Shown here piece after piece: positions 1 through 64,000 of a DNA stretch of 64,000 nucleotides. Within the stretch, counting starts at the first letter, position 1. Each line of letters opens with the position of its first letter. Below the pieces are notes generated by a model that saw only the letters and a program-made list of their open reading frames with translations, was not told where the DNA came from and ran no database searches. The stretch is from an uncultured Rikenellaceae bacterium. GTDB lineage: Bacteria > Bacteroidota > Bacteroidia > Bacteroidales > Tenuifilaceae. The position numbers were made by a program, and so were the translations under genes. The DNA is taken from contig CAYNHM010000023.1 of NCBI GenBank assembly GCA_964397135.1, positions 1,323 through 65,322 on the forward strand. Reading direction: 5' to 3'.

Positions 1-428
1 TTGGATGTTCTCCGAATAACTCCATAGGAATTAAACTTGATTTCTTTTTTGATGAAATTAACAAAACAGTCATATCAGAATGGGTACCAAACTCAAACCT
101 TGTTGGTTACAACAACGTGTTGCACGGGGGCATCCAAGCCACGTTACTCGATGAGATTGCCAGTTGGGTAGTTTATACAGTTTTAAGAACAGGGGGGGTT
201 ACGACTCAAATGTGGGTCAGATACCGAAAGCCTGTAAATATTAATGATGGAAAAATCAGGTTGATCGCAAAATTGGTTAAACATGAAAAACGATTAGCCG
301 ACATCAAAGCTGATTTGTACAACGGAAAAGGTGAATTGAGTGCAGAAGCCACCCTGCAATATTTTATTTACCCTGAAGACATTGCTAAGGAAAAATTTGG
401 TTATCCTGGTATTGAAAATTTTTTTTAG
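1..428 (+). CDS. Hotdog-fold PaaI-type thioesterase, 5' end outside the window
   Basis: The frame is open from position 3 (GCSPNNSIGIKLDFFF...). It continues into VLHGGIQATLLDE and a C-terminal beta-sheet region typical of PaaI/YbgC-like thioesterases. The listed GTG at 117 is probably internal. Confidence 0.6.
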   Translation, partial: GCSPNNSIGIKLDFFFDEINKTVISEWVPNSNLVGYNNVLHGGIQATLLDEIASWVVYTVLRTGGVTTQMWVRYRKPVNINDGKIRLIAKLVKHEKRLADIKADLYNGKGELSAEATLQYFIYPEDIAKEKFGYPGIENFF

Positions 429-461
429 CTTATTACTGCTATGATTATTCTAACTACACTC

Positions 462-1355
462 CTATTTTTCTTTAGCTATACGATAGTAGTAATCTGCCTG
501 TTTCTTGTTATCAAAACGGGTATAAATATTTCCCAGATAAATAGCAAACCGAGGGTCTGGATTATACTTATATAGCCTCTCAAGGTAATCGCGTGAGGTT
601 CTGAAATTGGTATTTATCTCCTCGAGGGCATCAAGTAATTGTTTATACTGACGGTTAGTCCTATTGTCTTCGTATGCTTTCATTTCATTTTGATATCGTT
701 CTTCAGCTGTTCGGTAGTAATATAGTGCAAGGACCTCAAGAGCATTTGTATTATTACGATCCAAATTAAGTAGCTGATAAGCCAACTTATTCACCTTATC
801 CTCTTTTCCCAGCCCTCCATTAACCTTCATGTACTCAGATAACATTCTAACTTCAGAATGGTACTTAATATCTAGCGATGACCATAGTTTATCTGCTTTT
901 TCCCAGTTGGAACTTTTAGCATACGCTAAAAATAGTTGTGCATGAACCTGTGTCAATTCTTCTCCTTTGGGATACTTTTCAACGTAATCCTCAAGGTTGT
1001 TTATTTCTCTTGAGAGGTTATCAATCTCTAGGTATGCCTTTGCTAAGGTTGAATAGGTTTTAGCATTAGCAGCCGAAGTTTGCTTTGCCTTTTCGAGATA
1101 ATCAATGGTTTTAGTAGTTTTTTTAACTTCCCAGGCTGCAAGACCTGCATTCTGATAAATATTACCTTCAACCTCTTTATTTTTTTCAGTTTTGATTTTG
1201 ATAATTTCATCATAAGCAATTATCGCAGCTTCAAAATCATATGCTTGATAAGCAGATTGTGCGTCAAGATTTAACTGTTTTAACTGCTTATTTACAGAAC
1301 ATGAAAAAATCGAAATGGAAAATAAAACAACTAAAGAAAATCGAAATAATTTCAT
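462..1355 (-). CDS. TPR-like repeat lipoprotein, function unknown
   Basis: N-terminal signal with lipobox (LFSISIFSC). The rest is helical-repeat sequence rich in A/Y/L with TPR-like periodicity. Confidence 0.5.
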   Translation of the reverse strand: MKLFRFSLVVLFSISIFSCSVNKQLKQLNLDAQSAYQAYDFEAAIIAYDEIIKIKTEKNKEVEGNIYQNAGLAAWEVKKTTKTIDYLEKAKQTSAANAKTYSTLAKAYLEIDNLSREINNLEDYVEKYPKGEELTQVHAQLFLAYAKSSNWEKADKLWSSLDIKYHSEVRMLSEYMKVNGGLGKEDKVNKLAYQLLNLDRNNTNALEVLALYYYRTAEERYQNEMKAYEDNRTNRQYKQLLDALEEINTNFRTSRDYLERLYKYNPDPRFAIYLGNIYTRFDNKKQADYYYRIAKEK

Positions 1356-1436
1356 TTGAAATATTAGATAAAATGAGCTGCAAAGGTAAAAAAGTTTTAC
1401 TTTTTATTGATTTTTAAGGTATCAATCAGCTAAATC

Positions 1437-2072
1437 TCATTTTTTTGAATTCTTTAAATACTCTCTAAACAACTTCTCCAGCTTATCAATTTTAGGCGAT
1501 ATAACCATTTGACAGTATAGCTGATTCTTGTTATTGGCAAAATAATTCTGATGGTAATCTTCAGCAATGTAAAATGGTGTAATGGGTGATATTTCTGTTA
1601 TTATGGGATCCTTCCATAATGCTGCCTTGCCAAGCATATCTTTTACTTCATTGGCAACTCTCATCTGCTCATCAGAATGATAAAATATTACCGAACGATA
1701 CTGAGTTCCCACATCTGCACCCTGACGATTAAGGGTTGTAGGGTTATGGGTTTTAAAAAATACTTCAAGTATTTTAGCATAACTTATAACCTTTGGATCA
1801 AAGGTAATTTGAACCACCTCTGCATGTCCTGTCAAACCAGAAGTTACTTCACGATATGTGGGATTAGGTATCTTTCCACCTGAATACCCCGATTGAACCT
1901 TTTCAACCCCATTCAACCTGAGAAATACAGCTTCAACACACCAAAAACAACCAGCTCCAAGGGTGGCAATCTCAAAATTGTTATTTATCATTTTACTTTG
2001 CCCTTTTACACTACTATTAACAAAAACTATTAAAATTGAAAACAATAAAAGAAAAATAACCTTACTGTTCAT
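1437..2072 (-). CDS. msrA: Peptide-methionine (S)-S-oxide reductase MsrA, secreted form
   Basis: GCFWC active-site motif, [12 protein letters not shown] and YHQNYF blocks, and a cleavable N-terminal signal peptide. Confidence 0.9.
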
Positions 2073-2186
2073 ATTTTTCTTTTTAAAACAAATATGTGAT
2101 GCTGAATGTTCGGTTTGATCTCTTTAAAAACAAACTAGGGATGGCTAGCCTTCAATAATCTGTATTGAATTTTATAATTATTAATT

Positions 2187-4223
2187 TCAGGATTTTGATT
2201 TAACTATTTGTTGTTTAAGTTGTTCTATTTCTGATTCATAAGCTTTCTTCAATGCATCCTCCCTTTGTTTTTGCTCTTCGGCTTTCCTACCCATTTCCTC
2301 CTGTGTTGCTTGCAATTCTTCCATGTTCTGACGCATTTCCTCTTCCTGTGCCTTCATTTCTTCGGCTTGCTGCTGCGATTGTTCAAGCAGCAATCGTGTT
2401 TTTGTGTTAATCTTAACAGATAGAATTGATGAAGCAATACTCTCTGAAATTTTCTCTAAAAGTTCTACCTCATGTCCTTCCATCTTATTAAAGGAAGCCA
2501 TTTCGAGAACACCTACCACGGATTCATCATGTTTCAAGGGTACTAAAACCACATAGCGAGGGGTGGCTTTACCCAAACCGGAAGTTATAAACACATAATC
2601 TTCAGGGATTTCAGTTAACTGAATGGTTTCCTTTTCCATTGCACAGGCACCAACCAAACCCTCACCCAACTCCACCCTCTTGTTTACAAACTTCTTACGA
2701 TCCCATGCAAAGGCAGCCAAAAACTGAAAATACAAATCATTTTTATCTTCATCATTGAGAATAAACATTCCTGCTTGGTTTGTTCTGAAGTACTTAACAA
2801 GATTTCTAACAATCTCGTCGGCTAGATTCTGTATGCTATCGCTATTCTGCCTTAGAATATCTGAGAAAAGAGCAAACCCTTCATTTGACCATGCTCTTTT
2901 AGCATCCTCAACTTTTCTTTTTTCCTCTTCCTCCCTTGAATGCTTTAGGCTATCGCGCATGTCTAATAGGGATTTTCCAAGGATATCTTGGTCGCTAAGC
3001 AAATCCAATTTGCTGGTTAGCCTTTCGTTTCCAATATCTAGGGCAAATGACGTTTTATGATTTAATCCCTCAATTGTAGTATTCAATGCTTTAGCCATTT
3101 CCTCTACTTCATCACCTGTATCAATATCAAGGGATAGTTTACTAGATATCTCTCCCATAGCCATTCTCTTAAGTGAATCTGTTATCTTTACGATGGGACG
3201 AGTTAAGTTATCAGAAATGAATACTAAGATTATAAAAATTAAAATCAGTCCAAAAATTCCAACACCCAATGATATGAATAAAGTTCGATTTGCATCAGCC
3301 ATAACTTCTCTTTGCGGTATAGAAAGAACCAATGACCAATAAGAACTAACCCCTTCCACATGAATAGGAGTAAAGGTTATTGTGTGAGTTTCACCTTCAA
3401 AATCACGGTTGAATTCAAAGTTCTCTCCCTTTTTAATGCGCTGAATAATATTATAGGTCTTAACCTCACTAGATAAAATATCAGATATATTTTTAAAAAT
3501 CAACGATCCGTCTGGATGACCAGCAATTACACCATCATTAGATATTAAAAATGCATATCCCCCCTCAACAAGATCAACTTCTTTTACAAGTTCTTGTAGA
3601 TAGGTTAATTCAACATCTACCCCAATGAGGCCCATAAATTTTCCATCGATTTTTATTGGCGATGCAATGGTTGTCATCAACCTAGCTTCCCTAACATTAT
3701 CTTGAACCTGATCAAGGTATGGTTCCCATATATCATCTGCATTCTTTTTCTTAAATTGACCATACCTTTCTGGGTCACCATCGATGCTCCTTTCTTCTAT
3801 GGCTTTAGTATATTCTTGACCATCCCTTAATACATACATCAAAATTCGGCCAAAGTCTTTTGCATAACCTGGAATATAGCCATAGTATTCCCAACTATCC
3901 CATATAATGTAAACATGAGGATTTGACTTTAAAACAGGCAAATACATATTCATGAAAAGCTCTTGCCATAGTTTTGGTGATAAGTTTTGGTATACTGAAA
4001 AAGCTTGTGAAAGAGTTCTGGTTATTGTAAGATTCTTCTCAAAAAAACGCTGAATTTCACCTGCAGAATTATGGGCTATAAGCAATGATTTTTCTTTTGT
4101 TTCTTTTAAAATTGTTTGACGAGAATTGAAAACGATATACCCTAAGGTGATAATATAGAATACTGTGAAAAGAGATAAAATGTAAAAAAGAATCTTTTGG
4201 CGAATCTTAAGTTTAACTTTCAT
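2187..4223 (-). CDS. Membrane sensor with a Cache-like periplasmic domain, HAMP, GAF and a C-terminal coiled coil; no recognisable output domain
   Basis: Two TM helices flank a ~280-aa extracytoplasmic domain. These are followed by a HAMP-like segment (RPIVKITDSLKRMAMGE...), a GAF-like block (GLVGACAMEKETIQL...VLVPLKHDESVVGVLEMASF) and a Q/E-rich heptad tail. Confidence 0.7.
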   Translation of the reverse strand: MKVKLKIRQKILFYILSLFTVFYIITLGYIVFNSRQTILKETKEKSLLIAHNSAGEIQRFFEKNLTITRTLSQAFSVYQNLSPKLWQELFMNMYLPVLKSNPHVYIIWDSWEYYGYIPGYAKDFGRILMYVLRDGQEYTKAIEERSIDGDPERYGQFKKKNADDIWEPYLDQVQDNVREARLMTTIASPIKIDGKFMGLIGVDVELTYLQELVKEVDLVEGGYAFLISNDGVIAGHPDGSLIFKNISDILSSEVKTYNIIQRIKKGENFEFNRDFEGETHTITFTPIHVEGVSSYWSLVLSIPQREVMADANRTLFISLGVGIFGLILIFIILVFISDNLTRPIVKITDSLKRMAMGEISSKLSLDIDTGDEVEEMAKALNTTIEGLNHKTSFALDIGNERLTSKLDLLSDQDILGKSLLDMRDSLKHSREEEEKRKVEDAKRAWSNEGFALFSDILRQNSDSIQNLADEIVRNLVKYFRTNQAGMFILNDEDKNDLYFQFLAAFAWDRKKFVNKRVELGEGLVGACAMEKETIQLTEIPEDYVFITSGLGKATPRYVVLVPLKHDESVVGVLEMASFNKMEGHEVELLEKISESIASSILSVKINTKTRLLLEQSQQQAEEMKAQEEEMRQNMEELQATQEEMGRKAEEQKQREDALKKAYESEIEQLKQQIVKSKS

Positions 4224-4340
4224 GGCAATAAGAGTTATTTTTAGCTAAAATAATGTTTTTTTTGTTTGCATGTAATCTTACCATTGTTATTCAACTCTTC
4301 ACTATAAATATATTATAATATCAACCTATTAAAATTGACA

Positions 4341-5756
4341 CTAATCGAAAAAAGCAGGATTAAAATTTACCAGATACACCTTTTCTGATGCACGGGTTAA
4401 AGCTGTATACAACCATCTTAGATATTCGCGATTAATCATATCCTCCCTGAAGAAACCCTGATCAATGTATACTTCTTTCCACTGACCACCCTGAGCTTTG
4501 TGGCATGTTACTGCATAGGCAAACTTAACCTGTAGAGCATTAAAATGAACATCATTGTTAATTTTGCTAATTCTTGTCTTCCTGTTTTGAATATATGCAT
4601 AATCCTCAGAAACACTATTATAAAGTTCCTTTGATTTCTCAACAGGCAATGATGGTCCATCAATTTCAAGTGTGTCAAGTAGAATGGTAAGGTTTAATTC
4701 CTGCTGTTGGTAATCGATAAGACGAACAGCAACATCAGCAAATCTGAAACCGTAAAGTTCCTTAACCTTAAAAATTCTTATTACTTCAACTATATCGCCA
4801 TTGGCTATGAAACTAACCTCCGGAATATTCTCAACCCAGAAGTAGTTGTTCTTAACTACCATAAGAAAATCACCTGAAGATAATTCTTCTTCCCGCCAAA
4901 GTATTCTATTCCTGATCCCCTGATTGTACTTATTTGCTCTTTTATTAGAATAGTTTACTACTACAGTATCCACAGAACCAACCCTTGAATAACTAGATTC
5001 TAGACTCTCTAAGAAATCTACGCCTTCTATTTTAACTATATCATTAAAGCCTTCGATTTGAAATTTAGGGATTTTAATATTATCCGATTCCAGCATTTCA
5101 CGTATTTTTGTTGCATTGAAGAGTATTCCAGAGTCTTTTGCTTGCCTTACAACCTCTGCAAGTGTAATCTCTACTACTTCTAGGCCAAAGGTTTGTAGTA
5201 CTGATTTGTCGAGTGCTGGACTTATAGCTAGTTTAACTGGAGGAAGCTGTGCTAGATCTCCTACTAGCATTAATTTACACCCATCTCCACTGGAAACATA
5301 TTGTATTAGATCGTTAAGTAAGCGACCAGAACCAAAAGTTGAATCATCCGTGGAATTATTACTTATCATTGATGCTTCGTCTACAATGAAAACAGTATTT
5401 TTTAAAGTATTTCTATTTAATACAAACTTGCCAAACCCATCCTTCTGCGATTGTTTTCGGTATATCCACTTATGGATTGTATAAGCTGGATAACCTGAAT
5501 ATGAAGTCAGAACCTTGGCTGCTCTTCCAGTGGGTGCAAGTAAAACAACTTTTATCTTTGCAATAACAAGACTTCTGACACATGCAGAAATAAGAGTTGT
5601 TTTTCCTGTTCCAGCATACCCTTTTAAAAGAAAGCAGTAAGAATAATTTTTGCTTACAAAAAAATCAGAAAGGAGATCCGATGTAACCTCTTGACTGCTT
5701 GTTAAATCGAATCCTAAATTCTTAATTATTTGATTCCTTATGCTGTTTTTTTGCAT
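4341..5756 (-). CDS. RecD-like SF1 DNA helicase (AAA_30 / UvrD_C_2 type)
   Basis: Walker A GYAGTGKTT, Walker B IVDEASM, LVGDLAQLPPV, and the C-terminal YAVTCHKAQGGQW motif. Confidence 0.75.
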   Translation of the reverse strand: MQKNSIRNQIIKNLGFDLTSSQEVTSDLLSDFFVSKNYSYCFLLKGYAGTGKTTLISACVRSLVIAKIKVVLLAPTGRAAKVLTSYSGYPAYTIHKWIYRKQSQKDGFGKFVLNRNTLKNTVFIVDEASMISNNSTDDSTFGSGRLLNDLIQYVSSGDGCKLMLVGDLAQLPPVKLAISPALDKSVLQTFGLEVVEITLAEVVRQAKDSGILFNATKIREMLESDNIKIPKFQIEGFNDIVKIEGVDFLESLESSYSRVGSVDTVVVNYSNKRANKYNQGIRNRILWREEELSSGDFLMVVKNNYFWVENIPEVSFIANGDIVEVIRIFKVKELYGFRFADVAVRLIDYQQQELNLTILLDTLEIDGPSLPVEKSKELYNSVSEDYAYIQNRKTRISKINNDVHFNALQVKFAYAVTCHKAQGGQWKEVYIDQGFFREDMINREYLRWLYTALTRASEKVYLVNFNPAFFD

Positions 5757-5807
5757 AGAATTGTGGAATTATATCAATGTGTTATTTAAATATTAATTAT
5801 ATGTTTT

Positions 5808-5815
5808 TAAATTTG
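5808..5815 (+). promoter_or_regulatory. Candidate Bacteroidota -7 promoter box (TAAATTTG)
   Basis: Exact match to TAnnTTTG, 29 nt upstream of the ATG at 5844, in the divergent intergenic region. Confidence 0.35.
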
Positions 5816-5843
5816 CACACAAACTTAAACTAAATTGAGTAAA

Positions 5844-6446
5844 ATGAAAACCGTTTATCAAATTCTACTTTTTGTTGCCATAATTGTTTTATCATACTTT
5901 GTTTATGAAAGTATTATGAATCCTATCCGTTTCAACAGAGAAAAGGATAAAAGGTATGCAAAAACTATTGAACGTTTAAAAGATATCCGAACTGCTCAAT
6001 TGGCTTACCGTGTAGAAAACGAAAAATTTACTGGTAGTTTCGACACTCTTATCAATTTTGTTAAATATGACTCCTTTAGGGTTGTTAAGCAAATAGGCTC
6101 ATTGGATGACTCAATTGCCGTTGCCAAGGGATTGGTTTATCGAGATACTATAATGTTAAGCGTTTTAGACAGCATCTTCAAAAAAGGTTATCCAGTTGAT
6201 TCATTAAGATATGTTCCTTTTGCAGGAAACTCGCAATTTGAAATTGCCGCTGGACAACTTGAAACAGGTTCCGGATTAAAAGTTCAAGTTTTTGAAGCTA
6301 AAGTACATAACGATGTACTTCTAAAAGGATTAGATCGTCAGCTTGTTGTTAATGAAAATGACCTTAGAAAGAAACTAGAGCGTTATCCTGGTCTTCAAGT
6401 CGGATCGCTTACTGAGTTCACCAACCATGCAGGAAACTGGGAATAG
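5844..6446 (+). CDS. Hypothetical N-terminally membrane-anchored protein
   Basis: Long ORF with one N-terminal TM helix. I prefer the ATG at 5844 over the TTG at 5835. No family recognised. Confidence 0.5.
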   Translation: MKTVYQILLFVAIIVLSYFVYESIMNPIRFNREKDKRYAKTIERLKDIRTAQLAYRVENEKFTGSFDTLINFVKYDSFRVVKQIGSLDDSIAVAKGLVYRDTIMLSVLDSIFKKGYPVDSLRYVPFAGNSQFEIAAGQLETGSGLKVQVFEAKVHNDVLLKGLDRQLVVNENDLRKKLERYPGLQVGSLTEFTNHAGNWE

Positions 6447-6461
6447 GTTGAAAGTATAATA

Positions 6462-7313
6462 ATGATGCAGAAGTTTGAGCTTTTTGACGAAACCTTTGAT
6501 CCTGACCGTACTGAATCATATGAACTATCCATTCAGGTATCCCTGAATGGATTTTCATTTTGCATCAAGGACGTAACACGAAAGCAATACATTGGCTTGG
6601 TTTCATTCCCATTCGGTTTAGCAATTAAATATTCTGAAGATTGGCCAAACTACGTGAAGCAAGTCTTAACAACTTTTCCTTGGTTATCGAATAGCTTCAA
6701 AAGAGTTCTCTTCTGTTACGAATCACCTTCCTGTACTATCGTTCCAAAAGATTTTTTTGAACCCCAAAAAGCAAAACAATTCCTAAATACCATTCACTCT
6801 ATTGACCCTTTGGATGAAATATGGTATAATAATCTTCAGAACGAATTGGTTAGTATTTTCAATATTCCCTCTACCCTAGTAAGCTATTGGTTGACAATCC
6901 AGAAAAAAACAAGATTTATTGGCTTTTGCGATCCTGCATTATGCTACCATCGACTTTCAACTTCACATCAATCGTTTCCGATGATAACCCTATCGTTATC
7001 TGAAAAATTTTCTGTAGTAATAATTTCAAAATCATCAAGGTTATTGCACTGCGGTAGCGTTGAAGCTCAAGTTCCAGAGGATATTGTATACCATTTATTG
7101 AATATTTGTCAAAAGCTCAAGCTGGCTACTGGTGATATATCAGTAAAACTTCTAGGAAATGTATACGAAGAGGAACGACTTGAATCACTAATCGATCGCT
7201 TTTTCAAATCGGTAAAGCAAGCATCAACCATTGAACAAAATTATTTTAGCTACTTGTTAAGTAAGCATAAGGTAAAATTTGCCAATCTGTTCAACCAATC
7301 CCTATGCGAATAG
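6462..7313 (+). CDS. DUF3822-family protein
   Basis: The N-terminal YELSIQVSLNGFSFCI block is typical of the Bacteroidota DUF3822 family. The gene sits upstream of rsmD, as it commonly does. Confidence 0.6.
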   Translation: MMQKFELFDETFDPDRTESYELSIQVSLNGFSFCIKDVTRKQYIGLVSFPFGLAIKYSEDWPNYVKQVLTTFPWLSNSFKRVLFCYESPSCTIVPKDFFEPQKAKQFLNTIHSIDPLDEIWYNNLQNELVSIFNIPSTLVSYWLTIQKKTRFIGFCDPALCYHRLSTSHQSFPMITLSLSEKFSVVIISKSSRLLHCGSVEAQVPEDIVYHLLNICQKLKLATGDISVKLLGNVYEEERLESLIDRFFKSVKQASTIEQNYFSYLLSKHKVKFANLFNQSLCE

Positions 7314-7846
7314 TTAGTGGTATTTACAAGGGAAAGATATTTACGCCTCCTAAGAAGAAATTTTCTGCACGCCCCACAACCGATATAGCAAAAGAGGGGT
7401 TATTTAACATTATCAATAACTATTTTAATTTTGAAGATATCTCTGTACTTGATCTTTTTGCAGGGACAGGTAGTATTAGCTTTGAATTCGCTTCAAGAGG
7501 ATGCACAAACATTCATCTTGTTGAAAATAACCCTCAACATCTTTTCTTCATCCGAAAAGTTATTTCCGAACTTAACCTAAAAAACATCGTTTCGATTAGG
7601 CAAAATGCCTTCACATTTTTAGAAAAGTGTTATTCCAACTATAACATTATCTTCGCTGACCCTCCTTATGATACAAAAGGTATCGAGAAAATCCCTGAAT
7701 TAGTCTTTAAAAATTCATTACTTAAGCAGAGTGGATGGTTAATTCTTGAACATTCAAAAAAAATCAACCTATCAAAATATCCTTATTTTGAATCTGTTAG
7801 GAATTACGGAAATGTTCATTTTAGCTTTTTTATTAACAAAGAATAA
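7304..7846 (+). CDS. rsmD: 16S rRNA (guanine966-N2)-methyltransferase RsmD
   Basis: RPTTD, LDLFAGTGS SAM-binding motif and the DPPY catalytic motif. Overlaps the upstream gene by 10 nt. Confidence 0.85.
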   Translation: MRIVSGIYKGKIFTPPKKKFSARPTTDIAKEGLFNIINNYFNFEDISVLDLFAGTGSISFEFASRGCTNIHLVENNPQHLFFIRKVISELNLKNIVSIRQNAFTFLEKCYSNYNIIFADPPYDTKGIEKIPELVFKNSLLKQSGWLILEHSKKINLSKYPYFESVRNYGNVHFSFFINKE

Positions 7847-7884
7847 TTTTTTGTCAAAAATATTGCAGATATTATTTGAAGGTG

Positions 7885-7892
7885 TATCTTTG
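7885..7892 (+). promoter_or_regulatory. Candidate -7 promoter box (TATCTTTG) for tRNA-Asp
   Basis: Exact TAnnTTTG match 33 nt upstream of the tRNA 5' end. Confidence 0.35.
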
Positions 7893-7924
7893 CAGCGTTA
7901 AAAAAAAGCGTTCAAAATAGTTTT

Positions 7925-7998
7925 GGTCCGGTAGTTCAGTTGGTTAGAATACGTGCCTGTCACGCACGGGGTCGCGAGTTCGAGTCTCGTCCGGACCG
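7925..7998 (+). tRNA. tRNA-Asp (anticodon GTC)
   Basis: Acceptor stem GGTCCGG/CCGGACC, D-arm AGTTCAGTTGGTTAGAAT, anticodon stem-loop CGTGC-CTGTCAC-GCACG and T-arm GCGAGTTCGAGTCTCGT. CCA is not encoded. Confidence 0.95.
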
Positions 7999-8003
7999 CA
8001 AGT

Positions 8004-8036
8004 AAAAAAAGCCCTTAATTATTAAGGGCTTTTTTT
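8004..8036. terminator. Bidirectional intrinsic terminator
   Basis: A7, the perfect palindrome GCCCTTAAT-T-ATTAAGGGC, then T7. Lies between tRNA-Asp (+) and trkH (-). Confidence 0.7.
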
Positions 8037-8049
8037 GTTGATATTTCTT

Positions 8050-9489
8050 TTACCTCCACGATCTGATAAAGAAAAGAAGCATCAAACCAAAAATCTCCAA
8101 GCGACCAAGAAGCATATTAATTGTAAGCAACACCTTACCTAAGTCTGGAATTATTGCATAGTTAGATGCAGAACCTACTTCCCCAAAGCCAGGACCAACA
8201 GTACTTATTGTTGCAGCTGAAGCTGAAAACGCTGTCATTAAATCCACTCCCATTGCAGTGATAAGTAATCCATTTACAAATAGAATTAGAATGTATAATA
8301 CGATAAAAAGAAGTACAGAATCAATAGTTTCTTCATCTACAGAATTACCATCTATTCTAACAGGTATAACAGCTTGTGGATGTTGCAACTTAAGAACCTG
8401 ACGTCTTAAACTTTTAAAGAAAATTACCAATCTATCAACTTTTATTCCACCGGCAGTTGAGCCAGCACATGCACATTGAAATGAAAAGTAAATTAAAACC
8501 ATTATTGATAATGGAGGCCAAAGAGTAGTATCAGCAGTGCCATAACCTGTGGTAGTTGAGATTGAGACAACTTGAAATGCAGAATATCTTAGGGCTTCGC
8601 CCCATGTTTCGTAGTTATCTCCTTTAGTGCTAATGGTAACTATAATTACTCCAACAAGCATCATAAAAAAATAAAACCTTAAAACTGAAGACTTATACCA
8701 TTTAACATCTTTAAAAGTGAAAACGGTGTATAGAACCCCAAAATGCATTCCTGCTAAAAACATAAAAACAATGATTATCAACTCAATGGCAACACTATCA
8801 TAATAACCTATGCTTGCATTTTTGGGTGAAAATCCCCCAGTAGCCACAGTTCCAAAGGTATGGGTTACCGCATCGAATAGGTTCATTCCAAATAAATAAA
8901 GCAGTACTGTCTCAACTATGGTTAATCCGAGGTAAACCATAACAACCACACGCAATGTCTTATTGGTTTTATAGTGAAAATTAGTTTTTGCTAAAGGCGA
9001 CATTTCCAACCTTGACAAGGACATACGTGTTTTTCCTAAAGCTGGAATTATAACCAATACGAATAGAATTATTCCTATTCCACCTAACCAATGAGTAGAT
9101 GAACGCCAAAATAATAGCCCTTTGGGAAGTGCTTCTATATCGTTTAAAATTGTGGATCCTGTGGTTGTGAAACCTGCTACACTTTCGAACCACGAGTTAA
9201 CAACAGTAAATTCACCTCCCCAAATTAGGTAAGGTAACATACCAAACAAGCACACAATCAACCAGCTAAAAACAAGAATTACATAGCCTTCTTTATTCGT
9301 AAGATTATCTGAAGGAGGTACAAAAATAATTGGAAAAAAACCAACTAAAGCAGTTAGAATACTGCTTAAAAGCAAAGGAATCATAGCCGAATCAGCATTA
9401 TATGCCGAAATCAAAAAAGCTATAAACATAAATGCAGAATTCAACAGAAGAACTAGCCCAATATATCTTATAATTATAGTTAAACGCAT
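8050..9489 (-). CDS. trkH: TrkH/KtrB-family potassium uptake membrane protein
   Basis: Polytopic membrane protein with repeated pore-loop motifs (TTTGS, ATGGFS, TTTGYG, STVGPG) characteristic of the Trk/Ktr/HKT family. Confidence 0.85.
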   Translation of the reverse strand: MRLTIIIRYIGLVLLLNSAFMFIAFLISAYNADSAMIPLLLSSILTALVGFFPIIFVPPSDNLTNKEGYVILVFSWLIVCLFGMLPYLIWGGEFTVVNSWFESVAGFTTTGSTILNDIEALPKGLLFWRSSTHWLGGIGIILFVLVIIPALGKTRMSLSRLEMSPLAKTNFHYKTNKTLRVVVMVYLGLTIVETVLLYLFGMNLFDAVTHTFGTVATGGFSPKNASIGYYDSVAIELIIIVFMFLAGMHFGVLYTVFTFKDVKWYKSSVLRFYFFMMLVGVIIVTISTKGDNYETWGEALRYSAFQVVSISTTTGYGTADTTLWPPLSIMVLIYFSFQCACAGSTAGGIKVDRLVIFFKSLRRQVLKLQHPQAVIPVRIDGNSVDEETIDSVLLFIVLYILILFVNGLLITAMGVDLMTAFSASAATISTVGPGFGEVGSASNYAIIPDLGKVLLTINMLLGRLEIFGLMLLFFIRSWR

Positions 9490-9496
9490 AGTTTGG

Positions 9497-10258
9497 TTAT
9501 TCGGTCTTGCGATTACTTGTTCTACAAATAGCTATTAAATTTGTAATCGACTCCTTTAATTTCCAAAGTTCGTCTCTAGTTTCCAAAGGAATACCAAAAG
9601 GTTTATTGTACTTAACATAATCATTAATCCCTTTTGTAAGCCTAATAATTGGTGAAACAAAATAATGGTTAATTAAATAGGTAAATATAAATGTAAATAA
9701 TAAAGATGTTAGAATAACTATTAGTCCGGGCATTAAAGCTCTTTGAGCACTTGCTTCATGAAATGCTGCAGATTCGTAAAGCTCTTTTTGATTTAACACC
9801 ATCAATTGTTTTATAAATTCTTTGGTAGCAAGAGCATGAGGATAAATATGCTCGATATAATCTTCTGTTAAATAAAGTTTTCCTCTAAATACCTGATCTG
9901 AAACATCTTTAAAAAAACGATAGTGATATGAAATTGAATCTATTATCTCTTTTTCATTTTTAAAGGTGAGATTAGTCTTTGCGCTGTCAAGATTTAATTC
10001 AAAATGTTTTGCAATACCTTTATAGGAATCTTCATAGCTTGAACTCTTGGTTCCTATGAAAAAAAGAATGATTTTTTCCTGTTTTTCAATTGCATCAAGC
10101 ATTTGTTTTGAGTAATCAATACTTCTATAGCTATCATTAATCATCATTTTAACTGCTCTGCTTAACTTTGTTAGCTCAAATATTGAAATTGCTCCAGAAA
10201 TAAAGAGCATGGAGGCTAGAATAAAAAAGCCTAATAGAATTTTTACCCTTATACCCAT
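9497..10258 (-). CDS. Membrane protein with a helical-bundle periplasmic domain and a short HAMP-like tail; no output domain
   Basis: Two TM helices bracket a ~150-aa helical domain. The cytoplasmic segment (SPIIRLTKGINDY...ELWKLKESITNL) is HAMP-like. The stop codon lies 8 nt from the trkH start. Confidence 0.5.
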   Translation of the reverse strand: MGIRVKILLGFFILASMLFISGAISIFELTKLSRAVKMMINDSYRSIDYSKQMLDAIEKQEKIILFFIGTKSSSYEDSYKGIAKHFELNLDSAKTNLTFKNEKEIIDSISYHYRFFKDVSDQVFRGKLYLTEDYIEHIYPHALATKEFIKQLMVLNQKELYESAAFHEASAQRALMPGLIVILTSLLFTFIFTYLINHYFVSPIIRLTKGINDYVKYNKPFGIPLETRDELWKLKESITNLIAICRTSNRKTE

Positions 10259-10339
10259 CGCTTATTTTTTTATACAAATGTAATTCTTTTTGATCAACAG
10301 CAAGGCTAATGATATCCTCTTTCAAGAGCTAAATAAATA

Positions 10340-10366
10340 GGAACCCTATCTTTTCAAACCTGACGC
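10340..10366 (+). promoter_or_regulatory. Possible ECF-type autoregulatory promoter (GGAAC-N17-GACGC)
   Basis: A GGAAC -35-like element and a GACGC element 17 nt downstream, about 58 nt upstream of the ECF sigma ATG. Pattern match only. Confidence 0.25.
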
Positions 10367-10423
10367 AAGTTTTGTAAATTGCAAGTGTCTAATGCATAAA
10401 AAGCAACTCTATCGCATATATAT

Positions 10424-11014
10424 ATGACCGACCAGCAAATAGTTCATGAAATACTTACTGAAAACAGCCAGAAGGCATTTGTAGAACTGGTGCACAGGTA
10501 TCAGCCATTGGTGGTTAAAACATGTAGAGGTTTTGTTTCCAACTATGCTGATGCAGAAGATTTGGCTCAGGAAGTTTTTATAGAGGTTTACCAATCACTC
10601 TCCAATTTCAGGAATGAGGCGAAGCTATCAACATGGCTTTACAGAATTGCTGTTAATAAGTCGTTAAATTTTGTACGTAAACAAAAACGCGAAAGCGTAC
10701 TGCAAAGCATTGACAGGTTCTTTACAGGTGGTAATAGAGGAAGCCAGTATTTTGATATTGAAGAAAACCCCAATGCAAATCCCGATAAACAAATACAAAA
10801 AAAAGAGGATAGGTTAATTCTAAAGCAAGCCATTAATAGCCTCCCCGATAACCAAAGAATTGCATTTATACTTAGCAAGTATCAGGACCTTTCATATAAA
10901 GAAATTGCAGAAGTAATGAACGTTTCTCTAGCATCTGTAGAATCTTTACTCTTTAGGGCAAAGGCAAATCTTCAAAAGAAATTGGTTGTTAAGTCAAAAA
11001 AAAATAAACCATAA
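10424..11014 (+). CDS. ECF-type RNA polymerase sigma-70 factor
   Basis: Region 2 (DAEDLAQEVFIEVY, TWLYRIAVNKSLN) and region 4 HTH (SYKEIAEVMNVSLASVESLLFRAK). Confidence 0.85.
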   Translation: MTDQQIVHEILTENSQKAFVELVHRYQPLVVKTCRGFVSNYADAEDLAQEVFIEVYQSLSNFRNEAKLSTWLYRIAVNKSLNFVRKQKRESVLQSIDRFFTGGNRGSQYFDIEENPNANPDKQIQKKEDRLILKQAINSLPDNQRIAFILSKYQDLSYKEIAEVMNVSLASVESLLFRAKANLQKKLVVKSKKNKP

Positions 11015-11062
11015 GCGCAAGTTTTAATGAATAATTTTGTCTAAACAGTAAAGTGCAAAACA

Positions 11063-11512
11063 ATGAAATGCAAAGAAGTCAATACCAAATTTATTGAATA
11101 CCTTGATAAAAGGTTAAATGCAACTCAGAAACAACAATTTGAGGATCATATATCAACTTGCACTAATTGCAAAAAAGCATTTGATAGTTTTATCAGGATA
11201 TATGGGGAAATTGAATTTGAGAAGAATGAATTTTCCCCTAACCCTTTTCTTGGACAAAAAATTTGGAACAAAATCAATGTAAAGGAAAAGAGCTACAATT
11301 CTCCAATACTTACAATTCGTAGAGTTGCCTTTACATCGATTGCTGCTGCAGGTTTATTCATTGGCATCCTAATGGGAAGTCTAATCAATGGCTTAATTTT
11401 CTCGAATATAAATGAAGACATTGAACAGTCGTGGACTCTTTTAACAGAAGAATACTTCCCATCAGAAATCTATAAGCCATACGAAGAGCTTGCAAATAAT
11501 GAATTACCTTAA
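11063..11512 (+). CDS. Anti-sigma factor with zf-HC2 motif and one TM helix
   Basis: H-x3-C-x2-C (HISTCTNCKK) near the N-terminus and a central TM segment. Lies immediately downstream of the ECF sigma gene. Confidence 0.65.
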   Translation: MKCKEVNTKFIEYLDKRLNATQKQQFEDHISTCTNCKKAFDSFIRIYGEIEFEKNEFSPNPFLGQKIWNKINVKEKSYNSPILTIRRVAFTSIAAAGLFIGILMGSLINGLIFSNINEDIEQSWTLLTEEYFPSEIYKPYEELANNELP

Positions 11513-11523
11513 ATAATACTGCC

Positions 11524-12057
11524 ATGAACTTTTTTACAAAAACAAGAGTGTTAATCGGAGTTATTATCTTACTTGTAGCCATAAATGTTGCAGTAATCGG
11601 AACAATTGGTTTCCACTTCTATAATGCTCCTAAGGAGTTACCACCAGTGGCTCCCAACGAACTTCAGCACGCTAAGTTTATTGCCAATGAGCTAAACCTT
11701 ACCCCTGAGCAAAGAGAGGAATTCAAAGTGCTTCGTGATCAATTTATGGGGGAAGTGCAATTGGTAAAGCGTGAAATCAAAAATACCTACAAACTATCAA
11801 TGATTGAACTTTCTAAGGATGCTCCAAACAACCATATACTCGATAGCCTTTCAGATGAAATTGCTGAGTTACATCGCAAACATCACAAAATAACCATTGA
11901 ACACTTCAAAAAAGTTAAACAGGTTGCCGTCACACCTGAACAGCAGGAGCATTTTAAAAGAATGTTTTATAGAATGATGGACAGGGATCGAGTGGATCAA
12001 TACAGAAAAATAAGGCATGGGAGAAGAATAGATCGCACAAAAAAAAATAATCAGTAA
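11524..12057 (+). CDS. Spy/CpxP-family (LTxxQ) periplasmic protein, membrane-anchored
   Basis: N-terminal TM helix and LTPEQREEF / VTPEQQEHF LTxxQ-type repeats. Confidence 0.6.
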   Translation: MNFFTKTRVLIGVIILLVAINVAVIGTIGFHFYNAPKELPPVAPNELQHAKFIANELNLTPEQREEFKVLRDQFMGEVQLVKREIKNTYKLSMIELSKDAPNNHILDSLSDEIAELHRKHHKITIEHFKKVKQVAVTPEQQEHFKRMFYRMMDRDRVDQYRKIRHGRRIDRTKKNNQ

Positions 12058-12089
12058 TTAGAATTAATAACTCTTTAAATTAAATTGAT

Positions 12090-12596
12090 ATGAAAACAAA
12101 ATTGTTAAAACCAGCAATGATTGCCATTGCGATTAGTTCTATCCTAATGACAATAGGACTAAATACTTACGCTCAACGCGGACAGGGAAGACCAGAACAA
12201 CGAAGGCTTAATCAGGATGAAAGGCCATTAATAGGACATTTTATTCCCAACCTTAGCCCGGAACAGCAAACTCAAATTCAAGAACTTCGTACTAAGCATC
12301 TCAAAGAAGTTACACCGCTCCGCAACGAGTTGAATGAAAAAAGAGCCCGCTTACAAACACTTCAGTCGGCCGAAAAACCCGATATGAATGCCATTAACAA
12401 AACCATAGATGAGATGGCCCAAATAAAAGCCAATATTATGAAGAAGGGTTCTGCTCATAGGACTGAAATATCTACAATACTTACAGAAGATCAAAGAGTA
12501 GTATTTAATGCAAATAGAGCTGGCAGGTCAAAAAAAATGGGACATAGAGGTACACACATGCAAGGAAGAATGGGTATTTGTCCATATATGCAATAA
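12090..12596 (+). CDS. Spy/CpxP-family periplasmic chaperone-like protein with a His/Met/Cys-rich tail
   Basis: Signal peptide, LSPEQQTQIQELR and LTEDQRVVF motifs, and C-terminal MGHRGTHMQGRMGICPYMQ. Confidence 0.65.
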   Translation: MKTKLLKPAMIAIAISSILMTIGLNTYAQRGQGRPEQRRLNQDERPLIGHFIPNLSPEQQTQIQELRTKHLKEVTPLRNELNEKRARLQTLQSAEKPDMNAINKTIDEMAQIKANIMKKGSAHRTEISTILTEDQRVVFNANRAGRSKKMGHRGTHMQGRMGICPYMQ

Positions 12597-12633
12597 ATTA
12601 GGTTTTAGGTTTTAGGTTTGAGCTTCTTCAATT

Positions 12634-12666
12634 AAGCCTCTCGATTTTGACTGAGAGGCTTTTTTT
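12634..12666 (+). terminator. Intrinsic terminator
   Basis: Stem AAGCCTCTC/GAGAGGCTT with a 10-nt loop, followed by a T-run. Confidence 0.7.
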
Positions 12667-12778
12667 ATGATTACAAAACAGATAAGTTGAATTACAAACT
12701 ATTTTTAGCAATTACATACAATATACTCTAGTTATACTACATTTTTTCATATAATTGCAGTAAAAAAAAACGAATACT

Positions 12779-13624
12779 ATGATCTGTTATGGTGGACTGC
12801 CCGATGAATTTACACAGGAAAAAGAATCAAAAATTGTAATACTTCCCATCCCGTACGATGGAACAAGCACCTGGGTAAAGGGATCAGATCTGGGTCCAAG
12901 TGCCCTACTTGAAGCCTCGGCCAATATGGAACTGTACGATATTGAAACCGATAGCGAAGTATACCAACATGGCATATATACTGCACCCCCTATCGTTGAT
13001 AACAAAAGTCCTGATGAAATGGTAAAAGCATCGGAAATGGAAGCGTTAAAGCACATTGAATCTGGCAAGTTTTTAGTTACCATTGGTGGTGAACATTCGG
13101 TAAGCATCGGCCCAATTCAGGCCCATGCAAAAAAATTCAAAAACTTAAGTATATTACAAATAGATGCACATGCTGACCTCCGTGATAGCTACGAAGGCTC
13201 AAAAAATAATCATGCCTGTGTTATGGCGCGAGCTCAGGATATATGCCCAATAGTCCAAGTGGGTATCCGAAGTATGGATGTTGGAGAAAAAGATCGGCTT
13301 GACCCCAAAAGGGTTTTCTGGGCACACCGAATTACCCAATGCGATAAGTGGATGGAAACAGCTATTGATTTGCTTACCGACAATGTTTACTTAACAATCG
13401 ATCTGGATGGATTTGATCCTTCAATTTTGCCATCCACCGGAACACCGGAACCCGGTGGACTTGAATGGTACCCAACCCTTTCGTTCCTTAAAAAGGTTAT
13501 TGAGAAAAAAAACCTGGTGGGTTTTGATGTGGTAGAACTATGTCCAAATCCCCATGAAAAATCATCGGACTTTTTAGCATCTAAATTGGTTTACAAAATA
13601 CTTTCCTATAAATTTGCAAAGTAA
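12779..13624 (+). CDS. speB: Agmatinase (arginase/ureohydrolase family)
   Basis: Mn-binding blocks GGEHS, DAHADL and IDLDGFDPS, and the C-terminal DVVEL motif. Confidence 0.85.
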   Translation: MICYGGLPDEFTQEKESKIVILPIPYDGTSTWVKGSDLGPSALLEASANMELYDIETDSEVYQHGIYTAPPIVDNKSPDEMVKASEMEALKHIESGKFLVTIGGEHSVSIGPIQAHAKKFKNLSILQIDAHADLRDSYEGSKNNHACVMARAQDICPIVQVGIRSMDVGEKDRLDPKRVFWAHRITQCDKWMETAIDLLTDNVYLTIDLDGFDPSILPSTGTPEPGGLEWYPTLSFLKKVIEKKNLVGFDVVELCPNPHEKSSDFLASKLVYKILSYKFAK

Positions 13625-13657
13625 TTGAAAGCATTCCACTTTATTAAAACCTATGAA

Positions 13658-14677
13658 ATGAAGAAAAAAGATCTGCTTAAGGATGTAGTTAAACACATCG
13701 ACATTAAATCATTCGATTCTACCCCCATTATCAATTCAATGCGCGATATGTCGTTCACATCACGCGATACCGCTTCAGCAGCGGATATCTTCGACCGCAT
13801 GATAAAAGATCCAGAGTGTAGCAATTGGCTTACTTTAGCTGGAAGTACTAGCGCAGGTGGTTGTATGCAGGTATATGTGGAGATGGTAAAGAACAATATG
13901 ATTGATGCTATTGTAGCCACAGGAGCCTCTATTGTGGATATGGATTTTTTTGAAGCGTTAGGCTTCAAACATTACAAAGGCACACCTTGGGTTGACGATA
14001 AAATTTTGAGGGGCAACTATATAGACCGAATATACGATACATTTATTGATGAAGAGGATCTGCAAAAATGCGATGCCGCTACCAAGGCAATAGCTGATGG
14101 CATGAAACCAGGAGCATACAGCTCTCGTGAATTTATTCGCGAAATGGGTAAGTACCTTACCAAGCATTCTGTTAAGAAGGATAGCTTAGTTCAAACCTGT
14201 TATGAGCATAACATTCCCATTTTCTGCCCCGCCTTCAGTGATAGTAGCGCTGGTTTTGGGTTGGTTAAGCATCAGGTTGAACGTCCTGATGCACATGTAT
14301 CAATCGACTCGGTTAAGGATTTTCGTGAGCTAACCATGATTAAACTTCAGGCAAAAACCACTGGATTATTCATGATTGGCGGAGGTGTTCCAAAAAACTT
14401 TGCTCAGGATACTGTAGTATGTGCTGAGATCTTAGGACACGATGTGCCGATGCACAAATATGCAATTCAGATTACTGTTGCCGATGTTCGCGATGGAGCT
14501 TGCTCCAGCTCAACCCTAAAAGAAGCCTCTTCGTGGGGTAAGGTTGACACGACCTACGAACAAATGGTTTATGCTGAAGCAACCAGCGTTTTACCTTTAA
14601 TTGTTAGCTATATCTTCCATAAAGGCGACTGGAAGAAGCGCAAAAAGTATGAATGGTCAAAAATTTTCAATAAGTAA
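13658..14677 (+). CDS. Deoxyhypusine synthase-family protein (DHS-like / homospermidine synthase-like)
   Basis: LAGSTSAGG, ATGASIVDMD, the GGGVPKNF NAD-binding block and EASSWGK with the catalytic-type Lys. ATG at 13658 preferred over the TTG at 13625. Confidence 0.8.
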   Translation: MKKKDLLKDVVKHIDIKSFDSTPIINSMRDMSFTSRDTASAADIFDRMIKDPECSNWLTLAGSTSAGGCMQVYVEMVKNNMIDAIVATGASIVDMDFFEALGFKHYKGTPWVDDKILRGNYIDRIYDTFIDEEDLQKCDAATKAIADGMKPGAYSSREFIREMGKYLTKHSVKKDSLVQTCYEHNIPIFCPAFSDSSAGFGLVKHQVERPDAHVSIDSVKDFRELTMIKLQAKTTGLFMIGGGVPKNFAQDTVVCAEILGHDVPMHKYAIQITVADVRDGACSSSTLKEASSWGKVDTTYEQMVYAEATSVLPLIVSYIFHKGDWKKRKKYEWSKIFNK

Positions 14678-14694
14678 TCAATAAGCATAGAAAT

Positions 14695-14727
14695 AAAAAA
14701 GGTGAAGTTATCCGCTTCACCTTTTTT
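14695..14727. terminator. Bidirectional intrinsic terminator
   Basis: A6, GGTGAAG, a 7-nt loop, CTTCACC, then T6, between convergent genes. Confidence 0.7.
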
Positions 14728-14745
14728 ATTAGCAATTATATTAAT

Positions 14746-15726
14746 CTATTTTTTCTTTGAACTTCCACTATCCTTCACAATATTCTCGCGCATATTGGTA
14801 TCAGCCTCAATATTTTTAAACTTATAGTAATCCATAATTCCCAGGTTTCCTGATCGGAAAGCTTCGGCCATTGCTTTTGGAATTTCTGCCTCAGCAAGGA
14901 TAACTTTAGCACGTGCCTCTTGAGCTTTGGCTTTCATCTCTTGCTCAAGAGCAACCGCCATTGCACGTCTCTCTTCGGCCTTAGCCTGAGCAATATTCTT
15001 ATCGGCATTGGCTTGATCCATTTGAAGCACGGCACCAATGTTTTTTCCAATGTCAATATCTGCAATATCAATGGAAAGTATCTCGAATGCAGTACCTGCA
15101 TCTAATCCCTTCTCAAGTACAACTCGGGAAATGAAGTCGGGGTTTTCCAATACTTTTTTGTGCGAATCGGAAGAACCGATTGATGAAACAATACCCTCTC
15201 CCACGCGTGCAAGTACTGTCTCCTCTCCTGCTCCACCAACCAGTTGTTTGATATTGGCACGTACGGTTACTCTAGCTTTGGCAATAAGCTGTATCCCATC
15301 CTTAGCTACAGCAGTAACGGGAGGTGTATTTATTACCTTAGGGTTAACTGACATTTGTACGGCTTCAAATACATCTCTTCCTGCCAGATCAATTGCAGTA
15401 GCCATTTTGAAATCCAAAGGAATATTGGCCTTTTGAGCTGATACCAGGGCGTGAACCACTTTTGATACACGACCACCTGCAAGGTAGTGAGCCTCAAGAT
15501 CGTTTCGAAAAAGTTCAATGCCAGCCTTAGTCCCTTCAATTAATGCTTGAACGATAACTCCTGGTGGTACCTTTCTCCAACGCATCAGAATAAGCTGCAG
15601 CAGAGAAACTCTAACCCCGCTAACCAAGGCCGAAAACCACATTCCAATGGGTACAAAGTAAAGGATAATCCATAAGCCGACTATGCTGACGGCAAAGATT
15701 ATTAGATAAAGCGCAATCCCAGTCAT
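14746..15726 (-). CDS. floA: Flotillin-like protein FloA (UPF0365 / SPFH)
   Basis: N-terminal TM hairpin ([29 protein letters not shown]), an SPFH core and an A/E-rich C-terminal coiled coil. Confidence 0.85.
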
Positions 15727-15728
15727 AA

Positions 15729-16196
15729 TTAAGTTGTTTTTGGTTTAACAATTATTTTTGATCCTTCAAAACGAAGGGCAACGATTTCTGTTTTTTGATC
15801 AATGTACTCTCCTGTTGACTTAACCTCATAAACCCTATCGTTGAATCGGGCTTTACCAATTGGGGTTAATCTGCTAATGGCAATGCCAGTATCTCCTGGT
15901 TTAACCTGATTTTCATCATCGATGTTTGCCACACTGCCTTCGATATTAGTGTTAAGCATAAATCTTTTCCAGGTTTTAGCACGAAGGGCTATGGCAATGG
16001 TAAAGAACGTAGCAACCAATGTAGAGATTAGCGTGATGTGACCAGCAGTATTTCCATATCCAGTGTATGCCCATACAATACCACCAATCAAAAAGGCCAC
16101 TCCTCCAATGCCTGCAACAGTAATTCCAGGAATCAATAAAAACTCAACCAAAAAGAGAAATAATCCGATAAGGATTAAAATGATTACACCTGTCAT
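15729..16196 (-). CDS. NfeD-family membrane protein
   Basis: Three N-terminal TM helices plus a C-terminal OB-fold-like soluble domain. Lies 2 nt upstream of floA, the canonical NfeD-SPFH pairing. Confidence 0.75.
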
Positions 16197-16240
16197 GGTT
16201 TTACTTATAAAGTATTGTTAAAATATCAATATAACATTCC

Positions 16241-16528
16241 CTATTGGGAAACAATAGTTGAGGATAGCCCACGCCTTGAAAGTTCATCTTTCATTAACTT
16301 GAGCTTACTGAACTCACCCGTTTTTATATCGCACTTACCCTTATGATGTGCTATTAAAGTGCATTGCTCGGCCTGCAACCTGTTATGATTACATACCTCA
16401 ACCAAGCTGTCGATTACATATTCGTAATGATTATAATCGTCATTGAAAAGAAAGAGAGAATAGTAATCTGATTTATTTTTCTGACTACTAATACTTTCCT
16501 TTCTTTTTGTGGATCTACTGCTGCTCAT
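16241..16528 (-). CDS. clpS: ATP-dependent Clp protease adaptor ClpS
   Basis: ~95 aa with the LFNDDYNHYEYV...QAEQCTLIAHHKG core typical of ClpS. Confidence 0.8.
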   Translation of the reverse strand: MSSSRSTKRKESISSQKNKSDYYSLFLFNDDYNHYEYVIDSLVEVCNHNRLQAEQCTLIAHHKGKCDIKTGEFSKLKLMKDELSRRGLSSTIVSQ

Positions 16529-16559
16529 AATATCTCAAGAAAAAGTGATGCTAATATAG

Positions 16560-19385
16560 CTAATTATCATCTAGTTCAACCACAACAACAAAAGCATTTT
16601 TAATTCCACTACCAATTAAATTGTCCTTAACCCTTGCTGCCTCTACGGCATCAGTGTATGAACCAACAGAATAGATAAAGCCACCCTGATCGTTGGGTTT
16701 ACGAATAATATCCTTCCCTGGGGCAAGCGCCCTTATGGTTTGAGCTATATCGTCAGGTAGTCGCCCTTTGTAATGTCCAAGCTGAATCATATAGAGACGA
16801 CTATCCTGTTCAATGCTAATTCTTGGTGATTTATCGTTAGATAAATCTTCGGATGATTCTAGCGATTTTGCTCTAGTAAGGGCAATAGGACGTCCATTGT
16901 GCCAAGCAACGACAAACGCATCCTTAAATCCTTTTGATCGAACAACTGGTAATGCTTTTTCTGCATCGTTGAGCAATCGAAAATTTCCTATGTAGTATTT
17001 AGTCACCTTCCCTCCGCTAACTCGCTCCCCGTTGATTGGCATCATTCCTTTAAAGAAATCGACAGCAACAGGGTTGCTGAATGCTGCCACCTGAATCCTA
17101 TAGATGACTCCTGAAGGAAAAGGTTTGTCAACGGGAATAGGATTAGCTGAACTGTAGGGCGATTTTTCAACCACCTGAAATTCTATTTCTTTCTCGGGAT
17201 GAAATAGTATTGCATCAGGCTTTACTTTGTTTTCTTCAACTCGGCTTATTGAAGCATCCTGAAGAACCGACTCTTGATCTTCAGATACAACCTTTTCAGC
17301 AATAGTTTTAGTGAGAGTAACAGGTAATTTGCTCCCAAAGATATTCTGTTCAAGCCGATATATTCTGCTAAGCACCTCCTGTTCAAAGATTTTCATTCCC
17401 CATAGCTTGGCAAAAACAAGTTCTAACCTTAACACCCCCAGCTCATCAAGAAGTAAAGCATCATAAATTGAATGATCCATCTCCTCTTCGGTGGCATTAT
17501 TTCGAATGGCCGTAGCAGCACGAAAGTGCTGGTTTGCTCTATCAATCTCGCTTCTGATATCAATATCGTTGCTTGCCCCTCTTTTTACCATAGCCACAGA
17601 AACACATTCTCTATAAAGTATTTTTTTTCCTACTGCTTGTTCGTTCAATAAATTGTTAAAGCTTCGAATTTTTGTTAACCAATCTGTTTTATGCTTTTGG
17701 TATTGTGGATTTTCGTTATAGGAATCGGGCTCATTGCTCTCGATTAGTTCTATCTTACTCTTTAATTCTAATAATTCCCTTCTCTGTGTTTCAATCTGAG
17801 GGGTTAACCTCTCCCATTGGGCCAATCGATTTAACTCATCGGTTTGAAAAACAGTTGGGGCAAATTGTGCCTGATAAAGGTATTTTGGATTATCTGACGC
17901 AAAGGTTGATGTAGGCTTATCGATGGGCTTACGTTTCCCAGCTATATACTCCTGTTCAATCTGACTTGCTCTAACAAAAAAATTATCGGCACTGTGTTGT
18001 GCCTCAAGAAGAGCATTTTCAACTGTAACAACCTGCCTTTCAAGTGCTCTTCTATCTTCAGCAGTATTTACAAAGTCGAAACGTTCGCGAAGTGCCTCCA
18101 ATTTAGTCCTTAATGAATCGGCTTTCATTTGCTGGGTAAAACCTTGAGCTAAAGCTCTAGAATATTCAGGGTCATTTTCAACGGCATTAAATGATGCTGA
18201 TTTTGGTTGTGTTTTAGTTTTGGGTGAAGTTGTATGAGTTACTTCTTTGCTAGTAATTGTTTTTGGTTCAAGTTTGGCAATACGCCAAATTGACTCTATC
18301 CTACCGAACGGTCGACGTATGGGATTATCATCTATCTCTACTAAAACAATCTCCAGACTATCCACTGCTGTATTCCGATTGGTCACAAAAGTGGCCAGCT
18401 CATACTTTTCATCCGGAACAAATAAAAAATCATCATATGGAGAGCTAAAAGGGAAACCCAAATTCTCGGGAGTGCTCCATTGCCTAGTCGAAGGGTTATA
18501 AACACTCCTATATATATCGTAACCACCCATACTGTAATGACCATTGGATGCGAAGTACAATGAAACTCCATCACTGGCTAAGTATGGGAAATCTTCATCG
18601 AACGATGAGTTTACAACATCACCAAGATTTCGGGGTTTGCTCCAAAATCCATCAGCCTGAAATTCAATCATAAATATATCTTTTCCATAGGATGTTGTGG
18701 AGCCAAAACTTGAGTAGAATATTTTATCTCCTGGCTGGGGATTATTTGGGTAGAAGATAATGGAACTATCGCCCTGCTTGAGGTCGATGGATGTTTTTAA
18801 ATCGTTGGGTTTAAGTATAAATGTACCATTGGTAGATTTGGTGTTGATATACCGAAAAAAATCGTTTTTGTGAACCATTTTCCTATCGATCACAATAGGT
18901 TGATAAATAAAACGGATCATAAAATTTCCATTCTCGCATTGCCCAACGCGACGTTCGATTATTGGGGTTGGTACTTCAGGATCACCTCCGTTAATAATGA
19001 ATCTGCGGTAGTATGAAAGGGCATCGTCAAACAGATAGCTATGGAAAAACGCCTCAGCCAGGTAATAGTATACCAGATTTGTTACCTGACGGGTTGAGGC
19101 AAACTTAAGATGTTCAATTGACTTATCAAGTTCTTTGGTTGCCTTTAAGTAGCAAACTCCAATTTTATAGTGAAAGTTGGGATCCTGAGGAAACTGCTCA
19201 ATTAATTTCTGATATTTAGGCAATGCCTCAATATAGAGCTTCTGTGAAAAAAGTGAATCGGCTGTTACCTCAACTCTACTCTTCTGAGGTGCAATCTCAA
19301 TATTTTGACCAAAAAGATTTTCTCCAGCAAACCAAAGGATTGCCATTATGAGCAAGCTAGAAAACCTAAGACTAAATGCAACCAT
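16560..19385 (-). CDS. Secreted multidomain protein: TPR repeats, PD40 (TolB-like) propeller repeats, coiled coil and two C-terminal SPOR domains
   Basis: Signal peptide; TPR-like YIEALPKYQKLIEQFP; PD40-like FDEDFPYLASDGVSLYFASN...GGYDIYRS; two SPOR-like modules (YRIQVAAFSNP..., YMIQLGHYKG...). Confidence 0.6.
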   Translation of the reverse strand: MVAFSLRFSSLLIMAILWFAGENLFGQNIEIAPQKSRVEVTADSLFSQKLYIEALPKYQKLIEQFPQDPNFHYKIGVCYLKATKELDKSIEHLKFASTRQVTNLVYYYLAEAFFHSYLFDDALSYYRRFIINGGDPEVPTPIIERRVGQCENGNFMIRFIYQPIVIDRKMVHKNDFFRYINTKSTNGTFILKPNDLKTSIDLKQGDSSIIFYPNNPQPGDKIFYSSFGSTTSYGKDIFMIEFQADGFWSKPRNLGDVVNSSFDEDFPYLASDGVSLYFASNGHYSMGGYDIYRSVYNPSTRQWSTPENLGFPFSSPYDDFLFVPDEKYELATFVTNRNTAVDSLEIVLVEIDDNPIRRPFGRIESIWRIAKLEPKTITSKEVTHTTSPKTKTQPKSASFNAVENDPEYSRALAQGFTQQMKADSLRTKLEALRERFDFVNTAEDRRALERQVVTVENALLEAQHSADNFFVRASQIEQEYIAGKRKPIDKPTSTFASDNPKYLYQAQFAPTVFQTDELNRLAQWERLTPQIETQRRELLELKSKIELIESNEPDSYNENPQYQKHKTDWLTKIRSFNNLLNEQAVGKKILYRECVSVAMVKRGASNDIDIRSEIDRANQHFRAATAIRNNATEEEMDHSIYDALLLDELGVLRLELVFAKLWGMKIFEQEVLSRIYRLEQNIFGSKLPVTLTKTIAEKVVSEDQESVLQDASISRVEENKVKPDAILFHPEKEIEFQVVEKSPYSSANPIPVDKPFPSGVIYRIQVAAFSNPVAVDFFKGMMPINGERVSGGKVTKYYIGNFRLLNDAEKALPVVRSKGFKDAFVVAWHNGRPIALTRAKSLESSEDLSNDKSPRISIEQDSRLYMIQLGHYKGRLPDDIAQTIRALAPGKDIIRKPNDQGGFIYSVGSYTDAVEAARVKDNLIGSGIKNAFVVVVELDDN

Positions 19386-19468
19386 TTAAGTTGAAATTTG
19401 CCCTAAAAATACAAATAATAATTGTATTTCGTCTAAAGAGCAACAACTTGGGCAAAATCCTATAAGGC

Positions 19469-19507
19469 AAAAAAAGTCCTCAAAGAAAATATCTATGAGG
19501 ACTTTTT
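19469..19507 (-). terminator. Intrinsic terminator of the minus-strand redox operon
   Basis: Stem AGTCCTCA/TGAGGACT with a 13-nt loop. A 7-nt T-run follows on the minus strand, directly downstream of the gene ending at 19525. Confidence 0.7.
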
Positions 19508-19524
19508 ATAATTAAATACTATTT

Positions 19525-19992
19525 TTAATTATCGCGTAATACAAACTCGTCATACTCCAGCTCAAAGCGCAATTTATGACGCGACTCCTCCTGAGCAAGA
19601 TTTAAAAAAAGTTGCTTCAAATCCTCGCTTTGTGATTTTTCTGATAGTGACATGTAGAGTTTAAATGCTGCTTTTTCACGCTTCATGGCAAGAATAAGTG
19701 CTTGCTCATAGGTCAAATCATTAGTTGCCTCGTTTATAACAATATAATCGGCAATCTTTAAGTCAGCAACACTCTCATTGGGTAAATTTACAATTCCCTC
19801 CTCTTTAATTTTTGTAAGACGAGCTTTATGTCCAATCTCTTCTCTGGCAAATTGTATAAAGGTTTGACGCATGTCTTCGGAATGGGCTATTTTAGCCAAA
19901 CCCTTATAGAAATCAACTGCATGCTGCTCATTTTCAATGGCAAAATCTAAAATATCGTTTATGCTTTTGAATTCTTTCATCGCATTATTCAT
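19525..19992 (-). CDS. Rubrerythrin-like ferritin-fold di-iron protein (no rubredoxin domain)
   Basis: Two E-x2-H motifs (REEIGHKARL, QEESRHKLRF) within a four-helix-bundle-length protein. Start overlaps the upstream stop (ATGA). Confidence 0.7.
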   Translation of the reverse strand: MNNAMKEFKSINDILDFAIENEQHAVDFYKGLAKIAHSEDMRQTFIQFAREEIGHKARLTKIKEEGIVNLPNESVADLKIADYIVINEATNDLTYEQALILAMKREKAAFKLYMSLSEKSQSEDLKQLFLNLAQEESRHKLRFELEYDEFVLRDN

Positions 19993-22900
19993 TTAAATTC
20001 TTCTAGCTCCTTGTCAAATTGTTCCATAATATAGTCACATCCATGACTAAACAACGGGATTTCTCCGGGTTCATTGATTGTAACAAATCGGTGTTTGCTT
20101 TTACTCACATTTTTGGGCAGAAGTGATATGGCCTCGTTTCTAACATCATCAATGTCGTTTAGTCCGTTTAATCCAAACAATTTCAATAGGTCGATTAGCT
20201 GTACGATGCTTGTTTTTTCAACCCTGGGCTTTAGTCCAGCCTCGAATTCCTGAATAAACCTTTGCGAGTTGGTAAACGAGCCTCCTGTTTCGTACCAAAA
20301 CGATGATGGAAGTATGAGGTTTGCCATTTGGGCTGTTTCGGTCATAAAGGCATCCTGAACAACAATAAATTCTGCCTTTGAGAGTACTCCCGAAATCTTT
20401 TTGCTAGTATCCGAACAACCTACCGGGTCCTCTCCAAAGATAAAAATATTCTGGAAATCAGCTTTGTAGAACCTCTCGCTAAAGCATTCCTTTTCGGGAT
20501 TTGGGTTCGTACTAACACCCCATTGTTCTTTCAACTTTTCAGCAAAATCTTTACTTGAAATGCTTTGGATTCCAACCCCAGTACTGGGTCGAACTCCCAT
20601 ATCGAAAATTCCTTGCGAGTTGTTCTTGCTCTTCAGAGCTATAATACCAGTGGCTGTTTTACCAAGTTTACCAGTAATTAATGCCAGATTTCGAATTTCT
20701 ATAGCGGTTTGCTGGTCAATTTCTCTCTCCGAGAAGATCAGAATTGCATTCAACTCCTTGTTAAATCTATCGGCAAATTCCTCTATACACCTACCGGTGC
20801 AATCGCAAGCTTGCTTGCAAAGTTCACTGTAATTTTTGGCCAAAAGATTCGTTTTGTACTCCTCAAATTGCTCGCAGTTATCGTTTATGAATAGATTGTT
20901 CTGTAGGTTATTCGAGAGTATGTAGTGATTTACTGCCTGAACGAAATGGAAGTATGAATTAATATGGTGGAAACCTCTGGCTTTTCTTTTTAAACGAGGA
21001 ATGTTTTGTGTTGAAATTACTTCGAACGGTACCTTGGCCGAGTTAATCATGTATCCCACAACAGGGTTGTACCTGTCTATCTCTGAGCCAAACAGGAAGA
21101 CTTTACTCGATTTTTTTATTTGTTCAAAGGGAACGTTATGTGTTGAAATGTTAGCAAGGTTCGATGCCCCATGAAGATAGTGGAAGCTGTTGACGTTGTT
21201 GGTTTTAACCCCGGCACGAGCAAATTTCTGGATAAGGTACAATTCTTCGTTGGTTAGCCTTGCACCTGCAAAAAAAGCATTTTTACTGAATTCTGTTGTT
21301 TTTATTTTTTCTTCCATTAACTTGTATGCATCCTCGAATGTAATTTCTCGGTACGAACCATTCTCTTTTACCAATGGCTTTGTTATTCTGTCGGTTCTAT
21401 TGAAAATTCTGTATCCAAATTTTCCATACATACACAAGTTGCCATCGGCATTTACCATTCCCTCGGCACCGGTAACCTTCATAATAAAACCACCCCTGTG
21501 ATGAAAGGTAAGTTTACAGCCAACAGAACAGTAGGTACAAATTGTTTCAAACGAATCCATTTTAACAGGACCAGGTTTAAACGGAACGTTTTCGGTGAGT
21601 GCACCGGTTGGGCATGCCGATAGGCAAAGTCCGCAACTTTCGCAAGTTGTATTGTTTAAATCGTTACCCATTGAAGGGGCAACATAGGTTTCGAACCCGC
21701 GATTGATAAGTGTTAAAGCGTTAGCTCCCACAATCTCTTTGCAAATTCGGATACAACGTGAGCATAGAATACACTTGTTGTTATCTATTTCGATGAAAGG
21801 ATGGTTGAAATTCACCTGGTATTCCTTATGCTCTCCAGCAAAACGTTGCTGGTCAGCATTGTAATTATCTGCATGCTCTTTTAGGCTGCAATCGAAGTAG
21901 GCAACGCATCCGCACTCGAGGCAGCGGCTCGTTTCGTGAAGGGCTTGCTCCTCGCTATAGCCCAACTCCACTTCGTGGAAATTATTTCGTTTATTGGTTT
22001 CAAGCACAGGCATCTCCTCGCGAAGCTGTTTTTGGTAGCGACCAAGGTAATCGTCTGATTCCTGCGTTTTAAAATTATCCTTCTTGCTTAAAAACTCCTT
22101 TTTAGGTGGTTTTACCTCTTGTCCGTTAAGGAACAGGTGGCAGCAATGCGAAGCCAGCTTTGCTTGCGCAATGGCCTCGATAATGGTTGCCGGGCCAGTT
22201 ACCCCATCGCCAGCAGCAAACACCGATGGAATATCGGTTTGTAGTGTATCTGGGTTAGCCGCAATATCGCCCCACTTGTTAGGTTTAAGATAGCCACCCT
22301 TGGCGTGTGTATTGATATCATCCAAAAAGTTGATATCGGTTTTCTGGCCAATGGCCGCCAGAATGTAGTCAAACTCAAGGTCCTTTTCCGACCCTTCAAT
22401 GGCAACAGGTCTCCGACGCCCCGAAGCATCGGGCTCACCCAGTTCCATCTCAACCACGGTGAGAGATTTTAACTTACCCAATTCATCCTTATTCACCTTA
22501 ACCGGTGCGGTTAAAAACATATACTTTACACCCTCCAACTTTGACTCGTGAATCTCAATGGGATTGGCGGGCATCTCCTTCTCGGTACGGCGATAAACTA
22601 CGGTAACATCGGTGCTTCCGCAGCGAATTGAGGTACGACAGCAGTCCATTGCCGTATTTCCACCACCTACCACGGCCACTTTTTTGCCCTTGAAGTCGTA
22701 ACGCTGACCTGTAACCTCCATATTTCGAAGAAAATCGATTCCAGAGAAAACGCCCTCAGCATCCTCTCCCACTGCACCCAAAAGCGCTCCGCGCTGTGAG
22801 CCTATGGTTAGTATGGTTGCATCGTAATTGTCGGAAATCTCCTTGTACGAAAGGTTATCTCCTAACTTCTTATTGTAGAAGATATTAACACCCAACTCGG

Positions 22901-23669
22901 TAACAGCATCAACCTCTTGTTGGAGCAAATCGTTGGGGAGTCTGTACTCGGGTATGCCGTAACGCAACCAGCCACCAGCGTAGGGTTGCGCCTCGTAAAT
23001 ATCGCATTGATGACCTTTCTGTTGAAGAAAGTATGCAGCGGAGAGTCCACCGGGACCAGCTCCAATAATTGCCACTTTTTTCCCTGTTGATGGAGCAATT
23101 TCAGGAATATAGTGTGTTTCAGAATCCAGATCAGCATCAGCAGCAAAGCGTTTCATGTAATCGATACCAACACCTGTGCCTTCGTCAAGAAGGTTACGCC
23201 TGCAAGCAACCTCACATGGGCGAACGCACACACGTCCACAAATTGCTGGAAGTGGATTGGTTTGCTTGATAACTTTTACAGCTTCGCTGTATAGTCCCTT
23301 TTCAATTAGTGAAATATAACCCTGTACATCAACACCAGCAGGACAACGTTCACGGCAGGGAGCAACGCAATCAGCGTAGTGGTTGCTCAAAATCAAATCC
23401 AATGCTGTTTTACGAGCCCTGTGAACACGTTCGTTATCAGTATTAATGGTCATACCTTCTGCTACTCTTGTTGAGCAAGATGGTTGAAGGTTTCGTTGCC
23501 CTTCAATCTCAACCACACAAAGGTAACAGGAAGAATAGGGCTCAAGGCGAGGATCATGACAAAGCGTTGGAATCTCAATACCTTGGCGTTTGGCGACTTC
23601 CAGGATGTACTCTCCCTTGTTTGCAGCTGTAGGTTTTCCGTTAAGAATTATATTGATTTTTTCACTCAT
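19989..23669 (-). CDS. Fusion oxidoreductase: [2Fe-2S] ferredoxin + GltD/NfnB-like NAD(P)H-FAD module + NuoG-type Fe-S clusters + degenerate molybdopterin (FdhA/NuoG-like) domain
   Basis: N-terminal C-x..-C-x2-C 2Fe2S; CRERCPAG...CGRVCVRPCE; GAGPGGL and GGGNTAMD dinucleotide folds; HPFIEIDNNKCILCSRCIRIC; CESCGLCLSACP; CTYCSVGC...C Mo-pterin-type 4Fe4S; LIQKFARAGVKTNNV block. Confidence 0.8.
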   Translation of the reverse strand: MSEKINIILNGKPTAANKGEYILEVAKRQGIEIPTLCHDPRLEPYSSCYLCVVEIEGQRNLQPSCSTRVAEGMTINTDNERVHRARKTALDLILSNHYADCVAPCRERCPAGVDVQGYISLIEKGLYSEAVKVIKQTNPLPAICGRVCVRPCEVACRRNLLDEGTGVGIDYMKRFAADADLDSETHYIPEIAPSTGKKVAIIGAGPGGLSAAYFLQQKGHQCDIYEAQPYAGGWLRYGIPEYRLPNDLLQQEVDAVTELGVNIFYNKKLGDNLSYKEISDNYDATILTIGSQRGALLGAVGEDAEGVFSGIDFLRNMEVTGQRYDFKGKKVAVVGGGNTAMDCCRTSIRCGSTDVTVVYRRTEKEMPANPIEIHESKLEGVKYMFLTAPVKVNKDELGKLKSLTVVEMELGEPDASGRRRPVAIEGSEKDLEFDYILAAIGQKTDINFLDDINTHAKGGYLKPNKWGDIAANPDTLQTDIPSVFAAGDGVTGPATIIEAIAQAKLASHCCHLFLNGQEVKPPKKEFLSKKDNFKTQESDDYLGRYQKQLREEMPVLETNKRNNFHEVELGYSEEQALHETSRCLECGCVAYFDCSLKEHADNYNADQQRFAGEHKEYQVNFNHPFIEIDNNKCILCSRCIRICKEIVGANALTLINRGFETYVAPSMGNDLNNTTCESCGLCLSACPTGALTENVPFKPGPVKMDSFETICTYCSVGCKLTFHHRGGFIMKVTGAEGMVNADGNLCMYGKFGYRIFNRTDRITKPLVKENGSYREITFEDAYKLMEEKIKTTEFSKNAFFAGARLTNEELYLIQKFARAGVKTNNVNSFHYLHGASNLANISTHNVPFEQIKKSSKVFLFGSEIDRYNPVVGYMINSAKVPFEVISTQNIPRLKRKARGFHHINSYFHFVQAVNHYILSNNLQNNLFINDNCEQFEEYKTNLLAKNYSELCKQACDCTGRCIEEFADRFNKELNAILIFSEREIDQQTAIEIRNLALITGKLGKTATGIIALKSKNNSQGIFDMGVRPSTGVGIQSISSKDFAEKLKEQWGVSTNPNPEKECFSERFYKADFQNIFIFGEDPVGCSDTSKKISGVLSKAEFIVVQDAFMTETAQMANLILPSSFWYETGGSFTNSQRFIQEFEAGLKPRVEKTSIVQLIDLLKLFGLNGLNDIDDVRNEAISLLPKNVSKSKHRFVTINEPGEIPLFSHGCDYIMEQFDKELEEFK

Positions 23670-23732
23670 TTCTGCTATTTTTTTTTGCTAGAGCGCAAAA
23701 GCAAAGAATTATTTATAAGCTAAAAACAAATT

Positions 23733-25511
23733 TTACGAAATCTTTATGGCATCGAATTTACACCTGCTGTAGCAATCGCCACAACGGATGCAGATTTCTT
23801 GATTAATAAAATGTGGCATTTTCTTCTCTCCGGTAATAGCTTGAACCGGACATTTAATGGCACAAACCCGGCAACCCGTACACTTGGCTGGATCAATCTC
23901 GTATGTAAGCAGTGCCTTGCAGCTCAAAGCAGGACATTTTTTATCGTAAATATGTGCTTCATATTCATGCCTAAAATACTTTATGGTTGTAAGAACAGGG
24001 TTTGGGGCAGTTTGTCCTAATCCACAAAGGGAACTATCCTTAATCTGATGTGCCAATTCCTCAAGCTTTTCGATATCGCCCTCGACTCCTTTACCCAAAG
24101 TTATACGAGTAAGTATTTCTAGCATTCGCTTAGTGCCTATACGGCAGAAAGTGCACTTGCCACACGATTCTTTCTGGGTAAAATCGAGGAAAAATCTTGC
24201 AACATCCACCATGCAAGTGGTTTCGTCCATAACCACCATACCACCTGAACCCATTATGGCACCAGTAGCAGTTACCTTATCATAATCAATTTCAGTATCG
24301 ATAAGATGTTTTGGAATACAGCCACCTGATGGTCCTCCCATCTGAACGGCTTTAAATTCCTTATCGTTTTGAATTCCCCCTCCCAGACTATAAATAATCT
24401 CACGAATAGTCATACCCATGGGTACTTCAACCAAACCACCATGCTTGATTTTACCTGTTATGGCAAAAACCTTTGTTCCTTTGCTTTTTTCAGTACCATA
24501 TTTATTAAACGATTCGGCTCCACGGTAAATAATAAAGGGTATGTTGGCAAAAGTTTCAACGTTGTTTATATTTGAAGGTTTACGCCAAAGACCTGCTTCA
24601 GCAGGGAAAGGTGGACGTTTACGGGGCATTCCTCTTTCACCCTCAATGGATGCGATTAGGGCTGTCTCCTCACCACATACGAATGCGCCAGCTCCCTCTT
24701 TTACGTAAATATCAAGGTTCAAACCCTCAATTCCACAGATATTTATACCTAAGAAACCTGCTTTTCGTGCTTGTTCAAGCGCAATATTTAATCGCTTAAT
24801 AGCCAACGGATACTCAGCCCGACAGTAGATTACACCATGGTTTGCACCAATGGCGTAAGCGCCAATTATCATACCTTCCAACACGGAATGTGGATCTCCC
24901 TCAAGCAGCGAACGATCCATGAATGCACCCGGATCTCCCTCATCAGCATTACAAATAATGTATTTATCATCCGCTTTATTATTTCGGGCAAATCGCCATT
25001 TTAAGCCCGTTGAAAAACCACCACCTCCTCGTCCTCGAATACCAGAATCAAGAACTGTTTGTATTACTTCTTCAGGTGTTATTTTACTTTCAGCAATCTT
25101 TTTCAATGCTTTATAACCATCTCTTGCTTCGTATTCCTGCAAATTTTCAGGATCAATATAACCGCAATTGCGAAGTGCAATCTTTACCTGTCCCTGAAAA
25201 AAATTCTTGTCGGGGGTTTCAAAAAGATCAGTTTTTACCACATATTCTTTTATGGGATTATGCCCAATTATGTGGTTCTGAATTATTTCAACTGCTCTAT
25301 CCTCGGTTACATCACCATAGGTAAATGAACCTATATCGTCAACAACTTCAACAAGGGGTTCACGAAAGCACATGCCCACGCAGCTGGTTTTCTTTAGCTC
25401 AAAATCGAGCGTATCGGATTTTTGGAGCGCAAGTATCTTTTCATACACCTTACCAGCTCCAGCTGCTATACCGCAGCTTCCCAACCCGACTATAACCTTT
25501 GTTTTAGACAT
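23733..25511 (-). CDS. NuoF/HydB-like NADH-binding FMN flavoprotein, with an N-terminal thioredoxin-like 2Fe2S and a C-terminal 2x[4Fe-4S]
   Basis: GRGGGGFSTG FMN/NADH block, ESCGKCTFCR N3-cluster motif, and CTGCRVCAIKCP and CIRCGDCYSRC ferredoxin motifs. Confidence 0.9.
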   Translation of the reverse strand: MSKTKVIVGLGSCGIAAGAGKVYEKILALQKSDTLDFELKKTSCVGMCFREPLVEVVDDIGSFTYGDVTEDRAVEIIQNHIIGHNPIKEYVVKTDLFETPDKNFFQGQVKIALRNCGYIDPENLQEYEARDGYKALKKIAESKITPEEVIQTVLDSGIRGRGGGGFSTGLKWRFARNNKADDKYIICNADEGDPGAFMDRSLLEGDPHSVLEGMIIGAYAIGANHGVIYCRAEYPLAIKRLNIALEQARKAGFLGINICGIEGLNLDIYVKEGAGAFVCGEETALIASIEGERGMPRKRPPFPAEAGLWRKPSNINNVETFANIPFIIYRGAESFNKYGTEKSKGTKVFAITGKIKHGGLVEVPMGMTIREIIYSLGGGIQNDKEFKAVQMGGPSGGCIPKHLIDTEIDYDKVTATGAIMGSGGMVVMDETTCMVDVARFFLDFTQKESCGKCTFCRIGTKRMLEILTRITLGKGVEGDIEKLEELAHQIKDSSLCGLGQTAPNPVLTTIKYFRHEYEAHIYDKKCPALSCKALLTYEIDPAKCTGCRVCAIKCPVQAITGEKKMPHFINQEICIRCGDCYSRCKFDAIKIS

Positions 25512-25613
25512 CTATTTATTATTTATATGGAATACAGATTTAGGTAATCCTTATGTTTTTGCTTTGCTGAAGGTAAGAAAATACTTCATGTTTATGATTC
25601 GAACCCCTCCACA

Positions 25614-26144
25614 TTAGGATTCAGTTTCTTTTATTTTAATATCCTTGATTACTTTCACTGCACTTGCTTTTGTAAGTTTTCCATGAGTTTCTTCTCCAAT
25701 CATCATAACTGGGGCGAGCGAACAGCATCCAAGACAAGCAACTGACTCGAGTGTAAATAGTTTATCGGGTGTGGTCTCCCCGTCCTTAACTCCAAGGGCT
25801 TCCTGAATAGCATCAGTTATGGAGTCGGCATTTTGAACGTGACATGCAGTGCCATGGCAAACCTTAATGATATGCTTGCCCGCAGGTACTAACCTAAATT
25901 GAGCATAGAAAGTTGCCACACCATACAAATCGCTAAGGCTAAGCCCTGTCTCATCCGAAATTTTTTTGAAAACATCAACAGGTATATAGCCATATATATT
26001 CTGAGCTCCCTGTAATAAAGGAATCAGACTTCCTTTCTTACCTTTAAACTTATCAATTAAAGGTAAAAGCAGATTTAGGTCGATATTATCAACGATCTGA
26101 TTATTATCATGCTTTGGTTTAATTCTTTGAATACGCATTGACAA
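25614..26144 (-). CDS. NuoE/HydC-like thioredoxin-fold [2Fe-2S] subunit
   Basis: CHGTAC ... CLGCCSLAP cluster motif. Size and position fit a location upstream of the NuoF-like gene. Confidence 0.9.
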   Translation of the reverse strand: MSMRIQRIKPKHDNNQIVDNIDLNLLLPLIDKFKGKKGSLIPLLQGAQNIYGYIPVDVFKKISDETGLSLSDLYGVATFYAQFRLVPAGKHIIKVCHGTACHVQNADSITDAIQEALGVKDGETTPDKLFTLESVACLGCCSLAPVMMIGEETHGKLTKASAVKVIKDIKIKETES

Positions 26145-26293
26145 CTTCTTTTATATACTTTACGACGTTTTAAAAGTAAGGATTTGATTTTTATTATTGA
26201 ACAAGGAATAAAAATTTTAACTCCCGACCTAAAGAATCATAAAAGTTATGTAATCTATATTCCTTGTTCATAAATTGTTTGTTAGTGAAGAAA

Positions 26294-27754
<1,461 letters not shown>

Positions 27755-27923
27755 TCAGGCATTTACTGATTTTTCATATCAGGGTTTTACTTAAATTGTA
27801 TCCGTAAAACACGTAATTGCCAATTAACCCATCCTGATTAAAAAAAAACAATGTATATTGGGAAGTTAAGAGGGCAACTGAAAGCCAGTATAAAAGGGGA
27901 TATATTAACGAAACAATGTCATT

Positions 27924-30900
27924 ATGGGCAGCAGTTCATCGTCACAAGAGGACTTCTACAAGCTTCTTGCTGAAAGCAAGGAAAGGTTAAAAGAACTTTC
28001 TGCAATTAACCGAACAACTTCAATTATAAAAGAAGGTCGAACTGTTGAAGGCACACTTCGTCAAATATGTTTAATTCTTCCAGATGCATGGCAATTTCCT
28101 CAATTCACAGTTGCTCGTATTAAGTATCAAAAGATGGAGTTTACCTCTGTAGGTTTTGAAGAAACTCCCTGGGTTCAAATTCAAGAATTTTCTACTATCG
28201 ATGGTGAGAAGGGAAGTGTTGAAATATTCTATACTCGTGAATTTCCTGAAGAATATGAAGGACCTTTCCTGAAAGAGGAACGAGATTTAATTCAAAACTT
28301 AACTAATCTAATAGTTGGTTACCTTAACTCCATAAAAGGAAAAGACTTTGTAAAAGAGGTTAAAATTCCCAAAAAACCAGTTGAATCAGAAGGAGTTCAC
28401 ACCAGAAAAAGACTTTTACAGAAATTCATCAATCAGCATAATTCTGACCGTGATATCTATCACGATTTAATGCCATTTAAAGTAAAGGAAATATTACTTA
28501 TAGCAAATCTATACGATGCATACAATCTAGAAAAAGAGGATAGAGTAACCGATAACATACTTGGCGAATACTCAAAATTAAGTTTAACCAGTGTACCAAG
28601 AATAACGGGTGTATCAACGCTAGAGGAAGCGCTGGAAAAAATGGAGGAGAAGCATTTCAACATGGTTATCATCATGATGGGTGCTGATAGGGTCACGCCG
28701 TTGGAGGTGGCAAAACGGATTAAAGGCGAATATAACTACATCGCTTTATATCTTCTGGTTAATAACTCAGCCGTTCTTAACGAGATGGAGAAGAATCCTT
28801 TGACCTTAGAAAGCATTGATAAAGTGTTTGAATGGAATGGAGATCCAAAAATATTCTTCTCAATAATTAAACTTCTTGAGGATAAGGTAAACCTCGAAAA
28901 TGATACAAGAATAGGCCTTACAAGAATTATACTTCTAGTTGAGGATTCACCAAGGTACTATTCAAGATACCTACCTGTTCTCTACAGCAGCATCCTTGAA
29001 CAGACCAAGCGTATTATTGAGGACGTGAGCACCGATGATCTCTACAAAGTGCTTAGAATTAGAATTCGACCCAAGGTTTTACTAACCGGAAATTACGAGG
29101 AGGCCATTGAAATTTTCAAGCGATATAAGGATTTTATGCTCTGCGTAATTTCAGATGTTAAGTTTTTTCACAAAGGGAAACTTGACGAAAATGCTGGAAT
29201 TAACCTTATCACAGAAATCCGTAAAACACTGCCCAACTTACCAGTAATCATGCAATCGTATGAGCAAAGTAACGAATTCAAAGTTAAGCTGCTGAACGAA
29301 AAGTTTGCGGGCATACGCAACGAACCAATTTTTGAAGATTTAATCAATATCGCCTTTATCAATAAGAACTCTGACAGCTTAATGCAAGAACTTAAAAATT
29401 TTATTAGCAACTACTTAGGATTTGGCGATTTTGTATTCAAGGATGCAATCGGTCAACCCATTGCAACAGCTACCAGCATGGAAGAATTTGAAAAGATTCT
29501 TAGGGATATTCCTGGAGAAAGTATTCTTTACCATGCCGAGAAGAATCACTTCTCTCTTTGGCTTTCTGCCAGAGGGGAAATTAACGTTGCTCGTATCATT
29601 CACCCCTCTAGCATAAACGACTTCTCGGGTCCGGAAGAAATTAGAACTTACCTCCTTACTACTTTAAAGAAATACCGCCAAGAGCAACGCAAAGGTAAGA
29701 TTGTAAGCTTTGAAACGGCATGGGAAGTGGATTCAAGCAATATAGTTTCTTTAGCGGAAGGCTCAGTGGGAGGTAAAGGGCGGGGTATCTCTTTTATAAA
29801 CACTTTGCTTTATACTTTCGAGATTTCACAGTATGTTCCTAATATCAATCTCTACAGTCCAAGAACATCAATAATAGGTATCAACGAGTACGAATGCTTT
29901 ATGCAGCGTAATGGGTTGTACGAAAAGGTTTTTTCTGAAACTGACTACAATCGGATTATGCAGTATTTCCTTGAAGGAGAGCTATCCGATCAACTCATTA
30001 CCAGATTAGAAAGGCTCCTGCAAATATATTATCGTCCGTTAGCTATCCGTTCTTCTGGGTTACTGGAAGACTCACTCATGCAACCTTTTGCAGGCATATT
30101 CGAAACTTACCTGATACCAAATAACCACCCCGATCCCAAGGTACGCCTTAAACAAACAATGGATGCAATTAAGTTGGTTTATGCCTCCGTTTTTTCAGAT
30201 ACTGCTCGAGGGTACATAAAAGCTGTTAACTTCAAAATTGAAGACGAAAAGATGGCTGTGATAATTCAGGAAGTCGTGGGAAATAAATATGGTGATTACT
30301 ACTATCCGCATATTAGCGGTGTGGCTCAATCATACAACTATTATCCTTATGGTCATATTAAACCTGAGGATGGCTTTGCCACAGTTGCTCTAGGTTTGGG
30401 TAAATATGTAGTGGAAGGAGAAAAAGCGTTCCGATTCTGCCCCAAATATCCTACGTTAATGAACTATACCCCGGCAGATCTTGTTAAAAACTCACAAACC
30501 GAATTCTTTGCCATTGATCTTAAAAGACATGATATTAATCTGTTGACTGACGGTGATGTTGCTGGGTTGTCAAGGTTAAACCTCTTCGAAGCTGAAGAGC
30601 ATGGCACCATAAAGCACTGCGCTTCGGTTTACAATCCCGAAAACAATACCATTACACCTGGATTATCGCAGCCCGGATCAAGAGTTCTTAACTTTGCCAA
30701 CATTTTAAAATATAATTATATACCCCTTGCACAAACAATTCAGGTTGTTCTTGAAGTGGTTGAGGAAGCCCTTGGCTCACCCTGTGAAATTGAATTTGCT
30801 GTCGATTTAAATCGTGATATCAACTATAAGGCATCCTTTTTCTTACTGCAGATAAAACCCATGGTTGGCAATACAGAAGAGTATAAAATATTCCCTGAAA

Positions 30901-31424
30901 GCATAGATCATTCTAAAGTTATCTTAATTTCGTATAATGGCATGGGTAACGGACAGATTGAAAACATTTCTGATATTGTATACATCCGCAGAGAGAACTT
31001 TGACAAAGGGTTAACCCCTGATATGGCTCATGAAGTTGATCTGATTAACAGACAAATGATTGAAAAAGGTAGAAAATATGTGCTTATTGGCCCAGGCAGA
31101 TGGGGAACTCGCGATCGATGGATAGGAATTCCTGTTACGTGGCCACAGATATCCAATGCTAAACTTATTGTTGAAACCAGCTTCGAAGATTTTCCGCTTG
31201 ATGCCTCATCGGGATCACATTTCTTTCATAATGTTATTAGCATGAATGTTGGCTATTGTTCAATACAGGATGGTGATTTGAATTGTAGGATTGCTTGGGA
31301 CTCTCTCGATGAAATTCCTGCAGAAACAGAAACAAAATTTTTCCGACAAGTTCACTTCAAAGAACCTTTATCGGTTAAAATGGATGGAAAGAAAAGAATT
31401 GTGCTGGTAAGCACTGAAAAATAG
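27924..31424 (+). CDS. Signalling enzyme P1: N-terminal sensor-like module + degenerate receiver + receiver + PEP-synthase-type ATP-grasp (PPDK_N-like) + putative phosphohistidine swivel-like C-terminus. No PEP/pyruvate TIM-barrel domain.
   Basis: LLVEDSPRYYS...VISD (receiver); GSVGGKGRG; LAIRSSGLLEDSLMQPFAG; MAVIIQEVVG; EIEFAVDL...LLQIKP; LIGPGRWG...LIVET...SGSHFFHN. Confidence 0.7.
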   Translation: MGSSSSSQEDFYKLLAESKERLKELSAINRTTSIIKEGRTVEGTLRQICLILPDAWQFPQFTVARIKYQKMEFTSVGFEETPWVQIQEFSTIDGEKGSVEIFYTREFPEEYEGPFLKEERDLIQNLTNLIVGYLNSIKGKDFVKEVKIPKKPVESEGVHTRKRLLQKFINQHNSDRDIYHDLMPFKVKEILLIANLYDAYNLEKEDRVTDNILGEYSKLSLTSVPRITGVSTLEEALEKMEEKHFNMVIIMMGADRVTPLEVAKRIKGEYNYIALYLLVNNSAVLNEMEKNPLTLESIDKVFEWNGDPKIFFSIIKLLEDKVNLENDTRIGLTRIILLVEDSPRYYSRYLPVLYSSILEQTKRIIEDVSTDDLYKVLRIRIRPKVLLTGNYEEAIEIFKRYKDFMLCVISDVKFFHKGKLDENAGINLITEIRKTLPNLPVIMQSYEQSNEFKVKLLNEKFAGIRNEPIFEDLINIAFINKNSDSLMQELKNFISNYLGFGDFVFKDAIGQPIATATSMEEFEKILRDIPGESILYHAEKNHFSLWLSARGEINVARIIHPSSINDFSGPEEIRTYLLTTLKKYRQEQRKGKIVSFETAWEVDSSNIVSLAEGSVGGKGRGISFINTLLYTFEISQYVPNINLYSPRTSIIGINEYECFMQRNGLYEKVFSETDYNRIMQYFLEGELSDQLITRLERLLQIYYRPLAIRSSGLLEDSLMQPFAGIFETYLIPNNHPDPKVRLKQTMDAIKLVYASVFSDTARGYIKAVNFKIEDEKMAVIIQEVVGNKYGDYYYPHISGVAQSYNYYPYGHIKPEDGFATVALGLGKYVVEGEKAFRFCPKYPTLMNYTPADLVKNSQTEFFAIDLKRHDINLLTDGDVAGLSRLNLFEAEEHGTIKHCASVYNPENNTITPGLSQPGSRVLNFANILKYNYIPLAQTIQVVLEVVEEALGSPCEIEFAVDLNRDINYKASFFLLQIKPMVGNTEEYKIFPESIDHSKVILISYNGMGNGQIENISDIVYIRRENFDKGLTPDMAHEVDLINRQMIEKGRKYVLIGPGRWGTRDRWIGIPVTWPQISNAKLIVETSFEDFPLDASSGSHFFHNVISMNVGYCSIQDGDLNCRIAWDSLDEIPAETETKFFRQVHFKEPLSVKMDGKKRIVLVSTEK

Positions 31425-31536
31425 TTGAATTTGAATTGTGTAAGTAACATTGAGGTTGAAAAATTGAATGATTGCCCCGATGCATCGAGGGAATGAGTGA
31501 TAAGCTAATATTGAATTGAAATCTTCCAATCATTAA

Positions 31537-31566
31537 TAGTTTTGAGTCCTGTAGAATATAAATTTG
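31537..31566 (+). promoter_or_regulatory. Two candidate -7 promoter boxes (TAGTTTTG at 31537-31544, TAAATTTG at 31559-31566) for the second paralogue
   Basis: Both are exact TAnnTTTG matches, 74-96 nt upstream of the ATG at 31640. Confidence 0.3.
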
Positions 31567-31639
31567 ATGGTGAGTTTAAAACGTATTGCTGAATACTGCT
31601 TCGTTAATAAATTCTTTAATAAACAATTGAATTACTCTA

Positions 31640-34606
31640 ATGCTACCAAAATCAACAGATTCAAGCACAGGTAAGTACTACTTTGCAGAAACTGCTTTTG
31701 ATTTGCTAATGAAAAGACGGATATTAAACGTTCTGTTAATTTGTAGCAAGTACGATGCTTTTATGCTTGAAGAAGATGGTAGAATTGAGGAGCAAATTTT
31801 CAACGAATACGTTAACTTAAACCTACGATATCCCCCAAAATTTATCCATGTAACCTCTGCTGATGATGCTTTTGCAAAGATGAAAGAGCTATCCATTGAT
31901 CTTATTATCACCATGCTAAAAGTCGAGGGCATGGATCCTTTCAATCTTGCCAAAGAAATAAAATCCCTTTACCCACAAAAACCTATTGTTGTTTTAACCC
32001 CATTTTCCCGTGAAGTAACCCTTAAGCTAAGCCGAGAGGATCTAAGCGCCATTGACTACGTTTTTTCGTGGCTGGGAAATGCTCAAATTATGCTGGCCAT
32101 AATAAAGCTTATCGAAGACTCAATGAATGCTGAGCATGATGTGAACAAGGTAGGTGTTCAGGTAATCCTGCTTGTAGAAGACTCTGTTCGTTACTATTCA
32201 GCATATCTCCCAAATATCTATAGGATCATCTTTACTCAAAGCAAGCAGTTTATGTCTGAAGGTCTAAATGAACACCAGAAGATGCTTCGCATGAGAGGTA
32301 GACCAAAGATATTGCTTGCCCGAAACCTAGAACAAGCAGAAAAACTTTACCATAAATATAAGCATAATATGCTCGGTGTGATCACTGATATGAGCTATCC
32401 CCATAATGGGCAGATGGTACAACGTGCTGGTGTTAAACTGATTGAGCTAATAAAAACGGATAGCCCATTCATGCCTATTCTATTACAATCGTCAGATATA
32501 AATAACCAGCTTTTAGCCAAGCAACAAAAAGTTGGGTTTATCCACAAGTACTCTAAAACCTTATCGCTTGAACTGCACGACTTTATCATTAAGTATTTTG
32601 CCTTTGGTGATTTTGTTTTTATTGACCCAAACAGCAATCGAGAGATTTTTAGGGTTACCGATTTAAAATCGTTACAGGAAATAATATTTCAAATCCCAGA
32701 CGAATCATTAGCTTACCATATTGAACGGAATCATTTCTCTAAATGGTTAACAGCCAGAGCCCTATTTCCCATTGCTGATATATTTAAATACATAACTCCT
32801 GATGATTTTCAAAACCTCGAAGAGGTTCGAAGGTTTATATTTGACACAATTGATAGGTACCGTGAGAGTAAAGGAAGGGGTATAATCGCCAAATTCTACC
32901 GCGATAGCTACGATGAGTACCAAATATTCTCTCGAATTGGAGATGGGTCATTAGGGGGTAAAGGCAGGGGTTTAGCGTTTATTGATTCGGTTATAAAACG
33001 CAGCTACCTGATGCATCGGTTTGAGAACGTGGTAATTTCGATACCCCGTACAGTAGTAATATGTACTGACGTTTTCGATGAATTTATGGAGATTAACAAC
33101 CTTTACCCTATTGCCCTATCAGATGCAAGCAATGAAGAAATACTTCGCCATTTTCTTAATGCTCCACTGCCACTACGTATTCATAAAGATTTATATTCTT
33201 TCATTGCAGTGGTAAGAAATCCCATTGCCATTCGTTCTTCCAGTCTACTTGAAGATTCACATTTTCAACCATTTGCAGGTGTATACTCGACCTATATGGT
33301 TCCCAACGTAAAAGAGAGTGCACCACAAATGCTCGAACTAATGAGTCAAGCCATAAAGTGTGTATACGCTTCGGTTTACACCAAGGAAAGTAAAACATAC
33401 ATGCAAGCCACACAAAATGCAATAGAAGAAGAACGTATGGCAATTGTTTTACAAGAGGTTGTTGGATCAAAACATGACAATAGATACTACCCAAACATAT
33501 CTGGAGTAGCCCGTTCCATAAATTTTTATCCCATTTCTCCAGAAACTCCAAACGATGGAATCTCAAGTATTGCTCTTGGATTGGGTAAACATGTGGTTGA
33601 GGGAAAACCATCGCTAAGGTTTTCGCCCAAATACCCCAAAAAAATATTACAGCTCTCTTCTCCAGAAATGGCGATAAAAGAAACTCAAAAAACTTTCTTT
33701 GCCTTAGACCTTCAACCTACAAGCTTTATCCCATCAACCAATGATGCCATAAACCTTTTTGAGCTGGATGTGATGGAAGCTTTTAATGATGGTACTCTTT
33801 CCATTGCAGCTTCCACCTTCGATTTTGAAAATCAGCAAATTTATGATGGCTATAACGGTAGTGGCAAACCTGTAATCACATTTGATGCCATTCTCAAGCA
33901 TAAAAAATTTCCTTTACCTGAGATTCTTAAAGCTATTCTTGAGGTAGGACAACAGGAAATGAATAATCCAGTTGAAATTGAATTTGCTGTAAATCTTAAT
34001 ACTCCAGGCGATAAGCCAAATATGTTTGGTATGCTACAGATACGACCCATTGTTCAGAACCGGGAGATTATACATACCAACTTCGATAGCATCCCTCAAA
34101 AAGATATGCTTCTATTTTCAACTTCAGCCCTTGGGAATGGTGTAGTTAATAACTTATCGGATATTGTATACATAAAACCGGATAGTTTTGATCCATCAAA
34201 AACATATCAGATAGCAACCGAACTTGAAGAAATCAACGCTGAATTCATGAAAAAGGGAAAGGGTTACATTCTTATTGGTCCGGGTCGCTGGGGTTCCAGC
34301 GATAGTTGGCTTGGAATACCAGTAAAATGGCCTCAGATATCGGCTGCAAAAATTATTGTTGAAACCGCTTTGGAAAACTACAAAATTGATCCCAGCCAAG
34401 GAACTCATTTCTTTCAAAACCTTACCTCATTTAGCGTTGCCTACTTAACAATTAATCCATATCTTAATGAAGGTTTTATCGATAATAATTATCTTGCCTC
34501 TAAACAAGCCACATATGAAAGCGAAATGGTAAGACATATTAAATTTCCCTCTCCTCTTGAGGCAATTGTTAATGGACAGAAAAGAATGGGGGTTGTGCTT
34601 AAATGA
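31640..34606 (+). CDS. Signalling enzyme P2 (paralogue of P1): degenerate receiver + receiver + PEP-synthase-type ATP-grasp + putative swivel-like C-terminus
   Basis: Collinear with P1: LLVEDSVRYYS...VITD; GSLGGKGRG; IAIRSSSLLEDSHFQPFAG; MAIVLQEVVG; EIEFAVNL...MLQIRP; LIGPGRWG...IIVET...QGTHFFQN. Confidence 0.7.
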   Translation: MLPKSTDSSTGKYYFAETAFDLLMKRRILNVLLICSKYDAFMLEEDGRIEEQIFNEYVNLNLRYPPKFIHVTSADDAFAKMKELSIDLIITMLKVEGMDPFNLAKEIKSLYPQKPIVVLTPFSREVTLKLSREDLSAIDYVFSWLGNAQIMLAIIKLIEDSMNAEHDVNKVGVQVILLVEDSVRYYSAYLPNIYRIIFTQSKQFMSEGLNEHQKMLRMRGRPKILLARNLEQAEKLYHKYKHNMLGVITDMSYPHNGQMVQRAGVKLIELIKTDSPFMPILLQSSDINNQLLAKQQKVGFIHKYSKTLSLELHDFIIKYFAFGDFVFIDPNSNREIFRVTDLKSLQEIIFQIPDESLAYHIERNHFSKWLTARALFPIADIFKYITPDDFQNLEEVRRFIFDTIDRYRESKGRGIIAKFYRDSYDEYQIFSRIGDGSLGGKGRGLAFIDSVIKRSYLMHRFENVVISIPRTVVICTDVFDEFMEINNLYPIALSDASNEEILRHFLNAPLPLRIHKDLYSFIAVVRNPIAIRSSSLLEDSHFQPFAGVYSTYMVPNVKESAPQMLELMSQAIKCVYASVYTKESKTYMQATQNAIEEERMAIVLQEVVGSKHDNRYYPNISGVARSINFYPISPETPNDGISSIALGLGKHVVEGKPSLRFSPKYPKKILQLSSPEMAIKETQKTFFALDLQPTSFIPSTNDAINLFELDVMEAFNDGTLSIAASTFDFENQQIYDGYNGSGKPVITFDAILKHKKFPLPEILKAILEVGQQEMNNPVEIEFAVNLNTPGDKPNMFGMLQIRPIVQNREIIHTNFDSIPQKDMLLFSTSALGNGVVNNLSDIVYIKPDSFDPSKTYQIATELEEINAEFMKKGKGYILIGPGRWGSSDSWLGIPVKWPQISAAKIIVETALENYKIDPSQGTHFFQNLTSFSVAYLTINPYLNEGFIDNNYLASKQATYESEMVRHIKFPSPLEAIVNGQKRMGVVLK

Positions 34607-34656
34607 TAATTATGAAATAATATTCAACTAGAACATTTTAATATAAAAAAACTAAT

Positions 34657-35025
34657 TTATGATAATACTTCTTCAACAGTTTTAACTATCTCTTTGATGT
34701 TAAATGGTTTACTAAAATATTTGTTTATCAATTTTTCATTTAATGCATTTGCTATCTCTTCGGTTATATCATAACCTGTTAGAATAAAGAAAACTATATG
34801 AGGATAATCTAGTTTAGCTTTTCTAATGAATTCGATGCCATTCATACCTGGCATTCTCATGTCGCTAATTACAATTGAGATATCAGGGTTTTCTTTAAGT
34901 TTTTGTAATCCTTCCATTCCTGAAGTTGCTGTTACTACATGATATATACCTTTAAAATTTAGCTCAAATAACATGAGGTTAACAGGCTCATCATCAACAT
35001 AGAGGATTTTAGTAGAGTTTTCCAT
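34657..35025 (-). CDS. Stand-alone CheY-like response regulator receiver
   Basis: Canonical DD (YVDDEP), phosphoacceptor ISDMRMPGMNG, LTG and KP motifs. No output domain. Confidence 0.85.
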   Translation of the reverse strand: MENSTKILYVDDEPVNLMLFELNFKGIYHVVTATSGMEGLQKLKENPDISIVISDMRMPGMNGIEFIRKAKLDYPHIVFFILTGYDITEEIANALNEKLINKYFSKPFNIKEIVKTVEEVLS

Positions 35026-35122
35026 AGTTTATCGAAATAACTAAAAAGAAACCATCCAATACAATAATTACCTTTAAAAATAATAAAAATCACGTAATAA
35101 CTAGTAAAATTTTAACTAAAGT

Positions 35123-35710
35123 TTAAATTTTTTCTTTTAGCAACATTAACACTTTTTTACCCTTTGCACGCAATGCGGGAGTTCCTATCTCCATTTGATT
35201 TTCTATTATATACGGGAGTTCTTGTGCAATCCATTTCTGACGTATGGATAGATGAAATAGAACGTCCATACAATGAGCTTTAATGGCCGGTTTACTCTTT
35301 TCGTCAACTAACCATTTAAAACAAATCTCTTCAAGCGGCTCTAAGTTTGTCTGCCAAAACTCACGATCAAAGACCTTTGATGTTTTTCTCTTCACGATTC
35401 TTTTAACTCCTATAGAAATTAGTTTTGTCAAGTGTCTTTGTACGCTATGATTTTTAGTTTTTGGAAGATTTTCTATAAGAGTAGGAAGGTAATAATCTAA
35501 TGCTTCAGGAGATTTAATAAACATATTTTCAAGAACCCAAGCTGAATGAAACCTAATTGACTGATCCCCATGTAAAGTCAGGGCAATTATTTCCTCAAAC
35601 TCTACACCTAAATCTGAAAAGGACTTTACCAATTGAAGGACTTCCTTTTTGGTCATGGAGTAGTTTAATCGTTCTAAAAGTTTTTCTTTATTTATGCCTG
35701 GTAAATACAC
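35123..35710 (-). CDS. Hypothetical all-helical (HEAT/ARM-like) protein
   Basis: Long ORF with helical-repeat character. The resemblance to DNA-alkylation-repair-type HEAT proteins is only an impression. Confidence 0.4.
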   Translation of the reverse strand: MYLPGINKEKLLERLNYSMTKKEVLQLVKSFSDLGVEFEEIIALTLHGDQSIRFHSAWVLENMFIKSPEALDYYLPTLIENLPKTKNHSVQRHLTKLISIGVKRIVKRKTSKVFDREFWQTNLEPLEEICFKWLVDEKSKPAIKAHCMDVLFHLSIRQKWIAQELPYIIENQMEIGTPALRAKGKKVLMLLKEKI

Positions 35711-35941
35711 TTGTGTTAATATTGGATTATAAAAAATCTATGCTAAATGTTCTTTTCAAATAATAGGTTGCTCTAAACAAATATAATAAAACTTTTTCTA
35801 GCATCAACACTAAAAAAATATTAATATTTTAACTATTTAATTACTAATAAAGTTGATATCTCTATGACATAAAAACCCCTTGTTTTATAAGGATTAACTG
35901 CAAATCATTACCTTTACATTTTGATAATTGAATCAACAGCA

Positions 35942-36637
35942 ATGGATTTATTAAGCTTTTTATTCTTAAAATACCCCTACACTCCAGAAAAATTAAAAAA
36001 AATGGTTTGTGGAGAAAAAAATGTTGCAATTATGCTTGATAATGGTAGCATAGGAGTATGCTCAACTTTATGCAACACCGTCGAATGTGCATTTAAAATT
36101 TTAGAAAATCCAGATTTCACAAACTATCATCACAGAATTATTATCAATGCCTGGGTAAATGCTTTTGCAAATAATAGCGTTACACCCTCTGGAACCAATG
36201 ATATTTTTGATGCTATTGACTTCACACGTTTCGAACATGTTGTAATGGTAGGCTATTTTGGTTCTTTATCCAAAAAATTAATGGACATTGGAATAAATTT
36301 ATCTGTTTTCGATCTCAATGAAGAAGACAAACCTGTTGAACCTCTAAAAAACCTAGCATCAGGAATTCAAAAAGCCGATGCAGTAATTCTAACAGCTACA
36401 AGTATATCAAACAACACATTCAATGAGCTAGTTGGTATTGTATCAACCAATTCAAAAGTTTTTATTCTGGGGCCATCCACTCCCTTGTCAACATTCATGT
36501 TCAGCAATCCTGTGATCAGTGGATTATTTGGTGCACGATTTGAGCCTTTCGATCATGAAGTTCTTCAAGCAATAGAACAAGGAGGTGGAACAAGATCATT
36601 TTTAGGAAGAATGCAAAAGATTTATATCTTGCGTTGA
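35942..36637 (+). CDS. DUF4213/DUF364 (putative heavy-metal chelation, Rossmann-like) protein
   Basis: Size, the VVMVGYFGSL...ADAVILTATSISNNT Rossmann-like block and its context upstream of a tungstate/molybdate transporter. ATG at 35942 preferred over the TTG at 35921. Confidence 0.6.
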   Translation: MDLLSFLFLKYPYTPEKLKKMVCGEKNVAIMLDNGSIGVCSTLCNTVECAFKILENPDFTNYHHRIIINAWVNAFANNSVTPSGTNDIFDAIDFTRFEHVVMVGYFGSLSKKLMDIGINLSVFDLNEEDKPVEPLKNLASGIQKADAVILTATSISNNTFNELVGIVSTNSKVFILGPSTPLSTFMFSNPVISGLFGARFEPFDHEVLQAIEQGGGTRSFLGRMQKIYILR

Positions 36638-36697
36638 AAAAGTATAAAAAGAAAAACTAACAATTAAACACTTTTACTAACATTTAAAAATACTAAC

Positions 36698-37075
36698 ATG
36701 GCTGGACGAAAAGGTAGCAAATACTACGATATTTTTCTCAAGCATAAAGTTTGGCTCGAAAATATTCATGGTCAAGACATTGTTGGTGGGGGAAAATTCG
36801 ATTTACTTTTATGTATTGACGAACTGGGTTCTCTTACTGCAGCGGCAGACAAATTGAGTATTAGCTATCGAAAAGCATGGGGTAATCTGCGTGAAATTGA
36901 ACAACGACTTGGTTTTACTATAGTTAACAAGCACAGAGGTGGTAAAGAAGGAGGTAATACCCAGCTAAATACCGAAGGTAAAAAGCTAATTGAGGCATAC
37001 AAAGTATTTTTAACCGAAATTGAAACCCTGATGCATGATGCGGCAAAGGCTTTTTGGGCAAAAGTGAATGATTGA
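36698..37075 (+). CDS. ModE-N-type winged-helix regulator (DNA-binding domain only, no Mop/TOBE domains)
   Basis: GSLTAAADKLSISYRKAWGNLREIEQRLGF...GGKEGGNTQLT is the ModE N-terminal HTH signature. The protein ends after ~125 aa. Confidence 0.7.
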   Translation: MAGRKGSKYYDIFLKHKVWLENIHGQDIVGGGKFDLLLCIDELGSLTAAADKLSISYRKAWGNLREIEQRLGFTIVNKHRGGKEGGNTQLNTEGKKLIEAYKVFLTEIETLMHDAAKAFWAKVND

Positions 37076-37212
37076 AAACGCTTTAAAGTGGAAGTAGGAA
37101 AATAAAAAAAACTTTTTCAATCCATTATCTTTAAAATTCTTATCTACTAATTCACAAAATATTTTTTTATTTCAATGCGTTGTGCTTTTTTTGCATAACG
37201 AAAATACTTGGT

Positions 37213-38181
37213 ATGAAAAAAAACTTATTGATCTCTCTGATTGCATTATCTTTTTCATTCTTTTCATGTAATTCTATTGATAAAAGGCAAAATACCCTGA
37301 CAATATTTCACGCTGGTAGTCTTTCGATGCCCATGAAGGCCATAGCAGACAGTTTTAAGTTGAAAAACCCAGGTGTAACTATTCGGCTCGAAGCGGCAGG
37401 GAGTGTTGAATGTGCTCGAAAAATAACTGAATTAAATCGCCAATGCGATATAATGGCCTCAGCCGATTACAAAATAATCGATGATCTGCTAATACCTGAT
37501 TACGCTGATTGGAACGTACTATTTTCAGGCAATGAAATGGCAATTGTGCACAACAAAAAATCTAGGTATGCCAATGAAATAAACAAAGACAACTGGTGTG
37601 ATATACTACTAAAACCTGAAGTAAACTATGGTCGAAGTGATCCCAATGCCGATCCCTGTGGTTACCGTACCTTGCTAGCTCTTCAACTTGCCGAGCGTTT
37701 TTACAGTAAACCCAATTTATTCAATGAAATTGCCCAAAAGGATAACCGCTTTGTACGACCTAAGGAGGTGGATCTAATTGCCCTATTAGAAACTGGCACC
37801 GTTGATTATATCTTTTTATATCGGTCAGTGGCAGTGCAACATGAGTTAGAATACCTAATCCTTCCCAATGAAATAAACCTTGGATCTCAACTTTTTTCTG
37901 ATGAATACTCGCACGTTCAAATTAAAATCAGAGGATCAGCCATGGGTGATACTCTACTGATTAGTGGTGAACCAATGATTTATGGGCTAACTATACCCAA
38001 AAATGCTCCAAACAGAAGACTTGCCGAAGAGTTTACAAGATTTTTCCTCCATCCTGAAAAAGGATTGAAAGTAATTGAACAGATGGGCATGCCTCCACTA
38101 AATCCCTTGATTATTAAAAATGAGAAAAGCATGGATGAAGTTCTTTTTAAACAAATATCAGGGATAAACGAATACGAATAG
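37213..38181 (+). CDS. Tungstate/molybdate ABC transporter substrate-binding lipoprotein (WtpA-like)
   Basis: Lipobox (SFFSC), then LTIFHAGSLSMPM...LEAAGSVECARKI...DIMASADY, typical of WtpA/ModA-class binding proteins. Confidence 0.7.
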   Translation: MKKNLLISLIALSFSFFSCNSIDKRQNTLTIFHAGSLSMPMKAIADSFKLKNPGVTIRLEAAGSVECARKITELNRQCDIMASADYKIIDDLLIPDYADWNVLFSGNEMAIVHNKKSRYANEINKDNWCDILLKPEVNYGRSDPNADPCGYRTLLALQLAERFYSKPNLFNEIAQKDNRFVRPKEVDLIALLETGTVDYIFLYRSVAVQHELEYLILPNEINLGSQLFSDEYSHVQIKIRGSAMGDTLLISGEPMIYGLTIPKNAPNRRLAEEFTRFFLHPEKGLKVIEQMGMPPLNPLIIKNEKSMDEVLFKQISGINEYE

Positions 38182-38227
38182 AGCTATAGTATAAGTTGCA
38201 AGGAATAAGTAAAACCATTTAAAGATA

Positions 38228-39010
38228 ATGCAAAAGTCATCCATAAAGCAATCCTTTACATTCTTAGGTGGTTTAGTGCTTCTTTTTATAGTAGCACCTC
38301 TGCTCGGAATGGTATTCGCTACTCCTCTCGCCACACTTTTCTCAACAGCCGGTGAGCTGGAGGTACAACAAAGCATTTGGCTAACAATATGGATTTCAAT
38401 GGCAACTACATTGGCTTTCTCCATTATGGCTATTCCGCTATCATACTTACTGGCAAGGTATAAGTTTCCAATGAAAAATATCGTACTTGGCATTATTGAT
38501 TTACCGATTGTTATTCCACATTCTGCAGCAGGTATTGCCCTACTTGGCTTCATCAGTCGGGATACTGTTATTGGAAAAATGGTAGGTGTGTTTGGGATAA
38601 ACCTGGTAGGAAGTCCTATTGCCATTGCTCTTGCCATGGCTTTTGTTAGCCTTCCTTTTTTGATCAATGCTGCGCGTGAAGGTTTTTCGTCAGTACCAGA
38701 AAGGCTGGAAAAAGCTGCTTTGCTCCTTGGAGCTTCACCCGCTAGGGTATTCTTCACCATTTCATTACCCTTAGCATGGCGAAGTATTGTTACGGGTTTG
38801 GTTATGATGTTTGCTAGAGGGATGAGTGAATTTGGGGCAGTGGTTATTGTTGCATATCACCCTATGGTTGCACCAGTTTTAATCTTCGACAGATTTAACG
38901 CCTTTGGCTTAAAGTATGCTCGTCCAGTAGCCTTGCTTTTCATTATGATTAGTCTGGTTGTTTTTATAACAATCAGATTGCTTGCCACAAAACGGAAGAA
39001 AGATGCTTAA
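38228..39010 (+). CDS. ABC transporter permease (WtpB/ModB-like)
   Basis: Six TM segments and the EAA-type loop (LEKAALLLGASPARVFFTISLP). Confidence 0.8.
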   Translation: MQKSSIKQSFTFLGGLVLLFIVAPLLGMVFATPLATLFSTAGELEVQQSIWLTIWISMATTLAFSIMAIPLSYLLARYKFPMKNIVLGIIDLPIVIPHSAAGIALLGFISRDTVIGKMVGVFGINLVGSPIAIALAMAFVSLPFLINAAREGFSSVPERLEKAALLLGASPARVFFTISLPLAWRSIVTGLVMMFARGMSEFGAVVIVAYHPMVAPVLIFDRFNAFGLKYARPVALLFIMISLVVFITIRLLATKRKKDA

Positions 39011-40061
39011 GCTAAAAAATATCTCGAAAAAATGGGAGTCGTTTTCCCTTAATAACATTACGCTAAACGTGAATAAGGGCGACTATTTCATTCTGCTGGG
39101 ACCATCAGGAGCAGGCAAATCACTGGTACTCGAAATTATTGCAGGATTAATAAAGCCTGATTCAGGAGAGATTACGCTTAATAACGCAAATATTACGGAA
39201 CTTAAAATTCAAGATCGAAACATTGGTCTGGTATTTCAGGATCTTGCGTTATTTCCACATCTTACAGTGCATCGCAATATTGGCTTTCCATTGTTTAGAA
39301 AAGGAATTCGAAAAAGAGAAGTAAACCGTAAAGTTATTGAGTTAGCCAGTAGTCTTTCCATTGGTCATCTGCTAAGGCGATTCACCCCAACCCTATCGGG
39401 TGGGGAACAGCAACGAGTTGCCCTTGCTCGCACCCTTGCTCTCGATCCTGCAATACTTCTACTGGATGAGCCACTATCATCGCTTGACGTTGAACGAAAA
39501 GTCGAAATCCGCAAAGTACTTCGAGATCTAAATCGAAAAGGGCAAACCATAGTTCATGTAACCCACGACTACGAAGAGGCAATTGCCCTTGGTAGTAGAA
39601 TAGCGGTTATGAATAATGGATCCATTGAACAATATGGAACTCCTCAAGAGGTTTTTAGCAAACCAACATCAACCTTCGTGGCAGGTTTTGGAGGTATTCG
39701 CAATTTTTTTCTAGCACATCTATCCTATTCAAAGGATTGCGAGCTGATGAAAGCTAAATTAAACGACAACCTATCAATTTATTTGTACTCAGAAGAAGAA
39801 GGGCATGGCTATATCACCTTTCCTGAGAATGGTGTTATTGTTTCGAATTCACCATCCAATTCAAGTGCCTTAAACTCTTTCTGTGGCATAGTAGTAGACT
39901 TATATCCGCATCGATTTGGATTTGAGGCTGTTGTTGAAATCGGAGTTAAGATTTTTGCTCTTGTTACCGGTGAATCGGTACAAAAACTTGAAATTTCCAT
40001 TGGAAAAGAGGTGTGGGTATCATTTAAGGCTAATAGCGTCAAATTTATTAAAAAGGAGTAA
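39003..40061 (+). CDS. ABC transporter ATP-binding protein with a C-terminal TOBE/Mop-like domain (WtpC/ModC-like)
   Basis: Walker A GPSGAGKS, signature LSGGEQQRV, Walker B LLLDEPLS, H-loop. ATG at 39003 overlaps the permease stop. Confidence 0.8.
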   Translation: MLKLKNISKKWESFSLNNITLNVNKGDYFILLGPSGAGKSLVLEIIAGLIKPDSGEITLNNANITELKIQDRNIGLVFQDLALFPHLTVHRNIGFPLFRKGIRKREVNRKVIELASSLSIGHLLRRFTPTLSGGEQQRVALARTLALDPAILLLDEPLSSLDVERKVEIRKVLRDLNRKGQTIVHVTHDYEEAIALGSRIAVMNNGSIEQYGTPQEVFSKPTSTFVAGFGGIRNFFLAHLSYSKDCELMKAKLNDNLSIYLYSEEEGHGYITFPENGVIVSNSPSNSSALNSFCGIVVDLYPHRFGFEAVVEIGVKIFALVTGESVQKLEISIGKEVWVSFKANSVKFIKKE

Positions 40062-40203
40062 ATTCAAGATATCACTAATAATGATATTTATTGAACTCTA
40101 TTAATTTTCAGAGAAAAAAGAAAATTATTCAGCAAAAAAAATTGTCCATAGTTTGTAACGCCCTATTGTTTTCGTATTTTAGTGGCAACCTTATCTCTCT
40201 GAA

Positions 40204-40743
40204 ATGAAGATCAGAAAAAAACCGAAGATAAACGCCTCTGTATTTATTGTCGATCACGACCCAATTTATTCTGCTTCGTTAAAAGAATCCATTGAAAAGC
40301 CAGAAAAATATGGTATTCAAACTTACCTATCGGGCGAACGATTCATTGCACACCTTACATCCCAAAAATTCCGAAAGAATGAAGTTTACATTGTTTTTTT
40401 AGGCTATAATTTTAAGGGTGAGCCAAGGCAATGCTTAATGAATGGCATAGAAATATTAGATGCCATAAAACTTATTAACCCTAACATTGAAGTTGTAATG
40501 ATTTCAGAGGATGCTGAGTCTAATCTGGGTTCGTATGCAAAAAAGAGTGGCGCATTCGCAATTGTACCAAAAACTGATACAATTTTTTTGAGGATCAACA
40601 ACATTATAATGAGAATTATTAGCCAAAAGAAGCTTGAACAGAAACGTAGGTTCTTTCTTTTTGCTGTAAAGATTTTTGTTATATACCTTATTCTGTCCAC
40701 ATTAATCATATTGATTCACCACTTCTTCTTCATTTCACGGTAA
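40204..40743 (+). CDS. Degenerate receiver-like domain with a C-terminal transmembrane anchor
   Basis: Receiver-like beta-alpha pattern (VFIVDHDP...). Gly/Tyr (IVFLGYNF) occupies the expected phosphoacceptor position. C-terminal hydrophobic helix FFLFAVKIFVIYLILSTLIILI. Confidence 0.45.
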   Translation: MKIRKKPKINASVFIVDHDPIYSASLKESIEKPEKYGIQTYLSGERFIAHLTSQKFRKNEVYIVFLGYNFKGEPRQCLMNGIEILDAIKLINPNIEVVMISEDAESNLGSYAKKSGAFAIVPKTDTIFLRINNIIMRIISQKKLEQKRRFFLFAVKIFVIYLILSTLIILIHHFFFISR

Positions 40744-40861
40744 CTTTGCCACTCCATAATTAATATTTCTGACTATTTGGCAGCAAATCATTACATGGCA
40801 TTGCGTTTGAAAGGTTCAAATCGCGAGATAAAATATGTTTAACCTTAAAAATTAAATAGCC

Positions 40862-42928
40862 ATGCATAAGGGCAAAATTGACGTAACATCAGAAAACATT
40901 TTTCCCATAATCAAAAAATTTCTCTATTCGGATCATGAAATATTTCTTCGCGAAATTATCTCAAACGCCGTTGATGCCACACAAAAACTCAAAACACTCG
41001 CCTCTGTAGGCGATTTTAAGGGTGAAATGGGTGACTTGACAATCCGGGTGAAACTCGATAAAAAAACTAAAACCATTACCGTTAGCGATAGCGGAGTGGG
41101 TATGACTTCCGAAGAGATTGAAAAGTACATTAACCAGATAGCATTTTCGGGTGCCGAAGAATTTCTGGAAAAGTATAAGGATAAAACCGATGCCATCATC
41201 GGACATTTTGGACTCGGATTCTATTCGTCGTTCATGGTAAGCGATAAGGTTGAGATTATAACCCGCTCGTATCAAGAGGACGCAAAGCCAGTTCAGTGGT
41301 CTTGTGAGGGTAATCCAGAATTCTCAATAGAAGAGGCAAAACGCGAGGGGCGCGGAACAGACATAGTCTTGCACATCAACAAGGATAGTGAGGAATTCCT
41401 TGACGAAAGCCGTATTAACGAAATGCTCAAAAAATACTGCCGTTTCCTTCCTATTCCCATTGCTTTCGGCACTGAGAAAGAGTGGAAAGATGGCAAGGAG
41501 GTAGATACAGGTAAGGATAAGATTGTGAACGAAACCAATCCTCTATGGACCAGAAAACCCGCGGATCTGAAGGACGAGGATTACGAAAAATTTTACCGCG
41601 ATCTATACCCTGCAGCGCAAGATCCACTATTCAACATTCACCTTAATGTTGATTACCCATTCAATCTGACAGGTATTCTATACTTCCCCCGAATTAAATC
41701 GAACTTCGAAATACAGAAGAATAAAATACAGCTCTTCTGCAATCAAGTGTATGTAACCGATTCTGTTGAAGGAATTGTACCCGAGTTTTTAACACTTCTT
41801 CATGGAGTTATCGATTCGCCCGACATTCCTCTAAACGTATCGCGCAGTTACCTGCAAAGCGATTCAAACGTCAAGAAGATTTCATCGCACATCACAAAAA
41901 AAGTAGCCGACCGGTTAAACGAGATTTTCAAGAGTGACCGTGAGCAGTTTGAGAATAAGTGGGACGACCTTAAGCTGTTCATCAATTTTGGAATGGTTAC
42001 CGATGAAAAATTCTATGAGCGGGCCGAAAAATTTGCCATGTTCAAGAATACCCAAGGTAAGTACTTCACCTACGAAGAGTACGAAAAAATCATCAAGGAG
42101 AATCAAACTGATAAGAACAAAACCCTTATCTATTTGTATACCAACGATAAGGAAGAGCAATTCTCCTATATCGATCAGGCTAAGAATCGAGGATACGATG
42201 TTTTGCTAATGGATGGACAACTTGATCCTCACTTGATCAATCATCTCGAATCGAAGTTTAAAGATTCGCGCTTTGTAAGAGTTGATAGCGATGTTATTGA
42301 TAAGCTGATCATGAAGGAAGAAAAGAAAGAGTTAGCCCTATCGTACGAGGAGCAAGGTGAACTTCGCAACTTATTCGAAGGAGCCTGTGCAGATAATGGA
42401 AAATATTGGGTACAGTTCGAAGACATGGGCGAAGAAGCGGCACCAGTGGTGATAACCCGAAGCGAGTTTATTCGTCGTATGAAGGATATGTCGGCAATGA
42501 GTGGTATGTCAGGCTACTATGGCAGCATGCCCGACACCGTGAACCTTGTGGTAAACGTATCACATCCATTGGTTAAATCGGTTATCGATCAAAAGGATAA
42601 ATCGCTTGGCGAAAAACTAGCTGATTTCAAAAACCAAATCGACCCTCTTCAGAAACAACTCGATTTGCTGAAAAAATCCAACGAGAAGAAAAAGGATGAG
42701 GATATTCCTCAGGCTGAAAAGGATCAAATAGAAGAAATTGAAAAGAGTATCAGTGACATAAAATCTTCAAAGGATGAAGTATTAAAGGGATTTGGAAAAG
42801 ATCATGCGCTAGTGAAGCAGCTGATTGACCTTGCCTTGCTGGCAAACAATATGCTAAAAGGCGAAGATTTAAGCAAATTTGTTAAACGTAGCGTGGAGCT
42901 GATAAAGCCCAATCAAAAAAAGAAATAA
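40862..42928 (+). CDS. htpG: Molecular chaperone HtpG (Hsp90)
   Basis: IFLRELISNAVDA, GHFGLGFYS and IDSPDIPLNVSR blocks. Confidence 0.95.
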   Translation: MHKGKIDVTSENIFPIIKKFLYSDHEIFLREIISNAVDATQKLKTLASVGDFKGEMGDLTIRVKLDKKTKTITVSDSGVGMTSEEIEKYINQIAFSGAEEFLEKYKDKTDAIIGHFGLGFYSSFMVSDKVEIITRSYQEDAKPVQWSCEGNPEFSIEEAKREGRGTDIVLHINKDSEEFLDESRINEMLKKYCRFLPIPIAFGTEKEWKDGKEVDTGKDKIVNETNPLWTRKPADLKDEDYEKFYRDLYPAAQDPLFNIHLNVDYPFNLTGILYFPRIKSNFEIQKNKIQLFCNQVYVTDSVEGIVPEFLTLLHGVIDSPDIPLNVSRSYLQSDSNVKKISSHITKKVADRLNEIFKSDREQFENKWDDLKLFINFGMVTDEKFYERAEKFAMFKNTQGKYFTYEEYEKIIKENQTDKNKTLIYLYTNDKEEQFSYIDQAKNRGYDVLLMDGQLDPHLINHLESKFKDSRFVRVDSDVIDKLIMKEEKKELALSYEEQGELRNLFEGACADNGKYWVQFEDMGEEAAPVVITRSEFIRRMKDMSAMSGMSGYYGSMPDTVNLVVNVSHPLVKSVIDQKDKSLGEKLADFKNQIDPLQKQLDLLKKSNEKKKDEDIPQAEKDQIEEIEKSISDIKSSKDEVLKGFGKDHALVKQLIDLALLANNMLKGEDLSKFVKRSVELIKPNQKKK

Positions 42929-42974
42929 CGACATAAATAATTCTTAAAACATTATTTCAAAACAAAGGATGATA

Positions 42975-43009
42975 AATAATAAAGCCCTCTTTTGAAGGGC
43001 TTTATTATT
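42975..43009. terminator. Bidirectional intrinsic terminator
   Basis: 14-bp stem AATAATAAAGCCCT/AGGGCTTTATTATT with a 7-nt loop, between convergent genes. Confidence 0.65.
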
Positions 43010-43040
43010 TATTGCAAATCAGCAAACAGCATCAATACCA

Positions 43041-43556
43041 TTAAAAAAGATCATTCACCTCCTTCTTCAAAAACTCAATGGCCTTGTTTGTAGGGTGCTC
43101 ATCCAGCTCAACAAGCCTTTCAAGTATAATTTTGCTCAGCAAAATCGACGGTTTATCACCTTCAATTTTATCGGAACATGTATTGATCAACTTGATTACA
43201 TTTTCCTTAGCATTCTTGACAATGCTCCATGCTTTATTGCTGATGTATAGCTGCTGCGAAAGGTTATGTTCCCACTCGGTTCGGATATTTGTAAGCAAAT
43301 TTGACTGTAATTTTTTAGCCGTTAGGTTTGGTTGATTTACCCTGATTAACAACGATTCGGGTGAAATACGTTCCAAATACAGAACCAATCGCTCGTATGC
43401 CTGAAGCCTAACAGGTGTGGATATTTTCTGTCTATCGACAACTATTTCTGCTTTCCTTCGATTGGATTCAGCTCGTAAAAGACGTTCTATTGCAAGGTAA
43501 CCAGCAAGGAATACCAGTAGCGAGGGAAGAAGTAATTTTAGTAGTTCTATAACCAT
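43041..43556 (-). CDS. Hypothetical N-terminally membrane-anchored helical protein
   Basis: One N-terminal TM helix and a helical soluble part. No family recognised. Confidence 0.45.
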   Translation of the reverse strand: MVIELLKLLLPSLLVFLAGYLAIERLLRAESNRRKAEIVVDRQKISTPVRLQAYERLVLYLERISPESLLIRVNQPNLTAKKLQSNLLTNIRTEWEHNLSQQLYISNKAWSIVKNAKENVIKLINTCSDKIEGDKPSILLSKIILERLVELDEHPTNKAIEFLKKEVNDLF

Positions 43557-43665
43557 AGCTTGCTATTTAACATTACACAATTAGTTTGTGTTCGCTTAAA
43601 TAAGTATAACTTTATCGCTTCAAAAATATAAAGGTATTGATTATTTTGAAACTAATTTACTTGTC

Positions 43666-44859
43666 ATGGAGAAAGTATCTGATAGAATAAATAAACTTGC
43701 TGTTTCTGAAACCCTTGCCATGTCGCAGAAGAGCAAGGATTTGAAAAGCAAAGGGATAAATGTGATTAATCTCAGCGTTGGAGAACCCGATTTCCATACC
43801 CCCGATTTTGTGAAAGATGCAGCAAAAAAAGCCATCGATGACAATATCAGCTTTTACTCACCAGTTCCAGGTTTTCCTGACCTTCTGGAAGCCATTTCAA
43901 AGAAACTATTAAGGGAGAATGGTTTAAACTATGCTCCCGATCAGATTGTGGTTTCGAATGGTGCGAAGCATGCCTTAGCCAATGTACTACTAGCCCTTAT
44001 CGATAAGGATGACGAAGTGATTGTGCCAGCCCCATACTGGGTAAGCTACGTTGAGCTGGTTAAGCTGGCTGAAGGGAAAAATGTTGTTATTGAAACAACC
44101 ATTGAAAGCGATTTTAAAGTAACCCCAAAGCAGCTTTCCGAGGCTATCACACCACGTACAAGAGCTCTGCTTCTGTGCTCACCTTCAAATCCCACTGGCA
44201 GCGTTTATACTCACGATGAGCTGGGTGCCATCGCAGAGGTGGTTGCCAAACACCCCAACCTGTTCATAATCTCCGATGAGATATACGAGCATATTAACTT
44301 TGTGGGAAAGCACGAAAGCATTGCTCAGTTCGAAAGCATTCAAGACAGGGTTATCATTATCAATGGGGTTTCGAAAGGTTACGCAATGACTGGTTGGCGT
44401 ATTGGCTTCTGCGCTGCTCCAAAGTGGTTGGCAAAAGCATGCAGCAAACTGCAAGGACAAATGACTTCCGGAGCCAGCTCCATAGCCCAAAAGGCATCAG
44501 CAGCAGCCATAAACTCCGACTCCTCATACTCAAAAATGATGTGCAAAGCCTTCGCTAAAAGGCGCGATTTGGTTCTGGAGAAGCTAAGTAAAATACCTGG
44601 GTTTAAAACCAACGTACCGCAGGGTGCCTTTTATATCTTTCCTGAAGTTTCGGAACTTTTTGGCAAGAAGCATAGTGAAGGTGAGATTAACAACGCATCC
44701 GATTTGGCCATGTATCTATTGAACACGGCACATGTTGCCTTGGTTCCAGGAGGGGCATTTGGAGCACCTAATTTTATTCGTCTATCCTACGCTGCATCAG
44801 AAAATGAACTAACTGAAGCAATTGACAGAATTGAAAAAGCTATCGTTGCATTAAAATAA
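43666..44859 (+). CDS. Class I PLP-dependent aminotransferase (aspartate aminotransferase-like)
   Basis: GEPDF, NPTG and the SKGYAMTGWRIG PLP-lysine block. Confidence 0.85.
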   Translation: MEKVSDRINKLAVSETLAMSQKSKDLKSKGINVINLSVGEPDFHTPDFVKDAAKKAIDDNISFYSPVPGFPDLLEAISKKLLRENGLNYAPDQIVVSNGAKHALANVLLALIDKDDEVIVPAPYWVSYVELVKLAEGKNVVIETTIESDFKVTPKQLSEAITPRTRALLLCSPSNPTGSVYTHDELGAIAEVVAKHPNLFIISDEIYEHINFVGKHESIAQFESIQDRVIIINGVSKGYAMTGWRIGFCAAPKWLAKACSKLQGQMTSGASSIAQKASAAAINSDSSYSKMMCKAFAKRRDLVLEKLSKIPGFKTNVPQGAFYIFPEVSELFGKKHSEGEINNASDLAMYLLNTAHVALVPGGAFGAPNFIRLSYAASENELTEAIDRIEKAIVALK

Positions 44860-44877
44860 AAATCTTTCAATACACAT

Positions 44878-44907
44878 AAACCCGTAAATTTTCATTTACG
44901 GGTTTTT
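44878..44907 (+). terminator. Intrinsic terminator
   Basis: Stem AAACCCGTAAA/TTTACGGGTTT with a 6-nt loop, then a T-run. Confidence 0.7.
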
Positions 44908-44908
44908 C

Positions 44909-44916
44909 TATCTTTG
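44909..44916 (+). promoter_or_regulatory. Candidate -7 promoter box (TATCTTTG) for mltG
   Basis: Exact TAnnTTTG match 20 nt upstream of the ATG at 44936, directly after the terminator. Confidence 0.35.
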
Positions 44917-44935
44917 CAAACCAAAGCATTTTAAT

Positions 44936-45991
44936 ATGAATAAGAAATATTTCAAACGATCCATCTTATATATTGCAATTCTGTTATTTTTTGTAATCAT
45001 TTCAGGTTTTGTTTTTGGTTATAAAATCTACTCCCGTATGTATTCATCCAATATTAATCTAACCGAAAAAAAACAAACATATATCTATATACCTACCAAT
45101 TCTTCATACTCAGATGTTTTGACAATTATCGATAGCGCAAAAATATTGGTTGATATGGATGCATTCAAATGGGTTAGCTCACGCATGGGATATCCCCATA
45201 GCGTAAAACCTGGTAGGTATAAGGTAAGTGATGGAATGAATAACAAAGAGCTAGTTACCAAATTGAGAGCAGGCATTCAGACACCCACAAGAGTAACATT
45301 CACAGGATTTAGAACACCCCAGCAGCTAGCTCAACGCATATCAGAACAACTAGAAGTTGACTCAGCCATAATCGTTCAGAGCTTTTACAATGTTGAACTT
45401 GTTGATGGTTATGGCTTTACGCCCGAAACTTTTATTGCCATGTTTATACCCAACACCTACGAGTTTTTTTGGAATACCGATGCCAAGGGTTTTTTCGATC
45501 GAATGAAAAGGGAATACGAAGCTTTCTGGAACGAAGCAAGAGATAAAAAAGCTTCTGAAATAGGCCTAGATAGAGTTAGGGTATCCACTTTAGCCTCAAT
45601 TGTGGAGGAGGAAACTGTTAAGGTTGATGAGCGTCCAAGGGTAGCAGGTGTATTTATGAACAGGCTCAATAAGGGAATACCTCTTCAAGCAGACCCGACC
45701 ATTAAATATGCTGTTGGTGATTTTTCCATCCGTAGGATACTAACCCGTCATCTACAAATCGATTCACCCTATAACACATATAAGCATCGTGGTCTTCCAC
45801 CCGGACCAATAAATGCTCCCAATATTTCATCCATAAATGCAGTGCTCAACTACGAAAAGCACCAATACCTTTACTTCTGCGCGAAAGCCGACTTCTCTGG
45901 ATATCATGCATTTGCCCGAACCCTTTCAGAGCATAATCGTAACGCAAGAGAATACCAGCAAGCTCTTAACAAGGAAAGAATTTACAGGTAA
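44936..45991 (+). CDS. mltG: Endolytic murein transglycosylase MltG (YceG family)
   Basis: N-terminal TM helix, LASIVEEET catalytic block, LQADPT and GLPPGPI motifs. Confidence 0.85.
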   Translation: MNKKYFKRSILYIAILLFFVIISGFVFGYKIYSRMYSSNINLTEKKQTYIYIPTNSSYSDVLTIIDSAKILVDMDAFKWVSSRMGYPHSVKPGRYKVSDGMNNKELVTKLRAGIQTPTRVTFTGFRTPQQLAQRISEQLEVDSAIIVQSFYNVELVDGYGFTPETFIAMFIPNTYEFFWNTDAKGFFDRMKREYEAFWNEARDKKASEIGLDRVRVSTLASIVEEETVKVDERPRVAGVFMNRLNKGIPLQADPTIKYAVGDFSIRRILTRHLQIDSPYNTYKHRGLPPGPINAPNISSINAVLNYEKHQYLYFCAKADFSGYHAFARTLSEHNRNAREYQQALNKERIYR

Positions 45992-46069
45992 TTTTTTAGC
46001 TGTTTTTCTTAGGATTACAATAATTCATTGTAAAATAACATAACTTTAACCCTAATTAAAAATAAAATC

Positions 46070-47257
46070 ATGAATAGCATTTATTCTCAAATCAACAATC
46101 TGGCAGAAAAATACCGCGATTACACTGCAAAAAACCTATCGAAGCTGGTGCAAATCAAATCCCTTAGCTTGGGCGAAAAAGATGTTCAGCTCGAGCTGAA
46201 ACGTCAGATGGAAGAAGCAGGTTTTGATGAGGTTCGTATCGATGGTTTGGGCAACGTTATTGGAAGAATTGGTAATGGTAAAAAAATCCTTGCCATAGAT
46301 GGGCATATGGATACCGTCGATATAGGACTTCGAGAGAACTGGAGCTTTGACCCGCTTGGGGGTGAGATCAAGGATGGCTATGTTCATGGACGTGGCTCTG
46401 TCGATCAGAAAGGTGGTCCTGCTGCCTTTGTAACAGCTGGAAAAATACTAAAAGAGCTGAACTTTGAAAAGGACTTAACCATTTACTTCGTTGGTAGCGT
46501 TATAGAAGAGGACTGTGATGGGTTGTGCTGGAAGTACATCATTGAGGAAGAGGGTATTAGGCCCGATTTTGCCATTAGTACCGAGCCCACAAACCTTAAT
46601 ATTTACAGGGGACAACGTGGGCGAATGGAAATGCAAGTACACTTCTACGGGGTGTCTTCGCACGGATCAGCACCAGAGCGTGGGAAGAATGCCATTTATA
46701 TGGCATCGAAAGTTGCCTTGGAAATCGAAAAGCTGAACGAAAGGCTTAAATACGATGATTTTCTGGGTAAGGGAAGTATTACCATTTCGGAAATTATCTC
46801 GGGGAGTCCATCACTTTGCGCCGTGGCCGACTACGCTCGTATTCACCTCGACAGACGATTGACCTGGGGCGAAACCAAGGATTCGGCTGTAAAGGAGATT
46901 GAAGGAATAATCAAGGGAATGAACGCAAAGATTGAAGTTCTGGAGTACTCAGAAACATCCTATACCGGATTGAAGTATGGCATGGAAAAGTATTACCCAA
47001 CATGGAAAATCGAAGAAAAAGACTACATCGTTCAAACAGGGGTTAGAACATTCCAGAGTTTATTCAATAAACAACCAAAGGTTGATAAGTGGACCTTCTC
47101 CACTAATGGCGTAACAATTAATGGATACCATGGAGTACCGATAATTGGATTTGGTCCTGGTAATGAAGTTTTAGCCCATGCTCCCAACGAAAAAGTACCC
47201 ATTAGCGATTTAGTAGCTGCTTCAGCATTCTATGCTGCTTTTGCGTATGAAATATAG
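46070..47257 (+). CDS. ygeY: M20-family metallohydrolase, YgeY-like
   Basis: HMDTV, GRGSVDQKGG and the EED metal-binding block. Size and adjacency to ygeW fit. Confidence 0.7.
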   Translation: MNSIYSQINNLAEKYRDYTAKNLSKLVQIKSLSLGEKDVQLELKRQMEEAGFDEVRIDGLGNVIGRIGNGKKILAIDGHMDTVDIGLRENWSFDPLGGEIKDGYVHGRGSVDQKGGPAAFVTAGKILKELNFEKDLTIYFVGSVIEEDCDGLCWKYIIEEEGIRPDFAISTEPTNLNIYRGQRGRMEMQVHFYGVSSHGSAPERGKNAIYMASKVALEIEKLNERLKYDDFLGKGSITISEIISGSPSLCAVADYARIHLDRRLTWGETKDSAVKEIEGIIKGMNAKIEVLEYSETSYTGLKYGMEKYYPTWKIEEKDYIVQTGVRTFQSLFNKQPKVDKWTFSTNGVTINGYHGVPIIGFGPGNEVLAHAPNEKVPISDLVAASAFYAAFAYEI

Positions 47258-47280
47258 TTTAATGTCTTAATAGCTGTAAT

Positions 47281-48468
47281 ATGAAACTAAAAAAACGTAT
47301 CGACAAGCTTGGCGAACTAAAAACCTTGCTTTATCAGAAAGACTTCCTGCTAACATGGAAGAAGAAGGATAATGACCTAGTGGCAATCCTCGAGATTGCT
47401 GATATCTTAAAGGAAATGCGTAACGAAAACATTTCGCCTCGGGTTTTCGATTCTGGGCTGGCAGTATCCATTTTTCGTGATAAGTCAACAAGGACCCGAT
47501 TTTCATTCGCCTCGGCATGCAACCTGCTGGGATTGGCAGTTCAGGATATGGATGAAGAGAAATCGCAGATTGCTCACGGCGAAACCGTTAGGGAAACAGC
47601 ACAGATGATATCGTTCCTGTCAGATTTCATCGGTATCCGCGATGACATGTTTTTAGGTGAGGGTAACCGCTACATGCGTGAGGTTGCTACATCGCTAGAT
47701 GAAGGTTATGCCAAAGGCATTTTGCCTGTGCGTCCGGGTATCGTTAACCTACAATGCGATATGGATCATCCCACCCAATCGATGTGTGACCTTTTACATC
47801 TTCGCAATCATTTTGGATCGTTAGAAGCACTTAGGAACAAAAAGATTGTGATGAGCTGGGCCTATTCGCCAAGCTATGGTAAGCCCCTTTCTGTTCCGCA
47901 AGGAATTATTGCGCTAATGACCCGCTTTGGGATGAATGTTGAATTGGCATACCCTGAAGGATACGAGTTAATTCCTGAAATTGTTGACATCGCCCGAGAT
48001 AACGCTAAAAATAGTGGTGGCTCTTTCAATATTTCCAATTCTATGGATGAAGCTATGAAGAATGCAGATATTGTTTACCCAAAGAGCTGGGCTCCATTCA
48101 AGGTGATGGAGCAACGTACAGAATTGCTCAAAAAAAGCGATAAGCAAGGATTAGCTGAACTTGAAAAAACTTGCCTTGCCCATAACTCCAAACATATGGA
48201 CTGGGAATACAATGAGAGCAAAATGAAGCTAACCAAGAAAAAGGATGCTCTCTACATGCACTGCCTCCCAGCCGACATATCAAGTGTTTCGTGCAAGAAT
48301 GGGGAGGTTTCAGCTGATGTATTTGAGAAATACCGTCTTTTAACGTATGAGGAGGCTGGCTACAAACCCTACATCATTGCTGCAATGATGCTTTCCTTCA
48401 GGTTCGAAAAACCTGCGGAAGTGCTTAAAGCGATACTTAAGAAGGATAAAAAAAGGGTGGCATATTAG
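47281..48468 (+). CDS. ygeW: Knotted carbamoyltransferase YgeW
   Basis: Near-colinear match, from memory, to E. coli YgeW: KDFLLTW, FRDKSTRTRFSF, SQIAHGETVRETA, NLQCDMDHPTQSM, WAYSPSYGKPLSVPQGI, YPKSWAP, YMHCLPADIS. Confidence 0.9.
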   Translation: MKLKKRIDKLGELKTLLYQKDFLLTWKKKDNDLVAILEIADILKEMRNENISPRVFDSGLAVSIFRDKSTRTRFSFASACNLLGLAVQDMDEEKSQIAHGETVRETAQMISFLSDFIGIRDDMFLGEGNRYMREVATSLDEGYAKGILPVRPGIVNLQCDMDHPTQSMCDLLHLRNHFGSLEALRNKKIVMSWAYSPSYGKPLSVPQGIIALMTRFGMNVELAYPEGYELIPEIVDIARDNAKNSGGSFNISNSMDEAMKNADIVYPKSWAPFKVMEQRTELLKKSDKQGLAELEKTCLAHNSKHMDWEYNESKMKLTKKKDALYMHCLPADISSVSCKNGEVSADVFEKYRLLTYEEAGYKPYIIAAMMLSFRFEKPAEVLKAILKKDKKRVAY

Positions 48469-48477
48469 CCCCCTTTT

Positions 48478-49557
48478 TTATTCTTTCCAAATCCGACTAT
48501 CATCCGTTATGTACCAAACCGATTCTCCATCGGCACTGAGTGCCGAAAGCTTAAATCTGGTTCTGCTCACCTCAAAATCAACTTTTAAACCTTTTAGAAA
48601 ATTGAAAGGGATTTCCAACTCATCAATCCTTGTAGCATACATGTTATGTATTTCCCAGTATGCCAGTTGACTGTAATACAATTCTCTAAGTACAAATTTG
48701 ATGGGCTCATCGGGGTTGGGAATAAATTCATCTGTTCCACTCCCTGCCTGCACATCAGAAAACTGAACATACCCCCAGAATTCTGGTCGGTGCATGTTAA
48801 TGGTCCATTGTGGTGACCATACCCAGTTATGCTCTGGGTAAGATTTACCTGTATCGGGATTAATAGTCTTTACATACTCTCCATCAACAATATCTAACCT
48901 CCACTGTACTCGCGAAAAATTTACACGCCATTGTTCCCCCGAGTTGGGTCTACGCCTTTCGAAAGCGCACTCCTTTAAAACATTCCAGGGAAAAGCCATT
49001 TCTACAGTCCATGAGGTGTCGGTATCGGAAGGGTTATTAAGGGTTCCCCTTAATTTAATGCCAAACTTAAACCCGGCAATATCCCAGGCATTCATTGGAA
49101 TGCCATCGTTGAGGTATGGTTTTGTCAGGAAAAGGTCCCAAAGTGTTCCCAATGCATTTAACTCTAACTCGTAGTAGGTATGGGTATCGCCATTGGCATC
49201 GATAAAAACTTCAAAATCATTCTCATGGAAAACAACGGATTCGCGCTCGGTATAGGTTGCCCACAGATGCGGTTCTTCAAGCTCTGCTGCAATGTAAAAG
49301 TAATCATCGTCCCAAAGCATTTTTGCTCTGGTATTATAGTATGGTTTGGGCATATGTGGACCCTCAATATCCAAAAAGTGATCAGTCCAGGGTACATTTT
49401 GCCAGCTAGGTTCGTTGAGCAAACCATCCAATACTATATTTACATTGGTTCTATAGCAAACATAATGCTTAGGATAATTCTCTAATAGTTTGGCCTGTCC
49501 AAATGTTAACATTGAACACATTGATAATACGACAATAAACAAAACTTTAGTTTTCAT
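48478..49557 (-). CDS. Secreted CBM9-like (carbohydrate-binding family 9 / DOMON-like) protein
   Basis: Signal peptide. The blocks WDDDYFYIAAELEEPHLWA and NDFEVFID...YYELELN are typical of CBM9-like proteins. Confidence 0.6.
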   Translation of the reverse strand: MKTKVLFIVVLSMCSMLTFGQAKLLENYPKHYVCYRTNVNIVLDGLLNEPSWQNVPWTDHFLDIEGPHMPKPYYNTRAKMLWDDDYFYIAAELEEPHLWATYTERESVVFHENDFEVFIDANGDTHTYYELELNALGTLWDLFLTKPYLNDGIPMNAWDIAGFKFGIKLRGTLNNPSDTDTSWTVEMAFPWNVLKECAFERRRPNSGEQWRVNFSRVQWRLDIVDGEYVKTINPDTGKSYPEHNWVWSPQWTINMHRPEFWGYVQFSDVQAGSGTDEFIPNPDEPIKFVLRELYYSQLAYWEIHNMYATRIDELEIPFNFLKGLKVDFEVSRTRFKLSALSADGESVWYITDDSRIWKE

Positions 49558-49598
49558 TGGTAATGCATTATAAGTTACTGATCTATATGCCTATCTCA

Positions 49599-52109
49599 TC
49601 AATCAACCATAAAATCTCCCTTTTCAATGCTCCAGTCACTGCCAAAGAAACCCGATACTTTAACAGCGTCAAGCCCTTCTTTTATCCAATCTACGCTAAA
49701 AATTAGGAGATCTGGAAACCCTGTGATTCCAGAGAAATAGTCATTAGCAAAAGTTGCATTCATTCCTGAATAGCCTGTTCCGGCAACAACGCCAATACTT
49801 GCAATTTGGCTATCGTTACGAGGGTAAATAAAATAGGCTCCAAGGTCTTCCCCTTCCATTACTTTTTTGCCAAAAACAATCCTGTTGTTGCTAACCTGAA
49901 CAGGACAATGATTTAGCAGCATATTCCAAGCCTGGTTGTTGTTAGAATTACCATAGATAATCACATTTCTGTCCATATACTTCTCTGGTGAAAAATCCAC
50001 ATCGGGAATTACATCGAATGATCCATTGGCTTTATATAAAAATGCTTCAGCATCGTAGCGTGCTTTGTTTCTGTACCATTCATTCTCCTCATCGGTTCCC
50101 TTAGTTGCGTAAACCAAAACCACATTATTAATGAATGCCAGCTTAAACCCGCCATAGCGCTGAGGATACTTTTCTGCAAGATTCAGTGCGTTTACTACCT
50201 CCCATTTACCATTTACCTTCTTCAGAATAATATCATCAGAAGTTTTAGGGCATATATTCTGCTCTTCGATATTTATAACAGGATCACTTGCCAAGTCAAG
50301 CATTGAAAGATGAATGGTAATGCTCTCAACGTTTTGCAGCTGAGCAAAAATTGTATCATTAGCTAATCGAAGATTGGCAATGCTGTTTAAGTAAGATTTA
50401 TCCTGCTGGTTGATGGTGATCCAGTAGTTTGAGGCTGAAACTCCTGGGGATGCAGTATGAAACTCGATATTCTTAACATCCTTAGCCAATGGAATGATAT
50501 TCTGTTTTAGAAAATTGAAAAGCGGAGGCCAATCCATGCAATGATCGCCATACCAATGGGAACCACCAGGGTATTCGTAGTAAGTGAAATTATCGTGGAA
50601 TTTTCCCAGATTCTCCCTCATCATTCGGGCTTGACCAACAGGGACAACCGCATCGGCACCCCCATGAAGGACATAAACTCCTGACTGTAAATAGTTTCGC
50701 ATAATATTTAGCACTCTGCCAGCAAGTGCACCCCTTTCAACCATCTGAAAATGGGGTTTGGCAAGCATAGCTGTATCCGTCCCAGTTCTACGATATCCAA
50801 TGATATCAGGATACCCAGCAGCAGGAGCTATTGCAGCCCATTTATCGGGATAGGTTGCACCTAAAAACCAAGTTCCATGTCCTCCCATAGAATGGCCTGT
50901 TAGATATGTTCTCTGGAGATCTGTGTCGAAAAGTTTAAGCCCTTCTTCCAGCACCTCTAGAGCATCTAGCCTACCCCACTCCTCCCAGTTAAAACCAAAT
51001 GGACGCCGATTAGTTGGTGCCACAATATGAGCCCAATCCTTTTGCTTATATGCTCTTGCCTGGTTAGTTGCCTCAACAGATGCACCATGTACCGACAGGA
51101 CAAAAGCCTGTTTTGGTTCATTTGAAGTGGATGGAACAACGCTAAAATACTGAACGCTGCCATCAATTCCACTCACAAAAGTTCTTTCGTGATGTTTACT
51201 TGCATCCTTAACATTAATATTTATCTGAGTCCTGTCCACCTCATTACCACTTTCATCCCTTAGTACTATCGTTGCAGCAATGGTTTCCTTTTCATACTTC
51301 TTAGACAATGCTGGTATTCTGAACTTTATCTTTCCTACGATCATTGGCATTAAATAATCAGTAGAGTAACTTTGCTTTTCTCCAGTTTCCAGAATACAAT
51401 CAATGTTTAATCCTCGTTGGTATTTTTCGCTGGCATTAATAACTCTTACAGCACCCCATTTTGCATCAGTTTCGCCAATTATTAATGATGGTAGAGTAAG
51501 GTCTCTGTTTGAAAACATCAGCTCCTTACTAGGGATCACTATTTTGGAGGTTACCCTGCCAAATCTTCCATAAGTATATATAAAGGTATTCTCACCCTTT
51601 TTGAGTTTAAAAGGAATTAGGGTATGCCTATAATCGTAATGATCGCCCTCATGTGGCTCACCATTGATGTAAATACGGGTATGTCCAGAGGCATCCAAAA
51701 GGGCAATCATCTCCTCGTGTGAGTTAAACTCAGTGTAGACATATGCCCTGTAAAGATCTCCTGTAAAATAGCCCGATGTGTCAACCCTTATTGTTTCCCA
51801 CTGTAACATGGATCTAACCCCAGAGCTGTTGTATGAGTGCCCTAAAAATTGGTTGGCTACAGGCTTCTGAAATTGCTGGGTGGCAATCTGCCAGAAAAGG
51901 ATATCTTGCGAACCATTAAGCATTCCTGGGCGAATGGCATTTCTTAAGGCAAACCCATCAGTAAACTCATGTAAAATAAGTCCTTCTTCTGTAGTTTCAA
52001 CTTTATCACGACCAAAGATTTCCACTATATTCCCAGTCCTTTGTCCAAAAGACTCAAAGGATAATAAAAATACAATAGTTAGTAGTATGGCTCTATAATC
52101 TCTTTTCAT
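49599..52109 (-). CDS. Secreted large alpha/beta-fold serine hydrolase (S9 peptidase/esterase-like core with unknown N- and C-terminal domains)
   Basis: Signal peptide, central GHSMGGHG nucleophile elbow, downstream GGADAVV and GGSHW blocks. Confidence 0.5.
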   Translation of the reverse strand: MKRDYRAILLTIVFLLSFESFGQRTGNIVEIFGRDKVETTEEGLILHEFTDGFALRNAIRPGMLNGSQDILFWQIATQQFQKPVANQFLGHSYNSSGVRSMLQWETIRVDTSGYFTGDLYRAYVYTEFNSHEEMIALLDASGHTRIYINGEPHEGDHYDYRHTLIPFKLKKGENTFIYTYGRFGRVTSKIVIPSKELMFSNRDLTLPSLIIGETDAKWGAVRVINASEKYQRGLNIDCILETGEKQSYSTDYLMPMIVGKIKFRIPALSKKYEKETIAATIVLRDESGNEVDRTQININVKDASKHHERTFVSGIDGSVQYFSVVPSTSNEPKQAFVLSVHGASVEATNQARAYKQKDWAHIVAPTNRRPFGFNWEEWGRLDALEVLEEGLKLFDTDLQRTYLTGHSMGGHGTWFLGATYPDKWAAIAPAAGYPDIIGYRRTGTDTAMLAKPHFQMVERGALAGRVLNIMRNYLQSGVYVLHGGADAVVPVGQARMMRENLGKFHDNFTYYEYPGGSHWYGDHCMDWPPLFNFLKQNIIPLAKDVKNIEFHTASPGVSASNYWITINQQDKSYLNSIANLRLANDTIFAQLQNVESITIHLSMLDLASDPVINIEEQNICPKTSDDIILKKVNGKWEVVNALNLAEKYPQRYGGFKLAFINNVVLVYATKGTDEENEWYRNKARYDAEAFLYKANGSFDVIPDVDFSPEKYMDRNVIIYGNSNNNQAWNMLLNHCPVQVSNNRIVFGKKVMEGEDLGAYFIYPRNDSQIASIGVVAGTGYSGMNATFANDYFSGITGFPDLLIFSVDWIKEGLDAVKVSGFFGSDWSIEKGDFMVD

Positions 52110-52181
52110 ACTTTTTTTTAAAAAAATTATTGATCACAAAACTTATTGCTATATTGCAAGGTAAATCGATTTAGGTACAAA

Positions 52182-52230
52182 TGTAAAAATTACTTTTTAT
52201 TATATTAAATAATGTTGTAAAAATTACTTT
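52182..52230. repeat. Two direct copies of TGTAAAAATTACTTT (52182-52196, 52216-52230), each containing GTAA-N3-TTAC
   Basis: Identical 15-mers read directly from the sequence, 34 bp apart, 18-66 nt upstream of the first glycosidase ATG. Confidence 0.6.
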
Positions 52231-52247
52231 ATCAACAAAAATTAGCC

Positions 52248-54842
52248 ATGAAGTTTAAAATTTTACTAAATCCATTCATTCTTCTTTTGCTGCTTGCTTG
52301 TAACGAGGAAAACAAATCCTATATGTCAAGTATTGCAATTACTTGGGAGATTATTAGCAATACCCATAAGGATCTTCCAGCATCTAAAGCAGCGTTCACT
52401 CTTTACAATAACAGCCAACGCTTACTGGATGGAAATAACTGGGAACTCTACTTTAACCAATCACCACGAAATATCATAAACAGCAATTACGACAGCATTA
52501 GCCAAGTACATGTTGAACATATCAATGGTGATTGGTATAGGATTAAACCCAAAAAGGACTTTTTGCTAAGATCCGGTGAGCATATTACCATTTTCTACGA
52601 AACCAGTCATTGGCTTATCAAAGAATCGGACACCCCGATAGGACTATACTTTGTTAACACTGATGAAAAAGGGAATAAAACTATCACCGAGGTTGAAGAT
52701 TATACCATAAAGCCATTTGAACGCCCAGAACAAATAAGTCGGCATAAAAATGATTTTTTATCTCAACCCACTCCACAGAAAGCTTTTGAAATGAATAGAG
52801 GTCTATGTTTACTACCTGAGAAAGAAATTCTAAAGATTATTCCATCACCAAAATATATTAAAGTTGAGAACAACAAGGTCGTTTTTTCCAAAGAACTAAT
52901 CATTTTTTACGATGATGATGAAATACTTTCTGAAGCCACTGTGCTTAAAAAACAACTCAACAATCTCTTGGGTTGGAATATTCAAATTAGAAAAGGCAGT
53001 GCCATAATGGTAAACTCTGTGCAGCTTTCGAAAGATAATGCCGTAGAAGTATCGCACGAAGCCTATCGGCTCAGGATTAAAGAAGATAAAACAATCCACA
53101 TCGAAGGCGATAAAACCGGTATATTTTACGGGATTCAAAGTCTGATTGCCCTTTTACCCATTCAAAGCATTATTGAAAAAGGAGAATCGATAGAACTGCC
53201 TTTGATCGCCATTGATGATTCGCCCCGATTTGCCTACAGGGGAGTCCACGTTGATGTTGCTCGAAACTTTCATCCAAAGGAAACCATTATTAAGGTTCTG
53301 GATATTCTAGCATTCTATAAAATCAACACGCTGCATATTCACCTAACCGATGATGAGGGCTGGCGTATCGAAATACCAAATTTGCCAGAACTAACAAAAG
53401 TGGGTGGCCAAAGAGGGCATACAACCAAGGATTCTCCATCGCTCCATCCCTCCTATGGCTCGGGACCAACCCCCTATACAAAAAATAAACAGGGAAGCGG
53501 TTATTTTACCCGTGAAGAGTATATTGAAATCCTCCAATATGCCAAAAAAATGCATATCAAGGTAATACCAGAAATAAACCTACCTGGTCATGCTCGTGCT
53601 GCTATTAAGGCAATGGAAGCAAGATATTTGCATTACATGCAAAAAGGTGATGCTGATGCTGCCAATGAATTCAGGTTGATTGACCCCGAGGATAAGTCGG
53701 TTTATCTATCTGCACAACACTACAACGACAACATAGTTAATGTAGCTAGAGAATCAGTTTACAATTTCCTCGAAGCGGTTGTAGATGCCATGGTTGACAT
53801 GTATTCTGAAGCACAAACTCCTCTGGACATAATCCATATTGGGGGCGATGAGGTTCCAAATGGTGCATGGACACAATCGCCCATGGTTGATGCATTGATG
53901 ACGGATTACCCGGAAATTAAACATCATGAAAACATGCATGTTTACTTCACCGAGAGAGCCCTTGAAATTTTAAACAACAAGGGTATTAAAATGGCAGGCT
54001 GGGAAGAGATTGCGTTACATACCCATAACAGTAATGTCCCAAACCCTAAATTTGCCGATGGCAGGGTAATACCCTATGCTTGGAATAGCTTATGGGGTAA
54101 ACAGGATCTTGCTTATCGTCTGGCAAATATGGGATACCCTGTGGTAATGTGTCATGTTTCAAATTTTTACTTTGATTTGGCTTACAGCAACCATCCTAAA
54201 GAGCCTGGCTTATACTGGGGCGGTTTTGTTAATACCCGTAATGCTTGGCATTACAATCCGTTCGAATTGTTTAAATCAACCCTGATTGATAATATGGGAA
54301 GACCTATAAACATTGATATTGAGTATAAAGACATGGAACGTCTTAAACCCGATGCCAAGAGAAATATTCTTGGGCTTCAGGCCCAACTGTGGGGCGAAGC
54401 CATTCGTGGACAAGAAATGCTTGAATACCAACTCCTTCCTAAACTAATAGGTTTTTCTGAAAGTACATGGGCCCCTAAACGTCGTTGGGAAAGCACAACC
54501 GATGCCACTGATCGTGCTATGCAGGTGGATGACGACTGGAATATCTTTGCTAACACATTGGCACAAAGGGAACTTCCCCGTTTATCATATCTTTTTGGGG
54601 GTTACAACTATCGGGTTCCTCCTCCCGGCGCATCTATTTCAGATGGACTACTACATGCAAATCTGGAATTTCCGGGCCTACAAATCAGATATACCGTTGA
54701 TGGGAATGAACCGACATTGAGCTCATCGCTTTATGAAAAACCTCTTGAAATAAAAGGGAATTGTATTAAAATAAAGGCTTTTGACAGATCTGGAAAGTCT
54801 AGTCGAACCATTGTGCTAAAAAACTCTCAAAATGAAAATTAA
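52248..54842 (+). CDS. GH20 beta-N-acetylhexosaminidase (chitobiase-like architecture), lipoprotein
   Basis: Lipobox LLLACN, RGVHVDVARNF, HIHLTDDEGWR and the GGDEV catalytic block. Confidence 0.85.
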   Translation: MKFKILLNPFILLLLLACNEENKSYMSSIAITWEIISNTHKDLPASKAAFTLYNNSQRLLDGNNWELYFNQSPRNIINSNYDSISQVHVEHINGDWYRIKPKKDFLLRSGEHITIFYETSHWLIKESDTPIGLYFVNTDEKGNKTITEVEDYTIKPFERPEQISRHKNDFLSQPTPQKAFEMNRGLCLLPEKEILKIIPSPKYIKVENNKVVFSKELIIFYDDDEILSEATVLKKQLNNLLGWNIQIRKGSAIMVNSVQLSKDNAVEVSHEAYRLRIKEDKTIHIEGDKTGIFYGIQSLIALLPIQSIIEKGESIELPLIAIDDSPRFAYRGVHVDVARNFHPKETIIKVLDILAFYKINTLHIHLTDDEGWRIEIPNLPELTKVGGQRGHTTKDSPSLHPSYGSGPTPYTKNKQGSGYFTREEYIEILQYAKKMHIKVIPEINLPGHARAAIKAMEARYLHYMQKGDADAANEFRLIDPEDKSVYLSAQHYNDNIVNVARESVYNFLEAVVDAMVDMYSEAQTPLDIIHIGGDEVPNGAWTQSPMVDALMTDYPEIKHHENMHVYFTERALEILNNKGIKMAGWEEIALHTHNSNVPNPKFADGRVIPYAWNSLWGKQDLAYRLANMGYPVVMCHVSNFYFDLAYSNHPKEPGLYWGGFVNTRNAWHYNPFELFKSTLIDNMGRPINIDIEYKDMERLKPDAKRNILGLQAQLWGEAIRGQEMLEYQLLPKLIGFSESTWAPKRRWESTTDATDRAMQVDDDWNIFANTLAQRELPRLSYLFGGYNYRVPPPGASISDGLLHANLEFPGLQIRYTVDGNEPTLSSSLYEKPLEIKGNCIKIKAFDRSGKSSRTIVLKNSQNEN

Positions 54843-56670
54843 TTTTTTTTGGGCTGGCTTTAAGGTAATGCTATTTGCCATTCTAATTACGCTATCCCTG
54901 GTGAAACAAACTATAGCGCAGCAGGGCAATAGCGTAATGGATGATTCGTGGGAAACACTTCGTAATCGCCCTTACCCTCAGTGGTTCAAGGATGCCAAGC
55001 TGGGAATTTTCATCCACTGGGGCATTTACTCAGTTCCCTCCTACGGAGGAGCTGAATCGTATGCCGAATGGTACCTGAGAGGATTGCAATCTGGTGCACA
55101 GAATCGCATTGACTTTATGAAAAAAAACTGGGGCGATGATTTCACCTACAACGACTTTGCACCGCTTTGGAAAGCGGAGCTATTTGATGCCAATGAATGG
55201 GCTGAAATATTTAAAAAAGCAGGTGCCAAGTACATCATTCTGGTATCAAAACATCACGATGGGTTCTGTCTTTGGCCAAGCCAGTATGCCAAAAATTGGA
55301 ACAGCGTAGATGTTGGTCCAAAAAGGGACATCGTTGGTGAACTTGCCGATGCAGTAGCTAACAAGGATATTAAATTTGGCCTTTACTACTCTCTACCAGA
55401 GTGGAATAACCCATTACATCGTTGGTATATAGATCCACACGATTCAATTGGCAGATATGTTCAGGAGCACATGATTCCACAGTTTAAGGAGTTGGTTGGC
55501 ACATACAGGCCCCACGTTCTCTTCACCGACGGAGAATGGTTTAACCATTCTGAGACATGGAACGCCCGTCAGCTAATCGCATGGTATTACAATCTGGTTG
55601 GCAATGATGCCATTGTGAACGATCGCTGGGGACATGGGAGCGATATAGGCTTTAGAACGCCCGAATACAGTTCGGGAGGTTTGCATGCCGATCGACCCTG
55701 GGCTGAGGTACGTGGGTTGGGTCGATCGTTCGGGCTTAACCGGAACGAGAAGCTAAGTGCCTACATGACATCTCGCGAGCTGATCCATCTCTTTGCCCGA
55801 ACAGTAGCATACGGAGGAGGACTTATTATTAACGTGGGTCCATCGGCCGATGGAAAAATACCATTGCTGCAGCAAGAGAGAATTGAGGATCTGGGAAAGT
55901 GGATTAATATAAACGTTGATGCTATTTACGGTTCAACCCAATGGAAACGAAGCGGTGAAGAAAAAGAGGTTACTCTAAAAAGAATTGACCCAATGATCGA
56001 CTTTAACTGGGTGCGAAATTCACCAGGACCTCCTATTTCTGAAGATAATTTTACCGCCATTTGGACTGGATATATCCAACCAAATCAAACCGAAACTTAC
56101 GAATTTTCGGCTATTGCCGATGATGGGATACGCATTTACATTGACGGAAATCTTTTACTTGATCTTTGGGAACAAGATTACGAGAGCACCAACTCAGAGG
56201 CGATGAGGGAAGATACAGGATTACAAAAACTTAACAGGGTAAATTTAGTGAAAGGGAAAAAATATCCCATAAAAATAGAGTATCGCGAAGATTTTCAAAA
56301 CGCCAGAATATCGCTTTTCTGGGAAAGTATATCGACACCAAAGGAAGTAATTCCTATGGCTAACTTGTTCACAAGTGATAAGCTAGAACAAGGAGATGGC
56401 CTTAATGCAATGTACAAATCTATGCGTCAACACATTGCCTACACCCATAACAATGGAAACCTATATGTAATTTCCTTTGAATGGCCAGGCGATGAGCTAG
56501 AATTACCCATTCCACAGCCTAAAGAAGGTACGAAAATCAGCATGTTGGGACGTGAGGGAAACTTGGAGTGGAAGCATGAGGGCAAATTGATCATAAACCT
56601 AAAACAAATTAAGTATAACGAAATGCCTAGCCACTATGCTTGGACTTTTAAAATTGAAAATTATGAGTAA
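54832..56670 (+). CDS. GH29 alpha-L-fucosidase with a C-terminal PA14-like domain
   Basis: FIHWGIYSVP and SKHHDGFCLWPS blocks. C-terminal FTAIWTGYIQP...DDGIRIYIDG is PA14-like. Confidence 0.8.
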   Translation: MKINFFWAGFKVMLFAILITLSLVKQTIAQQGNSVMDDSWETLRNRPYPQWFKDAKLGIFIHWGIYSVPSYGGAESYAEWYLRGLQSGAQNRIDFMKKNWGDDFTYNDFAPLWKAELFDANEWAEIFKKAGAKYIILVSKHHDGFCLWPSQYAKNWNSVDVGPKRDIVGELADAVANKDIKFGLYYSLPEWNNPLHRWYIDPHDSIGRYVQEHMIPQFKELVGTYRPHVLFTDGEWFNHSETWNARQLIAWYYNLVGNDAIVNDRWGHGSDIGFRTPEYSSGGLHADRPWAEVRGLGRSFGLNRNEKLSAYMTSRELIHLFARTVAYGGGLIINVGPSADGKIPLLQQERIEDLGKWININVDAIYGSTQWKRSGEEKEVTLKRIDPMIDFNWVRNSPGPPISEDNFTAIWTGYIQPNQTETYEFSAIADDGIRIYIDGNLLLDLWEQDYESTNSEAMREDTGLQKLNRVNLVKGKKYPIKIEYREDFQNARISLFWESISTPKEVIPMANLFTSDKLEQGDGLNAMYKSMRQHIAYTHNNGNLYVISFEWPGDELELPIPQPKEGTKISMLGREGNLEWKHEGKLIINLKQIKYNEMPSHYAWTFKIENYE

Positions 56671-58984
56671 AGTAAAACAAGTAGTATTCTTGGTTGCTTT
56701 GATTGCTACCGTTTCAGGATGCAACAATAAGCCTGATTATGATCGTATTAGCATAATTCCACAACCCGTACAAATAAAAATTGCAAAAGGAAATTTTAAG
56801 GTTGTGCCAAGCTCTTCAATTGATTTTCAGGATAAAAATCTTGAATTCTTGGCCATTTATGCTTCAACCCTTTGGGAGCAATACCTTGGATTTCCTTTGA
56901 ATATTGAGAAAAGCGATGCTTCCAACACCATATTATTCGAAATCAACAAGGATTTTGACAATACTATTGGTGAGGAAGGGTATTTTTTAAACATAAAACC
57001 ATATCAAATTTCTCTATCAGCTAACACAGTTGCAGGAATTCTCTATGGCATACAAACCATTTACCAGCTGTTAAGTACTAATTCAAATGGTACCATTCCA
57101 TGTTTAAACATTGTAGACTACCCCCGATTTGGCTATCGTGGAATGCATCTCGATGTATCGAGGCATTTTATGCCCATTGAGTTTATATATAAGGTAATCG
57201 ACTATATGGCAATGCATAAGCTCAATGTTTTTCACTGGCATTTAGTGGACGATCAGGGATGGCGGTTGGAAATCAAGAAGTACCCTAAGCTAACCGAAGT
57301 GGGTGCTTGGCGAGTAGATATGGGAGATAAACACTGGGACAGTCGATCATATACTGAGGCTAAAAGTGGACCCGCAACTTATGGAGGATTCTATACACAG
57401 GAAGAAGTAAAGTCAGTGTTAGCCTATGCTGCTGAGCGAAATATTACCGTTATGCCCGAAATTGAGATGCCAGCCCATGTAATGTCGGCTCTTGCAGCAT
57501 ACCCAGAATTTTCGTGTACTGGTAAAGATCTGGGGGTGCCTCCTGGAGGAGTATGGCCAATAACACACATCTATTGCGCTGGGAATGATGCAACATTCAA
57601 GTTTTTGGAAAATGTTTTAATCGAGGTTATGGATCTTTTCCCATCAAAATATATACATATTGGAGGTGATGAAGCAGATAAAACAGAATGGAAAAAATGC
57701 CCAAAATGTAAGAAAAGAATTAAGGAAGAAGGGCTTAAGGATGAAAATGAGCTGCAAAGTTACTTTATCAAACGTATCGAAAAGTTCCTGAACGAACATG
57801 GACGTAACCTTGTAGGTTGGGATGAAATTTTAGAAGGAGGTCTTGCTCAAAACGCTACGGTTATGTCGTGGCGTGGCGAAGATGGAGGTATAGAAGCAAC
57901 TCGACAGGGCAACACTGTAATAATGACACCCGGCAGCCACTGTTATTTTAATCATTATCAGGGTGATCCTTCAATTGAGCCGCTTGCTGGAGGTGGTCCT
58001 ACAACCCTTAAAAAGGTATATTTTTACGAACCTATTCCATCTGTGCTTACTAACGAACAAGGCAAGTTGATATTAGGGGCTCAGGCTAATCTATGGGCAG
58101 AATTCTTAATCACCCCAAAGCACGTTGAATATATGGCATTTCCACGCTTGGCAGCACTTTCCGAAGTGCTTTGGTCGCCTGCACAACATCGCAACTGGGG
58201 TAGTTTCTCCAGAAGAATGGAAGCACAGTATAATCGTTACAAACATCTAGGGATTAAATACTCGAAAAGCGCTTTTCAGGTATCCATAAATCCAAGTTTG
58301 AATATTAAGAACCGTAGCTTGCTCATTGAGCTAAGCTCAGAGGTATTCGAGCCAGAAATACGATATACTCTCGATGGTACAGAGCCGAAATCAACCTCTC
58401 CAATCTACAAAAAACCCATTGAAATTTTTGGAAGCACAACCATTTCCGCGGCTGCTTTCCAGAATGGTCAATCGAGCGGACAGGTTTTGTCGCGAGAATT
58501 TATTATTCACAAAGCTTTTGCCTCCAAGATTACCCTTGAGTACCCCAACAGTCCCCGTTATGACGGTCATGGGAAATACAGCCTTGTAAACGGTGTTAAG
58601 GGTACTACAAACTTTCACGATGGAAACTGGAAAGGGTTTCTTGGCGATGATCTGGTGGCGACCATAGACCTTGGCACAGCCAAAAGCATAAGCAGCATAA
58701 AAGTGAATGCAATGCAAAACTATGCTTCGTGGATATTTTACCCCCAGGAGGCTATTTTTTTCTCCTCAACCGATGGCGAACTATTCGAAATTTTGGGTAA
58801 AGTTTCAAATCAGATATCTCCCTACGAAGGCGGAAAACTAATACAAACCTTTGCTATTGAGCAAAAAAAGGATAGTATACGCTACGTAAAGGTACATCTG
58901 CGAAACCTTGGGGTATGCCCTCCAGGGCATTCTGGCGAAGGGGAACCAGCCTGGCTTTTTGTGGATGAGATAGTTGTTGAATAA
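56663..58984 (+). CDS. GH20 beta-N-acetylhexosaminidase with a C-terminal F5/8 type C (discoidin) domain, lipoprotein
   Basis: Lipobox VSGCNN, RGMHLDVSRHF, HWHLVDDQGWR, GGDEA, and a C-terminal discoidin-like block ending WLFVDEIVV. ATG at 56663 preferred. Confidence 0.85.
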   Translation: MSKVKQVVFLVALIATVSGCNNKPDYDRISIIPQPVQIKIAKGNFKVVPSSSIDFQDKNLEFLAIYASTLWEQYLGFPLNIEKSDASNTILFEINKDFDNTIGEEGYFLNIKPYQISLSANTVAGILYGIQTIYQLLSTNSNGTIPCLNIVDYPRFGYRGMHLDVSRHFMPIEFIYKVIDYMAMHKLNVFHWHLVDDQGWRLEIKKYPKLTEVGAWRVDMGDKHWDSRSYTEAKSGPATYGGFYTQEEVKSVLAYAAERNITVMPEIEMPAHVMSALAAYPEFSCTGKDLGVPPGGVWPITHIYCAGNDATFKFLENVLIEVMDLFPSKYIHIGGDEADKTEWKKCPKCKKRIKEEGLKDENELQSYFIKRIEKFLNEHGRNLVGWDEILEGGLAQNATVMSWRGEDGGIEATRQGNTVIMTPGSHCYFNHYQGDPSIEPLAGGGPTTLKKVYFYEPIPSVLTNEQGKLILGAQANLWAEFLITPKHVEYMAFPRLAALSEVLWSPAQHRNWGSFSRRMEAQYNRYKHLGIKYSKSAFQVSINPSLNIKNRSLLIELSSEVFEPEIRYTLDGTEPKSTSPIYKKPIEIFGSTTISAAAFQNGQSSGQVLSREFIIHKAFASKITLEYPNSPRYDGHGKYSLVNGVKGTTNFHDGNWKGFLGDDLVATIDLGTAKSISSIKVNAMQNYASWIFYPQEAIFFSSTDGELFEILGKVSNQISPYEGGKLIQTFAIEQKKDSIRYVKVHLRNLGVCPPGHSGEGEPAWLFVDEIVVE

Positions 58985-59005
58985 AAGTCAAAACATTTCA
59001 TCACC

Positions 59006-61234
59006 ATGAAAAACATTATACTTTCAATCATTCTACCTTTAGCATTGCTCGGTTGTACGTTAAAATCAACGAATAAAATAAGGCTTGTTATTGATGGAAA
59101 AAGCGATTACACCATCGTAATTCCTGAAAATGCAAATAGCTACGAAAAACGGGCTGCAGAATTCCTTCAATACCACCTTAAAGAAATTTCAGGAGTGGAG
59201 TTACCCATTATTCAAACAAATCCTCCCGAATCAGAGCATATCATCATAATATCTACAAATCAGGAAAAATTACTGGATGATGGGTTTGAAATAAACACAT
59301 TAGAAAATAAACTGTATATAAATGGAGGTAAAGGACGAGGTTGTATTTATGGAGTAAGCGAAATTCTGGAGAGTTTTTTTGGGGTTAAATATTATAGCCC
59401 CGATCATGTAAAAATCCCCGAAACAAAGAATATCATACTCCCATCAATAAACATCGCCGGTTCATCGCCAAACACATACAGAAATATCAACGGCGATTTC
59501 TCGAAACATCAGGATTATAAAGATTTTCATCGTCTTCACATCATTGACGATATGTTTGCAAAAGGGTACTATGTTCATACATTTCAAAGACTTTTACCTT
59601 GGGCTGAATATTATCATAAGCACCCCGAGTACTATGCCTATATGAATGGCAAACGGATTATTGACCAACTATGCCTGACTAATGAGGATGTTTTTAGAAT
59701 AGTTATAGAGAAACTTCGTGAAGAAATGGAGCTACAACCCGATAAGAAAGTATGGTCGGTAAGTCAGGATGATAACTTCTCTTACTGCCAATGCGAAAAG
59801 TGCACAAAGATTATTGAGGAAGAGGGTATCCCTGCCGGTCCAATCATTCGCTTTGTTAATCGCATTGCCGACGAGTTTCCCGATAAAATCATCTCTACTC
59901 TGGCCTACCAGTATAGCCGTCAGGCTCCAAGGCAAACAAAGCCAAGGGAGAATGTGCAGATCATGCTTTGCACCATTGAGCTTAACCGTAGCGAGGCTAT
60001 TACAACAGATCCCTCCAGCGTTTCATTCCTAAAGGACCTTGAGGATTGGGGCAAGATCAGCAACCATATCTACCTTTGGGATTACACCGTGAACTTTAAC
60101 CATCATGTTAGCCCATTCCCAAACCTGCATATTCTTCAGCCAAACATACGGCTCTTCGTTAAGCATAAGGTTAATGAGCATTTCCAGCAGTCGAATACCA
60201 GCTCAGGACACGAGTTCTCGGAGTTGAAATCGTATCTAATTGCCAAATTACTTTGGAATCCTGAAGCAGATATTAAAACCATAATTGAGGAGTTTACCAA
60301 CGGGTATTACGGCCCTGCGGCCAAATGGATCAGAGCATATATCGATGCCATGGAGATTGAGATTGTCCGCTTGGGTAATCGGCTCGATATCTACGAACCA
60401 CCTACCAACCACCAGTTTGGACTGCTTTCGGCTGAGAATGTGGATAAATACCTAAATTTTTTTCAAAAAGCAGAGAAGGCAGTGAAAAATCAATCGCCTT
60501 ACAACCTTCACGTTAGGCAAGCCAAAATGTCGTTGCAATATGCTATAATGGAAATCGGCAAGAACGACATGTTCGGGCCCAGAGGATGGTATAAAGAGGT
60601 TGATGGTGATTTTAAGCCAAAGCAGGAGATGGTGGATATGCTCGAAGAGTTCTACCAAACTAGTATCGAATGCGCTGTAAAAACGGTAAATGAATCAGGG
60701 CTAACACCCGAAAAGTACTACCTTTCCACTAAAAGGTTTATTGATGTTCAGGTGAAGGGCAACCTTGCGTTCCGCAAGAAGGTAACCGCTGATCCTCAAC
60801 CAGCCCAGAAGTACAGCCAGGGAAATCTGGCATACCTTACCAACGGGGTTCGGGGTGCCAACGACTATAATGTACACTGGATTGGCTGGGAGGCAAAGGA
60901 TTTTGAATTAGTGCTTGATTTAGAGAAAAAAATAAGCGCATCTGCCATTGAAATAAGCACACTTTGGGATCCCAAGAGTTGGATACTTCACCCAAAGTCG
61001 GTTGCCTGTTACATTTCTGATGATGGCATTAACTACAACCTTCTTGAAAAGCAGGTTGTCATAGGTGATCAGAAAACCGAGAGTATCAATCGCCTTTATC
61101 GTTTCCTAGCCCGGGATAATACGTTCCGCTACGTAAAGTTCGATGTGAAGGGAACGCTTTCTCTATTCGACTGGCATCCATCGGCAGGTGGAGACTCTTG
61201 GGTTTTTGTGGATGAAGTTGTGGTTCATCAGTAA
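59006..61234 (+). CDS. DUF4838-family protein with a C-terminal F5/8 type C domain, lipoprotein
   Basis: Lipobox LLGCT. Length and central blocks (CLTNEDV...CQCEKC...STLAYQY...WDYTVNF) are typical of DUF4838. C-terminal discoidin-like block ends WVFVDEVVV. Confidence 0.6.
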   Translation: MKNIILSIILPLALLGCTLKSTNKIRLVIDGKSDYTIVIPENANSYEKRAAEFLQYHLKEISGVELPIIQTNPPESEHIIIISTNQEKLLDDGFEINTLENKLYINGGKGRGCIYGVSEILESFFGVKYYSPDHVKIPETKNIILPSINIAGSSPNTYRNINGDFSKHQDYKDFHRLHIIDDMFAKGYYVHTFQRLLPWAEYYHKHPEYYAYMNGKRIIDQLCLTNEDVFRIVIEKLREEMELQPDKKVWSVSQDDNFSYCQCEKCTKIIEEEGIPAGPIIRFVNRIADEFPDKIISTLAYQYSRQAPRQTKPRENVQIMLCTIELNRSEAITTDPSSVSFLKDLEDWGKISNHIYLWDYTVNFNHHVSPFPNLHILQPNIRLFVKHKVNEHFQQSNTSSGHEFSELKSYLIAKLLWNPEADIKTIIEEFTNGYYGPAAKWIRAYIDAMEIEIVRLGNRLDIYEPPTNHQFGLLSAENVDKYLNFFQKAEKAVKNQSPYNLHVRQAKMSLQYAIMEIGKNDMFGPRGWYKEVDGDFKPKQEMVDMLEEFYQTSIECAVKTVNESGLTPEKYYLSTKRFIDVQVKGNLAFRKKVTADPQPAQKYSQGNLAYLTNGVRGANDYNVHWIGWEAKDFELVLDLEKKISASAIEISTLWDPKSWILHPKSVACYISDDGINYNLLEKQVVIGDQKTESINRLYRFLARDNTFRYVKFDVKGTLSLFDWHPSAGGDSWVFVDEVVVHQ

Positions 61235-61261
61235 TTTTTTTATTAACAAAATATAGTTGAC

Positions 61262-63142
61262 ATGATAAACAATTTACTCAAAACCATCTTACTATTAATG
61301 CTCATAGCATTTGTAGGGACAAGCTGTGTAGAACAGCCCAAGCATACATTTCGTATTGCTAACGGACATTTTCTGCTAGATGAACAACCAATAATGTTTT
61401 TCTCCGGCGAAATCCATCCTTCGCGCATTCCACGCGAATACTGGCATGATAGATTGCAAATGATCCGTGCAATGGGTATGAACGCCATAAGCATCTACAT
61501 GTTTTGGAATGTTCATGAGCCATATCCCGGTAAATACAATTTTAAAGGCAACGCAGATATTGCTGAATTCATTCGTCTTGCCCAAAATGAGGGTTTGTGG
61601 GTTATGCTCAGACCCAGCCCTTATGTATGTGCCGAATGGGAGTTCGGAGGTTATCCCTGGTGGCTCCTGAAAGAAGAGGGACTTATGGTTCGAAGTAAAG
61701 ACCCTCGTTTTATCAATGCTTATCGCAACTATGTTTTAGAGTTAGGTAAACATTTAGCACCTCTTCAAATTGATCAGGGTGGTCCTATCATCATGGTTCA
61801 GATAGAGAACGAATACGGCTTCTATGGTAGCGATAAGGAATACCTTGCCATAAACCGTGATATTTTCCGCGAAGCCGGGTTTACTTGCGATTTGTTTACC
61901 TGCGATCCTCCATACACAATAGATGCAGGACATCTACCCGGAATATATGCTGCTATTAACGGAGGGATTAAACCTAAAGATGTTATGGAAACTCAAAAAC
62001 GAATTAATGGAAGTGGACCATACTTCATTTCGGAGTGGTATCCAGCCTGGTTCGATGTATGGGGGAAAAAGCATCACACATCTCCTGAAGAAAAGTTTAC
62101 TGAGTACCTCGATTCTATTTTTTACTACGGTATTTCGCTAAATATGTATATGGCTCATGGTGGCTCAAATTTTGGGTTTATGAATGGAGCCAATTACGAT
62201 ACTTACATGCCATATCAATCGCAAACGCAGAGTTATGATTATGATGCCCCCATCAATGAAGCAGGTAACCCAACCCCCAAATTCTTTGCCTATCGCCAAC
62301 TTGTGAAGAAATATGCTCCAGAAGGCTACCACATCCCAGATGTTACAAAGCCAAAAAAATCCATGGTTATTGCCCCGTTTAAGTTAGATCAAGTATCACA
62401 TATTGAAGATCATAAACCCGAACCCATAAAATCAGAACGTCCCTTAAGCTTTGAGGATATCAACCAAGGTTATGGTTACGTTATGTACGAAACCAATTTG
62501 CCCGCAGGGCAAGGATGGCTAAAGATTAAAGAGTTGCGCGATTATGGTATTGTTTTGCTTAATGGTATTCGTGTTGGGGTGGTTGATCGACGTATTGAAC
62601 TCGACTCAATTTACCTTTCAGTTCCTGCCGAAAATGCTAGGTTATCACTGTTTATTGAAAACCTTGGGCGTATTAATTTTGGCACCTTCCTTACCGATAA
62701 TCGAAAGGGTATTACCGAGGCAGTCTTCTTTAACAATCAGGAATTGGTAAACTGGGAAATGTATGGTTATCCTTTTGATGATCTTAGTAATTTCAAATTT
62801 ACTCAGGATCAGCAAATTGAGCAATCCGCTCAATGGCCACTACTTCGCAAAGGTGAGTTCCATTTGGATGAAGTGGCAGATACCTACCTTGACATGCAAG
62901 AATTTGGGAAAGGTAGTGTGTGGGTTAATGGGCATCATATTGGTAGATATTGGCAAATAGGACCTCAACAAACTCTTTATATTCCAGCACCCTGGTTAAG
63001 AAAGGGTAAAAATGAAGTATTTGTTTTCGAAATGCTAAAAACTTGGCAACAAAATATCCAGGCAATTAATCATCCTATTCTTGATCAACTTAATGAAGAA
63101 TTATTTGTTGGACCCACATCAGTACAACAAATTGAATATTAA
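61262..63142 (+). CDS. GH35 beta-galactosidase, lipoprotein
   Basis: GMNAISIYMFWNVHEP, RPSPYVCAEWEFGGYPWWL, and IQIENEYG (acid/base Glu block). Confidence 0.85.
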   Translation: MINNLLKTILLLMLIAFVGTSCVEQPKHTFRIANGHFLLDEQPIMFFSGEIHPSRIPREYWHDRLQMIRAMGMNAISIYMFWNVHEPYPGKYNFKGNADIAEFIRLAQNEGLWVMLRPSPYVCAEWEFGGYPWWLLKEEGLMVRSKDPRFINAYRNYVLELGKHLAPLQIDQGGPIIMVQIENEYGFYGSDKEYLAINRDIFREAGFTCDLFTCDPPYTIDAGHLPGIYAAINGGIKPKDVMETQKRINGSGPYFISEWYPAWFDVWGKKHHTSPEEKFTEYLDSIFYYGISLNMYMAHGGSNFGFMNGANYDTYMPYQSQTQSYDYDAPINEAGNPTPKFFAYRQLVKKYAPEGYHIPDVTKPKKSMVIAPFKLDQVSHIEDHKPEPIKSERPLSFEDINQGYGYVMYETNLPAGQGWLKIKELRDYGIVLLNGIRVGVVDRRIELDSIYLSVPAENARLSLFIENLGRINFGTFLTDNRKGITEAVFFNNQELVNWEMYGYPFDDLSNFKFTQDQQIEQSAQWPLLRKGEFHLDEVADTYLDMQEFGKGSVWVNGHHIGRYWQIGPQQTLYIPAPWLRKGKNEVFVFEMLKTWQQNIQAINHPILDQLNEELFVGPTSVQQIEY

Positions 63143-64000
63143 TGAAATACTGTTATTATATTTTATCTTTCTCTTTGGTTTGCATTTTATATTCATGCGG
63201 CAAGATTAATTATTCTGAGAAATTTATCTTTTTTGATCTAAATTCATCTTTGGATCAAAAAATTCGAATGGCTGCACATGTGGTTCCAACTGCACAGCAG
63301 CTGGAATGGCAAAAACTAGAATTAACTGCTTTTATCCACTTTGGCATTAACACTTTCACCGAACGTGAATGGGGCGATGGTACCGAATCTCCTATCCTAT
63401 TTAACCCAACTGAACTAGATGCCATGCAATGGGTTAAAACCCTAAAAAATGGTGGTTTTAAAATGGTTATTCTCACTGCTAAACACCATGATGGCTTTTG
63501 TTTATGGCCAACCAAAACCACCAGCCACTCAGTGGCTGCTTCGTTCTGGCGCGAAGGCAACGGCGATTTAGTGCGAGAGGTTAAAAATGCCTGCGATTCG
63601 CTTGGACTTAAGTTTGGCGTTTACCTATCGCCTTGGGATAGAAACGCTCAATCCTATGGCGATTCACCTAGGTACAACGAATTCTTCAGGCAGCAGCTCA
63701 CCGAACTGTTAAGCTGGTATGGCACAGTTGACGAGGTGTGGTTCGATGGTGCCTGTGGTGAAGGTCCCAATGGGAAAAAGCAGGAATATGACTGGGCATC
63801 GTATTACGAAGTAATCCACATGTTGCAGCCCAATGCTGTTGCAGCCATAATGGGTGAGGATGTGCGCTGGGTAGGGACCGAAACAGGTTATGGCAGACCA
63901 ACCGAGTGGAGCGTTACCGTATTAGCTCCTGGCGGACGAAAAGAAATGCAGGAGATAAACCAAACCCTTGGTTTAAATGAAATGTCGGCTGATATGGGAA
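63142..64000 (+). CDS. GH29 alpha-L-fucosidase, lipoprotein, 3' end outside the window
   Basis: Not in the ORF track because it has no stop in the window. The ATG overlaps the upstream TAA (TAATG). My own translation gives MKYCYYILSFSLVCILYSCGK...FIHFGINTFTEREWG...LTAKHHDGFCLWPT...EVWFDGA. Confidence 0.8.
   Translation, partial: MKYCYYILSFSLVCILYSCGKINYSEKFIFFDLNSSLDQKIRMAAHVVPTAQQLEWQKLELTAFIHFGINTFTEREWGDGTESPILFNPTELDAMQWVKTLKNGGFKMVILTAKHHDGFCLWPTKTTSHSVAASFWREGNGDLVREVKNACDSLGLKFGVYLSPWDRNAQSYGDSPRYNEFFRQQLTELLSWYGTVDEVWFDGACGEGPNGKKQEYDWASYYEVIHMLQPNAVAAIMGEDVRWVGTETGYGRPTEWSVTVLAPGGRKEMQEINQTLGLNEMSADMG

Follow-up and report, generated by a model that had tools for sequence, protein, structure and literature searches.

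Gene content and transcription unit

What enzyme is encoded by the four minus-strand genes that follow a glutamate dehydrogenase gene in this Bacteroidales genome, and does the last of them, coding for a small di-iron protein, belong to that enzyme? The features of the locus are listed below in the order of transcription; the window is the whole 64,000-nucleotide stretch of DNA that was analysed.

26294..27649, minus strand: gdhA, NADP-specific glutamate dehydrogenase (NF006929, 774 bits; cut-off 536)
26198..26270, minus strand: long hairpin in the gdhA-nuoE spacer (13-bp perfect outer stem; centroid -25.4 kcal/mol, spacer z -3.9)
26171-26178, minus strand: near-consensus Bacteroidetes -7 box TACTTTTA, downstream of the spacer hairpin
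25614..26138, minus strand: bfuC/stnA-like gene (NuoE-like, ~174 aa; PF01257, E 2e-49)
23733..25511, minus strand: bfuB/stnB-like gene (NuoF-like, 592 aa; from Pfam domains and PDB matches)
19989..23669, minus strand: bfuA/stnC-like gene (1226 aa; N-terminal [2Fe-2S], GltD/NfnL-like FAD-NADPH module, predicted inactive NuoG/FdhF-like domain)
19525..19980, minus strand: fourth gene (151 aa; 155 aa from an overlapping ATG at 19992; Rubrerythrin PF02915, E 4e-14)
19469..19507, minus strand: intrinsic terminator closing the four-gene unit (dG -18.7 kcal/mol, z -6.5, T-run on the 3' side)

A sequence-only reading had proposed a minus-strand four-gene operon. All four ORFs were found on that strand where it had placed them, in the order NuoE-like, NuoF-like, 1226-aa fusion and 155-aa di-iron ORF, and the domain layout that it described was borne out by Pfam and NCBIfam searches. 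The start codon of the NuoE-like gene is more likely the ATG at 26138 than the TTG at 26144 chosen by the ORF lister. The terminator that had been noticed downstream stands as well: a 12-bp stem is followed by a T-run, and none of 200 shuffled sequences folded equally well. It was missed by a pattern scanner because its outer loop is 13 nt long. Judging by the hairpin that trails gdhA, the short intergenic gaps and the terminator behind the fourth gene, the four genes are predicted to form one transcription unit.

The first three genes specify a probable transhydrogenase of the Nfn-Bfu family

For the products of the first three genes, the best matches among solved structures were the same, namely StnABC of Sporomusa ovata (Sporomusa-type Nfn; PDB 8OH5/8OH9), NfnABC of Caldicellulosiruptor saccharolyticus (9BOV/9BP5) and NfnABC of Thermococcus sibiricus (9N5U/9N5V). 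For all three subunits, these Nfn-type structures outranked every hydrogenase-type and every non-bifurcating relative; the family placement is a ranking by match score and not a bootstrapped tree. From its sequence, the operon is predicted to encode an Stn/NfnABC (Nfn-Bfu) NADH/ferredoxin:NADP+ transhydrogenase, the Bacteroidales (Tenuifilaceae-like) orthologue, which agrees with the earlier assignment to the Stn/Nfn type of the HydABC/Bfu family. Our preferred explanation of the whole locus, to which we give a probability of about 0.8, is that such an orthologue is accompanied by a di-iron accessory protein that scavenges H2O2 or O2, with gdhA as a clade-specific neighbour. The enzyme would be an ordinary member of a family whose structure is already solved, with biochemistry and structures published (PMC7483475, PMC10482914, PMC11829005, PMC12018979), and some Bacteroidetes BfuB sequences are already in the Nfn clade (Schut et al., PMC9304861).

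The NuoE-like protein is a thioredoxin-like [2Fe-2S] subunit with the 'C1' gating cluster. Its best PDB matches were 9bov_C, 8oh5_A and 9n5u_C; it is 53% identical to StnA and keeps the CxxxxC...CxxxC ligands. The NuoF-like protein, in which Pfam recognized Complex1_51K, SLBB and NADH_4Fe-4S domains and two C-terminal Fer4 motifs (residues 537-588), is the subunit with the FMN/NAD(H) site, the B1 [4Fe-4S] cluster and the C-terminal 2x[4Fe-4S] ferredoxin-docking domain. Both C. saccharolyticus and T. sibiricus NfnABC share with it and the NuoE-like subunit the BfuBC core that defines the FMN/B1/C1 flavobicluster (PMC11829005, PMC12018979). Of the two extra domains that had been ascribed to the NuoF-like protein, the C-terminal one was found, but the N-terminal "2Fe2S" domain, a weak thioredoxin-like match at residues 31-79, has three Cys only (C13, C44, C48). 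StnB and Csac NfnB are alike in this respect; the Stn model has [2Fe-2S] at the three-Cys site, the Csac Nfn model Zn (PMC11829005). Every Cys common to these two proteins is retained in the NuoF-like subunit, which is 67% identical to StnB and 64% identical to Csac NfnB. The solved B chains of the Nfn type scored 896 (8oh5_B), 864 (9n5u_B) and 864 (9bov_B) bits, compared with 771-607 bits for NiFe/FeFe HydB and ~400 bits or below for non-bifurcating Fdh/Nuo/complex I.

One could suppose that the three large subunits make up an NADPH-linked oxidoreductase that does not bifurcate, such as a sulfur, oxygen or viologen reductase or a plain diaphorase, given that the homologous Nso of T. litoralis was first described as an NADPH-dependent sulfur/oxygen oxidoreductase (cited in PMC7483475) and that recombinant StnC alone oxidizes NADPH (PMC7483475). 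Sequence cannot separate bifurcating from non-bifurcating relatives with the same cofactors, and non-bifurcating S. wolfei HydBC is depicted among the comparison proteins of Kremp et al. (PMC7483475). However, the same authors regard Nso itself as probably an Stn (PMC7483475), all tested homologues (from S. ovata, C. saccharolyticus and T. sibiricus) bifurcate (PMC7483475, PMC11829005, PMC9304861), and the full BfuBC core is kept at 64-67% identity, its ferredoxin-docking 2x[4Fe-4S] domain included. We consider a non-bifurcating enzyme very improbable.

The 1226-aa protein aligned end to end with 9bov_A (Csac NfnA, 1178 aa; E 4e-240) and 8oh5_C (S. ovata StnC, 1172 aa; E 3e-237). The best overall match was 9bov_A (803 bits, residues 7-1187 aligned), and C. 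saccharolyticus NfnABC provided the best match for both the large and the NuoE-like subunits. The identity to StnC, 44.7% over residues 3-891, falls inside the 31-51% range at which Stn clusters were called by Kremp et al. (PMC7483475). Pfam domains follow one another as Fer2_4 (3-79), Fer4_20 (101-182), Pyr_redox_2 (197-503), Fer4_Nqo3 (624-692), Molybdop_Fe4S4 (707-757) and Molybdopterin (761-1154). Ligands are retained for every cluster, one [2Fe-2S] and six [4Fe-4S]: C37/48/51/65, H97 with C101/105/109, C148/152/156 with K173 (K170 of Stn), C583/586/588/594, C633/636/639/643, C676/679/682/686 and C711/714/718/746. The Arg near FAD is kept (R243, R239 of Stn), as are the GxGxxG (FAD) and GxGxxA (NADPH) motifs. 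Val115 takes the place of StnC Cys114, a residue whose mutation cuts activity by half; the archaeal enzyme also has Val there.

It had been suggested that this fusion joins separate Stn subunits in an unusual insertion topology. This proved not to be so: StnC is already a single 1172-aa polypeptide with a [2Fe-2S] domain (1-101), a GltD module (102-565) and an inactive FdhF-like domain (683-1172) (PMC10482914), and Csac NfnA has the identical set of three domains (PMC11829005). The 2Fe2S-GltD-NuoG/FdhF topology is the defining architecture of the Stn/NfnABC family. Nor is the fusion a sequencing or assembly join of two genes, as it is found full-length in at least 80 species.

The window operon shares with StnABC the gene order (nuoE-like, nuoF-like, fused gltD/nuoG-like), the three-domain large subunit, the cluster ligands including Lys, the FAD-near Arg and the FdhF-like domain, inactive in Stn and predicted to be so here. 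It differs in coming from a Bacteroidales fermenter, not an acetogen, in not adjoining Wood-Ljungdahl pathway genes, in a large subunit that is ~50 residues longer and has the Cys114 to Val replacement, and in the added di-iron protein gene and upstream gdhA. The large subunit of T. sibiricus is shorter (963 aa) and has one cluster fewer than the window protein, which belongs to the long bacterial type. A fourth gene has been reported for neither C. saccharolyticus nor T. sibiricus NfnABC.

The Molybdopterin and Molybdop_Fe4S4 matches, and public annotation of homologues as 'formate dehydrogenase major subunit' or 'molybdopterin-dependent oxidoreductase', would fit a formate dehydrogenase or other molybdopterin enzyme. 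Against this, Leu832 occupies the position of the Sec/Cys ligand (FdhF Sec140), the chain ends near FdhF residue 482, before domain IV, and a Pfam/NCBIfam profile search found no Molydop_binding domain (PF01568). For S. ovata Stn, no activity with formate was seen, and the FdhF-like domain there is inactive (PMC7483475, PMC10482914). We give a molybdopterin enzyme practically no credence; the FdhF-like domain is, by its sequence, a catalytically dead scaffold.

If it works like the solved complexes, to which it is homologous, the Nfn-Bfu enzyme would bifurcate or confurcate electrons and reversibly couple 2 NADPH + NAD+ + oxidised ferredoxin <-> 2 NADP+ + NADH + reduced ferredoxin. NADP(H) would react with the FAD in the GltD-like part of the 1226-aa subunit, and single electrons would travel along its cluster chain, where the first [4Fe-4S] is expected to be held by three Cys and Lys173, to the FMN/[4Fe-4S]/[2Fe-2S] 'flavobicluster' of the NuoF-like and NuoE-like subunits. 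Bifurcation would take place there, with FMN binding NAD(H) and the 2x[4Fe-4S] domain at the C-terminus of the NuoF-like subunit serving as the docking site for ferredoxin. The analysis directly shows the gene structure, the order of domains, the conserved ligands, the placement in the family, the synteny counts and the genomic contexts; catalytic activity, bifurcation, flux direction and what the fourth protein does are presumptive. Since the enzyme is reversible, its sequence does not tell which way the flux runs. The same overall reaction is carried out by classical NfnAB (NfnSL) of Clostridium thermocellum, an unrelated enzyme of two subunits that bifurcates at FAD itself.

The fourth gene encodes a di-iron protein that regularly accompanies the operon

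The fourth product is a four-helix bundle with a di-iron site, of the COG1633/'erythrin' type. It is no true rubrerythrin, from which it differs in having neither a C-terminal rubredoxin domain nor any Cys. In its family alignment, E22, E52, H55, E106, E136, H139 and Met5 are invariant. The AF2 model (pLDDT 87.8) is a four-helix bundle, and the nearest folds are the COG1633 proteins TM1526 (1VJX), 2OH3 and PF1190 (2FZF), which have the same E / ExxH / E / ExxH di-iron site; no function is assigned to these nearest solved structures. The length of homologues is 151 aa in 19 of 26 aligned sequences and in most family members, and the real start is likely Met5 (ATG 19978-19980). Since Met5 is invariant, the junction with bfuA is likely an 8-nt spacer. 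The ATGA overlap noticed earlier is present in the sequence, but the translational coupling read from it is not conserved, given the Met5 start and gaps of 0 to 264 nt between the two genes across related loci.

The rubrerythrin-like partner had been described as non-standard. The characterised enzymes do lack it, but it is no oddity of the window: it is a conserved neighbour in Bacteroidota and Ignavibacteria, and in 48 of 65 related loci the next ORF downstream of bfuA codes for it. In 44 loci it lies on the same strand at most 400 bp downstream of bfuA, and in four more at 543-3891 bp. The four-gene operon also occurs in one Ignavibacteria MAG and two other genomes. The gene is missing beside the operon in the remaining 17 loci, two whole clades among them, and a parsimony count points to about six losses. 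It looks like an ancestral yet dispensable accessory, not a core subunit, and its regular presence beside the transhydrogenase operon in Bacteroidota is the sole unreported feature here.

Distant homologues (49-58% identity) have rubredoxin, desulfoferrodoxin, rubrerythrin, flavodiiron, AhpC and Fur neighbours in four of eight sampled contexts. Their location in rubredoxin/superoxide-reductase/rubrerythrin clusters of other phyla suggests peroxide or oxygen defence. Most likely, the fourth protein, a rubredoxin-less di-iron protein that would be co-transcribed with the operon, scavenges H2O2 or O2 and thereby protects or relieves the Fe-S-rich, oxygen-sensitive enzyme. The protein might also be an iron-handling mini-ferritin or ferroxidase, buffering iron for a complex that needs ~40 Fe per protomer: the fold is ferritin-like, Ferritin_2, encapsulated-ferritin and MbfA-erythrin models matched weakly, Dps-like and bacterioferritin structures were among the Foldseek matches, and an EncFtn-encapsulin pair lies 2.3 kb downstream in one locus (L086). 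Since the closest structures are COG1633 proteins and not cage-forming ferritins, and the immediate neighbours in other phyla are an oxidative-stress set (rubredoxin, superoxide reductase, rubrerythrin, flavodiiron protein), we find such a role decidedly doubtful.

A protein with neither rubredoxin domain nor Cys needs an external one-electron donor, which raises the possibility of a four-component enzyme, in which the di-iron protein docks on Nfn-Bfu and takes electrons directly from an Fe-S cluster of the complex, e.g., the off-pathway cluster pair in the Fdh-like domain. The corresponding clusters C1 and C2 of StnC have been described as an unused branch (PMC10482914). Such a complex would also be an NAD(P)H/ferredoxin-driven peroxide or oxygen reductase, and would correspond, with BfuA added, to the predicted 'Rub-Bfu' (Schut et al. 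2022, BfuB clade 57; PMC9304861). That BfuBC-plus-rubrerythrin enzyme, itself a prediction only, likewise has a rubrerythrin-family gene at the operon 3' end, which hints at a link between the bifurcating core and peroxide detoxification. However, it is without BfuA and has the rubrerythrin gene immediately behind bfuB, whereas in the window an Nfn-type BfuA gene comes first and the di-iron protein has no rubredoxin domain. The fourth gene is tightly linked, conserved, probably ancestral and under a terminator common to the operon, and its product weakly matches (E 6e-4) NCBIfam PRK12775, an NfnA-like/GltD/ferritin-domain fusion family. A rubredoxin gene adjoins homologues in other phyla (8 nt upstream in L089, and in L084); none was found among annotated window ORFs of at least 140 aa, a survey for which rubredoxin genes are too short. 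Direct docking is nevertheless unlikely in our view: the fourth gene is not beside the operon in the 17 loci mentioned above, no fusion to a Bfu or GltD protein occurs among the best 150 family representatives, and purified Stn and Nfn are three-subunit complexes (PMC7483475, PMC11829005).

gdhA is a neighbour in the closest clade

The NADP-type gdhA was placed directly upstream of the operon by the sequence-only reading, and the NF006929 match confirmed it; its start is most likely Met34 (27649), giving 451 aa. The gdhA product and the transhydrogenase would share an NADP(H) pool. A role of the operon in NADPH supply is plausible, but the link is weaker than claimed: synteny is confined to the closest clade (same-strand gdhA upstream in 16 of 18 loci there, compared with 1 of 39 distant ones), and between gdhA and the operon stands a terminator-like hairpin. 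In C. thermocellum, the locus tags of nfnAB (Clo1313_1848-1849) are consecutive with that of an NADPH-dependent GDH gene (Clo1313_1847), a precedent for gdh-transhydrogenase synteny, and nfnAB deletion had little effect on ammonium-linked physiology (PMC9888227). Each of the 18 related loci with an upstream gdhA has a structural equivalent of the spacer hairpin behind that gene, often with a T-run. The hairpin is probably the gdhA transcript end or an attenuator and gdhA probably a separate transcription unit; the -7 box downstream of the hairpin marks a candidate promoter.

Gene Organization of the Operon

The four open reading frames (ORFs) of the operon are present, and the domain content previously read from them was almost exactly reproduced by Pfam and NCBIfam. 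All four are co-directional on the minus strand. The operon and its neighboring features are, in the direction of transcription:

Directly upstream of the operon, minus strand: NADP-type glutamate dehydrogenase gene gdhA (NCBIfam)
26198-26270, minus strand: long hairpin in the 149-nt gdhA-nuoE spacer, with a 13-bp perfect outer stem and without a T-run
25614-26144, minus strand: NuoE-like ORF (bfuC), 176 aa, thioredoxin-like [2Fe-2S] NuoE homologue
23733-25511, minus strand: NuoF-like ORF (bfuB), 592 aa (Pfam)
19989-23669, minus strand: bfuA ORF, 1226 aa (Pfam/NCBIfam)
Downstream of bfuA, minus strand: fourth ORF, 155 aa, Rubrerythrin match in Pfam (E 4e-14)
19469-19507, minus strand: terminator, a strong hairpin followed by a T-run (dG -18.7 kcal/mol, z -6.5)

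The terminator, which had been proposed from the sequence and proved real, was missed by a pattern-based terminator scanner because of the loop limit of the latter. The probable start codon of the NuoE-like gene is the ATG at 26138, and that of gdhA lies at 27649. The fourth gene had been read as overlapping bfuA by an ATGA; its conserved start is instead Met5, which yields a protein of 151 aa and an 8-nt spacer. Within the operon, the intergenic spacers are AT-rich and fairly long, with 102 nt separating the nuoE-like from the nuoF-like gene (25512-25613) and 63 nt separating the latter from bfuA (23670-23732). Neither contains a credible Rfam match, and an Rfam scan of 19000-28200 returned two sub-threshold chance matches and nothing more.

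The NuoF-like protein has an FMN/NAD(H) domain, a B1 cluster site and a C-terminal 2x[4Fe-4S] domain; Pfam reports a weak thioredoxin-like match at its N-terminus and two [4Fe-4S] motifs at its C-terminus. In the first half of the 1226-aa chain, Pfam places Fer2_4 (residues 3-79) and Fer4_20 with Pyr_redox_2 (101-503), the last two making up a GltD module. The second half contains Fer4_Nqo3 (624-692), Molybdop_Fe4S4 (707-757) and Molybdopterin (761-1154). No C-terminal pterin-binding domain (PF01568, Molydop_binding) was matched by Pfam in this chain.

The Operon Encodes a Member of the Nfn-Bfu/Stn Family

A search against solved-structure sequences settled the identity of the complex. The alignments of the 1226-aa protein to NfnA of C. 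saccharolyticus (Csac; 9BOV chain A, 1178 aa, E 4e-240) and to StnC of S. ovata (8OH5 chain C, 1172 aa, E 3e-237) run end to end, and T. sibiricus NfnA (9N5U) is the third-best match. The same three complexes rank first for the NuoE-like protein. The NuoF-like protein scores 896 bits against StnB and 864 bits against each of two NfnB chains, compared to 771-607 bits against HydB chains of bifurcating hydrogenases and ~400 bits or fewer against subunits of non-bifurcating formate dehydrogenases and complex I, so that it groups with Nfn-type sequences by bit-score ranking rather than in a tree. A published BfuB tree has Bacteroidetes sequences in its Nfn clade (clade 53; Schut et al., PMC9304861). 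In the printed alignments, the NuoF-like protein is 67% identical to StnB and 64% to Csac NfnB, and the NuoE-like protein 53% to StnA; the large subunit is 44.7% identical to StnC over residues 3-891, and its GltD module alone 52%. The assignment to the Stn/Nfn type made from the sequence alone is thus borne out by the best structure matches of all three subunits.

The same cannot be said of the "unusual insertion topology" ascribed to the large subunit. StnC consists of a [2Fe-2S] domain (residues 1-101), a GltD fold (102-565) and an inactive FdhF-like domain (683-1172) (PMC10482914), while Csac NfnA has N-terminal, NfnL-like and Fdh/NuoG-like domains (PMC11829005). Like both, the protein studied here is a single-chain BfuA in which a [2Fe-2S] domain is followed by a GltD/NfnL-like FAD-NADPH module and then by a NuoG/Fdh-like domain. 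Given this published domain order, the topology is the canonical architecture of the family.

An alignment shows that the 1226-aa chain keeps every cysteine used by or common to StnC. The conserved sets are C37/48/51/65; H97 with C101/105/109; C148/152/156 with Lys173, equivalent to the unusual cluster ligand K170 of Stn; C583/586/588/594; C633/636/639/643; C676/679/682/686; and C711/714/718/746; the HxxxCxxxCxxxCP and CxxCxCx5C motifs are also present. These ligands are sufficient for one [2Fe-2S] and six [4Fe-4S] clusters. The sole differing cysteine is the non-essential C114 of Stn, which is Val115 here; the archaeal enzyme likewise has Val at this position. Arg243 corresponds to R239 of Stn, an arginine near FAD, and the GxGxxA NADPH motif is retained. 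In the B subunit, the cysteines common to StnB and Csac NfnB are all kept, including the three-Cys N-terminal site, which is occupied by [2Fe-2S] in the Stn model but by Zn in that of Csac Nfn (PMC11829005). In its four-Cys [2Fe-2S] motifs, the NuoE-like protein matches StnA and NfnC exactly.

Two other assignments can be set aside. In a classical NfnAB/NfnSL or in glutamate synthase, a stand-alone GltD-like subunit of ~470 aa is accompanied by an NfnS/NfnA or GltB partner, whereas here the GltD module forms an internal part of the 1226-aa chain, which excludes both. No NfnS or GltB gene was found among annotated ORFs at the locus, and the GltD/gltA NCBIfam scores of the chain are all below cut-offs (for example, 655 vs 916 for PRK12814). 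A molybdopterin formate dehydrogenase, the function implied by the public labels of homologues ("formate dehydrogenase major subunit" or "molybdopterin-dependent oxidoreductase"), is ruled out, since Leu832 aligns with selenocysteine 140 of FdhF (FHYLHGAS vs RVUHGPS), the chain stops near FdhF residue 482, short of domain IV, and the Molydop_binding match is missing. No formate activity was observed with S. ovata Stn (PMC7483475). These labels are therefore misnomers for Nfn-Bfu transhydrogenase subunits, and metabolic models of anaerobic Bacteroidales should accordingly hold a link from ferredoxin and NADH to NADPH.

The fused large subunit is present at full length (about 1222-1245 aa, 58-89% identity) in 80 species-level genomes, and the 1226-aa protein is collinear with these homologues over residues 1 to about 1224. 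It follows that the fusion is not an assembly join of two genes. The hosts are nearly all Bacteroidales/Bacteroidota; the nearest sequences come from Tenuifilaceae-like MAGs labelled Rikenellaceae or Tenuifilaceae, with Perlabentimonas gracilis at 80% identity. All 8000 scored database candidates had E <= 1e-50, and the 120 matches listed were nearly all 1222-1261 aa long. In the 80 related loci, the order bfuC-bfuB-bfuA is the same wherever the contig is long enough. A literature search for Nfn in Tenuifilaceae found nothing relevant. We conclude that the locus adds a new, as yet uncharacterised member from Bacteroidales to the Nfn-Bfu/Stn family, whose structure is solved. Its core enzyme adds nothing new to enzymology, as three cryo-EM structures of the same architecture exist.

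Relationship to gdhA

The NADP-type gdhA had been noticed directly upstream of the operon, and NCBIfam confirms it. Where the large subunit shares at least 66% identity with that of the window, 16 of 18 loci have a co-directional gdhA gene upstream of the operon; among more distant loci, one of 39 does. Each of the 18 related loci that have an upstream gdhA shows a strong hairpin, often with a T-run, immediately after this gene; these hairpins occupy the same place as the one in the window and are equally strong, yet non-homologous to it. Many of these loci also contain, nearer to nuoE, an element resembling TAnnTTTG, the consensus of the Bacteroidetes promoter element. In the window, TACTTTTA at 26171-26178 is presumably a near-consensus Bacteroidetes -7 box. 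A σ70 promoter scan, whose models do not cover Bacteroidetes promoters, returned 24 sites vs 21.6 expected. Judged from these hairpins and promoter-like elements, gdhA and the operon most likely form separate transcription units whose synteny is limited to one clade.

A functional link through NADP(H) is reasonable. C. thermocellum offers a precedent for it: there, the locus tags of nfnAB and the NADPH-GDH gene are consecutive (PMC9888227), and the recurrence suggests coupling of the NADP(H) pool to glutamate metabolism. The proposed role of the operon in NADPH supply draws on the adjacency of gdhA. On the other hand, the synteny is confined to one clade, a hairpin separates the genes, and the transhydrogenase reaction is reversible, so that the enzyme could either serve ammonium assimilation by supplying NADPH or remove the NADPH that a GDH generates in amino-acid catabolism.

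The Fourth Gene Encodes a Di-Iron Protein

The fourth gene is the only element of the operon outside the published enzymes and provides a modest lead. Its description as rubrerythrin-like holds for the di-iron Rubrerythrin-family match but not for the remainder of a canonical rubrerythrin: the 155-aa sequence contains no cysteine, and thus no Fe(Cys)4 rubredoxin-like domain, nor does Pfam match one. The di-iron set E22/E52/H55/E106/E136/H139, which follows an E, ExxH, E, ExxH pattern, is invariant in 26 sequences, and the AF2 model is a four-helix bundle (pLDDT 87.8). The nearest proteins by both sequence and fold are the uncharacterised COG1633 proteins TM1526, 2OH3 and PF1190. At E <= 1e-10, the family comprises 747 representative clusters. 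Of 1778 representatives, the best 150 are nearly all stand-alone proteins of ~150 aa, with no large fusions among them, including to GltD or Bfu proteins; PRK12775, a fusion model that the protein matches weakly, is the one trace of such an architecture.

Linkage was analyzed in 65 related loci with enough downstream sequence. The di-iron gene lies on the same strand within 400 bp downstream of bfuA in 44 loci, is present at a greater distance (543-3891 bp) in four and is absent from 17. Unsupervised clustering of flanking ORFs retrieved it as by far the most recurrent neighbor (50 loci, in 48 of which it is the first downstream ORF). Parsimony on a neighbor-joining tree of the large subunit makes presence ancestral, with about six losses that include two larger clades without the gene, a pattern more in keeping with an accessory than with an obligatory subunit. 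We found no paper linking a ferritin-like or erythrin gene to Nfn-Bfu or Stn.

Other genes recur near Nfn-Bfu operons as well (e.g., L065 U2 and L048 D2). A ~293-aa protein of repeated CxxC zinc-ribbon motifs is encoded in 13 related loci, being the first downstream gene in four that lack the ferritin-like gene, and a classical NfnS/PDR-like 274-aa gene occurs in five.

Genomic context was also inspected for eight family members at a greater distance (49-65% identity to the protein of the window). The four-gene Nfn operon recurs in three contexts, one of them in an Ignavibacteria MAG; four are oxidative-stress clusters of the classic anaerobe kind, with rubredoxin, desulfoferrodoxin, rubrerythrin, flavodiiron protein, AhpC and Fur; and in one, the gene is isolated. 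In two of the four stress clusters, a rubredoxin gene is immediately upstream of the di-iron gene. By association, the fourth protein most likely reduces peroxide or oxygen, normally with a small donor such as rubredoxin. It may be co-expressed to protect a complex carrying ~40 Fe per protomer; alternatively, it might draw electrons from the complex itself.

The stress clusters (loci L083, L084, L087 and L089, from a Planctomycetota MAG and three other genomes, with the gene at ~6001-7456) also contain hemerythrin. In L089, the rubredoxin gene ends 8 nt ahead of the di-iron gene, an arrangement that looks like a split rubrerythrin. In locus L086, a four-gene Nfn operon is followed, 2.3 kb further downstream, by an encapsulated-ferritin (EncFtn-like) gene and an encapsulin (Linocin_M18) gene (8748-9905).

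A Bfu enzyme combined with a rubrerythrin has been predicted: "Rub-Bfu" (type 4 Bfu) has no BfuA and has a true rubrerythrin gene directly after bfuB (Schut et al., PMC9304861). The window locus is not a member, since a complete bfuA gene separates its di-iron gene from bfuB; in addition, the di-iron protein here differs from a true rubrerythrin in having no rubredoxin domain. It is conceivable, though we consider it unlikely, that the Bacteroidota/Ignavibacteria Nfn-Bfu is a four-component machine in which the di-iron protein docks, perhaps at the cluster branch in the Fdh-like domain that otherwise goes unused, and reduces H2O2 or O2 with electrons of the complex. Such an arrangement would constitute a built-in safety valve for an electron-bifurcating enzyme and the first relative of the predicted Rub-Bfu class within reach of experiments; transfer of electrons from the complex to the di-iron protein would tie bifurcating enzymes to peroxide detoxification, a connection so far made only by the Rub-Bfu prediction.

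Other Genes in the Window

No ferredoxin, Rnf, hydrogenase or PFOR was found among window ORFs of at least 140 aa, a size below which shorter ferredoxin and rubredoxin genes fall. Divergent from gdhA are genes for two paralogous large PPDK_N (ATP-grasp) proteins, 38% identical to each other:

27924-31424, plus strand: PPDK_N protein
31640-34606, plus strand: PPDK_N protein

The 988-aa PPDK_N protein has a response-regulator receiver domain (Pfam). Homologues are divergent from gdhA in 17 related loci and, in another arrangement, lie directly downstream of the ferritin-like gene in loci L043 (10255-13167) and L085 (7592-10570). The PPDK_N proteins may be a regulatory partner of the operon.

Two further groups of genes are located on the plus strand:

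10424-11014 and 11524-12596, plus strand: ECF-type sigma factor gene, then genes for two paralogous Metal_resist/LTXXQ (Spy/CpxP-like) periplasmic proteins
52248-63142, plus strand: two GH20 hexosaminidases, a GH29 fucosidase with a PA14 domain, a DUF4838 protein and a GH35 beta-galactosidase

The former looks like an envelope or metal-stress module, apart from the operon, and the latter is typical of a Bacteroidales locus for utilisation of host- or mucin-type glycans.

Follow-up and report, generated by a model that had tools for sequence, protein, structure and literature searches.

Receiver-Fused ATP-Grasp Proteins Encoded Beside Glutamate Dehydrogenase: A Candidate Regulatory Family in Bacteroidota and Other Phyla

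Introduction

Two adjacent genes in the 64,000-nucleotide stretch of DNA analysed here (the window), P1 (27924..31424, + strand, an ORF of 1166 aa) and P2 (31640..34606, + strand, an ORF of 988 aa), are tentatively interpreted as response-regulator-type signalling enzymes, the output of which is an ancient core, found in many phyla, that consists of an ATP-grasp domain and a histidine-containing domain. Relatives of these genes adjoin glutamate dehydrogenase (GDH) genes in several phyla, and the family therefore probably controls a central step in nitrogen metabolism. It may be an ATP-dependent, probably phosphohistidine-based regulator of GDH or of the glutamate/2-oxoglutarate node that is switched by aspartate phosphorylation, a proposal made with some reserve. 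The linkage to GDH is the main clue to function and was missed in the original prediction.

GDH, which connects the metabolism of carbon with that of nitrogen, is a principal route by which Bacteroidota and many anaerobes assimilate ammonium into biomass. In the 1980s the enzyme of Bacteroides fragilis was reportedly found to be reversibly inactivated in vivo, with no mechanism given. One article that cites work from 1987–1998 describes two GDHs in B. fragilis with opposite responses to nitrogen supply (PMC4539542). A conserved ATP-using enzyme under signal control, with its gene next to that for GDH in at least six phyla, makes a concrete candidate for the missing GDH regulator. The literature, including that on DUF5752, PF01326 and the inactivation of Bacteroides GDH, yielded no experimental paper on the family defined by this ATP-grasp and C-terminal core, in keeping with the original view of an architecture with no described function; a paper on nitrogen in Prevotella ruminicola does not mention such a gene. 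BT1971/BT1972 were considered as homologues and rejected, BT1971 being a catalase.

The Gene Pair and Its Family

P1 and P2 align over 985 residues with 38% identity (BLASTP, E = 0). They had been proposed to be collinear paralogues, and all the motifs cited are collinear: LLVEDS (P1 337, P2 177), FGDFVF (500, 322), GGKGRG (616, 439), AIRSS (707, 530), QEVVG (782, 605), EIEFAV (955, 779), LIGPGRWG (1054, 878), IVET (1082, 906) and HFF (1099, 923). The four codons originally given for the receiver Asp and the C-terminal His of the two proteins are likewise correct. P2 is composed of a pseudo-receiver, a receiver, a linker, a PPDK_N-type ATP-grasp and a C-terminal His domain, in that order. P1 has the same order behind an N-terminal sensor-like domain, and its N-terminus is longer than that of P2 by about 180 residues. 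Public data contain a protein, P0121, that is 100% identical to P1, and more than 8000 homologues of P2 were found. The AlphaFold model of P2 has a pLDDT of 83.6. The tandem arrangement is not general, since it is present in 12 of 79 loci. Between 26 and 36 kb, a scan for sigma-70 promoters and terminators gave counts at or below the shuffled expectation, Bacteroidota promoters falling outside the model of the scan; the same scan found no terminator-like site on the + strand between P1 and P2.

The family that shares the ATP-grasp and C-terminal core comprises 1702 clusters at 50% identity from at least six phyla, and the C-terminal domain is carried by 1702 representative proteins. In most phyla the core is conserved without any receiver, and the receivers are therefore a late regulatory addition. 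Outside Bacteroidota, an operon of the form GDH, A, B, followed by a metallophosphoesterase, is seen in Zixibacteria, Eisenbacteria, Planctomycetota and a Terriglobales MAG, which we take to belong to the Acidobacteriota. A consists of the core only (585 aa), and B of a sensor, the core and a nucleotidyltransferase; A–B fusion proteins also occur (P0251, P0268 and P0281). The nucleotidyltransferase (NTP_transf_2, 1.5e-7) is present only at the C-terminus of the B proteins of these other phyla. Pfam detected no Pol-beta-type nucleotidyltransferase domain (GS...D.D) in P1 or P2, and their surroundings revealed no metallophosphoesterase; the Bacteroidota version may therefore work differently. 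A role in anti-phage defence was considered and rejected, as PADLOC models gave no match for P1, P2 or A.

The sensor-like domain of P1 (27948..28343, + strand, about aa 9–140) belongs to no Pfam family. It has homologues at the N-terminus of B in other phyla (E 1e-10 to 4e-19), one B protein showing a weak GAF match (E 0.043), and at that of a Crp/FNR-type regulator (E 8e-14), the gene for which lies between a family gene and GDH in two loci (L038 and L056). The linker, which contains the FGDFVF...NHFS.WL.AR block, occupies 29430..29690 (+ strand, about aa 503–589) in P1 and 32612..32872 (+ strand, aa 325–411) in P2, where it is modelled with a pLDDT of 84–92 as a beta-hairpin and five helices. 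It weakly resembles Pfam DUF5752 (PF19027), always with partial coverage of the profile: P1 (503–601, E 0.0042, 16.9 bits) and P2 (E 9.6e-4, 19.0 bits) fall below the cutoff of 23, and a relative, P0161, exceeds it with 25.3 bits. By sequence, no solved relatives of the sensor domain or the linker were found.

Receivers and Pseudo-Receivers

The first receiver-like domain of P1 (28488..28913, + strand, about aa 189–330) aligns to residues 30–171 of P2 (31727..32152, + strand), which adopt a (beta-alpha)5 fold in the AlphaFold model and retrieve receiver structures in Foldseek. VIIMMG (P1 248) and LIITML (P2 88) lie at the beta-3 position, with T91-M92 of P2 at the site of the acceptor. In this column 35 P2-like proteins have T/S followed by M, and 18 P1-like proteins have I/L/M followed by M; the acidic pair of beta-1 is also replaced in the alignment of both types. 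The domain thus lacks an acceptor Asp, as had been predicted.

The second receiver lies at 28926..29414 (+ strand, about aa 335–497) in P1, with acceptor Asp411 (codon 29154–29156, GAT), and at 32162..32596 (+ strand, aa 175–319) in P2, with acceptor Asp250 (codon 32387–32389, GAT). It had been described as intact-looking, and its five signature residues, E180, D181, D250, S284 and K303 in P2 numbering, are kept in all 53 aligned proteins (35/35 P2-like and 18/18 P1-like). The modelled domain has a (beta-alpha)5 fold and matches receiver structures at a TM of 0.6–0.78 normalised to the target. The insertion of about 25 aa noted earlier is real: in the AlphaFold model of P2 it appears as an extended alpha-1 (183–205) and an extra helix (211–218) before beta-2, and there is a beta-hairpin at 253–260, after the acceptor Asp. 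These insertions bring the Pfam Response_reg score down to about the cutoff or beneath it; the match in P1 is at 384–459.

One phosphorylatable and one degenerate receiver fold ahead of an enzymatic output are also found in PleD-type proteins, and PleD is a Foldseek match to the tandem receivers of P2 (E 1.6e-6). P1 and P2 differ in that the pseudo-receiver comes first, so that the order is reversed, in the insertion in alpha-1 and the hairpin of the true receiver, and in having an ATP-grasp rather than a GGDEF output.

Within about 10 kb of P1 and P2 in the window there is no histidine kinase gene, nor is a cognate histidine kinase conserved near family genes in related loci. A stand-alone receiver is encoded at 34657–35025. 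The core could then be pictured as an unconventional histidine kinase, passing a phosphoryl group from its own histidine to the Asp of its own, a partner's or a stand-alone receiver. The fused intact receivers, the stand-alone receiver and the lack of a histidine kinase gene nearby are compatible with such a relay, and Enzyme I illustrates that PPDK-type His domains are able to phosphorylate proteins. Yet most phyla keep the core without a receiver, and the stand-alone receiver, which is not conserved at other loci, was dropped as a partner; a relay of this kind is very improbable.

The ATP-Grasp Module

The nucleotide-binding module had been assigned to the PPDK_N type, and Pfam bears this out. 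PPDK_N (PF01326) matches P1 at 614–985 (1.1e-35) and P2 at 437–809 (1.2e-39), both above the gathering score; the domains extend over 29742..30860 (+ strand, about aa 607–979) and 32927..34048 (+ strand, aa 430–803). Among 75 sequences the GGK, RSS..ED..PFAG, Q-E, EIEFA and LQ.(K/R)P blocks are invariant or nearly so, and they align to the same blocks in Escherichia coli PpsA. The residues that bind the nucleotide and carry out catalysis in PpsA, PPDK and rifampin phosphotransferase have been shown to be kept in the module.

The source names of family records include "phosphoenolpyruvate synthase" and "pyruvate, phosphate dikinase". The likeness to PpsA and PPDK consists of a homologous ATP-grasp with its GGK, RSS..ED..FAG and E.E...Q.RP blocks, directly followed by a small domain in which a His is conserved. 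The proteins differ in the remainder. The PEP/pyruvate TIM barrel (PF02896) has no Pfam match in P1 or P2 at E <= 1, as the original prediction had it, and both proteins end about 165–190 aa past the ATP-grasp. Their C-terminal domain is not recognisable as a swivel domain, and they reach only 15–55 bits against the NCBIfam PEP-synthase and PPDK models, the cutoffs of which are 598–1063. On domain content and these scores, identity as a true PEP synthase or PPDK, which some database names imply, was rejected and is extremely improbable.

The top two PDB matches of the P2 ATP-grasp in Foldseek are rifampin phosphotransferase of Listeria (RPH; 5hv1, 2e-11) and HpeI, the ATP-grasp subunit of a dikinase (9goj, 8e-10), compared with 1e-4 for PPDK (1ggo). 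RPH and the two-subunit phenol/hydroxyphenylethanone dikinases HpeHI, AcvAB and phenylphosphate synthase have in common with P1 and P2 a PPDK_N-type ATP-grasp and the lack of a PEP/pyruvate TIM barrel, and in all of them ATP presumably loads a histidine. In the RPH- and HpeHI-type enzymes, however, this histidine resides in a canonical PF00391 swivel domain, which is part either of the same chain or of a partner subunit, and a substrate-binding domain is present. In P1 and P2 the His belongs to a domain with no known relative, no swivel is detectable in cis or in neighbouring genes, and receivers are fused to the core, with a sensor domain in P1.

The C-Terminal Domain and Its Histidine

The C-terminal family-specific domain is located at 30918..31412 (+ strand, about aa 999–1163) in P1, with His1099 (codon 31218–31220, CAT), and aligns to residues 823–987 of P2 (34106..34600, + strand), with His923 (codon 34406–34408, CAT). 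Residues 800–988 of P2 were modelled with a pLDDT of 90.1 and a pTM of 0.89. The invariant columns are LIG.GRWG, E and S.G.H.F.N. The histidine of the G(S/T)HFF motif, suggested earlier as the phosphocarrier, is invariant in 74–75 sequences from three clades; it is the sole invariant His, H966 of P2 being at least 90% conserved. In the model, H923 lies behind the conserved loop, at the start of helix 922–930. Its conservation and the analogy with other PPDK_N enzymes suggest that it may carry a phosphoryl group.

The original prediction had also placed the last 150 or so residues in the mobile swivel domain of the PEP-utilisers, and this assignment was not supported. PF00391 is absent from the whole proteins at E <= 1 and from 31 C-terminal domains searched in isolation at E <= 10. 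A PDB search with a profile of the domain retrieved no chain of PpsA, PPDK or Enzyme I. HH-align gave a probability of 0.2% against a 7-member swivel profile and did not support homology with the swivel of PpsA alone. A swivel HMM run with filters off, which scores PpsA at 8e-54, detected no family member at E <= 10. Foldseek with the pLDDT-90 model gave no match at E <= 1e-3, and none of the 50 matches listed contains a swivel. The C-terminal domain has no detectable sequence or structural relative, and a canonical swivel domain is absent from P1 and P2 and from 1066 neighbouring ORFs of 86 loci.

The domain could still be a divergent homologue of the swivel family, which would make these proteins truncated PpsA/PPDK dikinases. 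Its position straight behind the ATP-grasp is that of the swivel in PpsA, and by eye it can be laid collinearly on PpsA 358–470: the beta-hairpin ALGNGVV..IVYI against IGAGPVKVI, the strands YILIG and IIVET against VLVTD and AIVTN, then a small-residue loop with (T/S)-H leading into a helix, and a terminal v.vDG..g.v hairpin. All the objective tests listed above were nevertheless negative, and homology with the swivel is considered unlikely.

Linkage to Glutamate Dehydrogenase

In the window an NADP-specific GDH gene (26294..27748, - strand; Pfam ELFV_dehydrog, 8.5e-93; NCBIfam PRK09414, 774 bits, cutoff 536) is divergent from P1, with a gap of 175 bp. Of 79 species loci, 22 have GDH directly next to the family gene, 25 have it no more than two genes away and 30 have it within 10 kb; in other phyla it is the immediate neighbour in 4/4 informative loci. 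Thirty adjacent pairs of GDH and family genes include 24 that are co-directional (gaps 17–333 bp), 6 that are divergent and none that is convergent. In Flavobacteriia the family gene is flanked by both GDH paralogue types. About 60% of Bacteroidota loci, including most of those in gut Bacteroides, have no GDH in the flanks examined. A 2-oxoacid:acceptor oxidoreductase and a gene of the Asp/Glu-racemase family recur near family genes in 9 loci; further recurrent neighbours are glutaminase and a GltD-like NAD(P)H module. All of these belong to the glutamate/2-oxoglutarate node.

This gene context is equally compatible with GDH as a protein target, with a small molecule as the substrate and with purely allosteric action. 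If the family were a small-molecule dikinase, ATP would phosphorylate the histidine, which would pass the phosphoryl group to a metabolite hydroxyl or enol at the glutamate/2-oxoglutarate node, with GDH unmodified and the role metabolic or signal-making. Rifampin phosphotransferase, HpeHI/AcvAB and flavonoid phosphate synthetase would be the models. The closest solved ATP-grasps are such enzymes, there are partial NCBIfam matches to PigC/RedH, PEP synthase and rifamycin phosphotransferase, and an operon with GDH and 2-oxoacid oxidoreductase would also suit a shared substrate pool. But besides the C-terminal domain of about 165 aa there is no recognisable substrate-binding domain, and the receivers, the sensor, the nucleotidyltransferase of B, the paired phosphoesterase and the presence of both GDH isoenzymes in the flanks are more suggestive of enzyme regulation than of a step in a pathway. 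We also know of no pathway that requires such a product, and a dikinase of this type has only a modest chance of being the right answer.

A nucleotide-sensing allosteric regulator would bind or hydrolyse ATP/AMP as an energy signal and act on GDH or a partner by binding, with no phosphotransfer through histidine. The GDH linkage fits it equally well, and the GDH of Thermus is regulated by a nucleotide-binding homologue of adenine phosphoribosyltransferase. Against this, residues of the ATP-grasp that are catalytic and not merely binding are strictly conserved across phyla together with the His loop, and both this and the phosphoesterase partner in the minimal operon favour chemistry; allostery without phosphotransfer is distinctly unlikely.

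Proposed Mechanism

In the reading preferred here, that of a phosphohistidine-based regulator, ATP would phosphorylate His923 of P2 or His1099 of P1 on the conserved loop at the N-terminus of the helix, and the C-terminal domain would stand in for the canonical swivel. Going by gene context, the phosphoryl group or an ATP-driven state would act on GDH or another glutamate/2-oxoglutarate component and thereby change the activity of this target post-translationally. In Bacteroidota, a phosphoryl group on Asp250 or Asp411 of the intact receiver would gate the core in the manner of PleD, together with the pseudo-receiver, and the core of P1 would also be gated by its sensor-like domain. P1 and P2 probably pair up, by analogy with A and B, which in other phyla are encoded together and sometimes fused.

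Context also provides the likeness to GlnE/GlnD, which act on glutamine synthetase and PII, to AceK, which acts on isocitrate dehydrogenase, and to PknG-GarA/OdhI at the 2-oxoglutarate node. The P1/P2 family genes are encoded with a target-like enzyme, GDH, sensor and receiver domains are attached, and in other phyla the core is accompanied, as with GlnE/GlnD, by a Pol-beta-type nucleotidyltransferase and a phosphoesterase. The core shares no homology with any of these systems, however, P1 and P2 have no nucleotidyltransferase, and modification of GDH is a proposal made here. A stronger form of the proposal is rather doubtful: that the core represents an unrecognised class of phosphohistidine enzymes with a non-swivel carrier, which covalently modifies GDH or a glutamate/2-oxoglutarate partner in many phyla, under two-component control in Bacteroidota and elsewhere as A and B proteins working together, with a nucleotidyltransferase and with a phosphoesterase dedicated to the pair. 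If true, the core would in effect be a GlnE/AceK-like switch for GDH, the PPDK_N dikinase superfamily would gain a new His-carrier domain, response regulators would gain a new output, and thousands of entries named "phosphoenolpyruvate synthase" or "PEP/pyruvate-binding protein" would be corrected.

Other Genes at Gut Bacteroides Loci

A neighbouring metallophosphoesterase at gut Bacteroides loci (cluster c26) bears a lipoprotein-type signal sequence; at E 1e-3 it shows no homology with the phosphoesterase of the minimal operon. Beside these loci there is also a hybrid two-component gene with, by eye, a Y_Y_Y-type sensor region and an AraC-type end. It adjoins genes that by eye resemble those for sugar utilisation, and it is probably unrelated to the family.

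Domain Organization of P1 and P2

The paralogous proteins P1 and P2 are encoded by adjacent ORFs on the same strand, at 27924-31424 (1166 aa) and 31640-34606 (988 aa), exactly where the original prediction had placed them. They align over 985 residues with 38% identity (E = 0), P1 having ~180 additional N-terminal residues. All the motifs that had been listed are present and collinear in both proteins, and the four codons that had been singled out encode D411 and H1099 in P1 and D250 and H923 in P2. The nearest named relatives are found in Tenuifilaceae, P1 being 68% identical to a protein of Tenuifilum thalassicum.

Searches with Pfam gave strong matches to PPDK_N (P1 1.1e-35, P2 1.2e-39), weak matches to Response_reg and DUF5752, and none to PEP-utilizers or the PEP/pyruvate domain in either protein at E <= 1, so that an ATP-grasp lacking a PEP/pyruvate domain was found as proposed. 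In NCBIfam the only matches, partial and far below threshold, were with PigC/RedH, PEP synthases and rifamycin phosphotransferase at their ATP-binding ends. Annotation as PEP synthase is excluded by the absence of the PEP/pyruvate domain and by these scores. The ATP-grasp belongs to the PPDK_N superfamily. P1 and P2 themselves lie outside the PpsA/PPDK and rifampin phosphotransferase (RPH) families, because two defining domains were tested for and are absent.

An AlphaFold model of full-length P2, based on a 75-sequence alignment (mean pLDDT 83.6, pTM 0.58), has five units. The first of two (beta-alpha)5 domains spans residues 30-171. The second (175-319) is marked by an elongated alpha-1 (183-205), one additional helix (211-218) and, after the acceptor strand, a hairpin (253-260). 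A linker of a beta-hairpin and five helices (325-411) leads to the ATP-grasp (430-803) and a C-terminal alpha/beta domain (823-987). Across 35 aligned P2-like and 18 aligned P1-like proteins, E180, D181, D250, S284 and K303 of the second receiver are kept in every sequence; in the first, the acceptor position is T/S-M in P2-like and I/L/M-M in P1-like proteins, and the acidic pair is absent. The predicted order of a pseudo-receiver followed by an intact receiver is thus correct. P1 and P2 can be counted as response regulators whose output is enzymatic.

In the ATP-grasp, the blocks GGK, RSS..ED..PFAG, QE, EIEFA and LQ.RP show little or no variation and align with the corresponding blocks of E. 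coli PpsA; judged by these residues, the domain appears catalytically intact. With the whole P2 model, the top Foldseek matches were rifampin phosphotransferase (5hv1, E 2e-11) and HpeI (9goj, E 8e-10), the ATP-grasp subunit of a hydroxyphenylethanone dikinase; the tandem-receiver regulator PleD (E 1.6e-6) and PPDK (1ggo, E 1e-4) were also retrieved. A small-molecule dikinase is a rival reading to be weighed beside these matches and beside the genomic neighborhoods described below.

The C-Terminal Histidine Domain

The C-terminal domain had been assigned to the swivel type of the dikinases. Residues 800-988 of P2, modeled on a 74-sequence alignment covering three clades, gave a pLDDT of 90.1 and a pTM of 0.89. 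Against the PDB, Foldseek found nothing for this model at E <= 1e-3 (best E 0.042, TM 0.24), and PPDK, PpsA, Enzyme I and RPH were all missing from the 50 matches listed. A profile built from 31 isolated C-terminal domains matched no dikinase chain in the PDB, and none of the 31 matched PF00391 in Pfam at E <= 10. Five PDB chains (2ols, 8a8e, 9dae, 2e28 and 5fbs) were also combined with PpsA and Enzyme I of E. coli in a swivel profile. HH-align gave a probability of 0.2% for its relationship to the C-terminal profile, and with all filters off the swivel HMM found none of 105 family proteins or ~960 neighboring ORFs below E = 0.17, PpsA as a positive control scoring 8e-54. A canonical His-carrier domain is absent both in cis and among these neighbors.

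The swivel assignment, negative in these searches, survives as an unproven lead rather than a finding. A true but very divergent swivel domain would account for the parallel visible by eye, which consists of a hairpin, a helix, strands "YILIG" and "IIVET", the loop S-x-G-(T/S)-H, a further helix and strand, and a final "v.vDG..g.v" hairpin; against it stand the profile and structure searches. The expectation that the histidine would be conserved was borne out: it is strictly invariant across the aligned family sequences and lies, in the model, at the N-terminus of a helix. The domain is conserved, confidently folded in the model and of no known kind, with an invariant histidine.

Distribution and Forms of the Family

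The core shared by P1, P2 and their relatives, consisting of the ATP-grasp and the C-terminal domain, belongs to a large, old and modular family. A search with just the C-terminal domain brings up 1702 representative proteins (50% identity clusters, E <= 1e-3), 402 of which reach E <= 1e-30. The minimal form, A (~580 aa), has only the core and was found in MAGs labeled Terriglobales, Latescibacterota, Zixibacteria, Eisenbacteria, Planctomycetota, Ignavibacteria and Bacteroidota. Proteins of ~710-815 aa include some with a linker or one receiver by Pfam; those of ~1000 aa are P2-like, those of 1150-1580 aa are P1-like with longer N-termini, and those of 1520-1650 aa contain two cores. Database records call these proteins "PEP/pyruvate-binding domain-containing protein", "phosphoenolpyruvate synthase", "response regulator" or "hypothetical". 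Species-representative genomes hold at least 600 family loci, of which the best 79 were the species loci of the neighborhood counts; cultured Bacteroides, Parabacteroides, Gillisia and Lutibacter are among these 79.

Linkage to Glutamate Dehydrogenase

In the window, the gene for an NADP-specific glutamate dehydrogenase (GDH; 26294-27748, minus strand; NCBIfam PRK09414, 774 bits) is divergent from P1. When ORFs were called and clustered in 86 loci, GDH was by far the commonest neighbor after the family itself. In a sample tilted to Bacteroidota close to P2 and not weighted for kinship among loci, with many contigs short, it was the immediate neighbor in 22 of 79 species loci; 25 have it no more than two genes away and 30 somewhere in the fetched ±10 kb. 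With one to three GDH genes in a genome of several thousand genes, adjacency by chance would be expected at ~0.1%. Among 30 adjacent family-GDH pairs, 24 are co-directional (gaps of 17-333 bp), six divergent and none convergent. In four Flavobacteriia loci (L040, L043, L053, L072) the family gene lies between both GDH paralogue types, of 447 aa and 445 aa, which are 57-62% identical to each other; the window GDH is of the 447-aa type.

The other recurrent immediate neighbors are also enzymes of this metabolic node. A 2-oxoacid:acceptor oxidoreductase of two subunits (TIGR03710 for alpha, 649 bits), for which 2-oxoglutarate is a possible substrate, is directly upstream of the family gene in nine loci, in some of which it is preceded by an Asp/Glu-racemase-family gene, and glutaminase is the immediate neighbor in a Lentimicrobiaceae genome. 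A NuoE/NuoF/GltD-NuoG-like NAD(P)H module directly adjoins family genes in Tenuifilum (L003) and in L018, L023, L026 and L029, and is also present in the window. There it lies behind the GDH gene on the minus strand and comprises NuoE-like (25614-26144) and NuoF-like (23733-25511) proteins and a 1226-aa fusion of 2Fe-2S, GltD-like NAD(P)H flavoprotein and NuoG/formate-dehydrogenase-like molybdopterin modules (19989-23669). One possibility is that the trio serves GDH as an NAD(P)H/ferredoxin redox module. The linkage to GDH and to enzymes making or using 2-oxoacids and glutamate is strong and extends over several phyla.

A Two-Protein System Outside Bacteroidota

MAGs of Terriglobales, Zixibacteria, Eisenbacteria and Planctomycetota share a conserved operon in which GDH is followed by A (585 aa) and then by B (~1060 aa). 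Five A-B loci were found (L006, L088, L089, L090, L091); the fifth starts near a contig end, the region upstream of A lying beyond the contig. In four of the five, A directly meets or overlaps B; L090, from Planctomycetota, has an 88-nt gap between them. The B protein begins with a sensor-like domain and a helical region, continues with the PPDK_N ATP-grasp and the family's C-terminal domain (LIGPGRWG...FGTHFF), and ends in a nucleotidyltransferase of the Pol-beta type (NTP_transf_2, 1.5e-7). The 1520-1650-aa proteins P0251, P0268 and P0281 are A-B fusions, with A at residues 1-585 and B from ~596 to the end, Rosetta-stone evidence that A and B act together. A 286-aa metallophosphoesterase gene follows B on the opposite strand (convergent), and a homologue, 52% identical, is directly upstream of a family gene-GDH pair in a Bacteroidota locus. 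In the Eisenbacteria locus a third family member, of 780 aa, stands beside the phosphoesterase.

The P1 and P2 cores share 35-42% identity with A proteins and 27-29% with B proteins. By sequence both are thus A-type, and the P1-P2 tandem is a Bacteroidota duplication rather than an orthologue of A plus B. The tandem recurs in 12 of 79 loci; T. thalassicum has the GDH/P1 pair and lacks an adjacent P2. The first ~135 residues of P1 have their homologues in the N-terminal domain of B (E 1e-10 to 4e-19) and in the N-terminal ~140 aa of a 383-aa Crp/FNR-type regulator (E 8e-14; cNMP_binding and HTH_Crp_2), which is encoded between the family gene and GDH in L038 and L056 (10574-11725 in each) and beside a family gene in L019 (2045-3166). 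One undescribed sensor module is therefore joined to three different outputs at GDH loci.

Possible Function

The characterized PPDK_N enzymes (PpsA, PPDK, glucan water dikinase, RPH, phenylphosphate synthase and relatives) are all known to transfer the beta-phosphate of ATP to a histidine and from there to an acceptor. By analogy, His923 of P2 and His1099 of P1 would be phosphocarriers, a role to which we give nearly an even chance. A non-covalent nucleotide sensor is the rival here, to be set beside the intact-looking ATP-grasp blocks and the invariant histidine. Phosphorylation of Asp250/Asp411 would switch the core, perhaps by PleD-like receiver/pseudo-receiver dimerization, and P1 and P2 probably work as a pair. 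An unlikely rival is an ATP-grasp-to-receiver phosphorelay. On the preferred reading, phosphate would pass to GDH or another component of the glutamate/2-oxoglutarate node. That the function concerns this node is probable; that GDH itself is the direct target is rather doubtful, and the composite of a receiver-switched ATP-grasp and histidine core acting at GDH or the node is put forward tentatively.

GDH of B. fragilis is reportedly subject to reversible inactivation. This organism has two GDHs, regulated in opposite directions by nitrogen supply (PMC4539542). No description of the enzymatic output, the C-terminal domain or the GDH linkage was found in searches of the openly available literature. 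From their sequences, these proteins would represent a phosphotransferase of the PPDK_N type in which both the carrier-like domain and the regulation are new, and there is a real chance that a system-level function as a covalent GDH switch is also new.

Other Genes in the Window

A stand-alone 122-aa receiver (34657-35025, minus strand) is convergent with P2, and the ORF after it (195 aa; 35123-35710, minus strand) has no assigned family; neither is kept beside family genes elsewhere. The plus-strand genes at 35921-40061 encode a DUF364 protein, a 125-aa LysR-type HTH protein, read here as ModE-like, and the SBP_bac_11 protein, permease and TOBE-domain ATPase of an ABC importer. The group resembles a cluster for molybdate uptake, which fits the upstream molybdopterin enzyme. 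At 40204-42928 (plus strand) a 179-aa receiver-domain protein is encoded directly upstream of an HSP90/HtpG-like gene (688 aa), and a 678-aa dCache_1, HAMP and GAF protein (2187-4223, minus strand) has no recognized output domain. What looks like a host-glycan or N-glycan utilization cluster (52248-63142, plus strand) encodes two GH20 proteins, the first a hexosaminidase with chitobiase domains, and between them an alpha-L-fucosidase that carries a PA14 insert; a DUF4838 protein and a GH35 beta-galactosidase complete the run.
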